The notes: generated from the letters alone by a model not told the origin. A DNA stretch of 64,000 nucleotides from Candidatus Bathyarchaeota archaeon (GCA_963827165.1 CAWGZR010000004.1:192001-256000); one strand, 5' to 3'. Positions 1 to 64,000 are shown, numbered from the stretch's first letter. Translations and numbers: made by a program.

Positions 1-138
1 TAATAAACCAAAAAGTGAACTCTTGGGCCTCTTGTAATAAGGCAACTTTTCCTTCGCAGCTTGGTGCTGGGTGCATTCCAGACATTTTCCCCGTCTAACG
101 CACTTCTTCTTAGGGCAAGGACAATCTTCCCTTAGCAT
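1..138 (-). CDS. small Cys-rich protein (DUF6485-like), 3' end outside window
   Basis: Own translation from ATG at 138: MLREDCPCPKKKCVRRGKCLECTQHQAAKEKLPYYKRPKSSLFGLL; CPC..C.R.G.C..C..LP pattern; overlaps the cbiB stop. Confidence 0.55.
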   Translation of the reverse strand, partial: MLREDCPCPKKKCVRRGKCLECTQHQAAKEKLPYYKRPKSSLFGLL

Positions 139-1166
139 AATACTTGCATTGGATTAGTTCTGCATATATTTTTTTGGACGGGCACTAAAGTCCTAGTAGC
201 ATAAATCCTCAGGGCTAAAATTGGCAAAACTACAACCGCGCCGAAAAGGATTGCTGTCAAAGTCATTATTCTTAGTGCTCGGTCAATATGTTCAGCCGTG
301 ATGCCATGGTCGTCGCCCAAAGCGTAGTGTCCCGGCTTCTCAAGCTGCGTCTCCAAAGCGCCAGCCATCGCGGAGATAGTCCAACCTGCGTTCACACTGA
401 CGGTTTTTGATTTATCCCTCTTTAAAATGCGCCATGATTCCCGCCAGTTTTCGCCGAGCAGATAGGAGGCGGCAACCATCAGGTAGGCTGTCAATCTTGC
501 GGGAATGTAGTTGGTTATAGTGTCTAGGTTTGCACTGAACCATCCGATGTTGCGGTTTTCTTCGTTTTTGTAGCCGACCATCGAATCCAACGTGTTTATG
601 ACGCGGTAGGCGAATGCGCCTGCGACGCCAAAGATTGCGAAGAAGAAAAACGGCGCGGTTATACCGTCAGTTGTGCTTTCCGCAATGGATTCCACTGCAG
701 CTGAGGTGACTTGTTTTTCGTTCAGAGAATTTGGGTCTCGGCGAACGATGTAGGGCAGCCACCGTCGGGCTTCCGCCAAATCATTCTTTTTCAATGCGGT
801 CGCGATTGGTTTGGTGTATTGGCCCATGCCTCTTATTGCAAAAGTTGCCTTGAACAAAATTGCGCCGACGACGATGTAGGCTATTTGACCATAGAAACCG
901 AAAGATTGTCTAACCCAGAAAAGAAGCATAAAAACCGGCAAAGCAACAACAAGCATAACGGTTAAGGCGAGTAGGACGCCGTTTGCTTTTTCAGTTTTGG
1001 GGTTTGGGCTTTTCAGTTTGGGTTTAAGGTAGCTGATGAGTTTGCCTATGCCGATTGTGGGGTGTATCTTGTCGGGGTATTCTCCGAACACCATATCAAT
1101 CAAAAACGCTAAGATGAAAATCAGGATGGAATCAACAAAAAGTGACAGGTCAAAAGAAAGAAACAT
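132..1166 (-). CDS. cbiB: adenosylcobinamide-phosphate synthase CbiB
   Basis: Membrane protein with HPTIGIG, AVESIAES.DG, YRVINTLDSMVGYK, NYIPARLT, NAGW motifs. Confidence 0.92.
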   Translation of the reverse strand: MFLSFDLSLFVDSILIFILAFLIDMVFGEYPDKIHPTIGIGKLISYLKPKLKSPNPKTEKANGVLLALTVMLVVALPVFMLLFWVRQSFGFYGQIAYIVVGAILFKATFAIRGMGQYTKPIATALKKNDLAEARRWLPYIVRRDPNSLNEKQVTSAAVESIAESTTDGITAPFFFFAIFGVAGAFAYRVINTLDSMVGYKNEENRNIGWFSANLDTITNYIPARLTAYLMVAASYLLGENWRESWRILKRDKSKTVSVNAGWTISAMAGALETQLEKPGHYALGDDHGITAEHIDRALRIMTLTAILFGAVVVLPILALRIYATRTLVPVQKNICRTNPMQVLC

Positions 1167-1185
1167 GCTTAGCGATCAAACCCAT

Positions 1186-2346
1186 TCATTGCTGATTCTT
1201 CACTATCCGCTTTAAAGCCTCAATCAAACGTTCATTTTCAGAATGAGTCTTGACAGCCACACGAATAAAGTACCCATCAAGCCCTCGGAAAGACGTACAG
1301 TCCCGAATAAGAATTCCCTGTGCAAGTAACTTTGTGGCAAGTTCTTTCGCCGTGAAAAGTGAATTGCGGATGTCTATGAAGAAAAAGTTAGCGTCTGCCG
1401 GATAAACCTTGAAACCACCGAATTTTTCCAACTCTGCCGGAAGCAACGCTTTCTCTTTTTTGATTAGCTCACGAGTCACCCTCAGATGCTCATCGTCCTT
1501 TAGTGCTGCGACGGCGGCAACCTGCGCCAAACAGTTAACGTTCCAAGGAATCTTGGCGCAAGAAAGCACACCGATTATCTCTTCGCTTGCGATGCCGTAG
1601 CCTACACGCAACCCAGTCAACCCAAAAATCTTTGTAAAGGAACGCAGAATAAACAGGTTAGGGTAGCGCTGGATTTCGCCTATGAGCGATAATGTTTTTT
1701 CGTTTTCTACAAATTCCAAGAAGTCCTCATCGAGGAAAACAAGCGTATCCTGATCCATTGCCTTCTCAACGATGTCGGTTAGGGTTTGGTTTGGGATAAG
1801 AATACTTGTCGGGTTGTTGGGGTTGCATAAGAAAACAATTTTGGCGCCGACCATATCCCTAATAAAGGCTTCTTTGTCAACGTTGAAGTTTGCGTCAAGC
1901 TTGACGAATTTTGCCGACTCACCAGTCTTTCTAACAGCGCTCTCGTACTCGCCGAAAGTTGGCGCCGGAATCAGAGCAAATTCTCCTTTTCTCAGAAAAA
2001 CCTCGGCAAACAGGTACATAAGTTCCGTCGAGCCGTTCCCCACGACGACGTTGTTTTTGGTGATGCCGCTGAAGTGGCTCGCAATGGCTTGCCGAAGATC
2101 GGTTGAGTTTGTGTCTGGGTAAGCGGGAATTTCCGTGAAGCCCAGCTTTGCTGCTTCAAGCGCTTTTTTGCTTGGACCCAGAGGGTTCACGCTTGAGCTG
2201 AAATCCAAAATTTCCTCGCGTTTCAACCCGCTTTTGTAGGCCGCATCTAAAACCTCGCCGCCGTGTACGCATGGCTTGAGGTTTTTTATGTTGTCTCTGA
2301 TCAGGTTTTCAACGGGTTTCATCGGGGTTTCAAATCCTTCAGCCAA
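1186..2346 (-). CDS. cobD: L-threonine-O-3-phosphate decarboxylase (class II PLP enzyme, HisC-like)
   Basis: HGG, DFSSSVNPLG, CNPNNPT, SFTKIFGLTGLRVGY; directly upstream of cbiB. Confidence 0.85.
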   Translation of the reverse strand: MAEGFETPMKPVENLIRDNIKNLKPCVHGGEVLDAAYKSGLKREEILDFSSSVNPLGPSKKALEAAKLGFTEIPAYPDTNSTDLRQAIASHFSGITKNNVVVGNGSTELMYLFAEVFLRKGEFALIPAPTFGEYESAVRKTGESAKFVKLDANFNVDKEAFIRDMVGAKIVFLCNPNNPTSILIPNQTLTDIVEKAMDQDTLVFLDEDFLEFVENEKTLSLIGEIQRYPNLFILRSFTKIFGLTGLRVGYGIASEEIIGVLSCAKIPWNVNCLAQVAAVAALKDDEHLRVTRELIKKEKALLPAELEKFGGFKVYPADANFFFIDIRNSLFTAKELATKLLAQGILIRDCTSFRGLDGYFIRVAVKTHSENERLIEALKRIVKNQQ

Positions 2347-2474
2347 TCAGGGCTGAAATGCGTAGTTTTCTCTTCAGCATAAATCATATAAAGGTTTAGT
2401 TATATCCACCACAGAAAACAGGCAGTCCAAAAACTCAAATCAAGTCGGATAATTTCAAGAAAACAGCACAATAC

Positions 2475-2504
2475 TAATGTCTCATTTTTGAGAATAAGAC
2501 ATTA
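2475..2504. promoter_or_regulatory. 30-bp near-palindrome, candidate operator
   Basis: TAATGTCT-N14-AGACATTA with an inner TCTCA-N4-TGAGA, between divergent cobD and the dph5-ribL genes. Confidence 0.4.
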
Positions 2505-2574
2505 CCAAAACAGAATAATCATTACATTGTCTACGGTGGCTAATTGCCTCCAAAAAGAACATAAAACCTCTTAG

Positions 2575-2814
2575 TTGTACGCAAAGCTTTTTTTGCTCGT
2601 GGAAGAAAGAATACTAATGGGTTTTGGTTTTATGAGCGATGTGCAAGATAAGCATAACTTGGATTTGTTGAGGGAAATGGTCAATGAGAGGAAACGTGGC
2701 GAGTCCCCAGAGGAAGTTCTTTCTATATTCTGCGAACGTCAAGGACTCTCTATGGACACTTGCAGGGCCTATTACAAGAAGCTCGTCGAGAAAGGCGAAA
2801 TAAAAGAGAAATAA
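2575..2814 (+). CDS. small hypothetical protein (true start probably a downstream ATG)
   Basis: ORF co-oriented with and just upstream of dph5. Confidence 0.55.
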   Translation: MYAKLFLLVEERILMGFGFMSDVQDKHNLDLLREMVNERKRGESPEEVLSIFCERQGLSMDTCRAYYKKLVEKGEIKEK

Positions 2815-2855
2815 CGTTTAAGTTTTAAACCCTTATTAGCTTAGCAGGGCTCAGC

Positions 2856-3653
2856 TTGAAGGAACTTGTTTTCGTAGGCTTAGGGTTAAACGATGAAAAA
2901 GGCATAAGCGTCAATGGGTTAGAAGAAACGAAAATCGCAGACTCCGTTTTCATGGAAACATACACTAGCTTAATGCCTGACTTTAGCCTGCAACGGTTCG
3001 AAGACTTATGTGGCAAACAGGTGCATTTGGTTTCAAGACGTGAGCTTGAAGAAGAAAACGGATCTGCAATTCTGCAAGCAGCCAAACTGGGAAAAACTGT
3101 GTTCCTTGTCCCAGGCGATCCCTTTATCGCCACAACCCATGTCACTCTTAGAATTGACGCCGAAAAACAGGGAGTAAAAACTCGTATAGTTCACGGCGCA
3201 TCAATAATTTCGGCGATCGTTAGTCTGTCAGGGCTGCATAATTATAAGTTTGGAAAAACCGTCACCGTTCCGTTCCCAGAAAACTTTTCAGCGACACCCT
3301 ATGACGTCATCGTCCAAAACAAGAGGGTGGGATTGCACACTCTTTGCCTTCTGGATTTGAAAGCTCCCGAAAAGAAATTTCTAACAATTAAAGAAGCGGT
3401 AGGATTGCTGTCGAAGGTTGAAAAGAAAAAGGAACAGTGCGCTGTCACGCAAGATTCTCCCGTTCTCGGCGTGGCTCGGGCGGGAAGCAAGAGCCCAACT
3501 TTAAAGGCTGATTTCCTCAAGGACATCGTTGATTTTGATTTTGGTGACCCGCCATACAGCCTAATTTTTCCAGGCGACATGCATTTTATGGAGGTTGAGG
3601 CGTTGATTGCTTTTGCGGGTGCCCCTGCGAAGTTTAGGAGGCTTACCAAGTGA
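2856..3653 (+). CDS. dph5: diphthine synthase
   Basis: FVGLGL, ETYTS, PGDPFIATTH, GLHNYKFGKTVT, GLHTLCLLD motifs. Confidence 0.95.
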   Translation: MKELVFVGLGLNDEKGISVNGLEETKIADSVFMETYTSLMPDFSLQRFEDLCGKQVHLVSRRELEEENGSAILQAAKLGKTVFLVPGDPFIATTHVTLRIDAEKQGVKTRIVHGASIISAIVSLSGLHNYKFGKTVTVPFPENFSATPYDVIVQNKRVGLHTLCLLDLKAPEKKFLTIKEAVGLLSKVEKKKEQCAVTQDSPVLGVARAGSKSPTLKADFLKDIVDFDFGDPPYSLIFPGDMHFMEVEALIAFAGAPAKFRRLTK

Positions 3654-3937
3654 GTTCAGAGACACTTGCTACAAAATACATTGGCTCAGCAGAAAAGGTC
3701 TTCAAAGAATTGCAGCAGACAAAGTCGGCGGTAACGGTTTCGGAGGCGGATACAGCGAAGGTTTTGAGTTGGGCAGCTGACTATTTGGAGGACGCAAAGT
3801 ATTATAAGGTTCAAGGAAAATTTGAAACAAGCTTAACCTCGGTAGCTTACTGCGAAGGGCTCCTTGACGCGTTAAGGTTGCTAGGCGCTGTGAAATTCGA
3901 ATGGCCGACCAGTCAAGAAAGAAAAAAGTTATCTTAG
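3650..3937 (+). CDS. DUF357 domain protein
   Basis: AxDYLEDAKYY...YCEGLLDALRLLG pattern; usual dph5 neighbour. Confidence 0.8.
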   Translation: MSSETLATKYIGSAEKVFKELQQTKSAVTVSEADTAKVLSWAADYLEDAKYYKVQGKFETSLTSVAYCEGLLDALRLLGAVKFEWPTSQERKKLS

Positions 3938-4362
3938 CTTCAGGTGTGTTTGACCTACTTCATCTGGGGCACGTCAGATTTTTAGAGGAAGCTAAAAAGG
4001 CAGGTGGAAAGGACGCCGAGCTGACTGTGGTTGTTGCAAGGGACAGCACAGTTGAGAAAACCAAGGGCAGAAAACCTATAATGTCTGAGAATGAACGCTG
4101 CCTGCTGGTCGAATCCTTGAAAGTGGTCGATAAAGCAGTGCTTGGATACGAGAAATTTGACATCGCCGAAATCATTGGGGACATCAACCCAGACGTGATC
4201 GCGTTAGGGTATGATCAGCAGGACATGATAAAGCAGGTGCAGGATTACATAAAAAAGCACAATTCGAAGGTTAAGGTTGTCAGGATTGGCAAGTTTGGGG
4301 AGAATACTTTAGATAGTTCATCAAAGATTAAGCAAGAAATAATCAACAAGCTTTCAACTTAA
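3901..4362 (+). CDS. ribL: archaeal FAD synthase (cytidylyltransferase family)
   Basis: ASGVFDLLHLGH HxGH motif, VARD, PDVIALGYDQ, SSSKIK. Confidence 0.88.
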   Translation: MADQSRKKKVILASGVFDLLHLGHVRFLEEAKKAGGKDAELTVVVARDSTVEKTKGRKPIMSENERCLLVESLKVVDKAVLGYEKFDIAEIIGDINPDVIALGYDQQDMIKQVQDYIKKHNSKVKVVRIGKFGENTLDSSSKIKQEIINKLST

Positions 4363-4376
4363 GTTTGGTTTAACCG

Positions 4377-4985
4377 ATGAACAGCGAGAAGTATAAGCCG
4401 ACAATTATTCTAATCGCCCTCAACACCGCGATGTACATTTACACGTCCATAGTCGGCGGAAACGCCTTGACCACAAACCTGGCAGGCATCCCACCACTCT
4501 ACCAATGGAACATGGAGGTGTTGCACGGCTCGTATTACCAGCTTTTCACGTCAATGTTCATACACGCTTCAATTCCCCACTTAGTTGGCAACATGCTTTT
4601 CCTATTCATCTTCGGCTTAAGAGCAGAAGAAATGTTTTCGCTTCCTGAATACTTGGGAATCTACCTTGTCGGAGGCTTTGTGGGTAACGTTTTGTCGCTG
4701 GCGTTTGGACCCAATTTTCTTTCCGTCGGGGCTTCAGGCGCAATCTTCGCGCTTTTCGGCGCATGCGTAATTTACGATCGGCATTCTGTCCGGCAATCTA
4801 TCGTTGGGGCGCTTATCTACGCGTTTTTCCTGCTTATTATCAGCGGGTTTAGTACGGGAGTAAATGATTTGGCTCATCTCGGCGGCTTAGGCTTCGGCTT
4901 AGTGGTTGGATACTGGATCGCGACAAGACGCAAACCGCTGCAGGAATATAACGTCAAGTACAAGCATCCCCTATACCCGTTCTAG
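4377..4985 (+). CDS. rhomboid family intramembrane serine protease
   Basis: HLVGNM, GASGA catalytic Ser motif, AHLGG catalytic His. Confidence 0.92.
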   Translation: MNSEKYKPTIILIALNTAMYIYTSIVGGNALTTNLAGIPPLYQWNMEVLHGSYYQLFTSMFIHASIPHLVGNMLFLFIFGLRAEEMFSLPEYLGIYLVGGFVGNVLSLAFGPNFLSVGASGAIFALFGACVIYDRHSVRQSIVGALIYAFFLLIISGFSTGVNDLAHLGGLGFGLVVGYWIATRRKPLQEYNVKYKHPLYPF

Positions 4986-5381
4986 CCGACTGTGAAAAAT
5001 AAATTTTCAAATGTTGAAAAACATGTTTTAGGGAATTTTAGCCGACGCATCTAAAACAGGCGCCTTAACGGATGAAAGGTTTTTTGGTTTCCTCTGCCGT
5101 TTCAATAAAGCAGCCTTCTTACTGCGTTTAGTATTTGTTTTTCTTTTGAAAACTGTTCCGTGAGTATTTTGATACAGCTTATTTCCTTTATTTCTCAAGA
5201 TATTCTCCTCGGTTAATTCAACTTTTATTTAGTATAGTAACATGATTATTTGAGCATGCCTATTGTTTCGTCGAGAAAATGAACATAAAAATTCAAGTTT
5301 AGGGATTTGCACGAAAATCAAGAATATCACATTACGCCAAATCCGAACTGCAGCACTTCCAAAAAACCCAGTTTTCATTAC

Positions 5382-6068
5382 TTATTCCATTGAGATTTCC
5401 ACTTTCACTTTGGTTCCATCTTTGAGACTTAGCTGTTTTCTCAGGCAGACTGGCGCGATGATTTCCAACACGGAAACATCATAGTGACTGCGCAACGCTG
5501 TTACAAGGGCACCTTTGACTTTGTTGTCGATCACAGCGGGGTAACATTTCACCAGTCCGAAGGAGCGGTCTTCGTTTTTGAAACCTGTTACTTCGACGGC
5601 TGGGTACGCTTCCAGCTCCATTCGAGTTTTAATATCATAGTCCGCCGTTAGCTTAAGGTTAAGAGTACCTGGGTAAGGGTCAAAACCCAGCTTCTGGGCG
5701 AATTGTTCTCGATAAAGTGTCTTGGAAATGTAGTATGCTCCTTCTCCGAGCCCGGTGAAGACGGTTCCCTCCAAAGTTAAAGAGGGCGGGTATGATTTTT
5801 CAACCAGAAACTTTAGACTGGAATAGAGTTTCTGCAGCTCCTTAGCCCCCGATTCTTCAATCCGGATTAAGCTTCCATCAGGGGTGATGTTGCGTGAAAT
5901 CCAGCCTTTGCGTTCAAGCTCGATGAGGTACCGGGAAGCGGTTTGCTGACTAAAACCAAGTTTGCCCGCTAAGTATTCGGTTGAGATTTTGGCGGTTCGA
6001 CGGTAAGCACCCATCTCCGCAAGCTTAAGAAGCATGTAGAGGTGCTGCCAATCCTGCTTTTCACTCAA
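5382..6068 (-). CDS. ribK: CTP-dependent riboflavin kinase with N-terminal HTH (RbkR-type)
   Basis: wHTH SQQTASRYL followed by GLGEGAYY, GFDPYPGTLN, LEIIAP. Confidence 0.92.
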   Translation of the reverse strand: MSEKQDWQHLYMLLKLAEMGAYRRTAKISTEYLAGKLGFSQQTASRYLIELERKGWISRNITPDGSLIRIEESGAKELQKLYSSLKFLVEKSYPPSLTLEGTVFTGLGEGAYYISKTLYREQFAQKLGFDPYPGTLNLKLTADYDIKTRMELEAYPAVEVTGFKNEDRSFGLVKCYPAVIDNKVKGALVTALRSHYDVSVLEIIAPVCLRKQLSLKDGTKVKVEISME

Positions 6069-6218
6069 AGCTGCATTCTCCAGCAGATTAGAAAGTAAGC
6101 GATAAGGATATTTAAGCGCCTCGAAAAATCTTTTAAACGCTCAGCGTCGAACCGTGAAAAGCTAAATTCAAGCAAAAGGTAATTTACCCAACAATTTAAA
6201 TAAAATTGGAGACGAATC

Positions 6219-6947
6219 TTGAACGTTTTTGACCAGATGGGCGTTTATTGGGCGGAGATAGCAGACAAAAATCCGACTCAAATGCAAACTCAATTCATAA
6301 GAGAAACCTTGAAGACCCAAGGACTGATTTTGGACCTTGCCTGCGGAACTGGAAGGCATATGATTACCCTTAGCAAAGAAGGATACGACGTAGTCGGTTT
6401 GGACATTTCGCTGAATCTTCTTAAAATAGCAAAAACCCGACTGAGCGGCATCCCGGTGGTAAGAGCTGACATGCGACACCTGCCGTTTAGACAGCAGATG
6501 TTCGCTGCCGCCACGAGCATGGATACGAGCTTTGGTTATTTGGTTGCTGAAGAAGATGACCTGCAAAGTTTAATGGAACTCCGAAAAACCCTGAAGCTCA
6601 ACGGCACATTGATTATTGACGTTTTCAATAGGGAACAGCTGATGCAAAAATACACTGACAAAAGCCCCGTCAATCCCAAAGAGCGAGAGTACCCGAGTTT
6701 TTTTCTTTTGCAGAAACGAACTGTCGACAAGAACGGCTCAAGGCTACGTGACCTATGGATAGTTCGTAACAAGACGGACGGGAAAATTAGGGTTTTTACG
6801 CATGTTGTCCGTCTATATTCGCTAAAAGTTTTGCAGACTTTACTCGAAAAGGGTGACTTCAGGGTTGAGGGGATTTATGGAGATTACAATAGGCAAAAGT
6901 TCAGCCCTGAATCTAACAGGCTAATCTTGGTTACATCTGCAAAATGA
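6219..6947 (+). CDS. class I SAM-dependent methyltransferase
   Basis: LDLACGTGRH, GLDIS, ADMRHLPF. Confidence 0.88.
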   Translation: MNVFDQMGVYWAEIADKNPTQMQTQFIRETLKTQGLILDLACGTGRHMITLSKEGYDVVGLDISLNLLKIAKTRLSGIPVVRADMRHLPFRQQMFAAATSMDTSFGYLVAEEDDLQSLMELRKTLKLNGTLIIDVFNREQLMQKYTDKSPVNPKEREYPSFFLLQKRTVDKNGSRLRDLWIVRNKTDGKIRVFTHVVRLYSLKVLQTLLEKGDFRVEGIYGDYNRQKFSPESNRLILVTSAK

Positions 6948-6963
6948 AGTCTACCAGCAAGAA

Positions 6964-7578
6964 CTAGCTTGTTAGGAACGGGTTGACTCTTTTTTCTTCT
7001 CCAATTATCGATGTTGATCCGTGACCTGGATAAATCAAAAAGTTCTCAGGCAAACTCTGAAGTTTTTGCAGAGATGACCGCATGTCAATGTCGGAGCCTC
7101 CTGGAAAATCGGTTCTGCCAATCCCGCCTGCAAACAAAGTGTCACCTGTGAAAACCAACCTGTCACCGAGAAGGCAAATGCTCCCGGGAGTATGCCCAGG
7201 TGTATGCATTACTTTCAGGGACTCATTGCCGAAATCTATCAAGCTGCCGTCGTCCAAGAGGACGGTCTGCGGGAAATTCGCGTTTTCCAGCACGGCCAAG
7301 CAAGCCGCATCTAAACGGTGGATGTAAATAGGCACGTTGTATTTTTCTTGGAATATTGCGTCGCCGTTAATGTGATCGGAGTGACCATGAGTGTTCACAA
7401 TCATCTTCACTTTCAGTGATCCTTCTTCTATGTAATCGAAAATTTGGTCAGCCTCAAAAATAAGATCTAACCCCGGATCAATTACGATTGCGTCTTTTGT
7501 CTGTCGGGAGCTAGCGACATAGCAGTTTGTCGATAAGCCGCCAACCGTGAACGTCTCAATAAGCATATAAACCAACAA
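6964..7578 (-). CDS. MBL-fold metallo-hydrolase (glyoxalase II-like)
   Basis: THGHSDHING, HTPGHTPG, FTGDTLF, PGHG. Confidence 0.92.
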   Translation of the reverse strand: MLVYMLIETFTVGGLSTNCYVASSRQTKDAIVIDPGLDLIFEADQIFDYIEEGSLKVKMIVNTHGHSDHINGDAIFQEKYNVPIYIHRLDAACLAVLENANFPQTVLLDDGSLIDFGNESLKVMHTPGHTPGSICLLGDRLVFTGDTLFAGGIGRTDFPGGSDIDMRSSLQKLQSLPENFLIYPGHGSTSIIGEEKRVNPFLTS

Positions 7579-7669
7579 TTCGAGTAATGCGGAAAGGCGA
7601 AATAAACCATTTGCTCAAAAACAGACGCTAAATGACAAAAAATGTAAAATCAAGATTTTTCTGGGTGTT

Positions 7670-7918
7670 TTAAGCGTCGATGCCTGCCTGGAACCCTGTG
7701 ATTTTTATAGTGCTATTGCATTTGCCGCATGAAATGACTAATTCTGCAAGTTCATCGTTCACAACTTTTGTATCTACGATTTTATAGTTGGACTCAGATT
7801 CATCGTCTGGCGAAATCATTGTCCCGCATTTTGGGCATGCAAAAGCGCCATCTCCTTCAAGAGCAACTAGGTTTATCGTGTAGGCGAAACTTTTTTTGTC
7901 CAGCTTTTTCATCATCAT
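7670..7918 (-). CDS. small zinc-ribbon protein
   Basis: CPKCG and CGKC pairs. Confidence 0.7.
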   Translation of the reverse strand: MMMKKLDKKSFAYTINLVALEGDGAFACPKCGTMISPDDESESNYKIVDTKVVNDELAELVISCGKCNSTIKITGFQAGIDA

Positions 7919-8070
7919 TTTACTTCACTCTTTTTTTCCTTTTTTATCTGTGTTCTTTTTCCTTGTTTTTCTTAATTAACCGTTATGAATTTCTAGTCTG
8001 TATACAGGATACTTTTAAGATTTTACCCAAAAAAGGGGACAACCGCTTGTTCGTCTGCACTTAGGAGAGC

Positions 8071-9975
8071 CTACTTAGGTTTTTCCTTCTCAAAGTTCTC
8101 GGGGGAAATGTAGTCGCCGAATTTCTTTTGGGCTTCAAGTAAACGTTGCCGTTGCAAGTACAAGATACCGAAAAGCTCCAGCGGTGTGTCGGTGACATTT
8201 TCCTGGTAGAAACGTGAGACACGATCGATCTTCGCCAAGTTTTCTGGTACACGGATCGCGAATTGCTTAACATAATCCTCTTTAGAGTAGTTTTTGTTTA
8301 AAACCTGTTTAAACAACTTCTGCAAGTCCTCGTACTTCGGGATGAATCCAGTTGGAGTTTCTAAAGCGTCCACTTCGCTGTGTACTCTTTGCTCCATCCA
8401 TTTTATCCAAACATGCTTGTCCTGGGTGCCGTTAAGGTACTTGCCGTTTCCGACTTCTTTTAGGAAATAGTTAACTCCGAAGATAATCGGTTGTTTCTTA
8501 AGTTTGCGGCCGAAGCCCAGGTTATTGTGGACGTTTTTTCCCAGCGGGATCGAGATGAAGTCCTGTATGCTCATCATGTTGATTTCGGGAATTCCTTCTT
8601 TGCCCACTGTTGCGAACGTAGTTACTGTTTCGAGTGAAGCCCCGTAAGCGATAATACCGTGTTCCCAGCTGAAGCTTTGCTGAACAGGCACGTAAGCCTT
8701 GTAGTCACGCCCACCGTACATTATGCCGCCGACTTCGATTCCAATTGGATTATGAAGCTCCGTGTCACAATTCTTCAACGCTTTAAGCGCCAAAGTGTAA
8801 CGAGCGTTCTTGTTGGCGGGTGGAATATCGCCGCCGCTCTCGTCTTTTTTGCCGTCAAACCATGCACCCGTGTAGTTGCAGCCGTCTTTAGGTAGCTCTC
8901 GCCCCATGCCCAGCCAGTAGGGTTTTCCATCTTTAACCAGCACGTTTGAAAATATGATTTCCCCGGGGCTGGTGAGCAACTGGTAGATTAAGGCGTCATC
9001 TTTGGGGTTCACGTCCTGAATGATTCCGAAGATACCTGACTCAACATTAACAGCGTGAGCCACCGCATCAATATCTCTGATGTAGGCGATGTCGTCTCCA
9101 AGGATCGTTTCTCCCGGAAGCATAGCGGTTGATGTTTTTCCGCAAGCACTCGGGAACGCTCCTGCAAAATAGGTTTTGCGTCCACCGGGACCTTGCACAC
9201 CCATTAACAGCATGTGTTCAGCCAACCACCCTTCGCTGCTCGCCTTGCGTATGGCTAAACGAAAAGCCAATTTTTTGAAACCCACGGAGTTTCCAGCGTA
9301 TTGGGTGTTGACGCTGTAGATGGTGTTGTCCATGTGGTCTATGTAGACGCATTTTTTGTCGTGATAGATACTTATCATGTCGCCGTTGAGTTGCCCCGCA
9401 GAGTGAACAACACGAAGGAAATCGCTTTTTGGACCTGCCTTCACGAACTGATCATATCCAGAACGGTAAAGGAGACTTTCGGAGTGGGCGACATACCATG
9501 AGTCGGTGCATTGTAAACCGAGAATTGTGAAGATTGAATCTTGAGGACCTAAGGATATGAAACGGACAATCATTGTTTTGTCTTTCATAGAATCCCGAAG
9601 TACAGACCTGACCTCAGCTAATCCTTCTTGACGATCCATCTGGTTGAGCGCTTTGCTCAATACGACACCTTTGGGAACAAGGTACTTGGTGGCTTGGCGG
9701 TCTCGTCCTTGGTCGTATTCGCCATCAAAATGTACAGTGTGCCCCGGCAAGGTTAAGATTGCCTGTTCTTCTCCAGAAGATATCGCTTGTTTGCGGACGT
9801 GGGCAATGTCTTCGGCTGAGTCGCTGCAGATGAAGATTTCTTTTGGTTGGCAAAGGTCGCTTTCCTTAGCTATGAACTCGTGTACGTTCGGGTTGTTGAT
9901 TGTGCTTAGTTTTTTGAAATCTGACTCGCTGAGCAGGGGCTGAAGCGCTTCAAGATAAGGATTCATTATGGCCAT
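8071..9975 (-). CDS. pckG: phosphoenolpyruvate carboxykinase (GTP)
   Basis: YAGNSVGFKK, GWLAEHM, FPSACGKTS, GDDIA, NARY, GVNYF. Confidence 0.95.
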   Translation of the reverse strand: MAIMNPYLEALQPLLSESDFKKLSTINNPNVHEFIAKESDLCQPKEIFICSDSAEDIAHVRKQAISSGEEQAILTLPGHTVHFDGEYDQGRDRQATKYLVPKGVVLSKALNQMDRQEGLAEVRSVLRDSMKDKTMIVRFISLGPQDSIFTILGLQCTDSWYVAHSESLLYRSGYDQFVKAGPKSDFLRVVHSAGQLNGDMISIYHDKKCVYIDHMDNTIYSVNTQYAGNSVGFKKLAFRLAIRKASSEGWLAEHMLLMGVQGPGGRKTYFAGAFPSACGKTSTAMLPGETILGDDIAYIRDIDAVAHAVNVESGIFGIIQDVNPKDDALIYQLLTSPGEIIFSNVLVKDGKPYWLGMGRELPKDGCNYTGAWFDGKKDESGGDIPPANKNARYTLALKALKNCDTELHNPIGIEVGGIMYGGRDYKAYVPVQQSFSWEHGIIAYGASLETVTTFATVGKEGIPEINMMSIQDFISIPLGKNVHNNLGFGRKLKKQPIIFGVNYFLKEVGNGKYLNGTQDKHVWIKWMEQRVHSEVDALETPTGFIPKYEDLQKLFKQVLNKNYSKEDYVKQFAIRVPENLAKIDRVSRFYQENVTDTPLELFGILYLQRQRLLEAQKKFGDYISPENFEKEKPK

Positions 9976-10105
9976 TTTCGTTCAATCTCCAACAATTGCG
10001 TTAATGTTTTCCTTTCTGAAACTTGCGTAAGTAAAGATAAACTTTTCGCAATTAAAAGAAAAGTTGAGGATTGTATAGTTCACGATTGCATTTCTTTACA
10101 TTATA

Positions 10106-11077
10106 TCAGAGTTCGTTGACAGTGCCCGGGATCCTAGGGAACGGTTGACATTCAGCAACGTGCTTAACGCCTGCAAGCCAGCCGACTAAACGTTCGATGC
10201 CTATGCCGCCGCCAGCAGTGGGTTTAAGCCTTCCTTCTTTAGCCATATTAAGAATCAATGCATAGTTTTCCTTCTTAACTTGGTCACGTTCGATTTTCTT
10301 GGAGATTTTGCTGTATTCCCATTCCCGTTTGGCGCCTGAAAGAACCTCCCCGAACTGCGGTAGGAACAAGTCATAGTTATCCCATTTGCCTGTCTTGAAG
10401 TCTTCGAAATCGTAGAATTCCCTCGGAATGTTCGTCACCCAAACGGGTTCTTTTGTCTCTTCTGTAACGCCTGCTTCCCAACCATCAGCCCCGTACTTTG
10501 CCTCAAGTTCCACGCGGTCGTAAACTTTGAACGGTGCATTCGGAGTCTTAAGCGTGTCGCATCTGCAAAGGGTAGTTAATTCCCCTTTCATATCTTTCTT
10601 TAAGTCTTTGACAACTTTACACAATGCGCTTTCGACAAGTGCCATGATGTCTTTTGATGTTGCGTCGCGGGCTTCGAAATCGAGTTGCGTAAACTCGTAG
10701 ATGTGTTTTCCAGTTTTCGCGCGTTCGGCTTTTTCGATGCGTATGTTAGGTGAAAGTATGAAGAGTTTTGGGTAAGCTGTTGAGGCAGCAACGAGTTTGT
10801 GGATAATCATGCTTGCGGTTGTCCGTACTGGTTTGCCGTAGATGTCTACTTCGATTCTTTTCTCAATAGATGCGCCTGGGTCAGGCCAGAGGGGGTCTGT
10901 GCTTTGGCTAAGAGCCACTGGTAGAAGCCATTGGAAGCCGTCGCCCACAAACGTGGAGGTCAGGCTGTTTAGTGTGTAGGTCATTATTTTGCCTATGCAG
11001 GCTTTTCGCTCCAACTCGGCTGGCGAAAGTTGCTCTAAAGTTTTTGGCATTTGGATTTGTTCTTGTGTACCTTTCAT
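10106..11077 (-). CDS. asnA: archaeal asparagine synthetase A (AsnRS-like, no anticodon domain)
   Basis: TDPLWPDP, SMIIHK, SPNIRIE, EFTQLDFE, GEVLSG, GGGIGIERL. Confidence 0.88.
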   Translation of the reverse strand: MKGTQEQIQMPKTLEQLSPAELERKACIGKIMTYTLNSLTSTFVGDGFQWLLPVALSQSTDPLWPDPGASIEKRIEVDIYGKPVRTTASMIIHKLVAASTAYPKLFILSPNIRIEKAERAKTGKHIYEFTQLDFEARDATSKDIMALVESALCKVVKDLKKDMKGELTTLCRCDTLKTPNAPFKVYDRVELEAKYGADGWEAGVTEETKEPVWVTNIPREFYDFEDFKTGKWDNYDLFLPQFGEVLSGAKREWEYSKISKKIERDQVKKENYALILNMAKEGRLKPTAGGGIGIERLVGWLAGVKHVAECQPFPRIPGTVNEL

Positions 11078-11206
11078 TATTTTTCATCCCTTGTCAGTTG
11101 TTATATGTATCACTGCGCAAACCAGATAATAAGTTTTTTATAATAAAACATGGATAAATTACAATAAAACACAATATTTTATTATAAGTACTTGTAATAT
11201 TTACAT

Positions 11207-11722
11207 ATGAGCACCAAACTCGATGAAAAAGACCAAGCCATACTCCAACTCATACAGGAAAACAGCAAACTAACAGCAAACCAAATCGCCAAAAAAATCA
11301 ACACTCCCATAACCACCGTCTTCGCAAAAACAAAACGCATGGAACAACTAGGCATAATAAAACAATACAGAGCCATCCTTGCCCCTGAAAAGCTCAATCT
11401 AGCCACCTCAGCATTCATTCTGGCATCAGTTTCTTACACAACGAAAACTGACGGCGCCCCAATTTCCCAAAGAGATCTCGCCGAAGAAATTGCGCGATTC
11501 CCCGAAGTCCAGGAAGTCCACATTATCACAGGCGATTGGGATCTACTGGTGAAGCTTCGTGCTGAAAACGTGGAGGCTGTGGGAAGATTCGTGGTTGATA
11601 AGTTGCGGTTGATTAAGGGTTTAGAGAAGACCCTTACGTGCATGGTATTTGAAACTGTGAAGGAAACAACCAGCTTGCCGCCGTATTTGAAGAGGGCGGA
11701 ATCGAAGCCTGTCAGGCCTTGA
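11207..11722 (+). CDS. Lrp/AsnC family transcriptional regulator
   Basis: LDEKD..IL..IQEN HTH and ITGDWDLLVK RAM domain; divergent from asnA. Confidence 0.92.
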   Translation: MSTKLDEKDQAILQLIQENSKLTANQIAKKINTPITTVFAKTKRMEQLGIIKQYRAILAPEKLNLATSAFILASVSYTTKTDGAPISQRDLAEEIARFPEVQEVHIITGDWDLLVKLRAENVEAVGRFVVDKLRLIKGLEKTLTCMVFETVKETTSLPPYLKRAESKPVRP

Positions 11723-12182
11723 GCTCAGAGCTGCTTGAGTAATACAGAAGCGGCAATGCAAGTAGCACGGTGTTTTTTCCCTTAGCCGTCAAAGAATAGT
11801 CTACCCTCAGAGGAGGGCCGGCTGAAACGTTCCTTATGACATAGCCGTGTGCTGAAAGCATCTTGAGCTTATCGGATAGCGTTCGTGAATTAACGGTTAG
11901 GATTCTTTTGATTTCTCCAAATCCGATGATGTCTTTGAGCAGCAGGGTGTAGAGTATTTCAAGGCTCCACTTTTGGAAGAGAAGGTTGAAGGTTTCTTGG
12001 AGACTGTCTATTTCTTCTTTGAGTTCAGCGGGAGTTATCTTTTGGGTTTCAATTATCTGGTTAAAAGTTGCTTCCACGCCTTTTAGGACTTGGTCCATTC
12101 GGGCTTCTACGATTTTTCGGAATTCAGCGCTTAAAGTTAAAGATGAACTCATATGGGTTACACTCGGTGTGGTTTTGCTCAC
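11712..12182 (-). CDS. HxlR-type winged-helix regulator
   Basis: KWSLEIL, SRTLSDKLK, PPLRVDYSLT.KG. Confidence 0.85.
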   Translation of the reverse strand: MSKTTPSVTHMSSSLTLSAEFRKIVEARMDQVLKGVEATFNQIIETQKITPAELKEEIDSLQETFNLLFQKWSLEILYTLLLKDIIGFGEIKRILTVNSRTLSDKLKMLSAHGYVIRNVSAGPPLRVDYSLTAKGKNTVLLALPLLYYSSSSELKA

Positions 12183-12230
12183 TTCACAGTTTATTAAGGT
12201 TTACTTATACAACAAGGTATACAAAATACA

Positions 12231-13613
12231 GTGGAGTCGGAGGAAAAAACTTTGGAAAAATACGACGCCATAGTTGTCGGCGCAGGAACAGCAGGCTGTT
12301 TAGCAGCGAAAACCATCGCGGAATCAGGCTTAAAAGTTTGTATGATCGAAAAGAAACCGCGGGATCAAATAGGCGAAAAAATCTGCGGCGACGCTCTCGG
12401 CGAGCACCACCTCAAGTTTCTTGGACTTGAAAAACCCACAGGTGGCGAATTGGAAGCAAAAATCGATGGAATAAAAATTTATTCTCCCGACGAAAACACG
12501 GTTTTCACAATTGCAGACAAAGACTTCGTCGGTTACCTTTTGAACAGAAGACTTTTCGGGCAATGGCTACTCAAAAAAGCAACAGATAAAGGTGCAGTTC
12601 TTGAAGACAACCTAAACTTCCGCGCGCCCATAATCGAGAAAGGCGCAGTAGTAGGTTTAACTGCTAAAAACATGAAGACAGACAAAACGCTAGAGCTACG
12701 CAGCAAGGTTGTGGTTGACGCAACAGGCTACTTCGGCAGGGTACGAAAACAACTCCCAGCCAACATGGGCATAGATCGCGACATAGCAAACGAAGACGTC
12801 GAAGCTTGCTACCGGGAAATCCGTCAACTAAAACATGAAACAGCCAACACAACATTCTGCGAAATCTACCTCAACCAAAAAGCATCCCCAGGCGGTTACA
12901 TATGGATTTTCCCCAAAGGAGGGGCACGAGTCAACGTCGGCTTAGGCACCTGTATGCGCAAAAACTACCCCAATCCAAAGCAGCAGCTCTATGAAACAGC
13001 CTTCAAAAAGCCGATTTTTGAGGGGTCATCGGTTTTAACTGGTGGCGCATGGTTTGATCCTGTCCGCAGACCTTTAGATAACATGGTTTCTGACGGTGTC
13101 GTATTGGTCGGTGACGCCGCTTCATTGGTTAACCCGATTCACGGCGGCGGGATTGGCCCTTCAATGCTCAGCGGTCACTTAGCTGGAAAACAAATCGTTG
13201 AAGCCCTAAGCAAAGGTGAACCAACAAAAGAGGCGCTTTGGGGTTACAACAAGAAGTACATTGAAACCTACGGCAAAAAACAGGGAACTCTTGACATCTT
13301 CAAAATGTTCCTATTATCATGCAGCGACGAAGACCTCAACTACGGAATGAACGAAAAACTCATGACTGAAGACGACGTCTTGAAAGCAGGCATGGGAGAT
13401 GACTTCCACCTCAACATCACCGAAACTGCCAAACGAGTATTCCGAGGCATAAGACGCGTCGGATTCCTCAAAAAACTCCGCTTAACCGTCACCATGATGC
13501 GGGGACTCAGCGCACACTACAACACTTACCCGACGACACCACAAAACTTTGAGCCATGGCGCTTGCAAACAGTCAAGCTAATCGGCGAAGCGAAACAAAA
13601 ACTCGAAAATTAA
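12231..13613 (+). CDS. geranylgeranyl reductase family (digeranylgeranylglycerophospholipid reductase)
   Basis: VGAGTAG, ICGD, PGGYIWIFPKG, VGDAA..VNPIHGGGI. Confidence 0.9.
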   Translation: MESEEKTLEKYDAIVVGAGTAGCLAAKTIAESGLKVCMIEKKPRDQIGEKICGDALGEHHLKFLGLEKPTGGELEAKIDGIKIYSPDENTVFTIADKDFVGYLLNRRLFGQWLLKKATDKGAVLEDNLNFRAPIIEKGAVVGLTAKNMKTDKTLELRSKVVVDATGYFGRVRKQLPANMGIDRDIANEDVEACYREIRQLKHETANTTFCEIYLNQKASPGGYIWIFPKGGARVNVGLGTCMRKNYPNPKQQLYETAFKKPIFEGSSVLTGGAWFDPVRRPLDNMVSDGVVLVGDAASLVNPIHGGGIGPSMLSGHLAGKQIVEALSKGEPTKEALWGYNKKYIETYGKKQGTLDIFKMFLLSCSDEDLNYGMNEKLMTEDDVLKAGMGDDFHLNITETAKRVFRGIRRVGFLKKLRLTVTMMRGLSAHYNTYPTTPQNFEPWRLQTVKLIGEAKQKLEN

Positions 13614-13790
13614 AAACCTAAAACCTCATCTTTTATTTTTAAAAGATTTCTTTTCAAAAAAAAATAGTTTCCGCTGTCTTAAGAAGTGCCCATCAGGTTT
13701 TGGATTGTAGCTTTGCCAATTGTAGCTCAAGTTTTTGTTTTGATAAAGGCTTAAATTTGCAGTCTAACAAGCTAAGGGCAGTGACAAAGT

Positions 13791-14141
13791 TTGGCTTATT
13801 GTACTAATTGCGGAGAAAAAATCGCTGACGACGCAAATTTCTGCGCGAAATGCGGCACAAAAACCGCCAAAGGCAAAGCTGCCAAAGCGGTTTACCCTAG
13901 CGATCAATTGACAGACGCTTTCTACACCGTCGGGTTAGAACTCGAAAAAGCATTTACTCTTGCCGCTCGGGAAACTCACGCAGCCCTCAAGAGAGTGAGC
14001 GATGATCTTCAGCAGAAGACGCGGCAGACTCAAACGGTTGCTTGCACAAAATGCAATTCGCAGAATGCAGCTGGAGCAGTTTTCTGTGTTAGCTGTGGGG
14101 CCAAGATTGCGCCAACTGAAGAGTCGCACGGCGGTGTTTAG
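13791..14141 (+). CDS. double zinc-ribbon protein
   Basis: CTNCG..FCAKCG and CTKC..FCVSCG. Confidence 0.8.
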   Translation: MAYCTNCGEKIADDANFCAKCGTKTAKGKAAKAVYPSDQLTDAFYTVGLELEKAFTLAARETHAALKRVSDDLQQKTRQTQTVACTKCNSQNAAGAVFCVSCGAKIAPTEESHGGV

Positions 14142-14143
14142 GC

Positions 14144-14617
14144 TTGACAGCGGGCAAAACGCTTATTGCCTATGAAACCAAGGGCGGCGCAACTGAAGAG
14201 TCAGCACGAAAAATCGCGGAAGTATTACGCAGCAAATTTCAGCTAGAAGTTGATTTGGTTGATCTTAAAAAGGAAAAATTGCCCGAATTGGAACAGTACG
14301 AAAACTTCGTTGTGGGTGGCGGCGTCAGAGGCGGAAAAGTTTACGGCAAAGCCCTAAAGTTTCTTGAAAACGATTTAAGCCGCAAACGTGTCGCTTTCTT
14401 TGTTTCTTCCACTTGGGCGGGTACCCCTGGAAGCTATGAAAATGCGAAAGCAAGATTCGTGGAAAAGAACTTGGCTAAGTATCCCAAGATTAGTCCGGTA
14501 AGTTCGGAAGCTTTCGGCGGGCGAATAAGATATTTCAAAAGAACAATGGTTGATAACACTGATTTGACTAAGGTAGAGGCTTGGGCAGAAGAGCTTGGAA
14601 AAAAATTTACCCAATAA
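14144..14617 (+). CDS. flavodoxin-like (HemG-type) protein
   Basis: IAYETKGGATEE FMN loop, AFGGRI. Confidence 0.8.
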   Translation: MTAGKTLIAYETKGGATEESARKIAEVLRSKFQLEVDLVDLKKEKLPELEQYENFVVGGGVRGGKVYGKALKFLENDLSRKRVAFFVSSTWAGTPGSYENAKARFVEKNLAKYPKISPVSSEAFGGRIRYFKRTMVDNTDLTKVEAWAEELGKKFTQ

Positions 14618-14819
14618 AGGCAAGGGCACAAAAGCTGGGGCATTGCTTTGCCCCATATGCTGCGTTGAATGCATTGAAGTAGAGTTCGATTTTGAGGTGG
14701 ACGGCATAGTCCTACATAACGTAAAGGCACTAAAGTGCCCAGCATGCCAAGAAGAGCGGTTCTCGCCCGAACAGGTCGCGGCAATCGCTAAAAGAATTTG
14801 CGATTCAACCCAGCCTTGA
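14595..14819 (+). CDS. YgiT-type zinc finger protein
   Basis: CPIC...NVKALKCPACQEERFS. Confidence 0.65.
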   Translation: MEKNLPNKGKGTKAGALLCPICCVECIEVEFDFEVDGIVLHNVKALKCPACQEERFSPEQVAAIAKRICDSTQP

Positions 14820-15089
14820 GCGGGAAAATAGTTGACGCTGATTTTTGGGTTCATGTCTTGCCTGAAAGTCAAAAGGCATTTTCTATTTTTGAGTGTTTTC
14901 TAAGCAAAAATAATGTACAATTCGGTACAATGAAAGTTGGAAGAGGAGAGGGATATGAATTCAATTAAAAGTTCTCAAGGAACCAGATTTTTCCTTTTCT
15001 TAAGTCGGAAGAGTTTGAGACTACTCGCTGCAATCACAACGCTATATTAAGCACCTTTCGAGAAATGTAAGAAGAGTAATACAAACATT

Positions 15090-16991
15090 TTGATGGTGTT
15101 AGAATTGAAAAAAACAGACTTTTCCTTGTCAAACAAAAAAGCAGTCTCGAAATTGATAGTAACGATAATTCTCCTTGGGTTACTATTAACAGCTTCAGTT
15201 TATGCAATTCAGTCATCTCTAAACAGTGGAAGCCCAAGTGCAGTCTTGGGCCAATCTTACGTTCCAGTTCCAGGTGCCTTAGTCTCTGCTTCCGGAGACA
15301 ATGGATCAGGAGGCACCATAGCTGATGGTTCCGGCAACTATAACATGGCAACTTACTTTGGAACAGGCAACTATTCCGTAACAGCGTCTGCACCAGGTTA
15401 CATTGATCAACAAGTCGACAACGTACCCGTGACGTCAGGAGCCGAAACTACAGGCGTCAACATATACTTGAGCGTTTCAGGAGGCATCTCTGGAAAGATA
15501 ACCGACGCAGTCACAGGTTCACCTGTGGCCGACGCCATAGTAACTGCTTATAATGCAACCGGAACGGACACGAGCGGCCAAACCACATTCACAGACTCAA
15601 ATGGCAACTACCAGATCATTCAAAATCTTGCAAGTGGAACCTACAACGTTGCTGTCGACTACGCAGTAGGGTACTTGAACAACACCCTAAACAATGTGCA
15701 GGTTACTGCAGGAGTAATGACCAGCGGCCAAAATCTTGCTCTCGTCAAATCTGGAGTGATCACTGGCACAATAACAAGTACGAGTACAGGCGCGAAGCTT
15801 CAAGGAATAGATGTTTTCGCTGAAAGCTCCGATGGAGTCTATGCTGGATTTGGTTCAACCAATTCTGCTGGAGTATACACAATAAACACCAACTTAGCAA
15901 CAGGAACATACAACCTCACTGAGTCTTTCCCCACAGGCTATATTACAAATACAGTTTCAGGAGTATCCGTAATAGCTGGCCAAACAACTACTCAAAACAT
16001 TCAGCTTAGCCCCTCAGGAGTCATCTCGGGAACAGTTACAAACGTCGCCAATGGGCAACCCATCTCTGACGTATCCATCTTGGTCACCTCGTCAACCGGT
16101 GGCTTTGGTTTTGCCACAACTGACTCATCCGGAAACTACATGGTAAACACTGACCTTGCAACGGGAAGCTACACGGTGGAAGCCATCTATGATATCCAAT
16201 TTAGTACTTATCCGAGCCCGGTAAACGTGGTCGCAGGCCAAACGACAAGCGGCATAAACTTCCAATTCACCGTTACACTCTCAGGAATCATAAGTGGCCA
16301 AGTTACAGTCTCAACCGGCGGACCACTAGCAGACGCATCCGTATCTGCTGAGGGACCAAACGGTTCTGGATCAGCCACCACAGACGCCAACGGCAACTAT
16401 GTCATTTCAACTGGTTTGGGAACGGGAACTTATACAGTAAGCGTGACAGACACGGGATATACTTCGACGTCGCAAACAGGAGTCCTTGTAACAGCAGGTC
16501 AAACAACGGCAAACATCAATTTCGTTTTGACTGCCGTACCGTCAGGAAGTATCGAAGGGCAAGTTCTGGCGCTTCAAGCCTCGCCTTTCCCAACCCCAAC
16601 CCCAAGTATTTCGCCCACTCCGACACCGACAGCTTCTCCTGCACCAACTCCAACACCAACGGCTACAGCACCAGCAACTACCCCAACACCATCACCTTCA
16701 CCCACTCCAGTCCCAACTGTTGCGCCAACAACTCAACCTACAACCCAACCAACGACTCAACCGACAACACAACCAGTAGTTACACCATCGCCTTTAACAA
16801 CAACTCCAAAACCAACAACCAAAGCAACGCCAACTGCAACACCCAAATCGACAGCTACACCAACTCCTAAACCCACAATCGACGAATTTTCGTCTGTGAT
16901 GACCGTTGTCGTGGCCGCAGCATTAATCGCGATCGCATTTGGAACCGTGGCATACACCAAAAAAAACCGAACGAAAACCTCACAAAAATAG
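15090..16991 (+). CDS. surface protein with about 5 carboxypeptidase-regulatory-like (Cna-B) repeats, Pro/Thr linker and PEF-CTERM-like anchor
   Basis: Signal peptide; repeated ISG.VT...G.P...TDS.GNY....L.TG.Y; PT-rich stalk; IDEFS+TM+basic tail. Confidence 0.85.
16590..16880 (+). repeat. Pro/Thr low-complexity linker including PTTQ x4 (approximate bounds)
   Basis: PTPTPS... and [17 protein letters not shown] in the translation. Confidence 0.8.
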
Positions 16992-17121
16992 TGTAATCAA
17001 CACATTTTCTTTTTTTCTTTTTTTAGCGAGAATGTTCTCTTATTTTTGGAGCAAATAGTCCAGCGAATAGTCATAAAGGTCCTTTTAGAAATTATTCAGC
17101 ATAATCTACAAAGTCGAGCTG

Positions 17122-17367
17122 TCATTCGCAACCGTCTTTTTCTAAATTTTCGCGAGTTCGGTTCATTCTTGTAACAAACAGCATTAGACATATGAAAACC
17201 GAAGCCATCAAGAAACCTGCAATGCTCCTTTCTAAGGAACTTTGGGCTTTGAAAAACCAAATCGCAAAAAGAATTTCTGCAACCAAAAGCATCACTGCAA
17301 ATAGTGAATATGGCTCAGATATTTTGGCTGGGTCAATTCCGTTTCTATTGAATACGATTTTTGCCAA
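17122..17367 (-). CDS. small two-TM membrane protein
   Basis: Two hydrophobic stretches, 81 aa. Confidence 0.5.
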   Translation of the reverse strand: MAKIVFNRNGIDPAKISEPYSLFAVMLLVAEILFAIWFFKAQSSLERSIAGFLMASVFICLMLFVTRMNRTRENLEKDGCE

Positions 17368-17676
17368 CTAATTTCGCCTTAAGAGAAAAAGGCTGCAAGA
17401 GTTGCTTATTACGTTAATCAGAGTTGAAAATGCCATTTTGTCTTAGGCAAAATTTTTCGGTATGCAGAAATACCTTAGACAAAATTTTTTTCAGGACCCT
17501 ATTTATACAAAACTTGGGTTTTAATGGATCAGGTGCCGTAGCAGTTTGTTTCTTTTGATGTTTTAGCGGCGTATTTTCGTCATGCCGAAACGTTTTATCG
17601 GCTGCATTTGTCTCGGTTGGCTTTGAAAAAAATAAAGGCTTTGTTATTGCGGCGGGAAGTACGATAGTCATTAAGA

Positions 17677-17871
17677 TTACTGGCGTTCAGATAATGATAT
17701 GTTTAAGCCCCCGTCTTTTTTCACAATATGTATCAAGAGTTGTTTTCCTCGGAAGGTTTTTAGCAGCTCACGATATTCTCTGGGAAAAACAAGCAGAATG
17801 CGATCATACTCATAGACTCTTCTTCCGTTCTTGTACCGCCTTTTTGATTTATCAAACCGAAGCTTCACCAA
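17677..17871 (-). CDS. small basic hypothetical protein
   Basis: 64-aa ORF starting 11 nt after the polB2 stop, same strand. Confidence 0.55.
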   Translation of the reverse strand: MVKLRFDKSKRRYKNGRRVYEYDRILLVFPREYRELLKTFRGKQLLIHIVKKDGGLNISLSERQ

Positions 17872-17881
17872 GCAAATTCCT

Positions 17882-20173
17882 TCAGAAACTCAAAAGGCTC
17901 TTTTGCTTTTGTTCTCTAACTTCTTGGCAGATTGATTCAATGCTGTAGCCCTCGAAGCTTAGCAGGTTTGCCGCTGAGGAGTAAAGCAGCATGAGGTATT
18001 TTTCGGTGTCCGGTTCTGCATCTTTTTCGATCAGCTGAGCCGCTTTGACCCGTCGTTCATGCTTCTTGTGTTTTGAGTGTGTGAACAGGAACTTTACGCT
18101 GTTTCCCGCGTGCACATCTACGCCCGCCTTGATCAGTTGCTCTGCAGCGATGACTTGGCTAACGTGCTGATGATATCGCTCTGGGGCACTTGACATCCGC
18201 TTGGATATTATCAAGTCTCCAATAGGCACTTCTCCATCAAGCAGTTTCTTCCGGTACTTTCGTACAACGTCCAGCGCAGAAGGAATTTTCTGGCGCAGTT
18301 CAGCGGTGTTGTCAGCTGTGGAGAGTGCGTTAATCATTTCCGTTTGGGCGTCAAATACAAATCGAGGTGTATCTCTTCGGCGGATCTCTAATCCACGAAT
18401 TTTGATTTTGCCATCCTCCATAACGCCATAATAGCGGTTCAAAACACCGACACGTGGATGTGTTTTAGAGGGCAAGAAGACGATCCATTTGTAGCGCCCT
18501 TCGAAATTAATCTGTATCCCCGAATGCTCAGTTATTATTTTGCAGAGATTTTCGTAGTCGTCTATTTTTGCGTCTGCCTTTTTGAGCCAGAGTGAATCAA
18601 CAATTCCATGAATAACTTCAAAGCCTGCCTTTTCCGCTGTGCGCGAAGCATTTAGCAGAATTTCTCGGCCAAACGCGCAAACCCCGATGTGCCCATCTAC
18701 GGTCCCGAATTTGGCGTTCTTGTAGCCAAGATATCCAAAACAAGTAACTAAAATCCATTTGAGAGCTATCTGTCGATTATCGTAGACTACGCTGAGATGG
18801 GGATCGGGAGATTCTTTTTTCATTTTTTTGTAGTAGAGACGTTTGTCGACTACGAACTTTAGAGTTTTGGGAACAATTCCAGTGCGTTTTGTGCATATGT
18901 GATAGTTTAGTTCAGGGATAAGTCTTGGCGAGTCTGGACAGCATTTGCAAAGAACTGTTTCGGCGGATATGTTGTTGTTCGCCATTATGCTTGGGTACAT
19001 GCTGCTGAAGTCCACTTCGCCGACAAAGTCATGAGCCCCTACCTTAGGTTCATAAACGAAGCCTCCTCGATCGCCAACTAGGAGATCATATGCCGACTTG
19101 AAAGCTTCAGGTATGCTTTTATTTCTTGGAATAAGCACATCGTCTTTTATGGCTTGGTAGAATTGAAGCGAAGACATGCTTGAGCCTATGGAATTTCGAG
19201 CTGCGGTATGAAGTGGTACTCGACAGGTTCGCGCTATCTCGATTAGGCCGTCGAATCCTGCTTCAGACAAAACGAAAGTATTGCTCTCATCGATATGGAT
19301 TCTTCCGTAAAGTCGGATAGGCCCAGCCCGGTAAAATGTGCGCCCATATGAAAAGAAAGTTTTTCCTGCAGGTGTTTTCGAAGGAAACGGTGTGCCATCT
19401 CTACTCAATGTAAACTTTTCAATGACGTTGTTTATGATTGCTCGCTCTGTCAGGTAAGGGAAAAGGTGCGAGTCCCCTCCAGAAGTTACCACGAAATCTG
19501 GATCAAGTGCCTTGACTATTTCAACTAGTTGCAGCAGCTTTCCAGATTCTTCCCCAGAATCGATTTGTATTTCTTTTTGGTCTTGGCTTACCCGAATTGT
19601 GCCGATGGGGTCATTAAAGTCTGCAATTCTATTTTTCTTAGCAATCTCTACGTCCAATTTTAAAACTCGCAAAGTAGGAACAGTGTAGTCAGTGCTGGAA
19701 ACTGAATCAAGCAGATTGTATTGAAGGCCTGTTTTTTCGACTTTAACTTCCGCGAAGGCAAGGGGAAAGATATCGTGGCTGAAAAAGTAAGCTCGGTCTC
19801 CTTTGAGGTCGCAGTTGGAGACCTGATAGCGCAAGAAATCGCCCTGCCTCAGAATATAGTTTGTTAAACTCTGCGTTCGCCTGCAATCTCTAAGCGAAAG
19901 CTCCAAAACTTTGGATTTCTCTGAATCTGTCGGTTGAGCATACTTGTAAGCAAAACTCCATTTAGCTATGTCCTGGTTGTTATAAAGTCGACCAATCAAG
20001 AGATCAATACACTCTTGCCTTGAAGAAACGTAAATTTTGGGATGGAATATATCGGTGAGTCTGATTCTCTGACCCGATTCACTTATGACCCAAACTGTGA
20101 TTTCGCCTTCATTTGAAGGGTAAGCATCAAGTATCCAACCTTTAATTTTACAAGAACTGCTAATTCTAAGCGT
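17882..20173 (-). CDS. polB2: family B DNA polymerase, PolB2 (Dpo2-like) group
   Basis: Motif A DFSSMYPSIM, altered motif B KWILVTCFGYLG, altered motif C HGIVDS; frame stays open upstream of 19999 to 20173 encoding KIKGWILDAYP...ITVWV. Confidence 0.85.
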   Translation of the reverse strand, partial: TLRISSSCKIKGWILDAYPSNEGEITVWVISESGQRIRLTDIFHPKIYVSSRQECIDLLIGRLYNNQDIAKWSFAYKYAQPTDSEKSKVLELSLRDCRRTQSLTNYILRQGDFLRYQVSNCDLKGDRAYFFSHDIFPLAFAEVKVEKTGLQYNLLDSVSSTDYTVPTLRVLKLDVEIAKKNRIADFNDPIGTIRVSQDQKEIQIDSGEESGKLLQLVEIVKALDPDFVVTSGGDSHLFPYLTERAIINNVIEKFTLSRDGTPFPSKTPAGKTFFSYGRTFYRAGPIRLYGRIHIDESNTFVLSEAGFDGLIEIARTCRVPLHTAARNSIGSSMSSLQFYQAIKDDVLIPRNKSIPEAFKSAYDLLVGDRGGFVYEPKVGAHDFVGEVDFSSMYPSIMANNNISAETVLCKCCPDSPRLIPELNYHICTKRTGIVPKTLKFVVDKRLYYKKMKKESPDPHLSVVYDNRQIALKWILVTCFGYLGYKNAKFGTVDGHIGVCAFGREILLNASRTAEKAGFEVIHGIVDSLWLKKADAKIDDYENLCKIITEHSGIQINFEGRYKWIVFLPSKTHPRVGVLNRYYGVMEDGKIKIRGLEIRRRDTPRFVFDAQTEMINALSTADNTAELRQKIPSALDVVRKYRKKLLDGEVPIGDLIISKRMSSAPERYHQHVSQVIAAEQLIKAGVDVHAGNSVKFLFTHSKHKKHERRVKAAQLIEKDAEPDTEKYLMLLYSSAANLLSFEGYSIESICQEVREQKQKSLLSF

Positions 20174-20319
20174 TCAATTCCCTCCCAGCCTTAGATCATT
20201 TGAAATTCTCTAATTGCGCTAAATCGAAAGACTTGCGCTTATTCGTAAAATTACTTAAAAGTGATTTGCCAAAACGACCGAACCACACAGTGGAGGGGTG
20301 AATGAAAATGAATCTTTTG

Positions 20320-20487
20320 GCAACAACGCCTGAAGAGACCTTGGCAATAGAAAGCGCGAGACAAAAACACGTTGAAGCCGATTTCGCAGTTGCACAGATC
20401 ATTTATGCAGGAACCCTAAGCCGTTCGGCGGATTGCAAATACAGGAAGATAAGCCCGAAAAACCCGTCGATAGGTTTTTATCTTCTC
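20320..20487 (+). pseudogene. degenerate integrase-like C-terminal remnant, copy A
   Basis: ATTPEETLAI... then frameshifted HLCRNPKPFGGL; nucleotide and peptide similarity to 28414-28589. Confidence 0.45.
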
Positions 20488-20612
20488 AGAGTGGCGAAAT
20501 CTCCCGCACAACAATCTCTTTTTCTTTTTATACGTTAGTTTTCTAAAGTTTTGATGGAGACAGGACCTTAGTCGAAACCCTTAAGATAGCAGGAAATCCT
20601 CCACAACTATTT

Positions 20613-20804
20613 TTATGTTTTTCGTCCAACAAAAACTCCGGCAACTATTCCAGTTAAGCCCGTAATGGCACTGAAAACTTCGCTATTCCAGCTATGCAAG
20701 AAAGCCATGCTACCAATCTCTAACGCTGAAAGACACACAGTTACGCCTATCCCAAACTTTACAACGTACACAAGCGTCTCATCTGGCTCCTCTTCAATCA
20801 CCAC
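20613..20804 (-). CDS. small two-TM membrane protein
   Basis: 63-aa hydrophobic ORF downstream of the large surface gene. Confidence 0.5.
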   Translation of the reverse strand: MVIEEEPDETLVYVVKFGIGVTVCLSALEIGSMAFLHSWNSEVFSAITGLTGIVAGVFVGRKT

Positions 20805-20887
20805 CTATTAAGTTGATTTGAAAAAATAAAGATGAGTTTGCTTTGTGTTTTGCCGCTTGTTGGACTACACTGTGTGGGATGTCGCTT

Positions 20888-23800
20888 TTAGCTTATGCTA
20901 AGATTGCTTGTTGCACAGGGCATTAGTTGATTTCCACTTCCATTGTTGGGAGCGTAGAGTGCGTCTGTGGTAAATGTTATGTTTGTTGGCGCATTGTTCA
21001 TAACTTGGAAGGTTAAGGTTGCAAGATCGCCGCTACCGCTAATGTTTGATAATGACAATAGAGCGTCGCACATGTCTCGTAAAATGCCATTGCTCAGCAC
21101 CAGTGGGTCGTTGAGGGAATTTAGAAACAGTGTTGAACCGCCTGAAGAAAAAAATGACCCTTCAGCAATGTCAGTCAATCTTAGAATGTTAGGATCCCAG
21201 GAGAGGCTACAGTCCCAGCCCCAGAGGCCAGTGACATTGTCAACATGTAGAGTCACGGTGAAGCTTTCGCCAGCATTTGGCAAAACCGATGGACCGACGA
21301 GACTGAGCTCAACGTCTTCGTTTGCGGTGCCTTGTCCGCTCGACGTGTTTAAGTTGTTACCTGAAGTTTGTGATCCAGTGGAAACCGATTGATTGCCGAT
21401 CTGCTGATTGCAAGTATTGTTCCAAGCTTGATAGTAACTAGTGAAAGCCGTGACATCATTGAAGTTTATTTGTCCCGAAGCGGTGAAGTCAAGATACGGA
21501 TTGTAGATTTGCTGAGCGGCGTATGCCTGGTAGTAAGCTGTAAAATAACTTATGTCGTTCATGTTACAACTGCCGTCAGGCATTGTCCAAGTCTGGTTTG
21601 ATTGCGGCGTCACAGGGTAGCCCTTATTGTCTTCCGGTTGCATTCCCGCCATGTCCGCTGGGTATTGATAACAGTTTCCACGCTGCATACTTGCGCCTCG
21701 AATCAAACTAATAAAGACCCCTACAGCCATATCAGCAGCACTAGTTGGGCTTAACACATTGTTTGTTATCATCCAGAACATCTTTGATGGGTAAAATGGT
21801 TCAGTTGGATCTCCGCCGTACCCAACAGCCCAAAGCTGCAGGTTAGTTATGTCTGCCCATTCCTCGTCAGTCGGCAGCCTACCCACTACACCTAGATCAT
21901 AAAAACCCTGTGATACGGCACTATATATGTAATCGTCGCCGCTTCCTATTCCGGTAAAAGTGTTTATTGAAAAGTTCTGTTGTTGCATGGACTGCAGAGT
22001 ATTAAAGTAATTTGGGAAGAAAAGCGTTTGGTCCAAAATGAATCCACTTGCGCTGCTTGAGCTACTGAGGGCTACAATTAAGTTTTCTGTTGTATGTGCC
22101 ATGAAGATCGCTGAAATCGTGTGGGAAGCTTGGACGTTGTTGAAGGTATATGATGATGCAGCCCCCAATGAGGAGCCATCAATTGTCAAGGAAGCAATAG
22201 AGTAACCGGTACTTGGCGTGATAGTGAAGGTCTGACTTCCGCCACGAGGGACGGAGGTTGTTCCAGGAGAAATGGTGCCGTTGGAAGTCTGAGTAACAGT
22301 GATCGTGTATGTCTCTACAAAAGTTGCTGAGATCGAGGCGGGACCTCCGATGTCAGTAAATGTGTAGGTACTTACAGCACCTTGATCTTGATTAGGATTA
22401 GTAGTGGTAACATCGAAAATCGAGTAGCCTGAGTTAGCCGTTACAGTAAATGTTTGGTTCGTTCCTGCAGGAACCTGGACCGAGCCTGATGGACTAATGG
22501 AACCACCTAAACCAGCAGAAGCAGTAATTGTACAGTTAAAATTTGCTACCAAAGCTGTGACCCCTGTAAGACTAAAATTGGTCAGCGGATTTCCGTATAT
22601 GTTTCCATAGCCATTTGCGCCATAATTCGCATACCAATATCCAAACGTGTATCCGGCGTATGCGTTAGCGGTGAACGTCTCCCCATTAATAGAAACAGTT
22701 CCTGCGTTAATTGGGTAGCATGAAACAGGATTATTGCTTGAACCAAAATACACTGAAATTATGTTAGGGTTTTGATTAATTGCATTGAATTGATGGCTGC
22801 TGCCGTTTCCAACGTAATTACCATCGACATAGATAGCCGTTACGACATTGCCAGTGTTGGGCATCATCACGAATTGTGGAGTATCCCCTGCGTTAACGCC
22901 CAGAGTCGCCACTTGAGAATAGGTGTTCGGGGGAATGTAATAATAGACGGTGCCTCCAGTGCTCGAATAAACATTTACGAGGTATTGTTTTTGTGTTTGA
23001 TAAGTACGGTATAGGTTGACGCGGCCATCGCCTCCGTCATTTAGATGTAAATTAACGCCGGGGTCAGGATTGGTGGGTATTTTCAGATATAAAATGTTAG
23101 TGCCTCCTGGATGGTCGTTGTAGTATTGGCTGAGGACCGAGTCAGTTGCCAAGTCGACTCCGTGAGCCATCGTATAGTTGCCGTCTTTGACATGGTAGAA
23201 AGTCTTCCAGTGCGTATTGTCCAGTGAAAGTTGAAAGGGGACATCTGAGGTGATAGCATCTGCAGCGTTTCCCTGATCGTCACATGTGTTCACATTGTTT
23301 AAGTTAAATAGACAATGAGAAGGGCCAACGTAACTATTGTAAATGCCAAAAGTTGCGTTTGGGTTTGTCCAGGTCCAAGTGTAGGTTGTTTCTCTGTTAA
23401 GAATCCTTCCATTGTGATTATCCCAATAATAGGCAGTGTAGCTGAGTCCTCCACAGTTTTCATAATTACATGGGTAATCTTGTCTCGGGGCGATATCATT
23501 GCTGCCTGATTTCGTTTGATTAGTTGAGCATGGTACGCCGGAACCGTTGCACATTCCACCGTTACATTGCTGACTACTATCGCAGGGCAGTTGGCACATA
23601 CCATAACCCCTAACTATTTGTAATCCCTTTATCCAGACAGTAACTTTTGGATCATTATTCGTAAAGGACAGCGTATTTGATCCAGTGTCATCGAATATGA
23701 TATCACCATTTGAATTCTCAAATAGAGAAACATCCTGCGTCTCTGTACAGTCATCACCTGCTAATTTGCTATGATAACGGTCATTACTGAATGTCCCAAA

Positions 23801-24101
23801 AGAACTATGAGATCGCAAACCCTATTGGTCCAACGTAAGCCCCCGACGAATCTTCCTCCGTATGAATGGTATACGTAATGTTGCAAACGTTAGCGCCTTG
23901 ATAGCATTGTGGTTGAGTGCATGTGAAAGAACCCCCTACATTGGTTAATGGCGGTATTTCGAGGTCCAAAGGTCCCCAGATTGTAGTTCCAAATCCACCT
24001 ACCTGATTTATTGGTGGACAAGATGGACCGCTTTTTCCACCCGTCGCGTTTGATGAGCAATTAAAGTCACTAACGCAATCCATTAAATGAGTCTGTGACA
24101 T
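20888..24101 (-). CDS. large Cys-rich modular protein with InlB-B/bacterial Ig-like repeats, dockerin-like and cohesin-like domains (frameshift near 23810 joins the 98-aa and 976-aa ORFs)
   Basis: GGAGGTGA SD before 24101; TITASAGLGGSISPSG/TITVTQTSNGTISPG repeats; DGSCNMND and DFTASGQINFND EF-hand-like pair; FTVTLHVDNV..WDPNIL..GSGDLATLTF. Confidence 0.7.
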
Positions 24102-24600
24102 CCATTTTCACCTCCTTTTGCATTTGAATGGTTTTTTTGTTTTCGGTCTGTATTGGACATGCGGTTAAGTCGTGAAGACTTTCGCATGTCGCTTTCGCTT
24201 TGTTTCTCTTTTCTAACATATTTGATTCATCCAATTATCAATATCAAAGAGCATGTTACCTAAGAAAATGGGAAAAGGTTCGTGTCTTGGATTCTTAATT
24301 AGCTAAATTAAAAATTAATGCTAGATAAGTTGTCTTCCAAAAACTCGGAATTTAAATAATTTTTCCAATATTGTCTTTTTCGCTTAAGCACTCTCGCTGT
24401 TATTTGTTTCAAGCCTCTTACTTGCAGTTATACTTAGGTATCGAAAGACAACCAACTTTAGCAGGCAGAACCTTTCTTCCATGATAGAGTGTACCCCTTC
24501 TCCTTTAGCGGTTACCAGCTAGTCAAAGAAACCTTGACTAAATCAAGTCAAGAAACCTTTATGGATAGGCTTTAATAGCCTATAGTTCGAAATAGTAAGC

Positions 24601-25572
24601 ATGGGCTGTTCAAGTAGGGTTGCGACTTTGGTGCTTGTTTTCGTATGTCTGACTTCTTTGGTTACTGAGCAACTTATCACTGTTAAGGGTCAACCAAACA
24701 ATAAACAAGTTTCAGCCCCTACTCTAGAGTGGCAACAATACTATTTTAATTCAGGCTCCCAAGATGAGAACGGTATTGAGTCGGCATCCAACCTAATTCA
24801 AACAAGAGACGGCGGATATGTCTTCATGGATTTAGGCTGGTCACACCAAGAGACCTTTACGCCAACAACCGTTTACAAAGTTGATTCTTCAGGCAACATG
24901 GAATGGACGAAAACCATCGATGGGTTTGTGGGGTCAACCATTATCCAAACCAACGATGGAGGATATGAAATAGCAGGAGAATGGTCCACGTACGGAACGA
25001 CCTACAAATACACGCCCACCCTCATCAAAACTGACTCTCAAGCAAATATTCAATGGGTCCAAAATTATTCAAAAGTGCCAAACTTGGGCGATCTGACTTC
25101 GCCGAACTTTAGTGTTTCTTCAAGCACTCCGAGAATCCAAACCAGCGACGGCGGTTATGCTTATTGGAACTATCAAACCGATAATGCCTCGTTTGAAAGC
25201 ATTGCGAAGACTGACTCAAATAACACCATACAGTGGGTAGAAAACTTGACCTTCGCAAGTGACTATGGCATTACTATTCTTCCAATAACTTCGCTAATTG
25301 AAACATCCGATGGAGCGCTTGCCGCATTAGGGGTAGGATACATGATGGGTACTGATTCACCTCTAACTGGCAGAATTTACTTAGTTAAGACAGAACCATT
25401 TTTGCCTCTGCCCTCACCGACTGCATTACCGACTCCAATTCAAACGCCTTCAATGATTCTTAGCGAGCCAGTTTTGGAATCAATAATCATAGCTCTTACG
25501 TTAACCTTAGCCGTGGTTGTCAGTTTGCTGCTTTTCAGAAGACATCGAAAGAACCGAGAACAAGGTGAGTAG
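24601..25572 (+). CDS. secreted, membrane-anchored protein with QT(S/R/N)DGGY repeats
   Basis: Signal peptide, four T.DG(G/A) repeats, PT linker, C-terminal TM and basic tail. Confidence 0.8.
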   Translation: MGCSSRVATLVLVFVCLTSLVTEQLITVKGQPNNKQVSAPTLEWQQYYFNSGSQDENGIESASNLIQTRDGGYVFMDLGWSHQETFTPTTVYKVDSSGNMEWTKTIDGFVGSTIIQTNDGGYEIAGEWSTYGTTYKYTPTLIKTDSQANIQWVQNYSKVPNLGDLTSPNFSVSSSTPRIQTSDGGYAYWNYQTDNASFESIAKTDSNNTIQWVENLTFASDYGITILPITSLIETSDGALAALGVGYMMGTDSPLTGRIYLVKTEPFLPLPSPTALPTPIQTPSMILSEPVLESIIIALTLTLAVVVSLLLFRRHRKNREQGE

Positions 25573-26769
25573 ATTTTCTCACAGAATTATTCTAGATTTC
25601 TCGCTTCTGATGCTGAGGTCTTATTGTATATTAAGGTTTTTTGCTATTTAATAATAAACGTAATCGGGAAAAAAAGGGATGATGTTGTTTTTATCGATCG
25701 CCGTATTCGGGGTTGGGTATGTCGGCGCCACATTTTTGACATTTATAGCTGTGGATTTTTTTGCGGCAGCTCTGGCATCGGCTCTGGATTACTGAGGTTC
25801 CGCAGGTTGGGCATTGCAAATCAACGACTTTCAACCTCTTTCACCTCCAGTTCAACGCGCCTGTTAGAAGGTAAGTTTGCCGTTCCATTAGCATACAGCG
25901 AGATGATTTTTGGGGCAAGGTTTCTATGCCGTCGTTCAAGGAACCGGCGAATTGATGTTCGTAGGTAATCGAGCAGCCGTTTTCTTGGGAAGCGTTTCCT
26001 TGCGCGGATGCCTTGATTTGGGGGATTTCCATAGATAGCTTTTTCATTTTTTCTTTTCAACTCTATGTTTGTTTAATTGCCGTTTTGAACAATGATTCTA
26101 GAGACAAATGGAGAGCCGTCTCTAGGTTTCTGTGACTTTGGGTTGGCATGAGAAACCGTGGATGTGCATGCGGACGGTTATTCGTCGTCTATCCAGATGC
26201 GGCAGATCGGACGTGCTTGCCGAAACATGACTGGGACAACCTATCAAGGCAGCCCGAGCCGAAAATGTCGAAATTGAACGCTTCAGGCAATTCAGCGCTC
26301 AAAGGGCTTTAGTCCGGTGCCCCCAAATTTCTCGGCGGCTCCCAACACTGGAACCCTCACTCGCATCCCCGGCAGCGGTTTTTTTCAACATCGCTTCCAG
26401 CATGTCCAGGTCTTTGTCAATTTGCTTTTCATTTACGCCCTTTTGCGATACGGTTTACGATTTGGACGGTGTAAGCGGCGATTCGGTGCAATATTGGTGT
26501 TCGGCTATGGTTAAGGGGCGTTGGTTTCCTTTTCGTCGACGACGTACTTGAAGATGCGTCGAGCGCAGTTGGTGGCGATTTGAAAGAGCCCTTCAAGCTG
26601 GAACATAAGTTTTCTGAGGTATGCTCGGCGTCCACGTAGAGAACGCGGCACGTCTTTATGACTCGAACGTCAACACGTTTATCAAGACTTAATCTATTAG
26701 GGATATTCTCATCTTATAGGGCCACATAGTAGTAGTGACAAAAAACCAACACAAATTTGGAACCCAAAG

Positions 26770-26997
26770 TCAACCCATCCGCTGCAAACTACCTGTACCC
26801 CGCGAATCAATCAACACCTCACCCCGAGCCACATCAGGGACAAGATGCACCTCAACGGGTTCATGAAGCTGAGCCATCACATCAACGCGAGTCATCTGCG
26901 AAACAGCTTCGCCCAGTCCCCGATCATAAAAGCTGCCGCGCAAAATGATGCCGCGGATTTTTCTCTCCTGCATTTTTTTCTGGTTTCTTTTGTGCAT
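26770..26997 (-). CDS. small hypothetical protein in element core
   Basis: 75-aa ORF directly downstream of the minus-strand RHH gene. Confidence 0.4.
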   Translation of the reverse strand: MHKRNQKKMQERKIRGIILRGSFYDRGLGEAVSQMTRVDVMAQLHEPVEVHLVPDVARGEVLIDSRGTGSLQRMG

Positions 26998-27058
26998 AGA
27001 ATCAACTCAACGCCACTCGAGGCGGCGAAAAGAAATCGGCGACATTTGAAGGCAAGGT

Positions 27059-27215
27059 TTAGGGTTGTTTTAGGGTCGCGAGGTAGGTTCGGACGGTTTC
27101 TCTTACCAGTTCAGCCCGTGATCCGTAGCCGAGGAGTTTATGTTTGATGGCATGGTCGATTTGGGCCGACGAGTTCTTTGGGAAGTTTGACTGTCACCCA
27201 ATCTGAGTCTGCCAT
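27059..27215 (-). pseudogene. RHH (CopG/NikR-like) regulator with one-base frameshift
   Basis: Removing one base near 27164 gives MADSDWVTVKLPKELVGQIDHAIKHKLLGYGSRAELVRETVRTYLATLKQP. Confidence 0.7.
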
Positions 27216-27360
27216 GGTTGTGTCACTGTTGATACATGCATGTCTTGAGTCACATATAGGCATTACGAACACCAACCACTCAAACGCCGGCCACAAAGTC
27301 AAAAGAACTTCCGCAGTTTTACACAACTAAGTTTAAATCTTTGTTATTCACAGATGAATC

Positions 27361-27786
27361 ATGAGTGACAAAATGTCTTCTGAAGAACCCAACTCCGACG
27401 ACTACACAACAGTAAGACTACCCAAAGAACTGATGAAAGAAATAGACCAAATAATCAAACGCGGAACAAGAGGATACAAAAGCAGATCAGAATTCATAAA
27501 AGAAGCCCTAAGAAAACGCTTCGAAGAACTGCAAATCGCACAACTCACGCCGCAGCTACCGCCACTGGAGCATTTCAACGTAGATGAGGAAGGAGTCAGG
27601 ATCCTTGACAGAACTTTAGCCACTAAGACAACAAACGGCAGAATAATAGACATCTACTTTAAACCCGACAGCGTATGGTGCGACTACTGCCAATCCAGCA
27701 GTTGCCAACACATCAAATTCGCCCTCGAACTTCCAGTCGTTCAGGAGATTTTAGACAAGAAAGGCTGGATCACGAAAAGACAATAA
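27361..27786 (+). CDS. RHH regulator with C-terminal Zn-binding domain
   Basis: TVRLPKELMKEID...GYKSRSEFIKEALR; CDYCQSSSCQH. Confidence 0.85.
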   Translation: MSDKMSSEEPNSDDYTTVRLPKELMKEIDQIIKRGTRGYKSRSEFIKEALRKRFEELQIAQLTPQLPPLEHFNVDEEGVRILDRTLATKTTNGRIIDIYFKPDSVWCDYCQSSSCQHIKFALELPVVQEILDKKGWITKRQ

Positions 27787-27849
27787 AAAAAATAGAAATC
27801 TGTTGTGCTTTCAGCTTATCTGACTTTCATAATCCTGCTGATACAAAGA

Positions 27850-28370
27850 TCATTGTCGTTTTTCTTTTACAAGGCTTTTTAATTCGATGACTTGGATTGG
27901 GCATTCTTTCCAATCGTGCTCCCAACAAACCACATAATCGCAACCATCTTTAGGGTGACCATGTTTAACAAAGTCACTGCTTCGGTATTCAAACTCAATC
28001 GTAATCGGATAACCCTTTATCCTTCTCATATTTTTTGCCAAAAGTGTCCGGAAACCTGACCTGCTCTCCTTCGATGGTTATGCCTAGATCTTCCGCCACT
28101 TTAGAAAATAAGTAAATTACACCATTTTCGCTAAGTTGGAGCGTATGTTAATCCCCTGAAGTTTAAGGATGATCCAACCAAGGGTGTTGTTCCATGTTTT
28201 TGGTTAATCGGTTTTGCATGGTCTATGGGAACGGGGGATTTTCTGAAATTGTTAATTTCAAGAGTTTCAGACACCGGGGCGGAACAAAGATAGCAGCTGT
28301 CCAACGGAAACCCACTGTTCATAATGCGGATGCTAAGACACAAGTCATTCAAAAGCAGCCTCAAATACAC
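27850..28370 (-). pseudogene. PD-(D/E)XK-type nuclease broken by two frameshifts
   Basis: Three frames join to NFRGLTYAP/ENGVIYLFSKVAEDLGITIEGEQVRFPD/IEFEYRSSDFVKHGH..CDYVVCWEHDW. Confidence 0.65.
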
Positions 28371-28401
28371 CCATTCAATACAACATAAAGAGTAATACTA
28401 A

Positions 28402-28545
28402 GGCGTCACATCGGTAACAACACCAGAAGAAATCTAAGCTCTAGGCAAAGCTGGCTGGACAAAATACGACGAAATCACCGTTGCAGGCACAGCAATCCAT
28501 TTCTTCCGAAAACCAAAACGATTCGGCGGACTAAACCAAATATAG
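28402..28545 (+). pseudogene. degenerate integrase-like C-terminal remnant, copy B
   Basis: GVTSVTTPEEI*ALGKAGWTKYDEITVAGTAIHFFRKPKRFGGLNQI*, no start codon and an internal stop; integrase assignment is recalled resemblance only. Confidence 0.45.
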
Positions 28546-28642
28546 GTAGATAAGGTTGCATAGACCGACGATAGGTTTTTATGCTCCTCTTAAGTCTTTT
28601 AGGTGGCATCAACATATATTAATTAGAAAAATAATGGATTGA

Positions 28643-28960
28643 TTGACTAAAATGGTAAGAAAAGCACGAATACGCCTCACAAGCACAGATTACAGCAAAC
28701 TTGAAGAGGTATGCGGAGAACTCAGAAGCATCGCACAGAAGACAGGCGTAAAAATCAACGGTCCAGTGCCATTGCCCACCAAGCGACTTCGCGTTCCAGT
28801 TTTGAAAGGACCTTCAGGTGAAGGAACAGCAACATGGGACAGGTGGGAGATGCGTATTCACAAACGTTTAATCGACATTGACTCAGAAGAACGGGTTATG
28901 CGTAGAATCATGCGTATCCGTGTACCTGAAGAAGTCCACGTGACAATCGAACTCATCTAA
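28643..28960 (+). CDS. rpsJ: 30S ribosomal protein S10 (uS10)
   Basis: [36 protein letters not shown]. Confidence 0.97.
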
Positions 28961-29028
28961 AAACACTCGTTTTTTAGAGCCATTTATTTTGTTTTTTGCA
29001 GATTCATTTTTCAGTTTTATTGGAAAAT

Positions 29029-29802
29029 TTAGTGATTATGCCTAAAGCCACCGATTATGGCGCTACGTGAATGCTTTTCTAAGCAGTCCACTTCATCAAA
29101 CCCAGCTTCGCTTAGCCATTTCAGATGAGTTATTACCGTAGGGGATCCTATGGTTAATATTCTGTCGTCAGCGTTGAAGAAGGCTTTGTAACCTTTACGC
29201 CGCTCATTTAATTGCTGCTGTACTTCTGGGATGGTTTTGTCTGCGCCAGTTTTCATTTTAATTCCAGATTGGCGGTCGATGAGCCTGGATTTATGGTAAA
29301 TCCGCTCAAGAACAGGACCAGGGGGAGGAAAGATATCACAGGACAAGAAACACCCAGCCGGATTAACTAATCCGAAAAGCTCTCGGTATAACGTGTCGAT
29401 TTTGTCGGGGACGGTGTGGGTTACGAAAGAAGAGACTACCGAGTCAAAAGTTCCCCCTACGGCTTTTGACCAGCCGAAGTTTCGGAGGTTGCTTTGAACG
29501 AAGGCTACTCTTTCCCCGAATTTTCCTAATCGCTCTTGGGCATGGCGTAGCATCGCCTCAGAGAAGTCTAGGCAAGTGAGCGAAACGTTTGGGTAGCGGT
29601 TAAGGATATCTAAGCTTAAGGCGCCAGTTCCCGTTCCTAAATCCAGCAGGCGGAAACTGTCAGACGGGTCAAAAGGCAAGAAAGAAATTAATCTGTGACG
29701 CCATAAACTTCGGCCTGCTTCCATGCCTTTGTCAGCCATCCAGAAATCAACATATTTTGACGAAAGATAACGATTTTCAAACGATTCCGAGTCCGAGGTC
29801 AA
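29029..29802 (-). CDS. class I SAM-dependent methyltransferase
   Basis: LDLGTGTG, LDFSEAML, WLSEAGFDEVDC. Confidence 0.85.
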   Translation of the reverse strand: MTSDSESFENRYLSSKYVDFWMADKGMEAGRSLWRHRLISFLPFDPSDSFRLLDLGTGTGALSLDILNRYPNVSLTCLDFSEAMLRHAQERLGKFGERVAFVQSNLRNFGWSKAVGGTFDSVVSSFVTHTVPDKIDTLYRELFGLVNPAGCFLSCDIFPPPGPVLERIYHKSRLIDRQSGIKMKTGADKTIPEVQQQLNERRKGYKAFFNADDRILTIGSPTVITHLKWLSEAGFDEVDCLEKHSRSAIIGGFRHNH

Positions 29803-29898
29803 AACAATCCCTCAAGTTGCAAATAGTCAATATAGTGGCGGGAAAATATAACATATGCTCAAAAAAAAATGTAGTTCAAGAAAAAAAACTTCTTGATT

Positions 29899-30741
29899 TT
29901 ATAAGTTGACAGAGATTAATATGAAAGTTGAAATTGCTAGGGCAACGCTTGGAATAAAGGATAGAAGCCAGACTTTCTTGTTGAAGCTGAAGATTTTGTA
30001 GCCGTCGAGGATTCCGAAGGGTATTAAATTGAAGGTTGCTAAGAAGGCATTGATGTACGCGGCGAAGAACAGCATCGCTGCAAGCGGGGTTTGGGCCACA
30101 AGGGGATTTGGGGACAAAGCTAATGCGACTCCAATAATTCCGCCTGAGAGCAGGAGGTTGGTTGCGGGTCCTGCAATCGAAATCTTGACTATTTCATCTC
30201 CGTTTGGTGAACCTGAAATCATCATTGCACCAGGTGCAATCATCCTGAAAGGCAGAAACACTGAAACAAAAGTCAACACCACGCCCCACGTTGTTAAGCG
30301 GAATTCAGCCCATAAACCGTGTTTTTGAGCCGTGATTTTATGTGCCATTTCATGTATCAAGACGGAGCCGGTCATGAGAGCTGCGAAAGCAGCCATTAAT
30401 GTCCAGGTCCAAGTGAAGTTGAATCCTCCAAAGTATCTACCATAAAGCCCGATGGAAAAACCTATAGCGACGATAAGCGCCGCCGCTACTGCTATGTGTT
30501 TAACCTCTTTGGGGCTAGATGTAATGTGGTGGTTTTGATGTGGTGGACCCATTTTGTATGAGTACTGATAGGAGTTGTATGATTGAGGTGTTAGCACTTG
30601 TCCTTGCCTTTGTGCACGTGCAAAATCGATTCTTGGGCAGGAGTGGTTCTCAGGAAGACGGTGCGCAGTGCAGAATTGTCCGCCGCAGAAAGGACAATGA
30701 AATGGAATATCGACTTCTTGATTACAAGTTTGGCATTTCAT
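29899..30741 (-). CDS. AN1-type zinc finger fused to M50 (site-2) peptidase
   Basis: CQTC..CPFCGGQFCTAHRLPENHSC; HEMAH; IAGP; FNLIPFGILDG. Confidence 0.88.
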   Translation of the reverse strand: MKCQTCNQEVDIPFHCPFCGGQFCTAHRLPENHSCPRIDFARAQRQGQVLTPQSYNSYQYSYKMGPPHQNHHITSSPKEVKHIAVAAALIVAIGFSIGLYGRYFGGFNFTWTWTLMAAFAALMTGSVLIHEMAHKITAQKHGLWAEFRLTTWGVVLTFVSVFLPFRMIAPGAMMISGSPNGDEIVKISIAGPATNLLLSGGIIGVALALSPNPLVAQTPLAAMLFFAAYINAFLATFNLIPFGILDGYKIFSFNKKVWLLSFIPSVALAISTFILISVNL

Positions 30742-30932
30742 TCGAATAAGTGCGCCTTTTACACATAGTTGTAGGTAGTTGCTTATATTTTTCCCGTTTA
30801 AAAACCCAAATTTTCAGGGCGTTCTTATGCGAGCAGTTTGGAGCTCTGGGGTTGGAAATTTGTGGCAGGAGCTGCATTAGTCTTATATATTCCCCGTATA
30901 CATTCTACTTTAATTGTATACGAGGCGCGGCT

Positions 30933-31154
30933 ATGGCAACTGAAGTCCTATCGATAAGAGTCAAGAAAAGCCTTAAAAATGAAGCGGAAAAACTCGGGGT
31001 TGACCTAAAAAAAGCGGTAGAAGAGCGGCTTGAAGAACTTGTTGCAGAAAAGAAAATAAAAGCACAACAGATTGCCAAACAACTACGTGACCTCATGCAA
31101 GTTACGCCTGAGGAGTGGGTAAATGATGTCAGAACGACAAGGCAAGAAATGTAA
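30933..31154 (+). CDS. VapB-type antitoxin
   Basis: MATEVLSIRVKKSLK..., immediately upstream of a PIN toxin. Confidence 0.75.
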   Translation: MATEVLSIRVKKSLKNEAEKLGVDLKKAVEERLEELVAEKKIKAQQIAKQLRDLMQVTPEEWVNDVRTTRQEM

Positions 31155-31522
31155 ATACCTAATTGATACATCTGCACTTTACCCAATACTCGTTTCCGGC
31201 CTCCCATTTAACCCTGAAGAATGCGCCGTAATATCGTTAACCCAGTATGAAATTGGGAACGTCCTATGGAAAGAAAACCAGCAGAAAAAAAATCAAAGAG
31301 CCTGAACAGGTTGCAAAAATTTTTTCCGAAGCAATTCAGCCTCTTCGAAAACTGGAGATTGATTCTATAGCCAATGTCCTTGCTGTGGCCATACAAAGAA
31401 AACTCACATTCTACGACGCCTCATACGCGTATGTTGCTGAAAAAGAAAACTTGAAATTAGTTACCGGAGACACTGACTTGCTGGAAAAATGCAAGCTGGC
31501 AATTACGATAAAAGAAATGTGA
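31123..31522 (+). CDS. vapC: VapC PIN toxin, frameshifted in an A8 run (31285-31292)
   Basis: YLIDTSA..YEIGNVLWK in one frame; LTFYDASY..LVTGD in the next. Confidence 0.78.
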
Positions 31523-31610
31523 AAAATCATCGAAGCATGGACGATCCCTGCTTTTTGTAACAAAAACTGTCACAAAACCGGATTAACTACTAGAGGTCAA
31601 GAAATTTTGG

Positions 31611-32897
31611 TTGCGCATAATGAAAAGCCAAGAGCTAAATACATACAAGCCCCTAATCTGGGAACGGAAAAGTGAGGGGAGCAATAGCGCGTTGAAGCCG
31701 TTTAGTTTTGTTCACGCTTCGGACCTACATTTGGGCTATGCACAGTACGGGTTAGAGGCGAGAAGGCAAGACTTTGATAACGCCTTCAAAGAGTTGGTGG
31801 ATAAAACCATCGCGTTAAAAGTTGACTTCATAATCATCGCGGGCGACCTTTTCCACCAGGCCAGACCGTCAAACGTCACTTTGGAAAACACAATTAAAAG
31901 TTTCAAACGGCTCAAAGACGCATGCATCCCAGTTTTAACCGTCGACGGCTCACATGATTCAGCGCCCAACACCGTTACCGGCACAATTCTCTACCCTTTG
32001 GATAGCGCCGGATTGATTCATCATCTTCCAAGACACAGCGGCGCCTGCTGGCGAAAACAAGACGCCTGCTACGTGTACGGCATACCAAACTTCCACAACA
32101 GGCACAAAACAGAAGAGGCACTGCCCAAATTCATGGCGGAAAACCCGCCTTCACCCGAAAAAGGCGTCTGTAACATTTTTGTTTTCCATGGAGCCTTAGA
32201 TTTGCCCGCTGTTAAACCGCCCTACATCGAGGCTGAACTTTCGCCAGATCAGTTACCCAGCGACTTCAACTATTACGCTGCTGGCCACGTGCATGAACAG
32301 TTCATGGAGAAGTTCAAGGATGGTTTGCTGGTTTACAGCGGCTGCACGGAAACGGCTGATTATCGGGAAGCTAAGTACCGCAAAGGCTTCATGCATGTTA
32401 CGGTAAACGAGAAATGCGAAGTCGACGCCCAACCTATCGAGCTTGAGTCAAACCGCAGATTCATCGTTCTAGAGCAAGAGTACAACGGAGAGTCATCCTC
32501 AAAAATCACTGAGCTAACAGCCCAGCAAGTGAGAGACAACGACGCCGAAGGAGCAATCATAATCCCGGTCCTAAAGGGAACGCTCCCTGTTGAGGCAAGT
32601 CGATCCGAAATTGATACGGGTAAAATTCGAAGTGCAGGCGAAAAAGCCATGCTTGTGCACCCTATCGTTCTGCTCAAGGAAACCGCGATTTCAGACGAGG
32701 TGGCACGATCCATTTTCGAGAGCGAATTCAAAGATTTGAGAACCAAAGCCTACGATTATTTTTTGGAGATTTTCTCGCAACGTTACGGCCGCGCAGAAGC
32801 CGAAAAAATCGCTAAGGGCGCACTCAACCTCATCGAGCCCTTAAGCCGAAAACAAGAAGACAAAGTCAAACAAGCAATAGAGGAGCTGATGAAATGA
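31611..32897 (+). CDS. mre11: Mre11/SbcD nuclease
   Basis: HASDLHLG, AGDLFH, GSHD, FHG, YAAGHVH, YSG. Confidence 0.92.
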   Translation: MRIMKSQELNTYKPLIWERKSEGSNSALKPFSFVHASDLHLGYAQYGLEARRQDFDNAFKELVDKTIALKVDFIIIAGDLFHQARPSNVTLENTIKSFKRLKDACIPVLTVDGSHDSAPNTVTGTILYPLDSAGLIHHLPRHSGACWRKQDACYVYGIPNFHNRHKTEEALPKFMAENPPSPEKGVCNIFVFHGALDLPAVKPPYIEAELSPDQLPSDFNYYAAGHVHEQFMEKFKDGLLVYSGCTETADYREAKYRKGFMHVTVNEKCEVDAQPIELESNRRFIVLEQEYNGESSSKITELTAQQVRDNDAEGAIIIPVLKGTLPVEASRSEIDTGKIRSAGEKAMLVHPIVLLKETAISDEVARSIFESEFKDLRTKAYDYFLEIFSQRYGRAEAEKIAKGALNLIEPLSRKQEDKVKQAIEELMK

Positions 32898-34981
32898 AAA
32901 TCGAGGTTGTTCAGCTCGAAAACATTCGCAGTCACATCAAATCAACCGTACCTTTCACAGGCGGCTTTAACTGCTTAGTGGGAGGTTTAGGCTGCGGAAA
33001 ATCAAGCGTCCTCTACGCACTAGACTTTGCCTTGTTCGGCGACTCCATCGGCAGAAGTTTTGAGTATTTACTTCGTGAAGGAGCAGACTGGGGTCGCGTC
33101 ACAGTTCAATTTTCCCAGAACGGCAGCACCTACAAGCTTACCCGTGGAATCAGGCGAAAAGGAAAAAGCATCACCCAAAACATCGAAGAACTAAAGCTTT
33201 TCGAGGATGAGAAGCTTGTCGCTAGCATGAAAACAGAGGCAATAGCTGAACAGTTCAAGGCCATAACGGGGTTGGATAAGGAGCTTTACCGAGAGATCGT
33301 CTGGTTTAGGCAAGAGCACCTTAAAGAACTCTTGGATTCCACGCCACGAGACAGACAAAGACGTCTGGATGAGTTATTCGGGTTATCTGACTATGAAGTT
33401 GCTTGGAGCAGCATTGCGCAGTATCAGCGGGATTATGAAACTGAAAGAAGGGTTTACGAGAAAGACCCTGACGTCAACGGATTGGAAAAACTTGGCGGCG
33501 AATACAACAAGACAACCGAAGAATACACAATGCTTGAGATGGACCTTGAATCTTCGACGCAGACGCTGGTGATAGCTAAAAAAACGTTGGATGAAGCGGA
33601 TTCAAAACTTAAGAGGCTTGAAGAGAAACGTCAAGCTATTGAAGAGCTAAAACGTAAAGAGGCAAGGCTACACTCCGACACCTTCAACACAACAAAAATC
33701 TTGGCTTCCCTAACCGAGCGATTACAGGGCAAAAAAACAATCCTTGACAATCTGCATCAACGTCAAGCCTCTATCGACAGTCAAATAAAACAATGCTTTA
33801 GCAAGCTTGAGCAAGCGGGCCTGCCCATAGACCTTCCACCTCAGACACTGCACAGTTGCTTGTCGACGTTTGACGACCAAATCAGCGGTTTACGCGCTGA
33901 CCAAGAAGTCACCAATAGAGACTTACAAACAGACAAAAGAAGAGCAGCCACATTGGCGCAGGAAAACAAATGCCCGCTTTGCATACAACCTCTTGACGGC
34001 GAATACAAAACCAACTTGATGTCACGGATAGAAAAAGAAAACTTTGAACGTGAGAAAAACCTCGTTCAACTGAGAACACAGATCGATTCAATGCAGAAAA
34101 CAAAAGCCGCCGCCTCAGACGCCTGCGCTAACCTGCAGACCTGCCTGACAAGAGCCGAAGAACTGAAAAACCGCTTAAGCGAAGAAGAAACCAATCTCAA
34201 AAGCTTGACAAGCGAGTTTGAGGAAAAACAGCGGGTTGAAGCCGACCTGAAGATGCAGCTTGAGCATGTGCAATTTGAAGTTGGCAGATTCGACTCATCT
34301 GAATTGGATGCTGCACGAGCACAGCGGGAAGCCGCATTCCGACGATATTACGTTGTGGACTCTGAGTTGAAAACTAAAGAGAGCCGCAAAAAAGACCTTT
34401 TCAGACGATTAGACGAAATTAAAGAGCGAATCAATGTTGCTCAGGAAAAGCTTGAGCGCATGGAGAAGAACCGCAAAACCGTAGAGGTCTTAGGCGCTAT
34501 TCGCGATGCCTACCGCAGCATTCAGCCTAAACTTCGCAGCGAGTTCGTGAAGGTTCTGCGCAACTACATCCAACAAGTGCTCGACAGCTTAGTCGGCTCC
34601 GAAGCATCCATGCTAAACGTGGTAATCGACGACACCTACACTCCATATGTGAAAAGCGAGGCAGGAGTGGATCGTGAAGTTTCTAACCTTTCAGGCGGCG
34701 AACGCACGCTTTTGGCTTTCGCTTACCGCTTGGGCTTGGGTCAGCTCATCATGCAGTCGCGCACGGGTCATGGCTTAAGCATGCTGGTGCTTGACGAACC
34801 GACAGAAAACTTGGGCAGCGAAGACGGCAGCATAGAGCGGCTGGCCGAAGCGATAAGTCGATTCAAAGCGATAGAGCAAATCATCGCTGTCACCCACAGT
34901 GAAGCCTTCGCCGGCAAAGCAGACCACGTGATAACACTCGAAAAAGAGACTGGCATAAGCAAAATATCAATCGAACGATAA
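32894..34981 (+). CDS. rad50: Rad50/SbcC ATPase
   Basis: Walker A GLGCGKSS, CPLC zinc hook, LSGGE signature, LDEPT. Confidence 0.92.
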   Translation: MKIEVVQLENIRSHIKSTVPFTGGFNCLVGGLGCGKSSVLYALDFALFGDSIGRSFEYLLREGADWGRVTVQFSQNGSTYKLTRGIRRKGKSITQNIEELKLFEDEKLVASMKTEAIAEQFKAITGLDKELYREIVWFRQEHLKELLDSTPRDRQRRLDELFGLSDYEVAWSSIAQYQRDYETERRVYEKDPDVNGLEKLGGEYNKTTEEYTMLEMDLESSTQTLVIAKKTLDEADSKLKRLEEKRQAIEELKRKEARLHSDTFNTTKILASLTERLQGKKTILDNLHQRQASIDSQIKQCFSKLEQAGLPIDLPPQTLHSCLSTFDDQISGLRADQEVTNRDLQTDKRRAATLAQENKCPLCIQPLDGEYKTNLMSRIEKENFEREKNLVQLRTQIDSMQKTKAAASDACANLQTCLTRAEELKNRLSEEETNLKSLTSEFEEKQRVEADLKMQLEHVQFEVGRFDSSELDAARAQREAAFRRYYVVDSELKTKESRKKDLFRRLDEIKERINVAQEKLERMEKNRKTVEVLGAIRDAYRSIQPKLRSEFVKVLRNYIQQVLDSLVGSEASMLNVVIDDTYTPYVKSEAGVDREVSNLSGGERTLLAFAYRLGLGQLIMQSRTGHGLSMLVLDEPTENLGSEDGSIERLAEAISRFKAIEQIIAVTHSEAFAGKADHVITLEKETGISKISIER

Positions 34982-35232
34982 CAAATTCCCCAAAGCGTGA
35001 GCGCCGCCTATTTTCATGAAAACCTTTTCATTTTTCCATTAATAAGGCTGTTTAGTGTGCTGTTCTAAAAAGAAGTACAAGAGGAAGTTTCCAAAGCTTT
35101 CAACCGAGCGCTCTAAAGTTGGTAAAGCCTTATATCGAACCCACTCCATATCTTGAAAAGCGAAAAAAAAGTTGTTTGAATGGTTAGAAGCCTCTTCAAA
35201 CAAAATTTATCAATAAAGGAGTAGAAAAAATC

Positions 35233-36027
35233 TTGAATACAAAAAAACTTAAAGTTCTTGCAATGATTATACTAACGTCAACACTCTTAATTCTCGCAAG
35301 TGCAGCCAGCTTTCCAAGTGTTAAAGCAGCAACGACGTCCAGTTTGGTTGTCTACACTACATTAGGCGGAGCCTCATCCGGAGCTGTCATGGCAAACGGT
35401 ACAGCAATGGTCATGGGGTCAGCGGGCAATCCTCTAACTACCGGCGATACATACACATTCACCGCCACGGCTGCTTCCGGCTACCAATTCTTAGGCTGGG
35501 CGTACGCCGACGCAAGCGGTTCGGCCGGGACGACCAGTGCCTCATACTCGAAAGTCATTTCACAGGCCTGCGCTCTAGAGGCGGTCTTCGTTCCTACCAC
35601 TAACGTAACGGCAACACCATCGGGAAGTGGAGCATCTACAATGAGCCTCTTTGCAACAGAAGGTGGAACAACGTCTCCTACTGGACAACTCGATGGAGCA
35701 GCAGTCAGCGGTACCATAGGAACAGCGCAAACTTTCACAGAAACACCCGGAGACGGCTACAATTTCCTATGCTGGGTCGTGCAATGCGGACAAAACAACT
35801 ATTACACTTCGTCAACTCTTAGTTACACGCCAACATCAAGCGGAGCAGCCATAGAAGCACTTTGGGTTCCAACCGACAGCGGAATAACCTTGACATCCAC
35901 AACACCGACAGCAACGCCAACATCCACAGTACCAGAGTTTTCAGCAGCAATCACTGTCATAATCGCAGCAGCATTAGTCGCAGCTGCATTCGCAACGATA
36001 GCAATCAGCAAGAAAGCTCGAAAGTAA
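35233..36027 (+). CDS. surface protein with bacterial Ig-like repeats and PEF-CTERM sorting signal
   Basis: Signal peptide; TATAASGYQFLGW and ETPGDGYNFLCW repeats; VPEFS+TM+KKARK. Confidence 0.82.
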   Translation: MNTKKLKVLAMIILTSTLLILASAASFPSVKAATTSSLVVYTTLGGASSGAVMANGTAMVMGSAGNPLTTGDTYTFTATAASGYQFLGWAYADASGSAGTTSASYSKVISQACALEAVFVPTTNVTATPSGSGASTMSLFATEGGTTSPTGQLDGAAVSGTIGTAQTFTETPGDGYNFLCWVVQCGQNNYYTSSTLSYTPTSSGAAIEALWVPTDSGITLTSTTPTATPTSTVPEFSAAITVIIAAALVAAAFATIAISKKARK

Positions 36028-36188
36028 AACCACTTTCTTTTTTATTTTTTTTTAGTTTTAACGCGCCATAGTTATCGATCAATTGATTTCATGCAGGCGA
36101 TGCCATTTACGGGCGACCCAAACTTTCTGCTTCAAAGCATCGCGTTAAGCCTTATATAAAGCCCAAGAGCACCGTTAAACCATCAGAA

Positions 36189-37310
36189 GTGGTTGGCGGC
36201 GTACAAAAAATGAAATTCAACGTAGGAATCGAATCTATTCAGGCGGAAGTAAAAGACAATATTCTCGCAATTTGCTCAAATGAACCATTAAGAGTTCTGA
36301 GCTCAGCCGTTTTGAACGGGGGACTAAAGGAAGCACGTGCAATAATTAATGTTCAAGTACCCGAAGGAAGCGGCGAAGACAAAAATGACGTGCATTGGAA
36401 CGCCGAAGAATTCCTGAAAACACAAATTCAAGTTCTCGGACTCCCAAACGACACAGTTGGGTTAATGACCGCTGCCAAAATGAAGAATGTCACGACATCC
36501 AGCAGAAAAACCGGGAAAACAACGCTTACGCTTTTCGTGACAGGTGGAAAAACCGTCGCCGTAACAGCGGGCGAACCTGCAGCGTCAAGGCACGCAGAAA
36601 AACACGGCACAATAAACATCATCCTGCTGGTAGACGGAGATATGACGGATGGTTGCATGGTTGAAGCGCACAAAACCATCACCGAAGCCAAAACTGTCGC
36701 GCTGCGGGAACTCGACTTGCGAAGTCAATTCTCAGGCGACCTCGCCACAGGAACATTAACCGACACCGTCGCAGTTGCCTGCACCAAAAGAGGCGCCCGA
36801 ATAAGTTTTGCTGGAACCTTCACATTGATAGGCGAACTCATCGCTCAAAGCGTCCGAGAATGCGTAAAAGAGGCAATTTACAAGCAAGAAAACTTTGCTG
36901 CAGACAGACCCCTAATAGAGAGACTGCAGGAAAGAGGAGTAAAAACAGAAGACATGCTTTCGATGCTAAAGAAGATCGAAATTTCAGTTGGAAGCGATAA
37001 GTATCAGCGGCTCAAGAAAGAAGTCGAGAGGACCCTAACCGACAAGAAAATAGCGTCGCTGGTCTTGGCAAGTCTCAGGTCCGATGAGGATTTAGAAAAG
37101 GGTTTAGTTCCCAAGAACGAAAAAAACAATGTCGAACAAGAAGTCTTTGAAGGAATCCTTGTTGCTGCAATCAGGGATTATTTGGCCCCCGAAAAAGACG
37201 ATTTGGAAACCATAAAGCAGAATCTTAGGAACGAAAAGAATCTGGGTCCGCTTACTACCTGCGTCTTGAAAGCAATTGTTAAAGATGCCTACTCCAAAGT
37301 TGGATGCTAA
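36189..37310 (+). CDS. cbiZ: adenosylcobinamide amidohydrolase with C-terminal extension (CbiS-like)
   Basis: LSSAVLNGG, GLMTAA, GTINIIL, TEAKT.AL, ATGTLTD. Confidence 0.85.
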   Translation: MVGGVQKMKFNVGIESIQAEVKDNILAICSNEPLRVLSSAVLNGGLKEARAIINVQVPEGSGEDKNDVHWNAEEFLKTQIQVLGLPNDTVGLMTAAKMKNVTTSSRKTGKTTLTLFVTGGKTVAVTAGEPAASRHAEKHGTINIILLVDGDMTDGCMVEAHKTITEAKTVALRELDLRSQFSGDLATGTLTDTVAVACTKRGARISFAGTFTLIGELIAQSVRECVKEAIYKQENFAADRPLIERLQERGVKTEDMLSMLKKIEISVGSDKYQRLKKEVERTLTDKKIASLVLASLRSDEDLEKGLVPKNEKNNVEQEVFEGILVAAIRDYLAPEKDDLETIKQNLRNEKNLGPLTTCVLKAIVKDAYSKVGC

Positions 37311-37415
37311 ACCACGGGATGCCACACTTAAGCGTGGAGTTAGGGTTAATTCAACTGGCAACCCATGATTAACCATACAGCAGTCAACCATAGTTAACTT
37401 TAATAATGCAGGAAC

Positions 37416-38705
37416 TTGCTTTTTAGCAAGGTGCAAATTTACGTGGTCTCTATAAACCCCAATGAGCTCCCCTATGACACGCTCAAGCATTGGCCTCCCA
37501 TGACGTATAGAGACAACAAAGCACCCAGCAAAGAGGCAATCAAGGGCTTTGCGGATTTCCTTCAAACAGAAAACGTTTCTAAAGGACCCAAAGAGTTGCA
37601 GCCTTGGATTCCCTTCTGCGACGGCAGATGCTCTTTTTGTTATTTTCCAGTTAACTGCGAAAAACACGACATAGCCGCCTACATCGAGGCTTTGAAGAGC
37701 GCGTTGCATCGCTACTCAGAAACCAAATATGTGAAATCAACCGTTTTTGATGAGATCTACGTCGGCGGCGGCAGCCCATCCGTTCTTTCGGAGACCCAGA
37801 TCGCGGATGTCATCGACTATTGCCGGGGCAACTTTGCCTTTTCTGAGGGGTGCACAACAAAGTTTACTGCATGCACTTTTGGGTTGACAGACAAAAAAAT
37901 TCATCTCTTGGCGTCCCGTGAAGTTGACCAATTAGACATCGGAATCCAAACCTTCGAAGATGCCTTCCGAAAAAACCTTACACTTCGCGACGGAAGCAAA
38001 GACGCCGTCGACAAGCTTAAGGCCGTCAAGAAAAACGGTTTGCACCTCAGCATCGACTTGTTATATAATCTTCCTGGGCAAACGATGGAGCAGTGGCGTG
38101 GAGACATAAAACAGGCTTTGGAGCTTGAAGTCGAAAGCGTTGACTGCTACCCGCTGGATTTATACGCTGATACCCCGCTTGCCCGAAGAGTCGCAGGCGG
38201 AGAACTACCCTCGCCCGGTGACTATCGCAAAGAACTTGAAATGTACATGGAAGCCTACGACATCTTTAAACAAAATGGGTACTTCCCAACCTGCCATAAC
38301 AGGTTCTCAAGACTCAAAGAAGACCGCGGAAAAGTGTCTTCAGAAGTTGTGGGTTCAGGCGCAGGTTTCTTCATGGGGCACCTTGGAAATTTCCAGTACT
38401 CCGACATAAACGACGTAAAAGGCTACGTAGCTTCAGTTCAGCAAGGATCTTTCCCATTGGCGTCTCTAGCAACGCTTTCAAAGGCAGATAAAATGCGAAA
38501 AGCAATGATGCTTATCTACGTCCGCCAGAGATTGGACCGAAAAGATTTCAGGGATGAGTTTGGAAAGTTCCCCGAAGAAGCATTCCCAGACGCAATAGAG
38601 AGGCTCAAGCAGAAAGGTTTGATTGAAGTTACTGACGAAGAGATTCGGTTGTCTGAGAAAGGAGATCCTTGGCGATTCAACATCGCTTGGGAGTTCTTCA
38701 AATAG
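37416..38705 (+). CDS. HemN-like (class C) radical SAM enzyme
   Basis: WIPFCDGRCSFCYF, YVGGGSPS, GIQTF, IDLLYNLPGQT. Confidence 0.85.
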   Translation: MLFSKVQIYVVSINPNELPYDTLKHWPPMTYRDNKAPSKEAIKGFADFLQTENVSKGPKELQPWIPFCDGRCSFCYFPVNCEKHDIAAYIEALKSALHRYSETKYVKSTVFDEIYVGGGSPSVLSETQIADVIDYCRGNFAFSEGCTTKFTACTFGLTDKKIHLLASREVDQLDIGIQTFEDAFRKNLTLRDGSKDAVDKLKAVKKNGLHLSIDLLYNLPGQTMEQWRGDIKQALELEVESVDCYPLDLYADTPLARRVAGGELPSPGDYRKELEMYMEAYDIFKQNGYFPTCHNRFSRLKEDRGKVSSEVVGSGAGFFMGHLGNFQYSDINDVKGYVASVQQGSFPLASLATLSKADKMRKAMMLIYVRQRLDRKDFRDEFGKFPEEAFPDAIERLKQKGLIEVTDEEIRLSEKGDPWRFNIAWEFFK

Positions 38706-38804
38706 CCACACATAACGTTTTCATCGGGCTGAACAATCTCCAGTTGAGCATGTTGTTTTTCCGAAAAGCCAAAGAAATGGGGCATAGCGCTTTTCTTAAT
38801 TTCC

Positions 38805-40013
38805 CTATGCGGTTTTGTTTGTTTTTTGGGGTGCCCCGCTTTTCATCATCGCAAGCATCGCTTCTGTCTTAGCACCCCCAAGATCCTTTGACACCGATTT
38901 CAGACGTTCAGGGATATCTATATGCTGCGGGCAACGTTCCATACATTGTTTGCACTCCTGACATAATGAAGCATCAGCGCGTTTACCCATCAGACCACCC
39001 ATCAACATCATTCCATACATAACACGCGAATGTTGTTCATCACCAAACATGCAATAGTCATTATAGGCGCTGAAGTTGCGGGGAATATTAACGCCGAATG
39101 GACATGGCATACAGTATTCGCAGCCCGTGCATTGAACCTTCATAAGACGCTTGAAGGATTCAGCAACATTTTTGATGGTTGCCAGTTCATCGGGTTTCAT
39201 TGAGCACGGCAACGCGGTTTCAGCAGTCTTTATGTTTTCGGCAACTTGTTTTTCCTCATTCATTCCTGAAAGAACCACCGTTACTTCGGGGTGATTCCAT
39301 ACCCAGCGAAGACCCCATTCAGCTGCGCCCCATTGAGTTTTAGAATCATCATAAAGCTGCTTCACTTCCTTTGGGATATTGCTCGCTAATGCTCCGCCTC
39401 TAAGAGGCTCCATAACCATGACTGCAAGATTCTTTGATGCAGCATACTTTAGTCCCTCTGTTCCAGCTTGGGTTTTTTCGTCTAGAAAATTGTACTGTAT
39501 TTGACACATTACCCAGTCGTTGGCATCAACAATAGATTTGAAAGTTTCAGTTGAACCATGAAATGAGAAACCCATGTTAACTATTTTTCCTTCTGCTTTT
39601 GCTTTTTCTAAGAATTTTAAAGCCCCGAATCCTTGAAGTTTATTCCAGGATTCTTTTTCAAGCCCATGTAAAAGATAGTAGTCAATGTGGTCTGTTTGGA
39701 GTTTTTGCAGAGAGGTGTTTAACATTTTGTCCATGTCTTCAGCGTTATTTAGCATAAAATGTGTAAGTTTCGTAGCGATTTTTACTCTTTTGCGGTAATC
39801 ATCTAACAGGGCTTTTCCAAGCACTATTTCGCTGCTACCTCCATGATATGGAGGGGCTGAGTCAACGTAATTTACCCCGTTGTCGATCGCGTAGCGAATT
39901 TGGTCTATTGCGCGTTCTTCATCGATGGCTTGCCCCTTTAAGGGTAAGCGCATACATCCTAATCCTAACGCCGATAATTTGTCTCCGTTTTTCGGTACCG
40001 TTCTGAACTGCAT
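38805..40013 (-). CDS. aldo/keto reductase with C-terminal 4Fe-4S domain
   Basis: LGCMRLP, ATKL, IQYN, MEPLRGG, CTGCEYCMPCP, CQECKQCMERCPQ. Confidence 0.92.
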   Translation of the reverse strand: MQFRTVPKNGDKLSALGLGCMRLPLKGQAIDEERAIDQIRYAIDNGVNYVDSAPPYHGGSSEIVLGKALLDDYRKRVKIATKLTHFMLNNAEDMDKMLNTSLQKLQTDHIDYYLLHGLEKESWNKLQGFGALKFLEKAKAEGKIVNMGFSFHGSTETFKSIVDANDWVMCQIQYNFLDEKTQAGTEGLKYAASKNLAVMVMEPLRGGALASNIPKEVKQLYDDSKTQWGAAEWGLRWVWNHPEVTVVLSGMNEEKQVAENIKTAETALPCSMKPDELATIKNVAESFKRLMKVQCTGCEYCMPCPFGVNIPRNFSAYNDYCMFGDEQHSRVMYGMMLMGGLMGKRADASLCQECKQCMERCPQHIDIPERLKSVSKDLGGAKTEAMLAMMKSGAPQKTNKTA

Positions 40014-40214
40014 TATTTCACTTCCAATTTTTAATTCAATTAGTTTAGATTAACCCTAATTTGGACCGACTAGACAATAATGTTCTGATTTTTATCCGCC
40101 TATTAAGCTATCGCTAGCTACGCGGCACTAAAAATACGCAAGACCTCTCAGAAAAACTGAGCAAAATCAGCGCTTATGTCAGAAATTAATAACGCTTACT
40201 TCGTCTTTGGGATA

Positions 40215-41555
40215 TCAGTTTTTCTGACGCGCCTTTTTCATTCTAAGTCCAATTATTAAACTTACGATTATGACGACAATCAGGATGACTGCAGCAACAA
40301 TCAAAAAGGAGCCATCACCAATCGAAGTTGAAGGTTTTGAGGAAACAACGGGACTAGACAAGGGCGAGGTAGAAGGCATTTGAGGCGAGGGTTGCGGAAC
40401 TACAATCGAACCAAAAGCATACACGCCGTTGTCATCTGAGCCCACATAGACAACTCCGTTAACTATCGAAGGAGAAGACTCCACCGCACTGCCGGTTGTG
40501 AAACTCCAAATCTTAACACCCGTGGCAGCGTTCAAAGCATAAACATTACCGTTCTCCGAACCGAAGCAGACTACGCCGTCGGCCACAAACGGAGAAGAAT
40601 CCACGATGTTGCCAGTTGAGAAGTTCCACGTTTTGATCCCGCTTGCAGCATTCAACGCATAAAGGTTGCCGTCGTCGGAACCAATGTAGACCAAGCCGTT
40701 TGCGACCGCAGGACAAGACTCGATAACACCGGCTGTCCCATAGCTCCATATTTTTTCGCCCGTTGCATCGCTTAAAGCATAAACATAATTGTTTGAGCCC
40801 GTGTAGACCACGCCGTCGACGACAGCTGGGGAAGAATACATCGGTGAACCAGCTGGAAATCCCCAAATCTTGCTGCCAGAGGAGGCATTCAACGCATAAA
40901 CGTCGACGTAAGAGTCAACGTAGACTACGCCGTTAACGAGTGCAGGTGAAGAATATACATAATTTCCTGTTCCGTAACTCCAAATTTTGAGGCCCGTTGC
41001 CGCATTCAGTGCATAAACATTGAAATCGTTGGACCCCACGTAAACCACCCCATCAGCAACCATAGGAGAAGAATACACTTCGCCCCCAGTCCCAAAGCTC
41101 CAGATTTTACCGCCGGTTGAAGCATTCAACGCATACACGTAGTGATCGTCGGAGCCAATGTAAACAACGCCGTCGGCAACCGAGGGAGAATCCTCTACTG
41201 CGCTGCCCGTTTGATAGCTCCAGATTTTGGCGCCGGTCGCAGCATTCAAAGCATAAACGTAGTCATCATCCGAACCGACGTAGACCACGCCGTTGATAAC
41301 TGCAGGGGAAAGGTATTCCAGAGAGTTCTCGGTCGGGAAGATCCAGAGGGTTTTATTTGTCAGCGGCGCGTCGGAGGTGGAGAATCCTGTGTGGAATTGA
41401 TCATGATGGAATTGGGAAGACCAATCCACGGTGGACTGTTGGGCACTCACTTTTGGCGAAAACGCTGAAAACATTGCTAAACATAACAGTCCCAGAAGAA
41501 TTATTGGTTTTTTTCTGTTTATTTTTATGCGGTGAGAACGGGATTGCGTGATCAT
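40215..41555 (-). CDS. secreted PQQ-like (BamB-type) beta-propeller repeat protein, C-terminally anchored
   Basis: About 8 repeats SSP.VA.GVVY.GS.D..VYAL.A.TG.KIW; C-terminal TM. Confidence 0.9.
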   Translation of the reverse strand: MITQSRSHRIKINRKKPIILLGLLCLAMFSAFSPKVSAQQSTVDWSSQFHHDQFHTGFSTSDAPLTNKTLWIFPTENSLEYLSPAVINGVVYVGSDDDYVYALNAATGAKIWSYQTGSAVEDSPSVADGVVYIGSDDHYVYALNASTGGKIWSFGTGGEVYSSPMVADGVVYVGSNDFNVYALNAATGLKIWSYGTGNYVYSSPALVNGVVYVDSYVDVYALNASSGSKIWGFPAGSPMYSSPAVVDGVVYTGSNNYVYALSDATGEKIWSYGTAGVIESCPAVANGLVYIGSDDGNLYALNAASGIKTWNFSTGNIVDSSPFVADGVVCFGSENGNVYALNAATGVKIWSFTTGSAVESSPSIVNGVVYVGSDDNGVYAFGSIVVPQPSPQMPSTSPLSSPVVSSKPSTSIGDGSFLIVAAVILIVVIIVSLIIGLRMKKARQKN

Positions 41556-41570
41556 TTTTTAGCCTTTGCA

Positions 41571-41587
41571 GGTTGGTTTATCCAGCC
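41571..41587. promoter_or_regulatory. operator copy 1, GGTTGGTTTATCCAGCC
   Basis: 14/17 match to the perfect palindrome at 41863; between a TATA-like TATATATAA and the propeller gene start. Confidence 0.55.
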
Positions 41588-41862
41588 ATGTATATATAAG
41601 ACTTTGCGTGATGTGCCGAGACAAGAAGTCATCTAAAGCAATTTTCTTAAAACACAGCCAAAAAACCAATTGCAGATTACTCCAAACATGAATCTGGCCT
41701 TTCCCCTATCCTGGTCTGCTCAACATGATTATGGAGGTTTTTTTGGCGATGTGTTGAGTGTGATTATTTGCTTGTATTTTGATGGGAAAACTTCATGGAG
41801 ATTGGCTTTGATTTTGACTTTCGGGTTTGCGACGCGTTTTTTTCAGAAAGTTTCTTATAGCA

Positions 41863-41879
41863 GGTTGGATAATCCAACC
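41863..41879. promoter_or_regulatory. operator copy 2, GGTTGGAT-A-ATCCAACC
   Basis: Perfect 8-1-8 palindrome just after TTCTTATA and 22 nt before the btuF ATG. Confidence 0.6.
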
Positions 41880-41901
41880 CAACACAAGGGGAATCAAAAG
41901 G

Positions 41902-42867
41902 ATGAGAAATAGAAATATCATTTACATCGCAACCGTAATAATAATCGTAGTAATAGCATCAAGCGCTTTCCTCTACATTAACCACAAATCACCAAGCCAA
42001 ACAAGTTCGCAAAAAAACATCACATTACTGGATGATGAAGGTTATACCACCAACCTAACCGCTCCTGCACAAAGAATCGTTTCATTAGCGCCCAGTTGCA
42101 CCCAAATCGTCTATGCAATCGGCCAAGGGAGCAAAGTTGTCGGTGTAACAACTTATGACGATTACCCATACAATTTCTCAGCGTGGGCAGCGGCAGGCAA
42201 CATGACAATCGACGGCGGCTACGGAACACCAAACATGGAAGCCATAGCGTCACTTCGCCCTGATCTAATACTCACTGACAGTATCAATGACGCAAGCCTC
42301 CCAAGCCTGAGGAACTTAGGATACAACGTGGTGGTTTTGAACCCAAGCACCATCAGCGGAATATGCAATGACATAACTTTGGTTGGAACTGCAACAGGCG
42401 CCCAAACCCAAGCAAACGCAGTAGCGACAAACATAACAAACACAATCAACGACATATCGGCAAAAATCGCTGGTTTGAAAGAAGCCCCAATGAAGGTCTT
42501 TTATGAAGTCTGGACTCCACCGCTTATGACCGCTGGCTCGACAACTTGGATTAACGACGTCATAAGCAAAGCAGGCGGCGCCAACATATTTGCCAACGAA
42601 ACCGACCAGTTCCCAACAGTTGCCTCCGAAACAGTAGTTTCACTTAATCCCGACGCAATATTCTTACCAACCGAAATGGGACAAACACCATTCTACGGAA
42701 GCGTGTCCCAAGTCGAAGCTCAACCTGGATGGAACACAATCAGCGCAGTTAAAAACAGCCATGTCTACGTAATCGACGGAGATTTGTTCTCCGAAGCTGG
42801 TCCAAGAGTTGCTGACTGCGTTTACGCCGTCGCCGCTGACTTGTATCCGCAACTTTTCACCTCCTAA
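41902..42867 (+). CDS. btuF: cobalamin/iron-chelate ABC transporter substrate-binding protein (BtuF-like)
   Basis: QRIVSLAPS, VGVTTYDDYP, E.I.SLRPDL, GPRV; ATG 41902 gives an N-terminal TM anchor. Confidence 0.82.
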   Translation: MRNRNIIYIATVIIIVVIASSAFLYINHKSPSQTSSQKNITLLDDEGYTTNLTAPAQRIVSLAPSCTQIVYAIGQGSKVVGVTTYDDYPYNFSAWAAAGNMTIDGGYGTPNMEAIASLRPDLILTDSINDASLPSLRNLGYNVVVLNPSTISGICNDITLVGTATGAQTQANAVATNITNTINDISAKIAGLKEAPMKVFYEVWTPPLMTAGSTTWINDVISKAGGANIFANETDQFPTVASETVVSLNPDAIFLPTEMGQTPFYGSVSQVEAQPGWNTISAVKNSHVYVIDGDLFSEAGPRVADCVYAVAADLYPQLFTS

Positions 42868-42891
42868 CCTCTTTTTTTGTTGTGACACATA

Positions 42892-43971
42892 ATGAGCGAA
42901 GGCAATATCGAAGGAACATACAGTAAACGTTCATCACGATGGAAAGTAATCTTAGCCGCGCTAGTGTTAGCTCTCGTTTTGACCCTTATAGTTTCTCTTA
43001 ACATAGGTTATGCTTCGATACCTTTTTCTCAAATTCTAGCCATAATAGGCAAGCAAATTCCATTCCTAGGCGCCTCAATAAATTCATCTTCAATATCACC
43101 CTCTAGCCAAGCAATTATCGTTTTAATTCGTCTGCCACGTGTGCTCGCCGCCGCTCTGGTCGGCGCTGGTTTGGCTGCGGCGGGTGTAATTTATCAAGGC
43201 ATTTTCCGAAATCCCATGGCTGACTCATATTTGCTAGGCGCCTCAGCAGGGGCATCGGTGGGTTACTCCATTGCCGTTTTGTATGTTTCGTCCGCCTTGA
43301 CGATTGTAGGTTTGGGCATAGCGCAGACTTTCGCCTTCATTTTTGCCTTGCTGACCGTTTTTCTAGTATTATTCATTTCAAGAGTCGGACACAGAATTCC
43401 CATAACTACCCTGCTGCTTTCCGGTGTGGTTGTGAACATTTTTCTTTTGGCTATGGAAACACTTATGGAGCTTCATTCCGGGCAAGCACTCACGGGCATA
43501 ATTGCTTGGCTCGCAGGCGGATTCTCAGATATCGTCTGGCTCCAAGTATACGCAATATTCCCATTCGTCATCATCGGCATAGCCATAACGTTCTTTTTCA
43601 CCCGCGACCTAAACATGCTTTCCATGGGAGACGAAACCGCGCAGCATCTTGGAGTGAACACGGAAAAAGTTCGTCAACTCCTTCTTGTCATAGCTTCTTT
43701 GATGACGGCTGCAGCGGTCGCCATAAGCGGTGTCATAGGCTTTGTAGGCTTAATAATTCCGCATATGACTAGGCTGGCGATTGGACCTGACCATCGCATC
43801 CTTCTACCTGCTTCAGCTGTTGTCGGAGCCATGTTCTTGGTGATCTGCGACGCCGTTGCACGAGTTGCCACGGGAGCTTCTGAATTGCCAGTTGGCGTTA
43901 TAACTGCCCTTGTCGGAACGCCCTTCTTCATATACCTACTCAGGAGAAGAAAAACAACCTATTCACTTTGA
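42892..43971 (+). CDS. btuC: ABC permease (BtuC/FecCD family)
   Basis: IRLPRVL, QGIFRNPMAD, IGFVGLIIPH, PVGVITALVGTPFF. Confidence 0.85.
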   Translation: MSEGNIEGTYSKRSSRWKVILAALVLALVLTLIVSLNIGYASIPFSQILAIIGKQIPFLGASINSSSISPSSQAIIVLIRLPRVLAAALVGAGLAAAGVIYQGIFRNPMADSYLLGASAGASVGYSIAVLYVSSALTIVGLGIAQTFAFIFALLTVFLVLFISRVGHRIPITTLLLSGVVVNIFLLAMETLMELHSGQALTGIIAWLAGGFSDIVWLQVYAIFPFVIIGIAITFFFTRDLNMLSMGDETAQHLGVNTEKVRQLLLVIASLMTAAAVAISGVIGFVGLIIPHMTRLAIGPDHRILLPASAVVGAMFLVICDAVARVATGASELPVGVITALVGTPFFIYLLRRRKTTYSL

Positions 43972-43981
43972 GGCGAAAAAA

Positions 43982-45291
43982 ATGGTGTCACTAAATATCG
44001 ATGGTGTCGAATGCCGTTACGGCTCAATAAAAATCTTAGAGAACGTCAGCATTTCAGTTAAGGCAGGCGACTTCGTAGGCATCCTTGGACCCAACGGCTC
44101 CGGAAAATCAACCCTTCTCAAAAGCATAAGCCGAACTCTTAAACCTTCCAAGGGCGCAATCATTCTCAACGACAAGGACATCTACACTCTAAAAAACATC
44201 GAAGTCGCAAAACAGTTGGCTGTGGTTCCGCAAGACAACACCATCAGCTTCAGCTTTACCGCCTTGAGGTTGTTTTGATGGGGCGCAACCCTCACATGGA
44301 AAGGTTCCAGATGGAAACCGAAAGTGACATGGCGATCGCCCGACGAGTTATGAATTTAACGAACACGTGGCATTTAGCGCCCAGGCCCGTAAACGAGTTA
44401 AGCGGCGGTGAGAGGCAACGCGTTATTATTGCCCGGGCGCTGGCGCAGGAGCCTAAAGTTTTGCTTTTGGATGAGCCCCTCACTTATCTGGACATCATCA
44501 ATCAGCTGGAAATCATGGATTTGATCAAGTCGCTTTGTGTAACACAGGGAATCATTGTTATGGCTGTTGTCCATGACCTAAACCTTGCCGCACGGTACTG
44601 CAACAACGCTTTGCTTCTTAAAAACGGAAAAGTTTATGCCGCCGGACCCATAGATAAAGTGCTAACCAGTGAAAACATAAAGAGCGTCTTCAATGTGGAA
44701 GCCATGGTGAAAAAAAACGCTGTTACCGACTCACTATACATTATTCCACTATCACCTCCAAAATCCTCGCCACCTAGAAACTGCTCAATTCACATAATAA
44801 GCGGTGCAGGAACGGGAACTGTCCTAATGAAAACTCTTCAGGAAGAAGGCTACAACATCACCGCGGGCGTTCTTAACGTCTTAGACACCGATTTTGAAAC
44901 CGCCCAATATCTCAATATACCCGTAATAAGTGAAGCCCCATTTTCTCCTATAACCGAAAAAACCCGCAAGCAAACTTCGACATAATGAAAAAAGCGGGGT
45001 ATGATCGTCATAACATCAGTTCCGTTTGGCTACGGCAACCTCTCTAACCTAGAGTCGGCGTTTGAAGCGGTTAAGCAGGGAGTCACAAATATACGTGATA
45101 GAAGAGGAGCCGATGGAAAGCCGAGACTTCACAGGCGGAAAAGCCACCGCATTGATCGAAGAGCTCAAGAAACAGGCGCCGTTTTCATCAAACACGCATC
45201 CGAACTGCCAGCCTTGGTCAATGCAAAACATGACTTAATGAACTGCAGAAAAACGGGCACAAAGAGGTCCCAGGTCACACAAAAAAAATAA
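43982..45291 (+). CDS. btuD: ABC ATP-binding protein (BtuD-like) with C-terminal extension, split by frameshifts into three ORFs
   Basis: GPNGSGKST in ORF1; LSGGERQR and LLLDEP in ORF2; VPFGYGNL in ORF3. Confidence 0.78.
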
Positions 45292-45336
45292 CCAAAGAAA
45301 TCATACAACCCAACCGCCGAAAGGAGCAAACCTAAA

Positions 45337-46446
45337 ATGTCCACCCAAAAAAACAGCAAGTTAGTTTTCGGCGCAGAGAAAACCGGCAAAAAACTCGATC
45401 ACTTCATCTGGTCATGCACCCGAGCCTACCCAGTCAAACACGCTTTTTCGTTGGGAGATGGAAAGCCATTGCCTAACGAGTTAACCACTGCTGAAGCAAA
45501 AATGATGCTAAAGAAAGCCGCGGACTTCGGGGTTGATAACATTTTCATTTCTGGGGCGGGTTGGACTGGAGAACCTTTGATGCGAGAAGACTTCTTTGAA
45601 CTCATTCATTATGTTGCTGAGCTTGGGATATCGCCCTACGTTAAGGTTACGGGTTGGCATTTCGACCGCAAGGTAGCGAAAGAACTTGCCGCGGCGAATT
45701 GCAAGGCCATTGTCTGCGTAGCAGGTCTCAGAGAAGTCGACGCTAAACTTCGTGGGAAAGGTGCCTTCGACGACAGCTTAACGGCGGCGAAGCTCTGCAA
45801 AGAATTCAGTATCCCATTCGCGTTAAGTGTCATTAACACAAAGTACGTGGTTGACCAAATTCCCGCGTTAGTTGACCTTGCCATCGAGTTGGGAGCACGC
45901 GGTTTTCATTTGGCTTCCCTGATTCCTCAGCCCATAGACGTCGAAAACCAGCTCAAAGTACTTTGTCCTCTTGAGCCGACGCCGACGGAAAAAGAAAAAC
46001 AACTTGAAGAAATTTATGAGCTCAACAAAAAAGTAAAAGATAAAATCCTAATTGTCCCCTACGAAATGTTCAACAATCGCGTTTTGAAAACCAAAGAGCC
46101 TCAGAGGGAGCTTAAGAGCACCTGCAGCATGTGCGACGACCTGGTCAAAAACGAGTGGCTGGAGGTTTTGGAGGACGGAAAAGCCTACGCTTGCGCTCCA
46201 CTCGGCTTAGAGTTTGGCGACATAAGAACCGACAGCATCCAACAAATAATGGATCGCATGCGTGTATCAGACAAGCTCAAGGTTTTGGCGGACCGATCCA
46301 ACCTCAAAGGCAAATGCGGCATCTGCCAATTCAAAAATATCTGTGGCGGCTGCAGAGCCCGAGCATACATCTACTCCAAAGACCCCCTGAATCAAGATCC
46401 TGCATGCGCATATCAGCCGAAAAAGGCACAAACATTGGAAAACTAA
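45337..46446 (+). CDS. radical SAM/SPASM-fold protein (AhbC/AhbD/PqqE-like) lacking CxxxCxxC
   Basis: ELTTAEA, GEPLMREDF, RGKGAFD, CGICQFKNICGGCRARAY..DPAC; motif position reads TRAYPVKHA. Confidence 0.75.
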   Translation: MSTQKNSKLVFGAEKTGKKLDHFIWSCTRAYPVKHAFSLGDGKPLPNELTTAEAKMMLKKAADFGVDNIFISGAGWTGEPLMREDFFELIHYVAELGISPYVKVTGWHFDRKVAKELAAANCKAIVCVAGLREVDAKLRGKGAFDDSLTAAKLCKEFSIPFALSVINTKYVVDQIPALVDLAIELGARGFHLASLIPQPIDVENQLKVLCPLEPTPTEKEKQLEEIYELNKKVKDKILIVPYEMFNNRVLKTKEPQRELKSTCSMCDDLVKNEWLEVLEDGKAYACAPLGLEFGDIRTDSIQQIMDRMRVSDKLKVLADRSNLKGKCGICQFKNICGGCRARAYIYSKDPLNQDPACAYQPKKAQTLEN

Positions 46447-46471
46447 AGGTTTTATTAAGCCAGGTGAGACT

Positions 46472-47103
46472 ATGGCAGAAAATGTTAACGAAAAATCGCT
46501 TGAACTCATAAGGCAGTGCGCATTAGATTTAGGCGCGTTAATGCAAAGGTGATTGGTGCCGAAAAAATCGTTGTTGCCGACCGCGTTGTGTTTAAATGCC
46601 GGCTAGGCTGTGAAAAATATGGAAAAACATTAGCCTGCCCTCCATACGCGCCAACGCCCAGCGAATTTCGAAAAATCGTCAGCGAATACCACTACGCGCT
46701 CTTCATGAAATTCAACTCGCACGCCGAAGGCGACTCTGAACTCATAAAATACCTTGCAAAAGCGGATGATCCCTCCATTTCGCCAGAGATGAAGGTAAAA
46801 GTTGAAGGCTTCTGGCTCGCTTGGAAGGATGACATGAAGCATCTGCTTGAAGTCGTGTTAGAGCTTGAAAAGGCGGCGGCTGAAAAAGGGTACCTTCTTG
46901 CCGTGGGACTGGTCTCGGGCTCATGTCAGCTATGCGAAAAATGCAATGTTCAGAATGGAATCTGTGTGCACCCTTCCAAGAGACGTTTCTCCGAAGAAGG
47001 CGTTGGAGTCGACGTAAAAGCAACCGCTGAAAACGCAGGCGTAAAATTCACTTTGCCCTTCAACAAAAACCCTGAAACATTTGCTCTGCTCCTGATTGAT
47101 TAG
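46472..47103 (+). CDS. DUF2284-type Cys-rich metal-binding protein (frameshift near 46535)
   Basis: MAENVNEKSLELIRQCALDLGA joins V.KCRLGCEKYGKTLACPP, GSCQLCEKC..CVHP..R.SEEGVGVDV. Confidence 0.78.
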
Positions 47104-47225
47104 ACAAAGTGCGAGTTCGCAAAGCTTGAGTACGCACTCAAGTTCGCTTCTAAAGATAAAACGTATTTAATGAATAAAGAAACCATAAATCTTTTATTAG
47201 CCACACCCTATCAGTTATTCGGCGA

Positions 47226-47250
47226 ATATTGGTGAAAATTTCACTAATAT
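47226..47250. promoter_or_regulatory. 12-1-12 inverted repeat, candidate operator of the GNAT module
   Basis: ATATTGGTGAAA-A-TTTCACTAATAT, one mismatch. Confidence 0.5.
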
Positions 47251-47278
47251 ATCGAGTAAAGTTTGATTGGCGACTATA

Positions 47279-47416
47279 ATGCTTCCCAAACCGATTCCTG
47301 CGTTAAATGAAGAGCAGTGGGCTACAGTAGAGAAAGAAATGAAGCGGAAGCCATCAAAGAAAGACGTTGAACGTTTGAAGCGTGTGAAGAAGACTTTTAA
47401 GAATTGTCCGTTATAA
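47279..47416 (+). CDS. 45-aa candidate antitoxin for the GNAT (below ORF-track cutoff)
   Basis: MLPKPIPALNEEQWATVEKEMKRKPSKKDVERLKRVKKTFKNCPL, ends 12 nt before the GNAT ATG. Confidence 0.6.
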   Translation: MLPKPIPALNEEQWATVEKEMKRKPSKKDVERLKRVKKTFKNCPL

Positions 47417-47428
47417 TACAGGTTCTAA

Positions 47429-47971
47429 ATGAGCGCTAACAGGGTAACTGCTAAAGACTTATCGTCACCAAAGATTTTGGATCAAAATGATGACGTGAGT
47501 AGTTTTAGTTGCGGCGTCAAAGATATGGATGAGTTCATCCAAAAGGAAGCCTTGGATTTTCAGAAAGAACGACTTGGCGTGACCTACCTTTTTATGCACG
47601 ACCAAGAATTAGTGGGGTTTGCTACATTATCTATGGCAGATTTGAAAAGGGAAAAAATGGAAGCCAAGTATAGACCTCAATCGAAAATTGAGAATTATCC
47701 AGCGCTTTTGATTGGGCAGCTAGCTGTTTGTGAAGGTCTTCAAGGTCAAGACGTCGGCACTTTCATTTGCGATTTTTGTTTTGATCGAGCATTAAGGTTC
47801 TCCAAGATAGTTGGATGCAGGTTTATGTTTGTAAATGCCATAGAATCTGCATTGGGATTTTACCTGAAATATGGTTTTGTGTTGCTTCCAAAACAAGAAG
47901 GAAGAGATCAGAAAGTGATGTTTTTGGACATATCAAAAGCAACCGATTCATTAACAAAGGCTTCATCATGA
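47429..47971 (+). CDS. GNAT acetyltransferase, TacT/AtaT toxin-like
   Basis: FSCG..DMDEFI, YPALLIGQLAV...QGQDVG, VNA..A.GFY.KYGF. Confidence 0.82.
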   Translation: MSANRVTAKDLSSPKILDQNDDVSSFSCGVKDMDEFIQKEALDFQKERLGVTYLFMHDQELVGFATLSMADLKREKMEAKYRPQSKIENYPALLIGQLAVCEGLQGQDVGTFICDFCFDRALRFSKIVGCRFMFVNAIESALGFYLKYGFVLLPKQEGRDQKVMFLDISKATDSLTKASS

Positions 47972-47972
47972 A

Positions 47973-48701
47973 TTATTTTGGGTGCCCTACAACGCTAAGA
48001 CAGATCGCGCTTTCCTCAGCTCCATCCACATCCACAATTGAGTTGACTTCGTCGTCAAAGAACGCTCCCACTTGGCATGATCCGCAGGTTATGCTTGCCG
48101 CCGCCAACGCCAAATTCTCCGCAATATGACCAGCATCAAGATAGATGTACCGATACGCTCTCTGATTGTACTTCCACTTTGCCCTCCCAAAAACAGCCGT
48201 CCAAACAAAGACCACAGATGCATCCGCACACATCTCCTGATCCAAAGCCGCATGCGCCAATTTTTCGCCGAATCCCCCGGGTTTTATTTCTTCCAACAAG
48301 TGTTTCTTAATGTTGTAATGATAAATGCCCCTGGCTAGGTCTTCCACGTTGTTTGCAGCAATGTACGTCTCGATGGGATACAGTGCTCCAGCAGACGGCG
48401 CCACGCGAAACTCGTAACCGCGTTCAATTCTCTGGATACCTGTCGATGCCCAAAGAAGATAGGCCAAATCAACCAAACTCAAAGGTTGAGTTGAAAAGGA
48501 GCGGGTGCTTTTGCGTTTTCGAAGAACCTCAGTAAAGTTAAGAGTTTCTCGGAACTCGCTAGGCAGCTGAACGGTTTTGCTTGATGGATAGTTCTTGTAG
48601 GTTTCAGGCTTATTCGCCCAGTCCAGGTTGCCACCTAGCCTTTTGGTTCGGAGGTATTTTGTTTCTGTTTGGAAATCGTCTCCAACGTTTTGTCCCATCA
48701 T
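47973..48701 (-). CDS. SagB/ThcOx-like nitroreductase-fold dehydrogenase
   Basis: RKSTRSF, R.APSAGALYPIE, WKY..RAYRYIYLDAGH. Confidence 0.88.
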   Translation of the reverse strand: MMGQNVGDDFQTETKYLRTKRLGGNLDWANKPETYKNYPSSKTVQLPSEFRETLNFTEVLRKRKSTRSFSTQPLSLVDLAYLLWASTGIQRIERGYEFRVAPSAGALYPIETYIAANNVEDLARGIYHYNIKKHLLEEIKPGGFGEKLAHAALDQEMCADASVVFVWTAVFGRAKWKYNQRAYRYIYLDAGHIAENLALAAASITCGSCQVGAFFDDEVNSIVDVDGAEESAICLSVVGHPK

Positions 48702-48750
48702 CTTAACCTTCTATGAATGCGTCAAGGAAAGAGTTCCTTCAAGGAATGGT

Positions 48751-49239
48751 TTAGGGAAATCCGGTTATCAGGTCGTATAGGTAAGCGTCCCATTCATCTG
48801 CTTCCTTCTTGAGAATCCCAAGCAAATCCGTCAACACTCTATGATGCTTCTTCTCATCTTCCAAAATATTTAGCACAAGCTGCCTAATCTTTTGGTCTTT
48901 CACAACTTCACTTATGTCTTTTGCCTGCTTCAACATCTTAGCCTCTTCTTTAATATGGCTCGTAAGCTCTTTCGCCCCCATTTCCCAACTTTCCTTGCCC
49001 ATAACGGCAGTTGAATTCAAATCGATAAGCATCTGATAAGTGTCAGAATGCCTCATCGTATCCAAAATAATGCTGTGAAGAAACAGCTTAATGACGGGAT
49101 TTTGTGCCGATTCATAAAATGGGGTAAGCTTCTTAACAGTTTGGTCTTCAAACTCTTTTTGCTTCTTGATTTTGCCAAGTGCAGCCTCATCTAGAATTTC
49201 CCAAGACAAAACAAATTCCTCACTATTCCTTGGGCACAA
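48751..49239 (-). CDS. ferritin-like (rubrerythrin-type) diiron protein
   Basis: DTMRH and EDEKKHH di-metal motifs. Confidence 0.72.
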   Translation of the reverse strand: MCPRNSEEFVLSWEILDEAALGKIKKQKEFEDQTVKKLTPFYESAQNPVIKLFLHSIILDTMRHSDTYQMLIDLNSTAVMGKESWEMGAKELTSHIKEEAKMLKQAKDISEVVKDQKIRQLVLNILEDEKKHHRVLTDLLGILKKEADEWDAYLYDLITGFP

Positions 49240-49280
49240 ATTCCTATTTAACTCTTTAAAAACTCAATTCAGCGGCGATA

Positions 49281-49559
49281 TTAGTTCTTGCCCACATCGA
49301 CTTTGGTGACTTCAACTATCGAGTCAGCGGGGAAAGCAATCTTCTGAAGCGCCGCTTCCAAAACCTCTTTGGATGGTGCTTCAAACTCTATGAGGGCTTT
49401 TTCCACGTCAGCATTCGCTTCAGGAGCGCAACAATAGCAGGTTTTCAAATGAACATCTTTAATACCTGTCCTCTCAAAAATGTCAGCTGTACCTATAATG
49501 CAGGTAAGTCTGTTGAGCTGGATTTGAGGTACCTTCGAATTAACTATGAAACGTTTCAC
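49281..49559 (-). CDS. hypothetical protein
   Basis: 92-aa ORF with CYCC, preceded by GGAG. Confidence 0.6.
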   Translation of the reverse strand: MKRFIVNSKVPQIQLNRLTCIIGTADIFERTGIKDVHLKTCYCCAPEANADVEKALIEFEAPSKEVLEAALQKIAFPADSIVEVTKVDVGKN

Positions 49560-49715
49560 GGCTCTGTCTCCAACTTAAAAAACCGAAAGCACCATATAAG
49601 CTGTGTGCAAACGCTGGTTCTAGTCACAAAGCTCTTGAGGCTTTTCTTACGACAATTAAACTGGAAAATAGAACATTAATGTCGAAAAATAGAACAATCA
49701 AGTAATTCCCGAGAC

Positions 49716-50015
49716 CTATGCTTTTTTAGCCCTTGCAGCCCTCTTTTTTCTGTATTTTTGTATTATCTTTTCAATGTCATCTTGCGTTAACTCGCCGTAT
49801 TTTGCTATTCTTTCATCGACTCTTTTGTACATGGCCTCAATCTCCTTCGATAAGTCCGGCTCCACAAATTTCTTCAATATCACCGCGTCGTCGCACTCAT
49901 ACACTAGAAATTTTGTTTTAGGTTTGAGACCCATTCGTGACCTTATTTTTGCAGGTATAACAACTTGACCTTTTTGGCTAAGAATCGTAAGTTCAGCCTT
50001 TTCACTTTGAGTCAT
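49716..50015 (-). CDS. AbrB/MazE-family DNA-binding protein (orphan antitoxin)
   Basis: SQKGQVVIPAKIR..MGLKP. Confidence 0.85.
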   Translation of the reverse strand: MTQSEKAELTILSQKGQVVIPAKIRSRMGLKPKTKFLVYECDDAVILKKFVEPDLSKEIEAMYKRVDERIAKYGELTQDDIEKIIQKYRKKRAARAKKA

Positions 50016-50165
50016 TCACGTTAACCCCGAATATAATCTTACATTCTTACCTAAAATAGATACCTCATAAAACGCTTTCCAAGCTAAAACGCTGGCATGA
50101 ATTGCTCCTGTTGGTTAGGCAAGTTTGGGCCGGGATGATTGAAAGGATTTATTGCTAAATAGAGC

Positions 50166-50553
50166 CTACCCTTTGTCAGCAAAACGAAACCGTTGCTGGA
50201 TTATTCGTATCTTTCTTTTTGTAATAATAACGAGTTTGTTTCGTATTTCTTTGAGATTTATTTTGTTTTGAGCTAAATTTAATGTTTCAATAATGTTGCT
50301 AGGAGGTGGAGGGTTTGCTTTTACGATTATGACTGTGAGTAATGCGCCTTTTTGAAAGGTCCGGTATAGTTGGGCAAAACCTTTGTCTAACGTGACGATT
50401 GACATTTTGTTTTTTTATGGCATAGTCCGCTATTGCGCTGTCTTTGGCGCTTTTAAGGAGCAAATTCGAAACGTTTACTGTTTCAAAACCTTTCTTAAAT
50501 AACCATTCCTCGACATCCTTTGGAGTGTTTTCATCGATTATAATCTTAGCCAA
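50166..50553 (-). CDS. DUF5615 PIN-like toxin, frameshifted in a homopolymer near 50410-50416
   Basis: KIIIDEN, AKDSAIADYA then IVTLDKGF in the next frame. Confidence 0.75.
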
Positions 50554-50573
50554 AGGATAAGCAGCAGCTCTTT

Positions 50574-50801
50574 TCAGATCACTATGGTTTCTTCAGTTTC
50601 TAAGCATTTTGAAGCATAAGTGAGCGCAGCTTTGATATCTTCTTTTTTTAGAGTTGGATATTGACTTAGTATTTCTTTTTCGGTCATACCACTTGCTAGA
50701 AGCTCGATGACGAGATAAACTGGAATACGAGTTCCTTCAATGACTGGTTTCCCAGATAGAACTTCGGGGTCAATCATTATCCTATCCATGAGCTCTTCCA
50801 T
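50574..50801 (-). CDS. DUF433 antitoxin-like protein
   Basis: DPEVLSGKPVIEGTRIPV...YPTL..EDIKAAL.YA. Confidence 0.9.
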   Translation of the reverse strand: MEELMDRIMIDPEVLSGKPVIEGTRIPVYLVIELLASGMTEKEILSQYPTLKKEDIKAALTYASKCLETEETIVI

Positions 50802-51009
50802 ACGAGTTCACTACTGCCATCACATTAACTAACATCAATACAAGTCATTAGTTAGGCAAATTACAATTGCCCCATGTCAACTAACGTAATTCACATTAAT
50901 AACATATAAGTAAAGTCGCAATTCTTACTTATCATTATCATCTCACGCACGTTTATATTATCGTTTTATACTATAATATTATCTCCCAATAGGACATGAT
51001 GAAAAAGTA

Positions 51010-52080
51010 ATGGAAAAAATAACAGAAACACCTCTTCACAGGATCTTAGACACAATCTCATCTCACTTAGGCGAACCATTATCAATCAACCAACTAACCG
51101 AAAAAATCAAAGAAAAATATGGTGCCGCATATTACTCAAATATCTACAAACAAGTCAAAGAATTAGAAAACAAAAGATTACTAACAACCACTTCCTATGG
51201 AAAATCAAGCATAATAAAACCCAATTTCGACAATGAACTAATAATAGAATTATTTGCACAAATGGAAATCGAAAACAAAATAAATTTCCTAAAGGATAAG
51301 AACGAATTATTAATTGTCCTATCAAGCATGAACAAATCTCTGGATGACATTTGCTCAATAAAGTCAATAACCTCAATAAATCCTGAAAAGAATTCTGAAC
51401 TCAACAGATTGGAACTGCTCTTTCTCTTAAGAAAAACCATTGACTACAAAGATGCGACATTTGAGCTTTATAACAAAATGAGACAATTACGGGACCAACA
51501 TAACTTGAAGATTGATAGCCTTATTTTAAACGAGGATGATTTTTCTTCATTGATAAGATCAAATGAAATAAATCCCTTAAGGGAAGCTTTTGCCAAAGAG
51601 ATAACCATCTTCTGTCCACAGGCATTCTGGAGTCAAATTAAGAAGATCTCGGAAGAATCCGAAATCAAAACAATAGACGCAGAGACAAAACCTAACCACA
51701 TTTCAGAAACAGACCTAATTTACAACCTCAACCGATTTGGCTACAAAGAATTTGGCAACAAAATATCCCAAGCTAACAAGTACTGCATTGAATTCATAAT
51801 CACAAGTTTACTACTTTCAGATGATGCAAGAAGATTAGAGGCCATCCCAATAATTCTCGCAAAAAATAACTATCGCAGTAATTTATTGGCATTTCTTTGC
51901 CAAAAGTACAGGATTTCGGGCAAACTCTTGGGACTGCTGATAAGTCTCCAAAACATTAAACCAAACGATAAAATTAGGGACACAATTAGTCTTTTAGAGA
52001 TTCTCAAAGAGGAGCAAGAAACACCAGCTGACGAAGAGAGCATAAGGCGAAATATGAGGTTATATAATGCCATTAGATAA
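51010..52080 (+). CDS. AT-rich hypothetical protein with N-terminal wHTH
   Basis: LSINQLT...YSNIYKQVKELE..YGKSSII; strongly AT-rich relative to flanks. Confidence 0.7.
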   Translation: MEKITETPLHRILDTISSHLGEPLSINQLTEKIKEKYGAAYYSNIYKQVKELENKRLLTTTSYGKSSIIKPNFDNELIIELFAQMEIENKINFLKDKNELLIVLSSMNKSLDDICSIKSITSINPEKNSELNRLELLFLLRKTIDYKDATFELYNKMRQLRDQHNLKIDSLILNEDDFSSLIRSNEINPLREAFAKEITIFCPQAFWSQIKKISEESEIKTIDAETKPNHISETDLIYNLNRFGYKEFGNKISQANKYCIEFIITSLLLSDDARRLEAIPIILAKNNYRSNLLAFLCQKYRISGKLLGLLISLQNIKPNDKIRDTISLLEILKEEQETPADEESIRRNMRLYNAIR

Positions 52081-52218
52081 AGGTCAAAACCCGAAAATAT
52101 CGGCTAGCTTGATCACTTTTTCGTTAGCAAAATAGTTCGCCGTTATGATCCTAAACGTGGACTAACTTGCACAAATTTGCTTCGAGTCATAGAGCCATCA
52201 TCGTATGATCTTTTTGTT

Positions 52219-52617
52219 TCAGTTAACAAATTCAACGCCTTCCAAGTCTTTGAACCATTTATCCCCTGTTAGAAATTTTATGTTAGACTTTTTTGCAAGA
52301 TAATATCCCATAGCATCGGCATAAGATATGTCATGACCAATTTTCTTTAGTTTTAACCGCAGTTTCATGGCGCCTTCAATATCCGCGATCCCAAAGTCCA
52401 TTGCATATTTAGCAAATGCTTTGACCACTTCGGAGGCAGCTTGTGCGCCATGAACTTCAAGAGTGCGGTAGTATATTTCCATTAAATTTAGCTTCGTTAG
52501 AATGCCGTCGTCTTCTTCGAAAAAAACCCTGTAGTTTGGGTTATCGCTCAGATAAGCTAGAACTGCGTAGCTGTCATAGAAGAACCGTTTAGATTTCTGC
52601 AAATCATGCCCAGCCAT
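52219..52617 (-). CDS. vapC: VapC PIN toxin
   Basis: FYDSYA, NLMEIY, SYADA, FLTGD. Confidence 0.88.
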   Translation of the reverse strand: MAGHDLQKSKRFFYDSYAVLAYLSDNPNYRVFFEEDDGILTKLNLMEIYYRTLEVHGAQAASEVVKAFAKYAMDFGIADIEGAMKLRLKLKKIGHDISYADAMGYYLAKKSNIKFLTGDKWFKDLEGVEFVN

Positions 52618-52834
52618 GTTTCATTTCGTCTTTCTCATGCTGCAAATCCTTGAAAGGATATTTGCCTCTAAGACAACTAACGTCAGATGCTTTTCTCACC
52701 GTTACTTCCACTTCTTCGCCTTCTTTGAGCCCTTCTTTGTCCACCAGCGATTTCGGCAGCACTATGCCTAACGAATTTCCCCAACACTTAATTTTTGTCT
52801 TCACTATCATAATTAGACATGTATAACTACGCAA
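52604..52834 (-). CDS. AbrB/MazE-type VapB antitoxin
   Basis: KCWGNSLGIVLPK; overlaps the vapC start. Confidence 0.85.
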   Translation of the reverse strand: MRSYTCLIMIVKTKIKCWGNSLGIVLPKSLVDKEGLKEGEEVEVTVRKASDVSCLRGKYPFKDLQHEKDEMKHGWA

Positions 52835-52972
52835 ATTTAAGACTTTCCCAACTCTCCTTCAAATGGAGACAAGCGCTCTGGCTTGTCCCTAAATTAAACG
52901 CTCATTTTGTAAAAGGGATTTAGCGAGCATAAATTACACACATCTTAATATTTTCTAGCTGACTTATGGGGG

Positions 52973-53221
52973 TTGGTAGAAGTAAGAATGATTGGTTATT
53001 GGCAAGAAAGAATTGTAGTTGACCCAAAAGTCTTGGTTGGAAAACCAGTTATCAAAGGCACTCGGCTTTCGGTTGAGTTCATTTTGGGTCTTCTTGCTAA
53101 CGATTGGACGACCACGCAGATACTGGACGAATATCCCCAGTTGAAACGAGAAGACGTAATGGCCGTTTTGAAGTATGCCGCCGAGTTGGTCAAGGAAGAG
53201 AAGGTATATTCATTATCCTAA
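52973..53221 (+). CDS. DUF433 antitoxin-like protein
   Basis: DPKVLVGKPVIKGTRLSV...YPQL..EDV. Confidence 0.88.
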   Translation: MVEVRMIGYWQERIVVDPKVLVGKPVIKGTRLSVEFILGLLANDWTTTQILDEYPQLKREDVMAVLKYAAELVKEEKVYSLS

Positions 53222-53300
53222 AGTTCCTTGCGACGAAAACATCTCTGGCAAAATGGTCAGTTGCATGTGTAAGTAACCTGTATCGCCACAGTTTTGGGAA

Positions 53301-54086
53301 CTAGAGGTTTTCTGGTCCGAACGCTGGTTCATCGGCTACTGAAGCAACTATTTGTTGGGCGTACTCTTCCTGCTCTTCGTTGCCGCTGACCGCAAGCCAG
53401 CATGCTCCCTCAGCTCCACAGACCCCGCCTGAAGCAATCAACTCAACGCAGGCGCCAGTTAAAGCCGCCAACGCATCCAACTCGGTGAAAACCTCGCCTG
53501 GAACCGGCAGCAAACGGCTTCCACAAGCACCCGGCGCGTTAAGCTTCTGTGCAAGCACAAATAAATCGCCGTTCACCCGCTTCTCAAGGCCCACAGGGAT
53601 TATGAGTTTTACTCGGCGACCAACAACCGCGGGCAAAGCCAAACCAATCGTTCCCGCCTTTGGGTGACCAATCAAAACCGCCGCTTGCCTCCTCGTCAAG
53701 TCCAAAGCGTTTGCACCCTTCAAGATGACGTCGCCCTCCTTCAGAGAGTCTACAACATCCTCAATCGACTTCCCCTTCTGCCAAACCCCCTTAACAATCA
53801 CAACGTCTCCCGGAAACGCGCTCACATCAGATAACCGCCCTGTTCCAGTCACCGGTTTTTTTGATGGCAGCGTTATGCCGCGGAAAAAATGTTTCCTCGA
53901 AAAATCACATGCGATCTGATGCGTCTTTAGTATCTCTTCAGCAACATATCCATTAGTTGTTCCAGCAACAATGACAACTGTTCCGTTCTTGAGCGCCTTT
54001 TTTACTGCAGGGTGGTTTGCCAGGGTCTTGGCGATTAAACGTTTTCCCGCCGCGGGAGTAATTACAAACTGCTTCAAAGTCAGCAC
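53301..54086 (-). CDS. conserved hypothetical protein
   Basis: 261-aa enzyme-like ORF ([31 protein letters not shown]); family not recognised. Confidence 0.75.
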
Positions 54087-54177
54087 CTTACGGAGTGTTA
54101 TTTGAAAGGTGCATTATAACAATTTTGTAGAGCAGAAGAGGGACGAAAAAAGAGTTTAATGCTCCTGGGCTCCTGGG

Positions 54178-54276
54178 TCAGATTTTGCAAGACATTGGGC
54201 ATGCCTTGAAGCAGTTCACTTTGCACGGGCAACTGGCAACGCAGTTTTCGACTACTACTGAAATATCGTGCAGCAT
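54178..54276 (-). CDS. 32-aa six-cysteine peptide (below ORF-track cutoff)
   Basis: Own translation MLHDISVVVENCVASCPCKVNCFKACPMSCKI*. Confidence 0.4.
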   Translation of the reverse strand: MLHDISVVVENCVASCPCKVNCFKACPMSCKI

Positions 54277-54342
54277 AAAGGCAAAGATAAATTTAAAAGC
54301 TGAAACTTCTGAGAACCCCGTATTAATGAGAGAAATCTAAGC

Positions 54343-54780
54343 ATGAGCCAGAATAAACGATTTATCAGATTGACTGCGAGAATCAGAAATATTGCCCAAC
54401 CAATGAAAAAACGGCGAGGCAAAACATTGCTTTTAGTTGCAGTTATTTCCTTCATGGTGGTCCTTGCCGACCCCATAAGCACGTATCTCGCATTAGAAAT
54501 GCCTGGTTTTTATGAAAAAAACGCGATCTCCAGATGGTGGTTAGAACATTACGGAATGCCCGGACTGTTTTTAGCTAACTTGCTTCCTTTCTTATTCTTT
54601 ATCCTCTTCTTTTTATTTGGGTACGCCGTCCTCTCATACGCCATCAATAAAAACTTCCAAAAAAACAAAAACATCGCGGATTGGTTAGTTTTCTTGTTTT
54701 TCTTAGGTGTCTTTGTTGCTTTAATTGTTTTGAAGGCGGAAGTGGTTTACAACAATGTACGGTTGCTACTTGGGCATTGA
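54343..54780 (+). CDS. small multi-TM membrane protein (DUF5658-like)
   Basis: AD.ISTY.AL...YEKN motif and three hydrophobic helices. Confidence 0.65.
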   Translation: MSQNKRFIRLTARIRNIAQPMKKRRGKTLLLVAVISFMVVLADPISTYLALEMPGFYEKNAISRWWLEHYGMPGLFLANLLPFLFFILFFLFGYAVLSYAINKNFQKNKNIADWLVFLFFLGVFVALIVLKAEVVYNNVRLLLGH

Positions 54781-55036
54781 TGCCTAGTCCGCGGTGTTAA
54801 AAAAACGCAGAAATATTTGACGGAATTCTATGCTAACAAACGACTGGGAGAGGCGTGTGAGAATTCCTAAATATAGGCTTGTTTTAAGAAGATTTGGGAA
54901 GAGTACATAGATGGTAAATACGTTGAATCCTGAAAAGACTCATCAAGTTGGGGACTTTGAATTCTATCCAAAAAAGATTCCCAAGGGATTGTTACTTAAA
55001 AGGTACATATGATAATTTTATTAATGAAATCTCAAG

Positions 55037-56149
55037 CTAAAGGGTTTTCACTTTGCATATTTCGTATACAATCAAATGCGGATACTTCAAGTAAAACTTG
55101 TACAAATGCGGATTTTCTTTTTTCAATTCAACACTTGGATCCGGCTCGTAAATCCTACAAATAGCCAAGTGATTCTCGCAAAGAGCGCTTGTCATTTCAT
55201 CAAGAGTAAACCAATGATGCGGATTATCCTTAGCCTTATACTCTATCCTGTAATTAGGCAAACGACCATGAAAACGTCCTTCCTTTGAATGCGTTATTCC
55301 TTTGGCAAGTTGACCAAAAAACGGATGCGCCTCAATAATAAAAAATCGTCCCTGATCCGTCAGAATTCTGCTGATTTCGCTTAAGGCTTTGGAGAATTCC
55401 TGATGGTTATGTGTTTTTCTGCAATAGTCAAAACTCACAACTGTATCTATCGCCACAACATAGTCAAAGTGTTTGCAAGGCACGTTTTTTGCGAAATCAA
55501 GAAAATCCCCCTGAAAAAATTCTTCGTTATCGAGACATAGCCTTTGTTTGAGATCGTTTGCTTTTTCAATTAGAAATGCGCTTCTATCAACACCGGTCAC
55601 GTGTGCTCCCAGTTTAGCCAGAATCGTGGAATAATATCCTGGGCCACATCCAAAGTCGAAGATCCTCTTTCCAGCTATTTTTTCTTTGGTGAAAAATTGT
55701 GTTACAAAATTTTCTACGCAATATTTGTAGTAGGTTCGGCTTTCAGGTCGTATATCTGAAACGTCGTCATAAAATTTCTTTTTAAACCATTTTTCCATAA
55801 TTCCCTGCGAATCATCATCTTCCTTCAAAGCTTTGGGAATTGCTGCTTTCATTGCTTTGTTAACCGCTGAAACCACCATAGCTTCGACGTTTTGCATGGA
55901 TCCATTTGAAGCATCATTGCCAATGATTTTTTCGCCAAATTCTGAGTTTAGCCATTCTTTGTATTGGGGCAACGTTTTTTCTATGACTTCATGGATTGTT
56001 GACTGCAGTCTTGCATAATCTTCTGGATCCAATTTTTCGTAAAGCTGAACTTTTTCTGAAGGTGCATTGTGGTGTTGATTTTGCTTTTCGGTTATTGCAG
56101 GCCTTTTAGGGAGGGGTTTAGTGTTTGGTTTATTTTTTGGCAAAAACAA
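55037..56149 (-). CDS. class I SAM methyltransferase with N-terminal precursor-like domain
   Basis: FDFGCGPG, GVDRS, QGDF; residues 38-110 resemble the 57917-58342 product. Confidence 0.88.
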   Translation of the reverse strand: MFLPKNKPNTKPLPKRPAITEKQNQHHNAPSEKVQLYEKLDPEDYARLQSTIHEVIEKTLPQYKEWLNSEFGEKIIGNDASNGSMQNVEAMVVSAVNKAMKAAIPKALKEDDDSQGIMEKWFKKKFYDDVSDIRPESRTYYKYCVENFVTQFFTKEKIAGKRIFDFGCGPGYYSTILAKLGAHVTGVDRSAFLIEKANDLKQRLCLDNEEFFQGDFLDFAKNVPCKHFDYVVAIDTVVSFDYCRKTHNHQEFSKALSEISRILTDQGRFFIIEAHPFFGQLAKGITHSKEGRFHGRLPNYRIEYKAKDNPHHWFTLDEMTSALCENHLAICRIYEPDPSVELKKENPHLYKFYLKYPHLIVYEICKVKTL

Positions 56150-56208
56150 TCAACGCCCTAATATGATCTCTCAAGATAATATTTATGGGTTTAGTGACTC
56201 CAAATTTG

Positions 56209-57795
56209 TCAATAATATGGAACGATTATTTTTATAGGATAATTTCTTTTCGAGCTTGCCGTTTTTCCCATGCTTAATCGGTTCCACTCCGAACGGAGAT
56301 TTTCAAATCGGTTGCTATCGGGCAGAGGTGAATAAAAATAACTATAATTATTTCCGGTTTTTTCTTTGCTCAGCTCAATTCCATATTCTTGCGGGTTATT
56401 GGAAATTTCTGAATCAGGCAAAACCCCAAAACGTGAAATGCTGACTTGATCAATAAATTCTTGGTTTTGCTCCAAGAAACCAACGGATTGTTCGAAATCT
56501 CTCTGAGTTTCTCCTGGAAAATCTACTATCATGAATGTCAAAACGCGAATGCCATTTTTTGCGGTATCGCGGATCACGTTTTTAGCCGTTTCTATGTCGT
56601 ACCCTTTTTTCATTTTACGAAGAATTCTCTGCGACCCAGATTCTATGCCAAACCACAAGCCTATGCAACCCGCCTGCCGCATTTTCCCAAGCAACTTGTC
56701 ATTCATTTCAGAACGAACTCTAGCCATGCCCATCCACTTCATTTCGACGTCTTCTTCAATCAATAAATCACAGAGTTTCTCCAACGATTTGATATTGCAA
56801 TTAATCAAACTGTCATTGAAGCGAATAGTAGAAACCCCATATTTTTCTTTGACATATTTGAATTCCGAAACTACGTTTTCCGGTGACCGCATCCGATACG
56901 TATTACCCCATAAACGTTTTTCAACACAAAAAACACAATCACCAATACAACCTCTAGATCCGACAACCGGCATTATAGGCACCCCAAACTTATTCTGAGG
57001 ATACTCCCACAACGGCAAATCATCGTAATCCGGAAAAGGCAAATCGTCAAGAGATTTAATTAAAGGTCGATCCGCGTTAGAAATAATTTTGCCGTTCTCT
57101 CTGTAGGAAATTCCTGCGATTCCCCTTAATGATTCTAAACTTCCGTTATAGGAAATAGCTACTTCAGAGATTGTCGATTCGCCCTCCCCTCGAACTATTA
57201 AGTCAATTTCGGGGTGGATTGACAGAACTTCTTCCCATGAGGCGAATGCTGGACCGCCCAAAACAGTTAAAATTCTCGGTTGAATTTTCTTTAATTTGCG
57301 TGAGAGAAGTACACTCCAGAGCAAACCAGTGTGGGTTATTACATGAAATCCCACAATACTTTGACTTTTGGTATCGGCGGCAACCTCTAAAAACCAATCA
57401 TTACAAATTTTCCAAACATCTAACAATGTTGCCTGTTTTGATTCTTCGCTGATAATACCTTTGAACACCGAATTTGAATGGGGATAACCTAATTTATCAG
57501 AAGCCTCTCTTAGCATAATTTCTTCGAAAAGTTTTTGGCCATCTTGAATTGTTGAATAAATTTCTGCCTCGGGAACCTTTGTCCATTTCGCCTTTCCCTT
57601 GTTATCGCTTTCTCTTAAGATTTTTGCAGGGTTGATTTCGAGTCCTTGATGGAAAAGAGTCAAGTTAAAAGATTTAATGTTTAGATCAAAGGTGCTTACC
57701 TTTTGTTTGCTTGCCTTTAAGGTGCTTGTCAAGTATGGAATTGCAGGATAAGGAACCAAGGATGAAACTGGCGGGATGCAAAGAAAAACAGGCAA
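56209..57795 (-). CDS. cobalamin-dependent (class B) radical SAM enzyme
   Basis: VLGGP, IVRGEGE, LDDLPFPDY, SRGCIGDCVFC, RSPENVVSE, GIESGS. Confidence 0.9.
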   Translation of the reverse strand: MPVFLCIPPVSSLVPYPAIPYLTSTLKASKQKVSTFDLNIKSFNLTLFHQGLEINPAKILRESDNKGKAKWTKVPEAEIYSTIQDGQKLFEEIMLREASDKLGYPHSNSVFKGIISEESKQATLLDVWKICNDWFLEVAADTKSQSIVGFHVITHTGLLWSVLLSRKLKKIQPRILTVLGGPAFASWEEVLSIHPEIDLIVRGEGESTISEVAISYNGSLESLRGIAGISYRENGKIISNADRPLIKSLDDLPFPDYDDLPLWEYPQNKFGVPIMPVVGSRGCIGDCVFCVEKRLWGNTYRMRSPENVVSEFKYVKEKYGVSTIRFNDSLINCNIKSLEKLCDLLIEEDVEMKWMGMARVRSEMNDKLLGKMRQAGCIGLWFGIESGSQRILRKMKKGYDIETAKNVIRDTAKNGIRVLTFMIVDFPGETQRDFEQSVGFLEQNQEFIDQVSISRFGVLPDSEISNNPQEYGIELSKEKTGNNYSYFYSPLPDSNRFENLRSEWNRLSMGKTASSKRNYPIKIIVPYY

Positions 57796-57916
57796 AATTT
57801 AGATCATCGTTGACAGTTTATGGAAATTGGTGTTTATGGTTGATTCCATCTTTTGTGGCGTGAATTGACGAACTATTCTTCATTTGAGAGCGTTGGTTTC
57901 TGAACCGCACTGCTTC

Positions 57917-58342
57917 TTATTCGAATTGATCTTTCAAAGCTTGACGAATTGCGCCTATCATTGCCTCGTTAACAGCATTAACAACCATATCGTCCATTTT
58001 TCTATTTGGCGTAGGGCAATCGTTACCGCATGAACTGCACAAAGGTGTCGGACAGTCGTTTCCACATGAACTACAAAGCGGCGTCGGACAATCGTTGCCA
58101 CATGAACTGCACAAAGGTGTCGGGCAATCATCAGCCGCAATCAAAGAAGTAGCTACCCACTGCTGATATTCCGGTAGAGTTTTTGCAATGGTATCTCGAA
58201 TTGTTGACTGAAGTTTTGCATACATCTTAGGATCCAGTTTTTCAACAGGCGGCATTTTTGCTAAGAGTTTGTTTAACCGTATCTTTTGTGCTGGGGTCAG
58301 TTTTTTTGAGGAAGCGTTAGATGTAGATTTATTTTTTGACAA
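57917..58342 (-). CDS. putative RiPP precursor with tandem Cys-rich cores
   Basis: (DCPTPLCSSCGN)x3+DCPTP between an N-terminal leader and a helical follower; sits between two radical SAM genes. Confidence 0.82.
   Translation of the reverse strand: MSKNKSTSNASSKKLTPAQKIRLNKLLAKMPPVEKLDPKMYAKLQSTIRDTIAKTLPEYQQWVATSLIAADDCPTPLCSSCGNDCPTPLCSSCGNDCPTPLCSSCGNDCPTPNRKMDDMVVNAVNEAMIGAIRQALKDQFE
58007..58129 (-). repeat. 36-nt coding tandem repeat, 3.4 copies
   Basis: Copies are identical in amino acids and differ only at synonymous sites. Confidence 0.9.
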
Positions 58343-58377
58343 AAATATCCCTACAATGATGTATTGAGTCGTTTTAT

Positions 58378-59832
58378 TTAATGTTTGTTGTGAAGCAAAT
58401 CCTGAGCAGGATTATTTGGTAGAATTTTTTGAGTTCTGGTTTTTTGAGATTCCATCAGGAAATTGTATGAAATTAGGAGCTTTAGTATTTCATTTTGAAA
58501 AGTGCAGAAGTAGTCCTCTTTAATGCCAAGTTGCCCAGTCTTAACATAAATATCGTATGCGCATCCCCCGCCGCAAATTCCAACCGCAGCACACCTCATA
58601 CAGTCTTTATTCTTAAGCGTGCCCATTTCCAGCCACGTATAAAACAACGGTTCATCCTGAACCTTCAAATCATCTTTAATTGGAATCTGATACTTTCCCG
58701 ACGGATAAAACGCATGGCACGGCCCCACTGTCCCAGTTGGCGAAAAAAACAGCAGTTGACCAAACGCCGGGCAATCGTAAATATGGAATATTTCTTTGAA
58801 AAAATAATTGGCCCGCCGATTATCAATACGGTCTTCAAACATTTTTAGTTCTTTTGCTTTTAAGTAGGCTCCAAAAAGATGATGGGCAAGTTGTTTGGGG
58901 TCTGGAACCTCAAATTCACTTGGCTCTTTAAGCCGGGTCAACAAGTTAAAGCCTATGGTTCTGACGCCTAATTTCTGGATAAATTCTATTATTTCTTCTG
59001 CATGCATATAGTTCTGCTTCGTGATTGTACATGATATTCCCGTGTTTACACCCGCCTCTTTTAGAAGCGCCAACGCTTTGAGTGCTGCGTAAAAGGTTTC
59101 TTTTCCATCCGTGAAAACACGGTTTTTGTCAATGGCAGCCCACCCATCAAGCGACAACCCCACGGTAACATCATGCTGCTTAAGTTTCTTAGCCATAGCT
59201 TCAGTTATTAGGCTTCCATTTGTGACACAAGAAAAAAAGAATTTTCCCTTAGAAGCCGCCTCAAGCTTCTCAATAATATAAAACACAATTTCACTATTAC
59301 TAAACGGCTCACCCCCATAAAATGTGACCCTGTATTCAGGAACTTGCTTTGCCTCGTTAACTATAACATTTATGACTTTATCAGCCAAATCCTTAGACAT
59401 CACTGTACTTGGACCTTTGAGAGAGTTCTCTATAAAACAGTAACCGCACCTAAAATTGCAGAAATCGGTAACCAAAATGTAGGCAAGGTTGGTTTGTGGT
59501 TTTTTTCTAAGCAAGCTAGCCGCAACAGTTTCAAAAACTTTTTCCCCATTAAAGCCTTGAGGCACCAAAAATTTTAGTTCCATTAACTCCTTAACGTCCT
59601 TGCTATGCGCGCCCTTACTCAGATCTGCCAAAACCTTTTCGTATTTTTTGTTGGTTAAGTACACTTTCTTTAGAGTTAAAGAATTGAAAAGACACTTCGT
59701 CGATTCATCAACATTGAACAAGTGGACAAACGGCGAAAGAACCAATTGAGCAAGCTCTTCGCGGGGCATTTGCACAGAAGGCTGGTTCTTATTCACAATC
59801 GCATTAACCGCCTCAGATCGTTTCTTGCTCAT
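58378..59832 (-). CDS. radical SAM/SPASM peptide maturase with putative N-terminal RRE
   Basis: CNFRCGYC, FYGGEP, VTNGSLI, LSLDG; DCPAF..GPCH and CMRC..GICGGGC..C. Confidence 0.9.
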   Translation of the reverse strand: MSKKRSEAVNAIVNKNQPSVQMPREELAQLVLSPFVHLFNVDESTKCLFNSLTLKKVYLTNKKYEKVLADLSKGAHSKDVKELMELKFLVPQGFNGEKVFETVAASLLRKKPQTNLAYILVTDFCNFRCGYCFIENSLKGPSTVMSKDLADKVINVIVNEAKQVPEYRVTFYGGEPFSNSEIVFYIIEKLEAASKGKFFFSCVTNGSLITEAMAKKLKQHDVTVGLSLDGWAAIDKNRVFTDGKETFYAALKALALLKEAGVNTGISCTITKQNYMHAEEIIEFIQKLGVRTIGFNLLTRLKEPSEFEVPDPKQLAHHLFGAYLKAKELKMFEDRIDNRRANYFFKEIFHIYDCPAFGQLLFFSPTGTVGPCHAFYPSGKYQIPIKDDLKVQDEPLFYTWLEMGTLKNKDCMRCAAVGICGGGCAYDIYVKTGQLGIKEDYFCTFQNEILKLLISYNFLMESQKTRTQKILPNNPAQDLLHNKH

Positions 59833-59967
59833 TTACCCACCTAAAAAGAAAACCATCTCAATGTCCCTAAACTAACAAATTATTAAAATCTTTCCTAAAA
59901 ACTCCAACCTAATCTCGTGTATGTTCGAAAGCGCAAAGCAAAAAGCTGTTATACTGCAACAATTTAA

Positions 59968-60774
59968 TTGAATAGTAGGAGAGGCGCCTACTTGGCGATT
60001 ATTGTTGTTTCTGATTTGCATCTGGGATTTGATAGCTCCGACAAAGCAGCATTTATCCGTTTTCTAGGAAAACTTCAATCTGACCCCACTGTTACCGATC
60101 TGGTGTTTCTTGGCGACATCGTGGATATGTGGAGGCGGGATTCCTCAGGCGTTTTTCTTGAGAACCATGATGTTCTCGACCTAATCATCGAACTCCAAAA
60201 GAAGATGCACGTATATTACGTGGCAGGAAACCACGATTTCCATGTTCTCAAGTTGCAAGGCTTCGGATATCCCATCGACTTTAAAATGGAATTGACCCTT
60301 CAGCAAGACGGCGTGAATTACAGGTTTGTTCACGGCTGGGAATTTGACGATCTGCAGCATGAGCACTTCATGGAATCGCTCTGCCACTCAATGTCCGACA
60401 ATAAAGGCGAACGCGACAACAACATCTGGGCCGCACTTGGCCGCTACGAAAGTGACTTTTCCCGCTTTTTCTCGGTGATCGATAGGGGAAGAAAACGCCG
60501 AATCGCAGAGATGCTGCAGCTAGGTCCCGAGCAGAGGCTCATAGAAAGCCTGAAGGGTGTAGAAAAGAAGGCCCGCGCCACAGTTCAGCCTGGAGAAGTT
60601 CTTGTCTTCGGGCACACTCACAGACCCTTCGTGAATAAGGAGGAAAACCTCGCAAATACCGGATCATGGGTTAAAGCCGCGCCTGTCCACAACACCTATG
60701 TGCGGATAGAAGGCGGCAAACCCAAGCTATTCGTATTCGAAGGAGCCGAGATTACGGAAAGAGCCGACATCTAA
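59968..60774 (+). CDS. calcineurin-like metallophosphoesterase (LpxH-like)
   Basis: SDLHLG, GDIVD, GNHD, HG, GHTH, NTGSW. Confidence 0.88.
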   Translation: MNSRRGAYLAIIVVSDLHLGFDSSDKAAFIRFLGKLQSDPTVTDLVFLGDIVDMWRRDSSGVFLENHDVLDLIIELQKKMHVYYVAGNHDFHVLKLQGFGYPIDFKMELTLQQDGVNYRFVHGWEFDDLQHEHFMESLCHSMSDNKGERDNNIWAALGRYESDFSRFFSVIDRGRKRRIAEMLQLGPEQRLIESLKGVEKKARATVQPGEVLVFGHTHRPFVNKEENLANTGSWVKAAPVHNTYVRIEGGKPKLFVFEGAEITERADI

Positions 60775-60880
60775 CTATTTCCTGTTTGATTTTTGTTAGA
60801 GGTTCCAGAGTGCGTTTGCGCTGTGTTTGGCTTTCTCAATGATTGACTGCACGGTAGCTTGGCTTAAACCGGTTTTCCGC

Positions 60881-61642
60881 TCAATCGCCGACGCGTCTTG
60901 GCTTACTAGCTCGTTTTATGAGAACAATTCCGGAGTCAACTAGCCTCTGTCTTGCTTCGACGTTTACGTCTCTTAGGCAACTCAATGGATACAGCTTGTT
61001 TTCCAAAATAGCGTCTCTTAATCCGAAATGTTCAGGTGAAGTCCAACCAATCTGAATAAGATTTTTACATTTGCCATATTGCATTGCATGCTCCGAGTAC
61101 CGGGTGTTAGTAACAATAACTGCACGGTCAATTCTCAAATCCGTTAACCCCGCCGCGAAGGCATCCGACACATCTTCTAATACTGCCCAAGCTATTCGAC
61201 TCTCATCCAACCCCGTGAGCGCATGATAGCTGAAATGATGCTTAACCTCAACAAAATAAGTAACCCCCTCTTTGCGTACAATGCCATCAACCTCATGTTC
61301 CCCACATTTACCCCTAAGAACCCGATTAGGCGTAACCTCAAAACCAGTATGCGCCAACAAAACCTGAATAAACAATTCAAACTCCGGCTTAGGCTCCATC
61401 AAACTTATGCCCTGCTTCAAATCGTAAAGGTGACCAATACCAGGCCTGAACTCCTGCATAAACGAGAAAATAAGCTGAAGAATCAACTGAGTAGTAATAC
61501 CCTCATAAAGTCTTTTTTCAATTCGATCAGCAACTTCATTCGCAGTGTTGCTATCCGCACCCATCCTCAAGCACGTCTGCACAATTTTTTCTCTACTAAA
61601 GGACTGTTTAGAACCGTCTGCTTTGGTTACCCGAAACGCCAC
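60881..61642 (-). CDS. ATP-cone plus Mrr-like restriction endonuclease domain protein
   Basis: VTKADGSKQSFSREKI; FE..I..LL...GF, HEVDG...VEVKHH, VTNT; 3' end probably frameshifted. Confidence 0.82.
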   Translation of the reverse strand: MAFRVTKADGSKQSFSREKIVQTCLRMGADSNTANEVADRIEKRLYEGITTQLILQLIFSFMQEFRPGIGHLYDLKQGISLMEPKPEFELFIQVLLAHTGFEVTPNRVLRGKCGEHEVDGIVRKEGVTYFVEVKHHFSYHALTGLDESRIAWAVLEDVSDAFAAGLTDLRIDRAVIVTNTRYSEHAMQYGKCKNLIQIGWTSPEHFGLRDAILENKLYPLSCLRDVNVEARQRLVDSGIVLIKRASKPRRVGD

Positions 61643-61815
61643 GCTGAATGCACCATTAAAGAGAAAAATACACAGAGTGCAGTTTTAAGTCTATTCAATT
61701 CTCAAGCCGGTTAGCTGTATCTTCTGGGGGCGTTTCGATATTGTGGCTGTCGGTTCACAGTCACACATCTTAAAATAACCTCAACCGAGTTAAGGGTAAG
61801 TGAGGTTTTTTGACA

Positions 61816-61974
61816 ATGGGAGCACTTGATTTTCTTTTCGTAGTTGCCGCGATACTCATCATACTTTGGCTACTTGGCTTTGTTTTATTCAGCCTTGGCA
61901 CCATCATATGGGTACTGCTTGTCATAGCCCTCATCATAATAGCTGTCCGATTACTTTCAGGACGAAGAATATAA
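61816..61974 (+). CDS. 52-aa membrane protein (lmo0937/DUF5670-like; below ORF-track cutoff)
   Basis: MGALDFLFVVAAILIILWLLGFVLFSLGTIIWVLLVIALIIIAVRLLSGRRI, GAGG upstream. Confidence 0.78.
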   Translation: MGALDFLFVVAAILIILWLLGFVLFSLGTIIWVLLVIALIIIAVRLLSGRRI

Positions 61975-62013
61975 CATTCGCCGGAAAGTATCCAAAAGTA
62001 ATCAATTAAATAA

Positions 62014-62754
62014 ATGGTAAATTTGGAGGAGAAAAAAATGAACGATATACTTAGTATTTTTATTGAGGGTGGAACCTTCAGGATGTTTGTCTCAGCGATT
62101 CAAGCAACAGAGATAGTTGATACTCTTAGAAGTGTTGGGCCGTTCACTGTTTTTGCACCCGACGAGGAAGCGTTTGAAAAAATTCCCAAAGGTGAATTAG
62201 ACAGTTTTCTTAAGGACACGCCAAAGTTAAAGGCAATTCTAATGTATCACATTGTCGCCGGAAAATATACAATTAATGAAATCAGCAAAATGAAGACCCT
62301 CAAAACAATTCAAGGCCAAGAAGTCAAAATCGACGCACACAAATGGCACCTTCACGTGAACCCAAAAATCAACGACGCACTCATCACAAATTACAACCTC
62401 GAAGCAGACAACGGCATAATACATGTAATAGACAAAGTGCTTATGCCAAATATGGAGCTAACTTGCCCCGTCTGCGGAATGGGCTTCATGACCATGGAAG
62501 ATTTAACTGCTCACACTAAAATGGGCCATGTTGCTGAGAAAGCCATAGAGCCAATGCCGCCCGCTGAAACTATGCCTGCCGGCGAATTAACCAATGAATC
62601 AATGTCTGGCATGTCATCTCAAGAAACACCAATGAAGGGTTTAGAACCTGATCGGGTCAAATGTCCTGATTGTGGAAAAACCTTCATGAGTCATTCGGAG
62701 ATGGCACGTCACAGAGATTCAATGCACCATGAAACAAAAGGACACGACGAATGA
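62014..62754 (+). CDS. fasciclin (FAS1) domain protein with two C2H2 zinc fingers
   Basis: GPFTVFAPD.EAF, ILMYHIV, ADNGIIHVIDKVL; CPVC..H..H and CPDC..H..H. Confidence 0.88.
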   Translation: MVNLEEKKMNDILSIFIEGGTFRMFVSAIQATEIVDTLRSVGPFTVFAPDEEAFEKIPKGELDSFLKDTPKLKAILMYHIVAGKYTINEISKMKTLKTIQGQEVKIDAHKWHLHVNPKINDALITNYNLEADNGIIHVIDKVLMPNMELTCPVCGMGFMTMEDLTAHTKMGHVAEKAIEPMPPAETMPAGELTNESMSGMSSQETPMKGLEPDRVKCPDCGKTFMSHSEMARHRDSMHHETKGHDE

Positions 62755-62986
62755 TATTTCCTCAGCAGATTTAAGAAAGATCAGTCGTAGCGTTATCGGC
62801 CATCCCCAAGGAATTACGATTGCTATTTCTTAAAAGTTGCAAAATGTGATCAAAACCAGATTAAGAGCAGGATCAGTTTTTTTTTTGTTCCAGGTTTTTC
62901 TAATTCGGTTACGTAGACTTCAAGTGCGCATAGGGATTAGTTAAAGTTGAATTGAGGTTTATCCGAAACCTCTTTAGAGGTTAGAA

Positions 62987-63277
62987 TTGGTTAAAGTTAG
63001 CATACTCGTATATGATGAAGTCTGGGGCAGCTTCAAAATGCACTTATTTCACAAACATCGAAACCTAAGAAGACTAAACAGTGAATTTGAAAGCCTTTTG
63101 CAGGCGGCTATAATGGAAGATCAGGTTGTTTTGGCTTTCGAAAAAATAGGAGTTACCGCCAAAGGTACATTATCTACAAATGAAATCAAAACTGCGAGAC
63201 CTAAACTGAGAGGACCACCCTCTGAGGAAATCCTAAAAGAAATAAGGCAAGATCGGTTTGCTCAAACTATCTCTTGA
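62987..63277 (+). CDS. antitoxin-like hypothetical protein
   Basis: C-terminal SEEILKEIRQDR typical of VapB tails; overlaps a PIN-like remnant. Confidence 0.55.
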   Translation: MVKVSILVYDEVWGSFKMHLFHKHRNLRRLNSEFESLLQAAIMEDQVVLAFEKIGVTAKGTLSTNEIKTARPKLRGPPSEEILKEIRQDRFAQTIS

Positions 63278-63347
63278 TACGAGCACAACCATCAAACGCT
63301 AAATAAGTGAGCCAAGCACAGAAACAATAGATACGAAAGGTTTCTAA
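63258..63347 (+). pseudogene. VapC N-terminal remnant
   Basis: LLKLSLDTSTTIKR*ISEPSTETID resembles the PIN start LDTS...KRY..E.GS, with an internal stop. Confidence 0.4.
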
Positions 63348-63452
63348 CCCAGCCAACTATTCATTAGCTGTGAGGAGAATAGCCAACGAGCAGCAATGAT
63401 TGCACATGCAAAGAACGTTTTGGCGGTACCTCTTTGTTAGAAGGCGAAAAAC

Positions 63453-63849
63453 ATGGAAGATAGTTTCGATGTCAATTTGTGTAAAGTACTTGTTAAGAAA
63501 CCCACCTCGGACAGCACTATTTTTGAAGAATATGAAGAGCCTTTGATAGATGTTATCGACGAAGAAGACAATGTTAAGCTATTAGTTCAATGCAGATGTC
63601 AAGAAGAACAAGTCAGCATTCACGTGAACAATAACCATGATGGAATAACAGTATGCAAAGAACGATGCCAAATCAAGAAAGAATCAGAAATAGATGGTAT
63701 GCGGAGACGTCTGTAGCAGAAACATTCCATTAAACCTAAAAGATCTACAACTGGAAAACATGCTCTTCATCGTATCTCAATGCAACAGCAACAACGTCGT
63801 TGAAATAACGATCCCAAAAATAAAACTCAAAACCAACAACGAACGTTAA
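63453..63849 (+). CDS. Hsp20/alpha-crystallin-like protein, frameshifted near 63690-63720
   Basis: EPLIDVIDEEDNVKLLV then NNVVEITIPK in another frame. Confidence 0.55.
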
Positions 63850-64000
63850 GCAATCAAACCCTTAAGGCTTCATTTAACCAACTTGCCCCATTCTTCCCTG
63901 TTTCCTTCGTTTCTCAGAGTTTATCCATCTCCAAGGTTCTGCATGGAGCTATGTTGAGTTAAGGGGAAAAATTATGGTTAAGAGGATTTAGCCTTACGCT

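Follow-up and report, generated by a model that had tools for sequence, protein, structure and literature searches.

What is made by four adjacent genes in which a small Cys-rich protein is encoded between two radical SAM enzymes and followed by a methyltransferase (MT)? Such a cassette lies in a 64,000-nucleotide stretch of DNA, hereafter the window, from a soil archaeon, Candidatus Bathyarchaeota archaeon. The ORF listing of the window places the four co-oriented ORFs on the minus strand, at exactly the coordinates first annotated, and Pfam and NCBIfam searches agree with the initial annotation in reading them as a SPASM radical SAM enzyme, a peptide, a B12-type radical SAM enzyme and an MT. 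The features are the following.

58378..59832, minus strand: radical SAM/SPASM peptide-maturase-like enzyme, 484 aa (Pfam, NCBIfam, structure match, Cys motifs)
57917..58342, minus strand: putative precursor or substrate protein, 141 aa (basic Ser/Lys-rich tail, helix, Cys-repeat core, helix)
58007..58129, minus strand: core of the precursor, (DCPTPLCSSCGN)x3 + DCPTP, residues 72-112 (Tandem Repeats Finder repeat, synonymous differences, family logo)
56209..57795, minus strand: radical SAM enzyme with a putative B12-binding domain, class B type, 528 aa (Pfam, NCBIfam)
55037..56149, minus strand: MT, whole ORF, 370 aa (class I methyltransferase domains)
55037..55813, minus strand: MT catalytic domain, class I SAM-dependent, residues 113-370 (Pfam, AF2, Foldseek)
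55814..56149, minus strand: MT precursor-like N-terminal domain, residues 1-112 (BLASTP against the precursor)

From the SPASM gene to the MT gene, the intergenic gaps are 35, 121 and 59 nt. All four ORFs are free of indels in short-read soil metagenome contigs, from two studies, that cover the stretch.

The precursor and its Cys-repeat core

Translation of the 141-aa protein yields DCPTPLCSSCGN three times and then DCPTP, with 10 Cys in all and none outside this region, just as the initial annotation had described it. Tandem Repeats Finder locates the repeat at 58017-58129 (period 36 nt, 3.1 copies, 79% matches, score 156). The three 36-nt units of the window gene show 7, 4 and 8 differing positions, all of them synonymous, an outcome obtained under random substitution at frequencies of 0, 0.0015 and 0 in 20000 trials. 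Since differences of this kind only would rarely arise by random substitution, the repeat is selected at the protein level and does not result from chance or recent slippage.

The precursor matched no Pfam or NCBIfam family, and every one of the 179 clusters of its homologs is unnamed or hypothetical. Across the family, the core unit follows the consensus C-P-x-x-x-C-x-x-C-x-N-[DQE] and occurs in 1 to 5 copies. The logo of 263 units reads C-P-[TV]-[EPQ]-[LIV]-C-[SG]-[SA]-C-x-N-[DQE], in which C1, P2, C6 and C9 are invariant, N11 is present in 253/263 and position 12 is D, Q or E in 262/263; neither the logo nor the window translation has aromatic residues in the core. The flanks have 14 invariant positions over 49 sequences, and the C-terminal helix is kept in all 49 aligned members, while the core differs in copy number and type, the same scaffold carrying differing Cys-rich cores in P0245, P0249 and P0243. 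Variation of the core, for which the initial annotation had advised a search, is thus found in both copy number and sequence alongside conserved flanks, and the core behaves as RiPP cores do, being hypervariable next to a recognition region that is conserved.

In the AF2 model, helices span residues 17-28, 33-36, 38-70 and 114-140, and the core (72-109) has pLDDT<50. The core is therefore predicted to sit mid-protein, between two conserved helices, and not at the C-terminus. This central position had been overlooked in the initial annotation.

The two radical SAM enzymes

The SPASM enzyme matches Pfam Radical_SAM with 79.2 bits. All 49 clade members and all 7 out-group members share its CX3CX2C cluster motif (C125-x3-C129-x2-C132) unchanged, and C268 is likewise invariant in the 49 sequences of the clade. 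The Pfam SPASM model gave no match in this enzyme at E<=0.01, and the assignment is made because the seven-Cys pattern can be read in the sequence. For two auxiliary clusters this pattern is CX9-15GX4C ... CX2CX5CX3C ... C, and the spacing read here is C354-x12-G-x4-C372, C411-x2-C414-x5-C420-x3-C424 and C443; none of the 49 clade members departs from any of the seven Cys, nor from the three cluster motifs as a whole.

No curated NCBIfam equivalog cut-off is reached by the SPASM enzyme. Its top matches are the FibroRumin maturase TIGR04136 (184.7 bits, cut-off 400) and PapB NF047865 (144.1 bits, cut-off 340); the QhpD model gives 109 bits (cut-off 453), TIGR03974 (SCIFF) 100.8 (cut-off 425) and TIGR04463 (CrpC type) 91 (cut-off 525). 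The closest solved structure is CteB (5wgg, E 3.7e-23). By rank, the enzyme is closest to peptide-Cys maturases, namely FibroRumin, PapB, CefB and QhpD among NCBIfam models and CteB among solved structures. The FibroRumin, QhpD and SCIFF maturase profiles align to it from residue 30-41 on and CteB from residue 82. A Pfam search of residues 1-115 as permissive as E<=10 gives no RRE/PqqD-like domain.

The B12-type enzyme matches Pfam Radical_SAM (68.4 bits, residues 279-440) and contains the motif CIGDCVFC; Pfam B12-binding gives 30.7 bits at residues 139-212, slightly under its cut-off of 32.1. The best NCBIfam match is ApyD NF050148 (164.8 bits, cut-off 750), and the RiPP C-methyltransferase model TIGR03975 gives 155.9 bits (cut-off 281.85), so that the enzyme is placed in neither family. 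Pfam found no RRE/PqqD-like domain in its first 140 residues.

A precursor-like domain on the methyltransferase

MT matches Methyltransf_31 (70 bits) as well as Methyltransf_11, _25 and _23, all above the Pfam cut-offs, and the glycine-rich SAM motif reads DFGCGPG in 15/17 MT sequences and DLGCGPG in the remaining two. The AF2 model has a Rossmann core (pLDDT 80-94), which Foldseek matches to class I methyltransferases, including CypM and BpumL, with E-values down to 2e-11. The dN/dS of the catalytic domain is 0.13.

The catalytic domain is preceded by a precursor-derived domain that is newly recognized here and was missed in the initial annotation. MT residues 1-112 align with the precursor (BLASTP E 6e-15) over both flanking helices, and the domain is present in 17/17 intact MTs. 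Where the precursor has Cys repeats, it has a linker of 15-20 residues with no Cys or one Cys. Judged by sequence comparison, the first ~110 residues of MT are a degenerate, Cys-poor paralog of the precursor scaffold, nearer to the long 'type II' precursors. With dN/dS of 0.26 in helix 1 and 0.60 in helix 2, the latter value corresponding to weak constraint, the domain is under purifying selection.

We also performed complex prediction with precursor residues 12-141 and MT residues 30-130. The pair scored 0.52, and the highest-scoring of 3 controls 0.01, with at least 78% of contacts agreeing between runs and a partner pLDDT of at least 63. The pass mark is reached by 116/157 solved complexes and 2/215 mismatched pairs, scores <=0.60 comprise 18/157 solved complexes and both passing mismatches, and on this calibration such a pass will more often be false than true, except for pairings that were already probable a priori. 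The prediction weakly suggests that the N-terminal domain of MT may pair with the precursor.

Distribution and gene order

Of 120 genomes of one genus (relatives are titled Bathyarchaeota), 22 have both the precursor and the SPASM clade and the other 98 have neither; searches of 130 other genera of the class yielded no copy of either. The precursor gene adjoins the SPASM gene in 25 of 30 loci. The initial annotation had made its reading depend on homologous radical SAM enzymes co-occurring with such a peptide, and this they do, both by genome and by adjacency; whatever else in that reading is open to computational test was likewise borne out. Synteny, which it had also proposed to examine, is conserved: a single gene order, SPASM-precursor-B12-(second precursor)-MT, is seen in 21/30 loci with all four genes, the second precursor being present in 7 of the 21. 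At least one gene is split in 12/21 full cassettes, as a result of either assembly error or decay. Beyond the four core genes, no gene family is common to more than 6/30 loci. Taken together, the cassette is real, conserved and patchily distributed within one Bathyarchaeota genus.

The gene for the B12 enzyme is present in 21/30 loci. L035 and L061 keep SPASM, precursor and MT without it, and the 'type II' loci L057, L068 and L069 lack both B12 and MT, so that these two modifications are not obligatory.

Relatives of the MT catalytic domain elsewhere (48-62% identity) are without the N-terminal domain. At 10 of 13 such out-group loci a FibroRumin-like SPASM enzyme adjoins, accompanied in 9 of those 10 by a precursor with a central Cys core. 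The best model for these SPASM enzymes is FibroRumin TIGR04136 (214-234 bits, under the cut-off of 400).

Product of the cassette

The explanation that we favor, with confidence somewhat above even, is a self-contained ranthipeptide/Crp-like system that makes, by post-translational modification, a thioether-stapled, methylated small protein, retained intact. Its thioether and C-methyl chemistry is proposed from family resemblance, all curated NCBIfam cut-offs being missed. The substrate would be a small cytoplasmic protein, built as a helical scaffold from which a disordered loop projects, with 1-5 units of 12 residues rich in Cys. The SPASM enzyme would take hydrogen from an acceptor residue and join the acceptor to a Cys sulfur, presumably so that each unit acquires several small thioether rings of the ranthionine type. 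As acceptors, the best candidates would be the near-invariant Asn11 or an amide or acid side chain located three positions C-terminal to a Cys (C9-x-x-[D/Q/E]12, C1-x-x-[E/Q]4). Methylation of unactivated core carbons may be the task of the B12-radical SAM enzyme, and the class I MT may contribute O-, N- or S-methyl groups. MT could find the substrate via its scaffold copy, either by pairing with the substrate helices or by docking on the radical SAM enzymes where the substrate does.

Across the 30 loci, the cassette has no protease or exporter as a conserved neighbor, and none is seen in the window flanks. The initial annotation had seen neither in the cluster; the wider survey agrees, and favors the modified intact protein that it had offered as an alternative. 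With neither a protease nor an exporter accompanying the cassette, and with the N- and C-terminal helices equally conserved, the likeliest product is an intact modified protein (compare CrpA and QhpC) and not a short secreted peptide. A more specific model, which we put forward tentatively and consider unlikely in its entirety, is an intracellular two-helix hairpin whose exposed loop is a string of tiny methylated thioether rings, MT being recruited by substrate mimicry with a decayed copy of the hairpin.

The alternative that survives best, although improbable, is that the Cys-repeat protein is a substrate of the SPASM enzyme but undergoes sactionine (Cys to alpha-carbon), C-C or ether cross-linking, epimerization or anSME-type Cys oxidation instead of ranthionine formation. 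As no equivalog cut-off is reached, homology does not fix the chemistry of the enzyme: AmcB, YhhB and GrrM (cyclophane), DynA (ether, C-C) and the anaerobic sulfatase maturase score 90-106 bits versus 144 for PapB, and anSME is the third-best solved structure. However, the core residues that never, or for Asn11 hardly ever, vary are Cys, Pro2 and Asn11, the aromatics required by cyclophane formers are absent from the core, and both the top family matches and the closest solved structure belong to enzymes that form Cys thioethers.

Less probable again is a conventional secreted RiPP, in which the helices would serve as leader and follower, and a protease and an exporter encoded elsewhere would free one or more short cross-linked peptides. 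Conserved flanks around a hypervariable core of variable copy number are the classic signature of RiPP precursors, and multi-core precursors occur in other RiPP classes. Against this, the 30 loci have no protease or transporter family in common, the precursor has neither a signal peptide nor a double-glycine-like site between the units, which abut directly (N-D-C), and its C-terminal helix is retained in each of the 49 aligned members; moreover, both helices are copied in MT, suggesting that they act as a folded unit.

The least probable alternative is an unmodified metal or Fe-S binder, metallothionein- or ferredoxin-like, acting as cluster or metal donor or as electron carrier for the radical SAM enzymes: there are three Cys per 12 residues, the unit C-x4-C-x2-C-x3-C-P resembles the ferredoxin motif CxxCxxCxxxCP, to the tail of which C-x2-C-x3-C-P is similar, and a role connected with metals is suspected for the Crp protein by those who studied it (PMC13692751), but no Fer4 or other metal-binding Pfam model matches even at E<=10, the loop is predicted to be disordered and to lack a hydrophobic core that could bury a cluster, and a substrate is a better fit than a cofactor carrier to the RiPP-like variation of the core and to the strict pairing, genome by genome, with a SPASM enzyme of the peptide-maturase type. 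Metal binding by the modified product, on the other hand, is compatible with the stapled, methylated protein that we favor and is not its rival.

If the hairpin model is true, MT would recruit its substrate by mimicry, in a way that has not been described for RiPP-like pathways. The model and the out-group loci would jointly define a wide, as yet undescribed class of 'central-core' Cys-stapled proteins of microbes from soil and peat, perhaps with a part in handling metals, whose out-group members would have a leader, a giant central Cys core, a C-terminal helix, a FibroRumin-like SPASM enzyme and the same MT family.

Comparison with known systems

With no leader protease or exporter shared among the 30 loci or seen in the window flanks, the cassette lacks one mark of a RiPP system in the strict sense. 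FibroRumin TIGR04136 is the best curated model for the SPASM enzymes of both the window and the out-group; no paper using this name was found, and there is accordingly no chemistry to transfer. PapB (freyrasin) and CteB (SCIFF/thermocellin) resemble the window enzyme in being SPASM enzymes with three [4Fe-4S] motifs that target repeated Cys motifs, whereas the window enzyme stays under the PapB and SCIFF cut-offs. Their precursors are short bacterial C-terminal-core peptides, and no follower helix or scaffold fused to a tailoring enzyme is known among them. QhpD, also a SPASM enzyme, forms several Cys-to-Asp/Glu thioethers in the small QhpC, which is retained as a functional subunit of quinohemoprotein amine dehydrogenase; here, in contrast, the SPASM enzyme is under the QhpD cut-off, and neither dehydrogenase subunits nor a peptidase lie near the cassette.

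In borosins, a methyltransferase is fused to its own precursor, the fused part being the C-terminal core itself and the substrate. MT likewise combines methyltransferase and precursor-derived sequence in one polypeptide, but its fusion is N-terminal and consists of the scaffold without Cys repeats, and a separate precursor gene remains. A borosin-type self-modifying MT was rejected, the linker with 0-1 Cys leaving the fused domain without a modified core.

ApyD C-methylates a RiPP by beta-methylation of Tyr (PMC10635010). Like ApyD and TIGR03975 class B enzymes, the B12 enzyme has a putative B12-binding-type N-terminal half followed by the radical SAM core, and its gene adjoins a precursor; unlike them, it misses both cut-offs and has no RRE detected by Pfam, and the window core is free of aromatic residues.

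In the Crp system of Methanococcus voltae (CrpA/CrpB/CrpC; PMC13692751), CrpA is ~29 kDa with a 17-residue motif repeated ten times at the C-terminus, and neither a B12-radical SAM enzyme nor a methyltransferase is described. Here, by contrast, the protein has 141 aa with 12-residue units mid-protein between helices, and the scaffold paralog is fused to an enzyme; CrpC belongs to TIGR04463, under whose cut-off the window SPASM enzyme stays. Both systems are archaeal, and in both a SPASM radical SAM gene adjoins that of a tandem Cys-repeat protein and a second protein, in Crp a paralog, shares the N-terminal region of the substrate. The Crp study assigns no protease or exporter, regards the product as a modified protein and not a peptide, and demonstrates experimentally that the SPASM enzyme installs ranthionines on the Cys-repeat protein, with the Cys preceding the acceptor (PMC13692751). 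The cassette is an uncharacterized relative of these known radical-SAM peptide-modifying systems.

Gene layout and repeat DNA

Four minus-strand ORFs occupy 55037..59832 of the window, in the common orientation and at the coordinates claimed by the initial annotation, with intergenic gaps, in gene order, of 35, 121 and 59 nt:

59832..58378, minus strand, radical SAM/SPASM protein of 484 aa (SPASM enzyme)
58342..57917, minus strand, Cys-repeat protein of 141 aa, the putative substrate (precursor)
57795..56209, minus strand, radical SAM protein of 528 aa (B12 enzyme)
56149..55037, minus strand, methyltransferase of 370 aa (MT)

The Cys-repeat peptide claimed between the two radical SAM genes is also there: the 141-aa protein carries three copies of DCPTPLCSSCGN followed by DCPTP, and its ten Cys all lie within this repeat region. 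At the DNA level, Tandem Repeats Finder reports a period of 36 nt (3.1 copies, 79% matches) at 58017-58129. The three units differ from each other at 7, 4 and 8 nucleotide positions, and 100% of these differences are synonymous, an outcome reached under random substitutions in proportions of 0, 0.0015 and 0 of 20000 trials. The repeat is therefore held by selection at the protein level. Short-read contigs from two soil metagenome studies span the stretch with zero indels within the four ORFs; the same contigs break off within the repeat, and no copy-number variant was seen in them. As to expression, the sequence occurs in 13 records, all of them DNA contigs labelled as soil, peat or freshwater sediment, and none of those listed is RNA.

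Precursor core and scaffold

The 120 precursor homologs listed contain 263 full units, with one, two, three, four and five units in 22, 60, 32, 5 and 1 proteins, respectively. The 12-residue unit reads C1 P2 [T/V]3 [E/P/Q]4 [L/I/V]5 C6 [S/G]7 [S/A]8 C9 x10 N11 [D/Q/E]12, where N11 is present in 253 and D/Q/E at position 12 in 262 of the 263 units, and C-P-x-P closes the array after the final unit. Since the initial Cys is substituted in 17 of the 120 proteins listed, the functional unit is probably C-x2-C-x-N-x-C-P. Three homologs (P0245, P0249 and P0243) carry alternative Cys-rich cores on the same scaffold. An AlphaFold2 model built on a 49-sequence alignment (mean pLDDT overall 60.5) places helices at residues 17-28, 33-36, 38-70 and 114-140, and the core at 72-109 is unconfident (pLDDT <50). 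A variable core with conserved flanks is a signature of RiPPs; the unusual point is that the core is placed between two conserved helices. Searching the ESM Atlas with the precursor yielded zero usable matches, and a profile built from the precursor alignment hit the PDB only at E 0.25, which is at chance level.

Methyltransferase with a precursor-like N-domain

Pfam domains, an AlphaFold2 model and Foldseek identify MT as a class I methyltransferase. The identity given in the initial annotation thus holds, and what that annotation overlooked is a precursor-derived N-domain. The first ~110 residues of MT are homologous to both precursor flanks (BLASTP E 6e-15), with a short linker in the position of the Cys repeat. 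The N-domain is present in all 17 intact MTs aligned, with 0 or 1 Cys in the linker, and in the MT model helices 42-71 and 85-127 match those of the precursor and precede a confident Rossmann core. Pairwise dN/dS has a median of 0.13 in the catalytic domain; within the N-domain the medians are 0.26 (helix 1), 0.26 (linker) and 0.60 (helix 2). MT relatives elsewhere (48-62% identity) are 251-328 aa long and have no N-domain; the domain is therefore a lineage-specific capture of a precursor gene. It resembles the long precursors of the type II loci described below (74.5 bits on average, n=11) more than it does the remaining precursors (62.0 bits, n=109).

Complex prediction for precursor residues 12-141 and MT residues 30-130 gave a score of 0.52 vs 0.01 for the best of three controls, where scores of 0.60 or less came from only 18 of 157 solved complexes, plus both mismatches above the calibration mark (reached by 116 of the 157 solved complexes and 2 of 215 mismatched pairs). 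Between runs at least 78% of contacts are shared, and the partner's pLDDT is no lower than 63. The modelled pairing of the precursor with the MT N-domain is a weak lead rather than a result.

Radical SAM enzymes and cofactor supply

The SPASM enzyme matches Pfam Radical_SAM at 79.2 bits and contains the radical SAM motif CNFRCGYC and the seven-Cys SPASM pattern. All 49 members of the clade, and likewise 7 of 7 relatives at greater distance, keep the radical SAM/SPASM Cys and C268 without change. Its top NCBIfam models, FibroRumin (184.7 bits), PapB (144.1), CefB (115.7), QhpD (109) and SCIFF maturase (100.8), are peptide-Cys maturases, all scoring below their cut-offs, and the closest solved structure is CteB (5wgg, E 3.7e-23). 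The NCBIfam maturase profiles align from residue 30-41 on, and residues 1-115 gave zero RRE-type Pfam matches at E<=10. A Pfam search at the same threshold over the whole precursor and the N-terminal regions of the SPASM enzyme, B12 enzyme and MT gave chance-level matches only, with neither RRE nor Fer4 among them. Fusions to a GNAT acetyltransferase (584-595 aa) occur in P0175 and P0177, which at 44-48% identity are among the nearest proteins outside the SPASM clade, and in P0207 (36%); all three come from short metagenome contigs.

The B12 enzyme matches Radical_SAM at 68.4 bits, and its B12-binding stretch scores 30.7 bits vs a cut-off of 32.1. The best NCBIfam models, both below cut-off, are ApyD (164.8 bits) and the RiPP C-methyltransferase subfamily TIGR03975 (155.9 bits). 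ApyD carries out beta-methylation of a Tyr residue within a RiPP (PMC10635010). Cobamide salvage and uptake genes lie in the window 10-55 kb from the cassette, and could be the cofactor source for the B12 enzyme:

135-1166 (-), CobD/CbiB family protein
36189-37307 (+), CbiZ adenosylcobinamide amidohydrolase
41827-44982 (+), BtuF/BtuC/BtuD-like ABC transporter, assigned from Peripla_BP_2, FecCD and ABC_tran domains

The ABC ATPase of this transporter is in two ORFs (+), with 43910-44275 matching the first half of the ABC_tran profile and 44275-44982 the second, which reflects either a frameshift or an assembly error.

Synteny and variable presence

We compared 30 loci on contigs from one genome per species. 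The conserved archaeal synteny and core variation that the initial annotation proposed looking for are both found: the full order SPASM-precursor-B12-MT is kept in 21 of the 30 loci, with an additional precursor separating the B12 gene from MT in seven of them, and the core ranges from 1 to 5 units. The remaining loci lack the B12 gene (two, L035 and L061), have the SPASM gene and precursor alone (L057), have a SPASM fragment with the precursor (L060) or hold an orphan precursor (five). All four genes are unbroken in 9 of the 21 full cassettes and 12 contain split genes, which may reflect assembly error or decay. Any further gene family recurs in 6 of the 30 loci at most; proteases and exporters are not among these families, in agreement with the absence of both noted initially.

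Type II loci (L057, L068 and L069) encode a 67-74% identical SPASM enzyme and a precursor of 171-196 aa with a basic C-terminal tail, and lack the cassette-type B12 enzyme and MT. Further arrangements in metagenomes are precursor-MT-SPASM (L088) and SPASM-precursor-MT (L092). A small CxC protein (~80-90 aa, CxC...[ILV]PDL[KR][AM]M...H) lies 1-7 kb from several type II precursor or SPASM loci (L057:7197-7445, L068:5869-6129, L071:14701-14952, L073:8948-9196 and L046 near 351). We rejected it as a core component of the cassette: it recurs by some type II loci, at a distance that varies, and the window has no copy.

The cassette behaves as a gained and lost element. Positions 7979-14575 of L105, a contig of a close relative, are collinear with 51003-62778 of the window (orf356, orf261 and fasciclin genes), with 1.5 kb standing for ~54.1-61.7 kb of the window (membrane protein, cassette, phosphoesterase and ATP-cone/Mrr gene); L105 retains just a 3' MT remnant, across the fasciclin gene. 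G+C content is 0.39-0.40 in the cassette region, where most of the window has ~0.45. Immediately upstream of the cassette, 49716-53221 holds a toxin-antitoxin-like run of small genes; among them are an AbrB/SpoVT-like ORF, a gene for a PIN-domain protein (52219-52617) and a pair of short ORFs sharing the motif '...PVI.GTR..V..'. This run and the dip in G+C to 0.35-0.40 fit a variable island. Two genes from the cassette, 60881-61642 (-) joins an ATP-cone domain to the catalytic domain of an Mrr-type restriction endonuclease in a single protein, an unusual pairing.

Distribution across genomes

The precursor was found in 22 of 120 genomes of the window's genus (genome G000 included), and the SPASM clade in exactly those 22. 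In a class-wide sample 4 of 401 genomes match, all within this genus and none in 130 other genera; an earlier draw of 24 genomes from the order's other families gave no match. A profile search of 1.84 billion representatives retrieved just 18 clusters at E<=0.001, among them the MT and one false positive, and a word-indexed search retrieved 179 clusters at 90% identity with zero informative names. The feature is real and conserved.

Record titles name Candidatus Bathyarchaeota archaeon for 29 of the 30 loci and Candidatus Sulfotelmatobacter for one, L057, a 10.4 kb contig that encodes a type II precursor, a SPASM enzyme of 74% identity and the small CxC protein. We do not read this title as bacterial spread: every other locus in which the small CxC protein was seen came from Bathyarchaeota-centred searches, so a mis-binned contig seems more likely than transfer to bacteria.

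Related loci elsewhere

Relatives of the MT catalytic domain include a second tier, and a metagenome scan with these gave 13 out-group loci. A SPASM enzyme, 28-32% identical to that of the window, adjoins in 10 of the 13; FibroRumin was the best NCBIfam model (214-234 bits) for all three scanned. Nine of these 10 loci encode, upstream, a Cys-rich protein in which a conserved leader and a conserved C-terminal helix frame a huge central core (up to 44 Cys). Because L074/L075 and L077/L078 are near-duplicates, the number of independent cases is smaller. The following Cys-rich proteins (104-257 aa), on probably bacterial contigs from peat and soil, each have as neighbours a SPASM enzyme of FibroRumin-like type and a protein related to the window MT:

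L074:5760-6344
L078:610-1275
L081:4368-5141 and 5145-5681
L084:1304-1729
L086:2129-2443

Their cores, e.g. (CAPPVDCA)n or (CDCACSA)n, are flanked by a PY[AT]GEP..SA..KVAGK leader and a ..TRFGDIE.IL.. helix, and these central-Cys-core proteins look like an undescribed family. Homology between the Bathyarchaeota and out-group precursors is undetectable (hhalign probability 0.2%), so that their likeness is architectural only. Leader mimicry by the ~45-residue N-extensions of out-group MTs was dismissed, the similarity being unconvincing by eye. In L079 the out-group MT stands with three other radical SAM genes and an 82-aa ORF (L079:6124-6372), whose start '...LTDPSFRKAL..NPEKAL..' resembles Nif11/NHLP-type leaders; the MT family may therefore serve several RiPP types.

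Proposed maturation

Beyond the gene content, co-occurrence, core logic and MT fusion observed here, a maturation pathway can be proposed. The SPASM enzyme would probably close several small thioether rings per unit, with position 12 (C9-x-x-D/Q/E), position 4 (C1-x-x-E/Q) or Asn11 as candidate acceptors, by analogy with CrpC and with PapB and NxxcB. The core is probably C-methylated by the B12 enzyme, the class I MT probably contributing a further methyl group, and the MT N-domain probably serves to dock MT on the substrate or on the radical SAM enzymes. The cassette has no protease or exporter and its precursor keeps a conserved follower helix, which makes a modified protein left intact the most likely product.

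Comparison with known systems

A literature search for this family (Bathyarchaeota radical SAM RiPP, Bathyarchaeia ranthipeptide, the 9-residue core string and FibroRumin), its scope ending short of subscription journals and bioRxiv supplements, found no paper, and 'Bathyarchae', the core string and TIGR04136 (FibroRumin) are all absent from the text supplements of PMC13692751. Experimentally characterised archaeal radical SAM modifications of peptides or proteins are few, CrpABC being the sole close example found, and the cassette brings in Bathyarchaeota, an uncultured lineage of soil and peat. Its 141-aa substrate with three identical units is compact and should suit mass-spectrometric tracking. 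The cassette unites three methyl- or radical-transfer enzymes, and one tailoring enzyme bears a captured substrate scaffold; if the MT N-domain mediates recognition, it would offer a new engineering handle for delivering substrates to tailoring enzymes. FibroRumin-like SPASM enzymes with a common MT family in other metagenomic organisms point to a wider uncharacterised class, to which the window cassette may serve as a small, tractable entry.

A SPASM enzyme on a Cys-repeat peptide or protein is of a known kind. The close archaeal example, CrpABC, was published in 2026, and in that study CrpC installs ranthionines at motifs that include CAVD and CPLV in a Cys-repeat protein of an archaeon (PMC13692751). 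New here are the cassette family, its central-core architecture, the pairing with a B12 enzyme and the substrate-derived domain of the methyltransferase.
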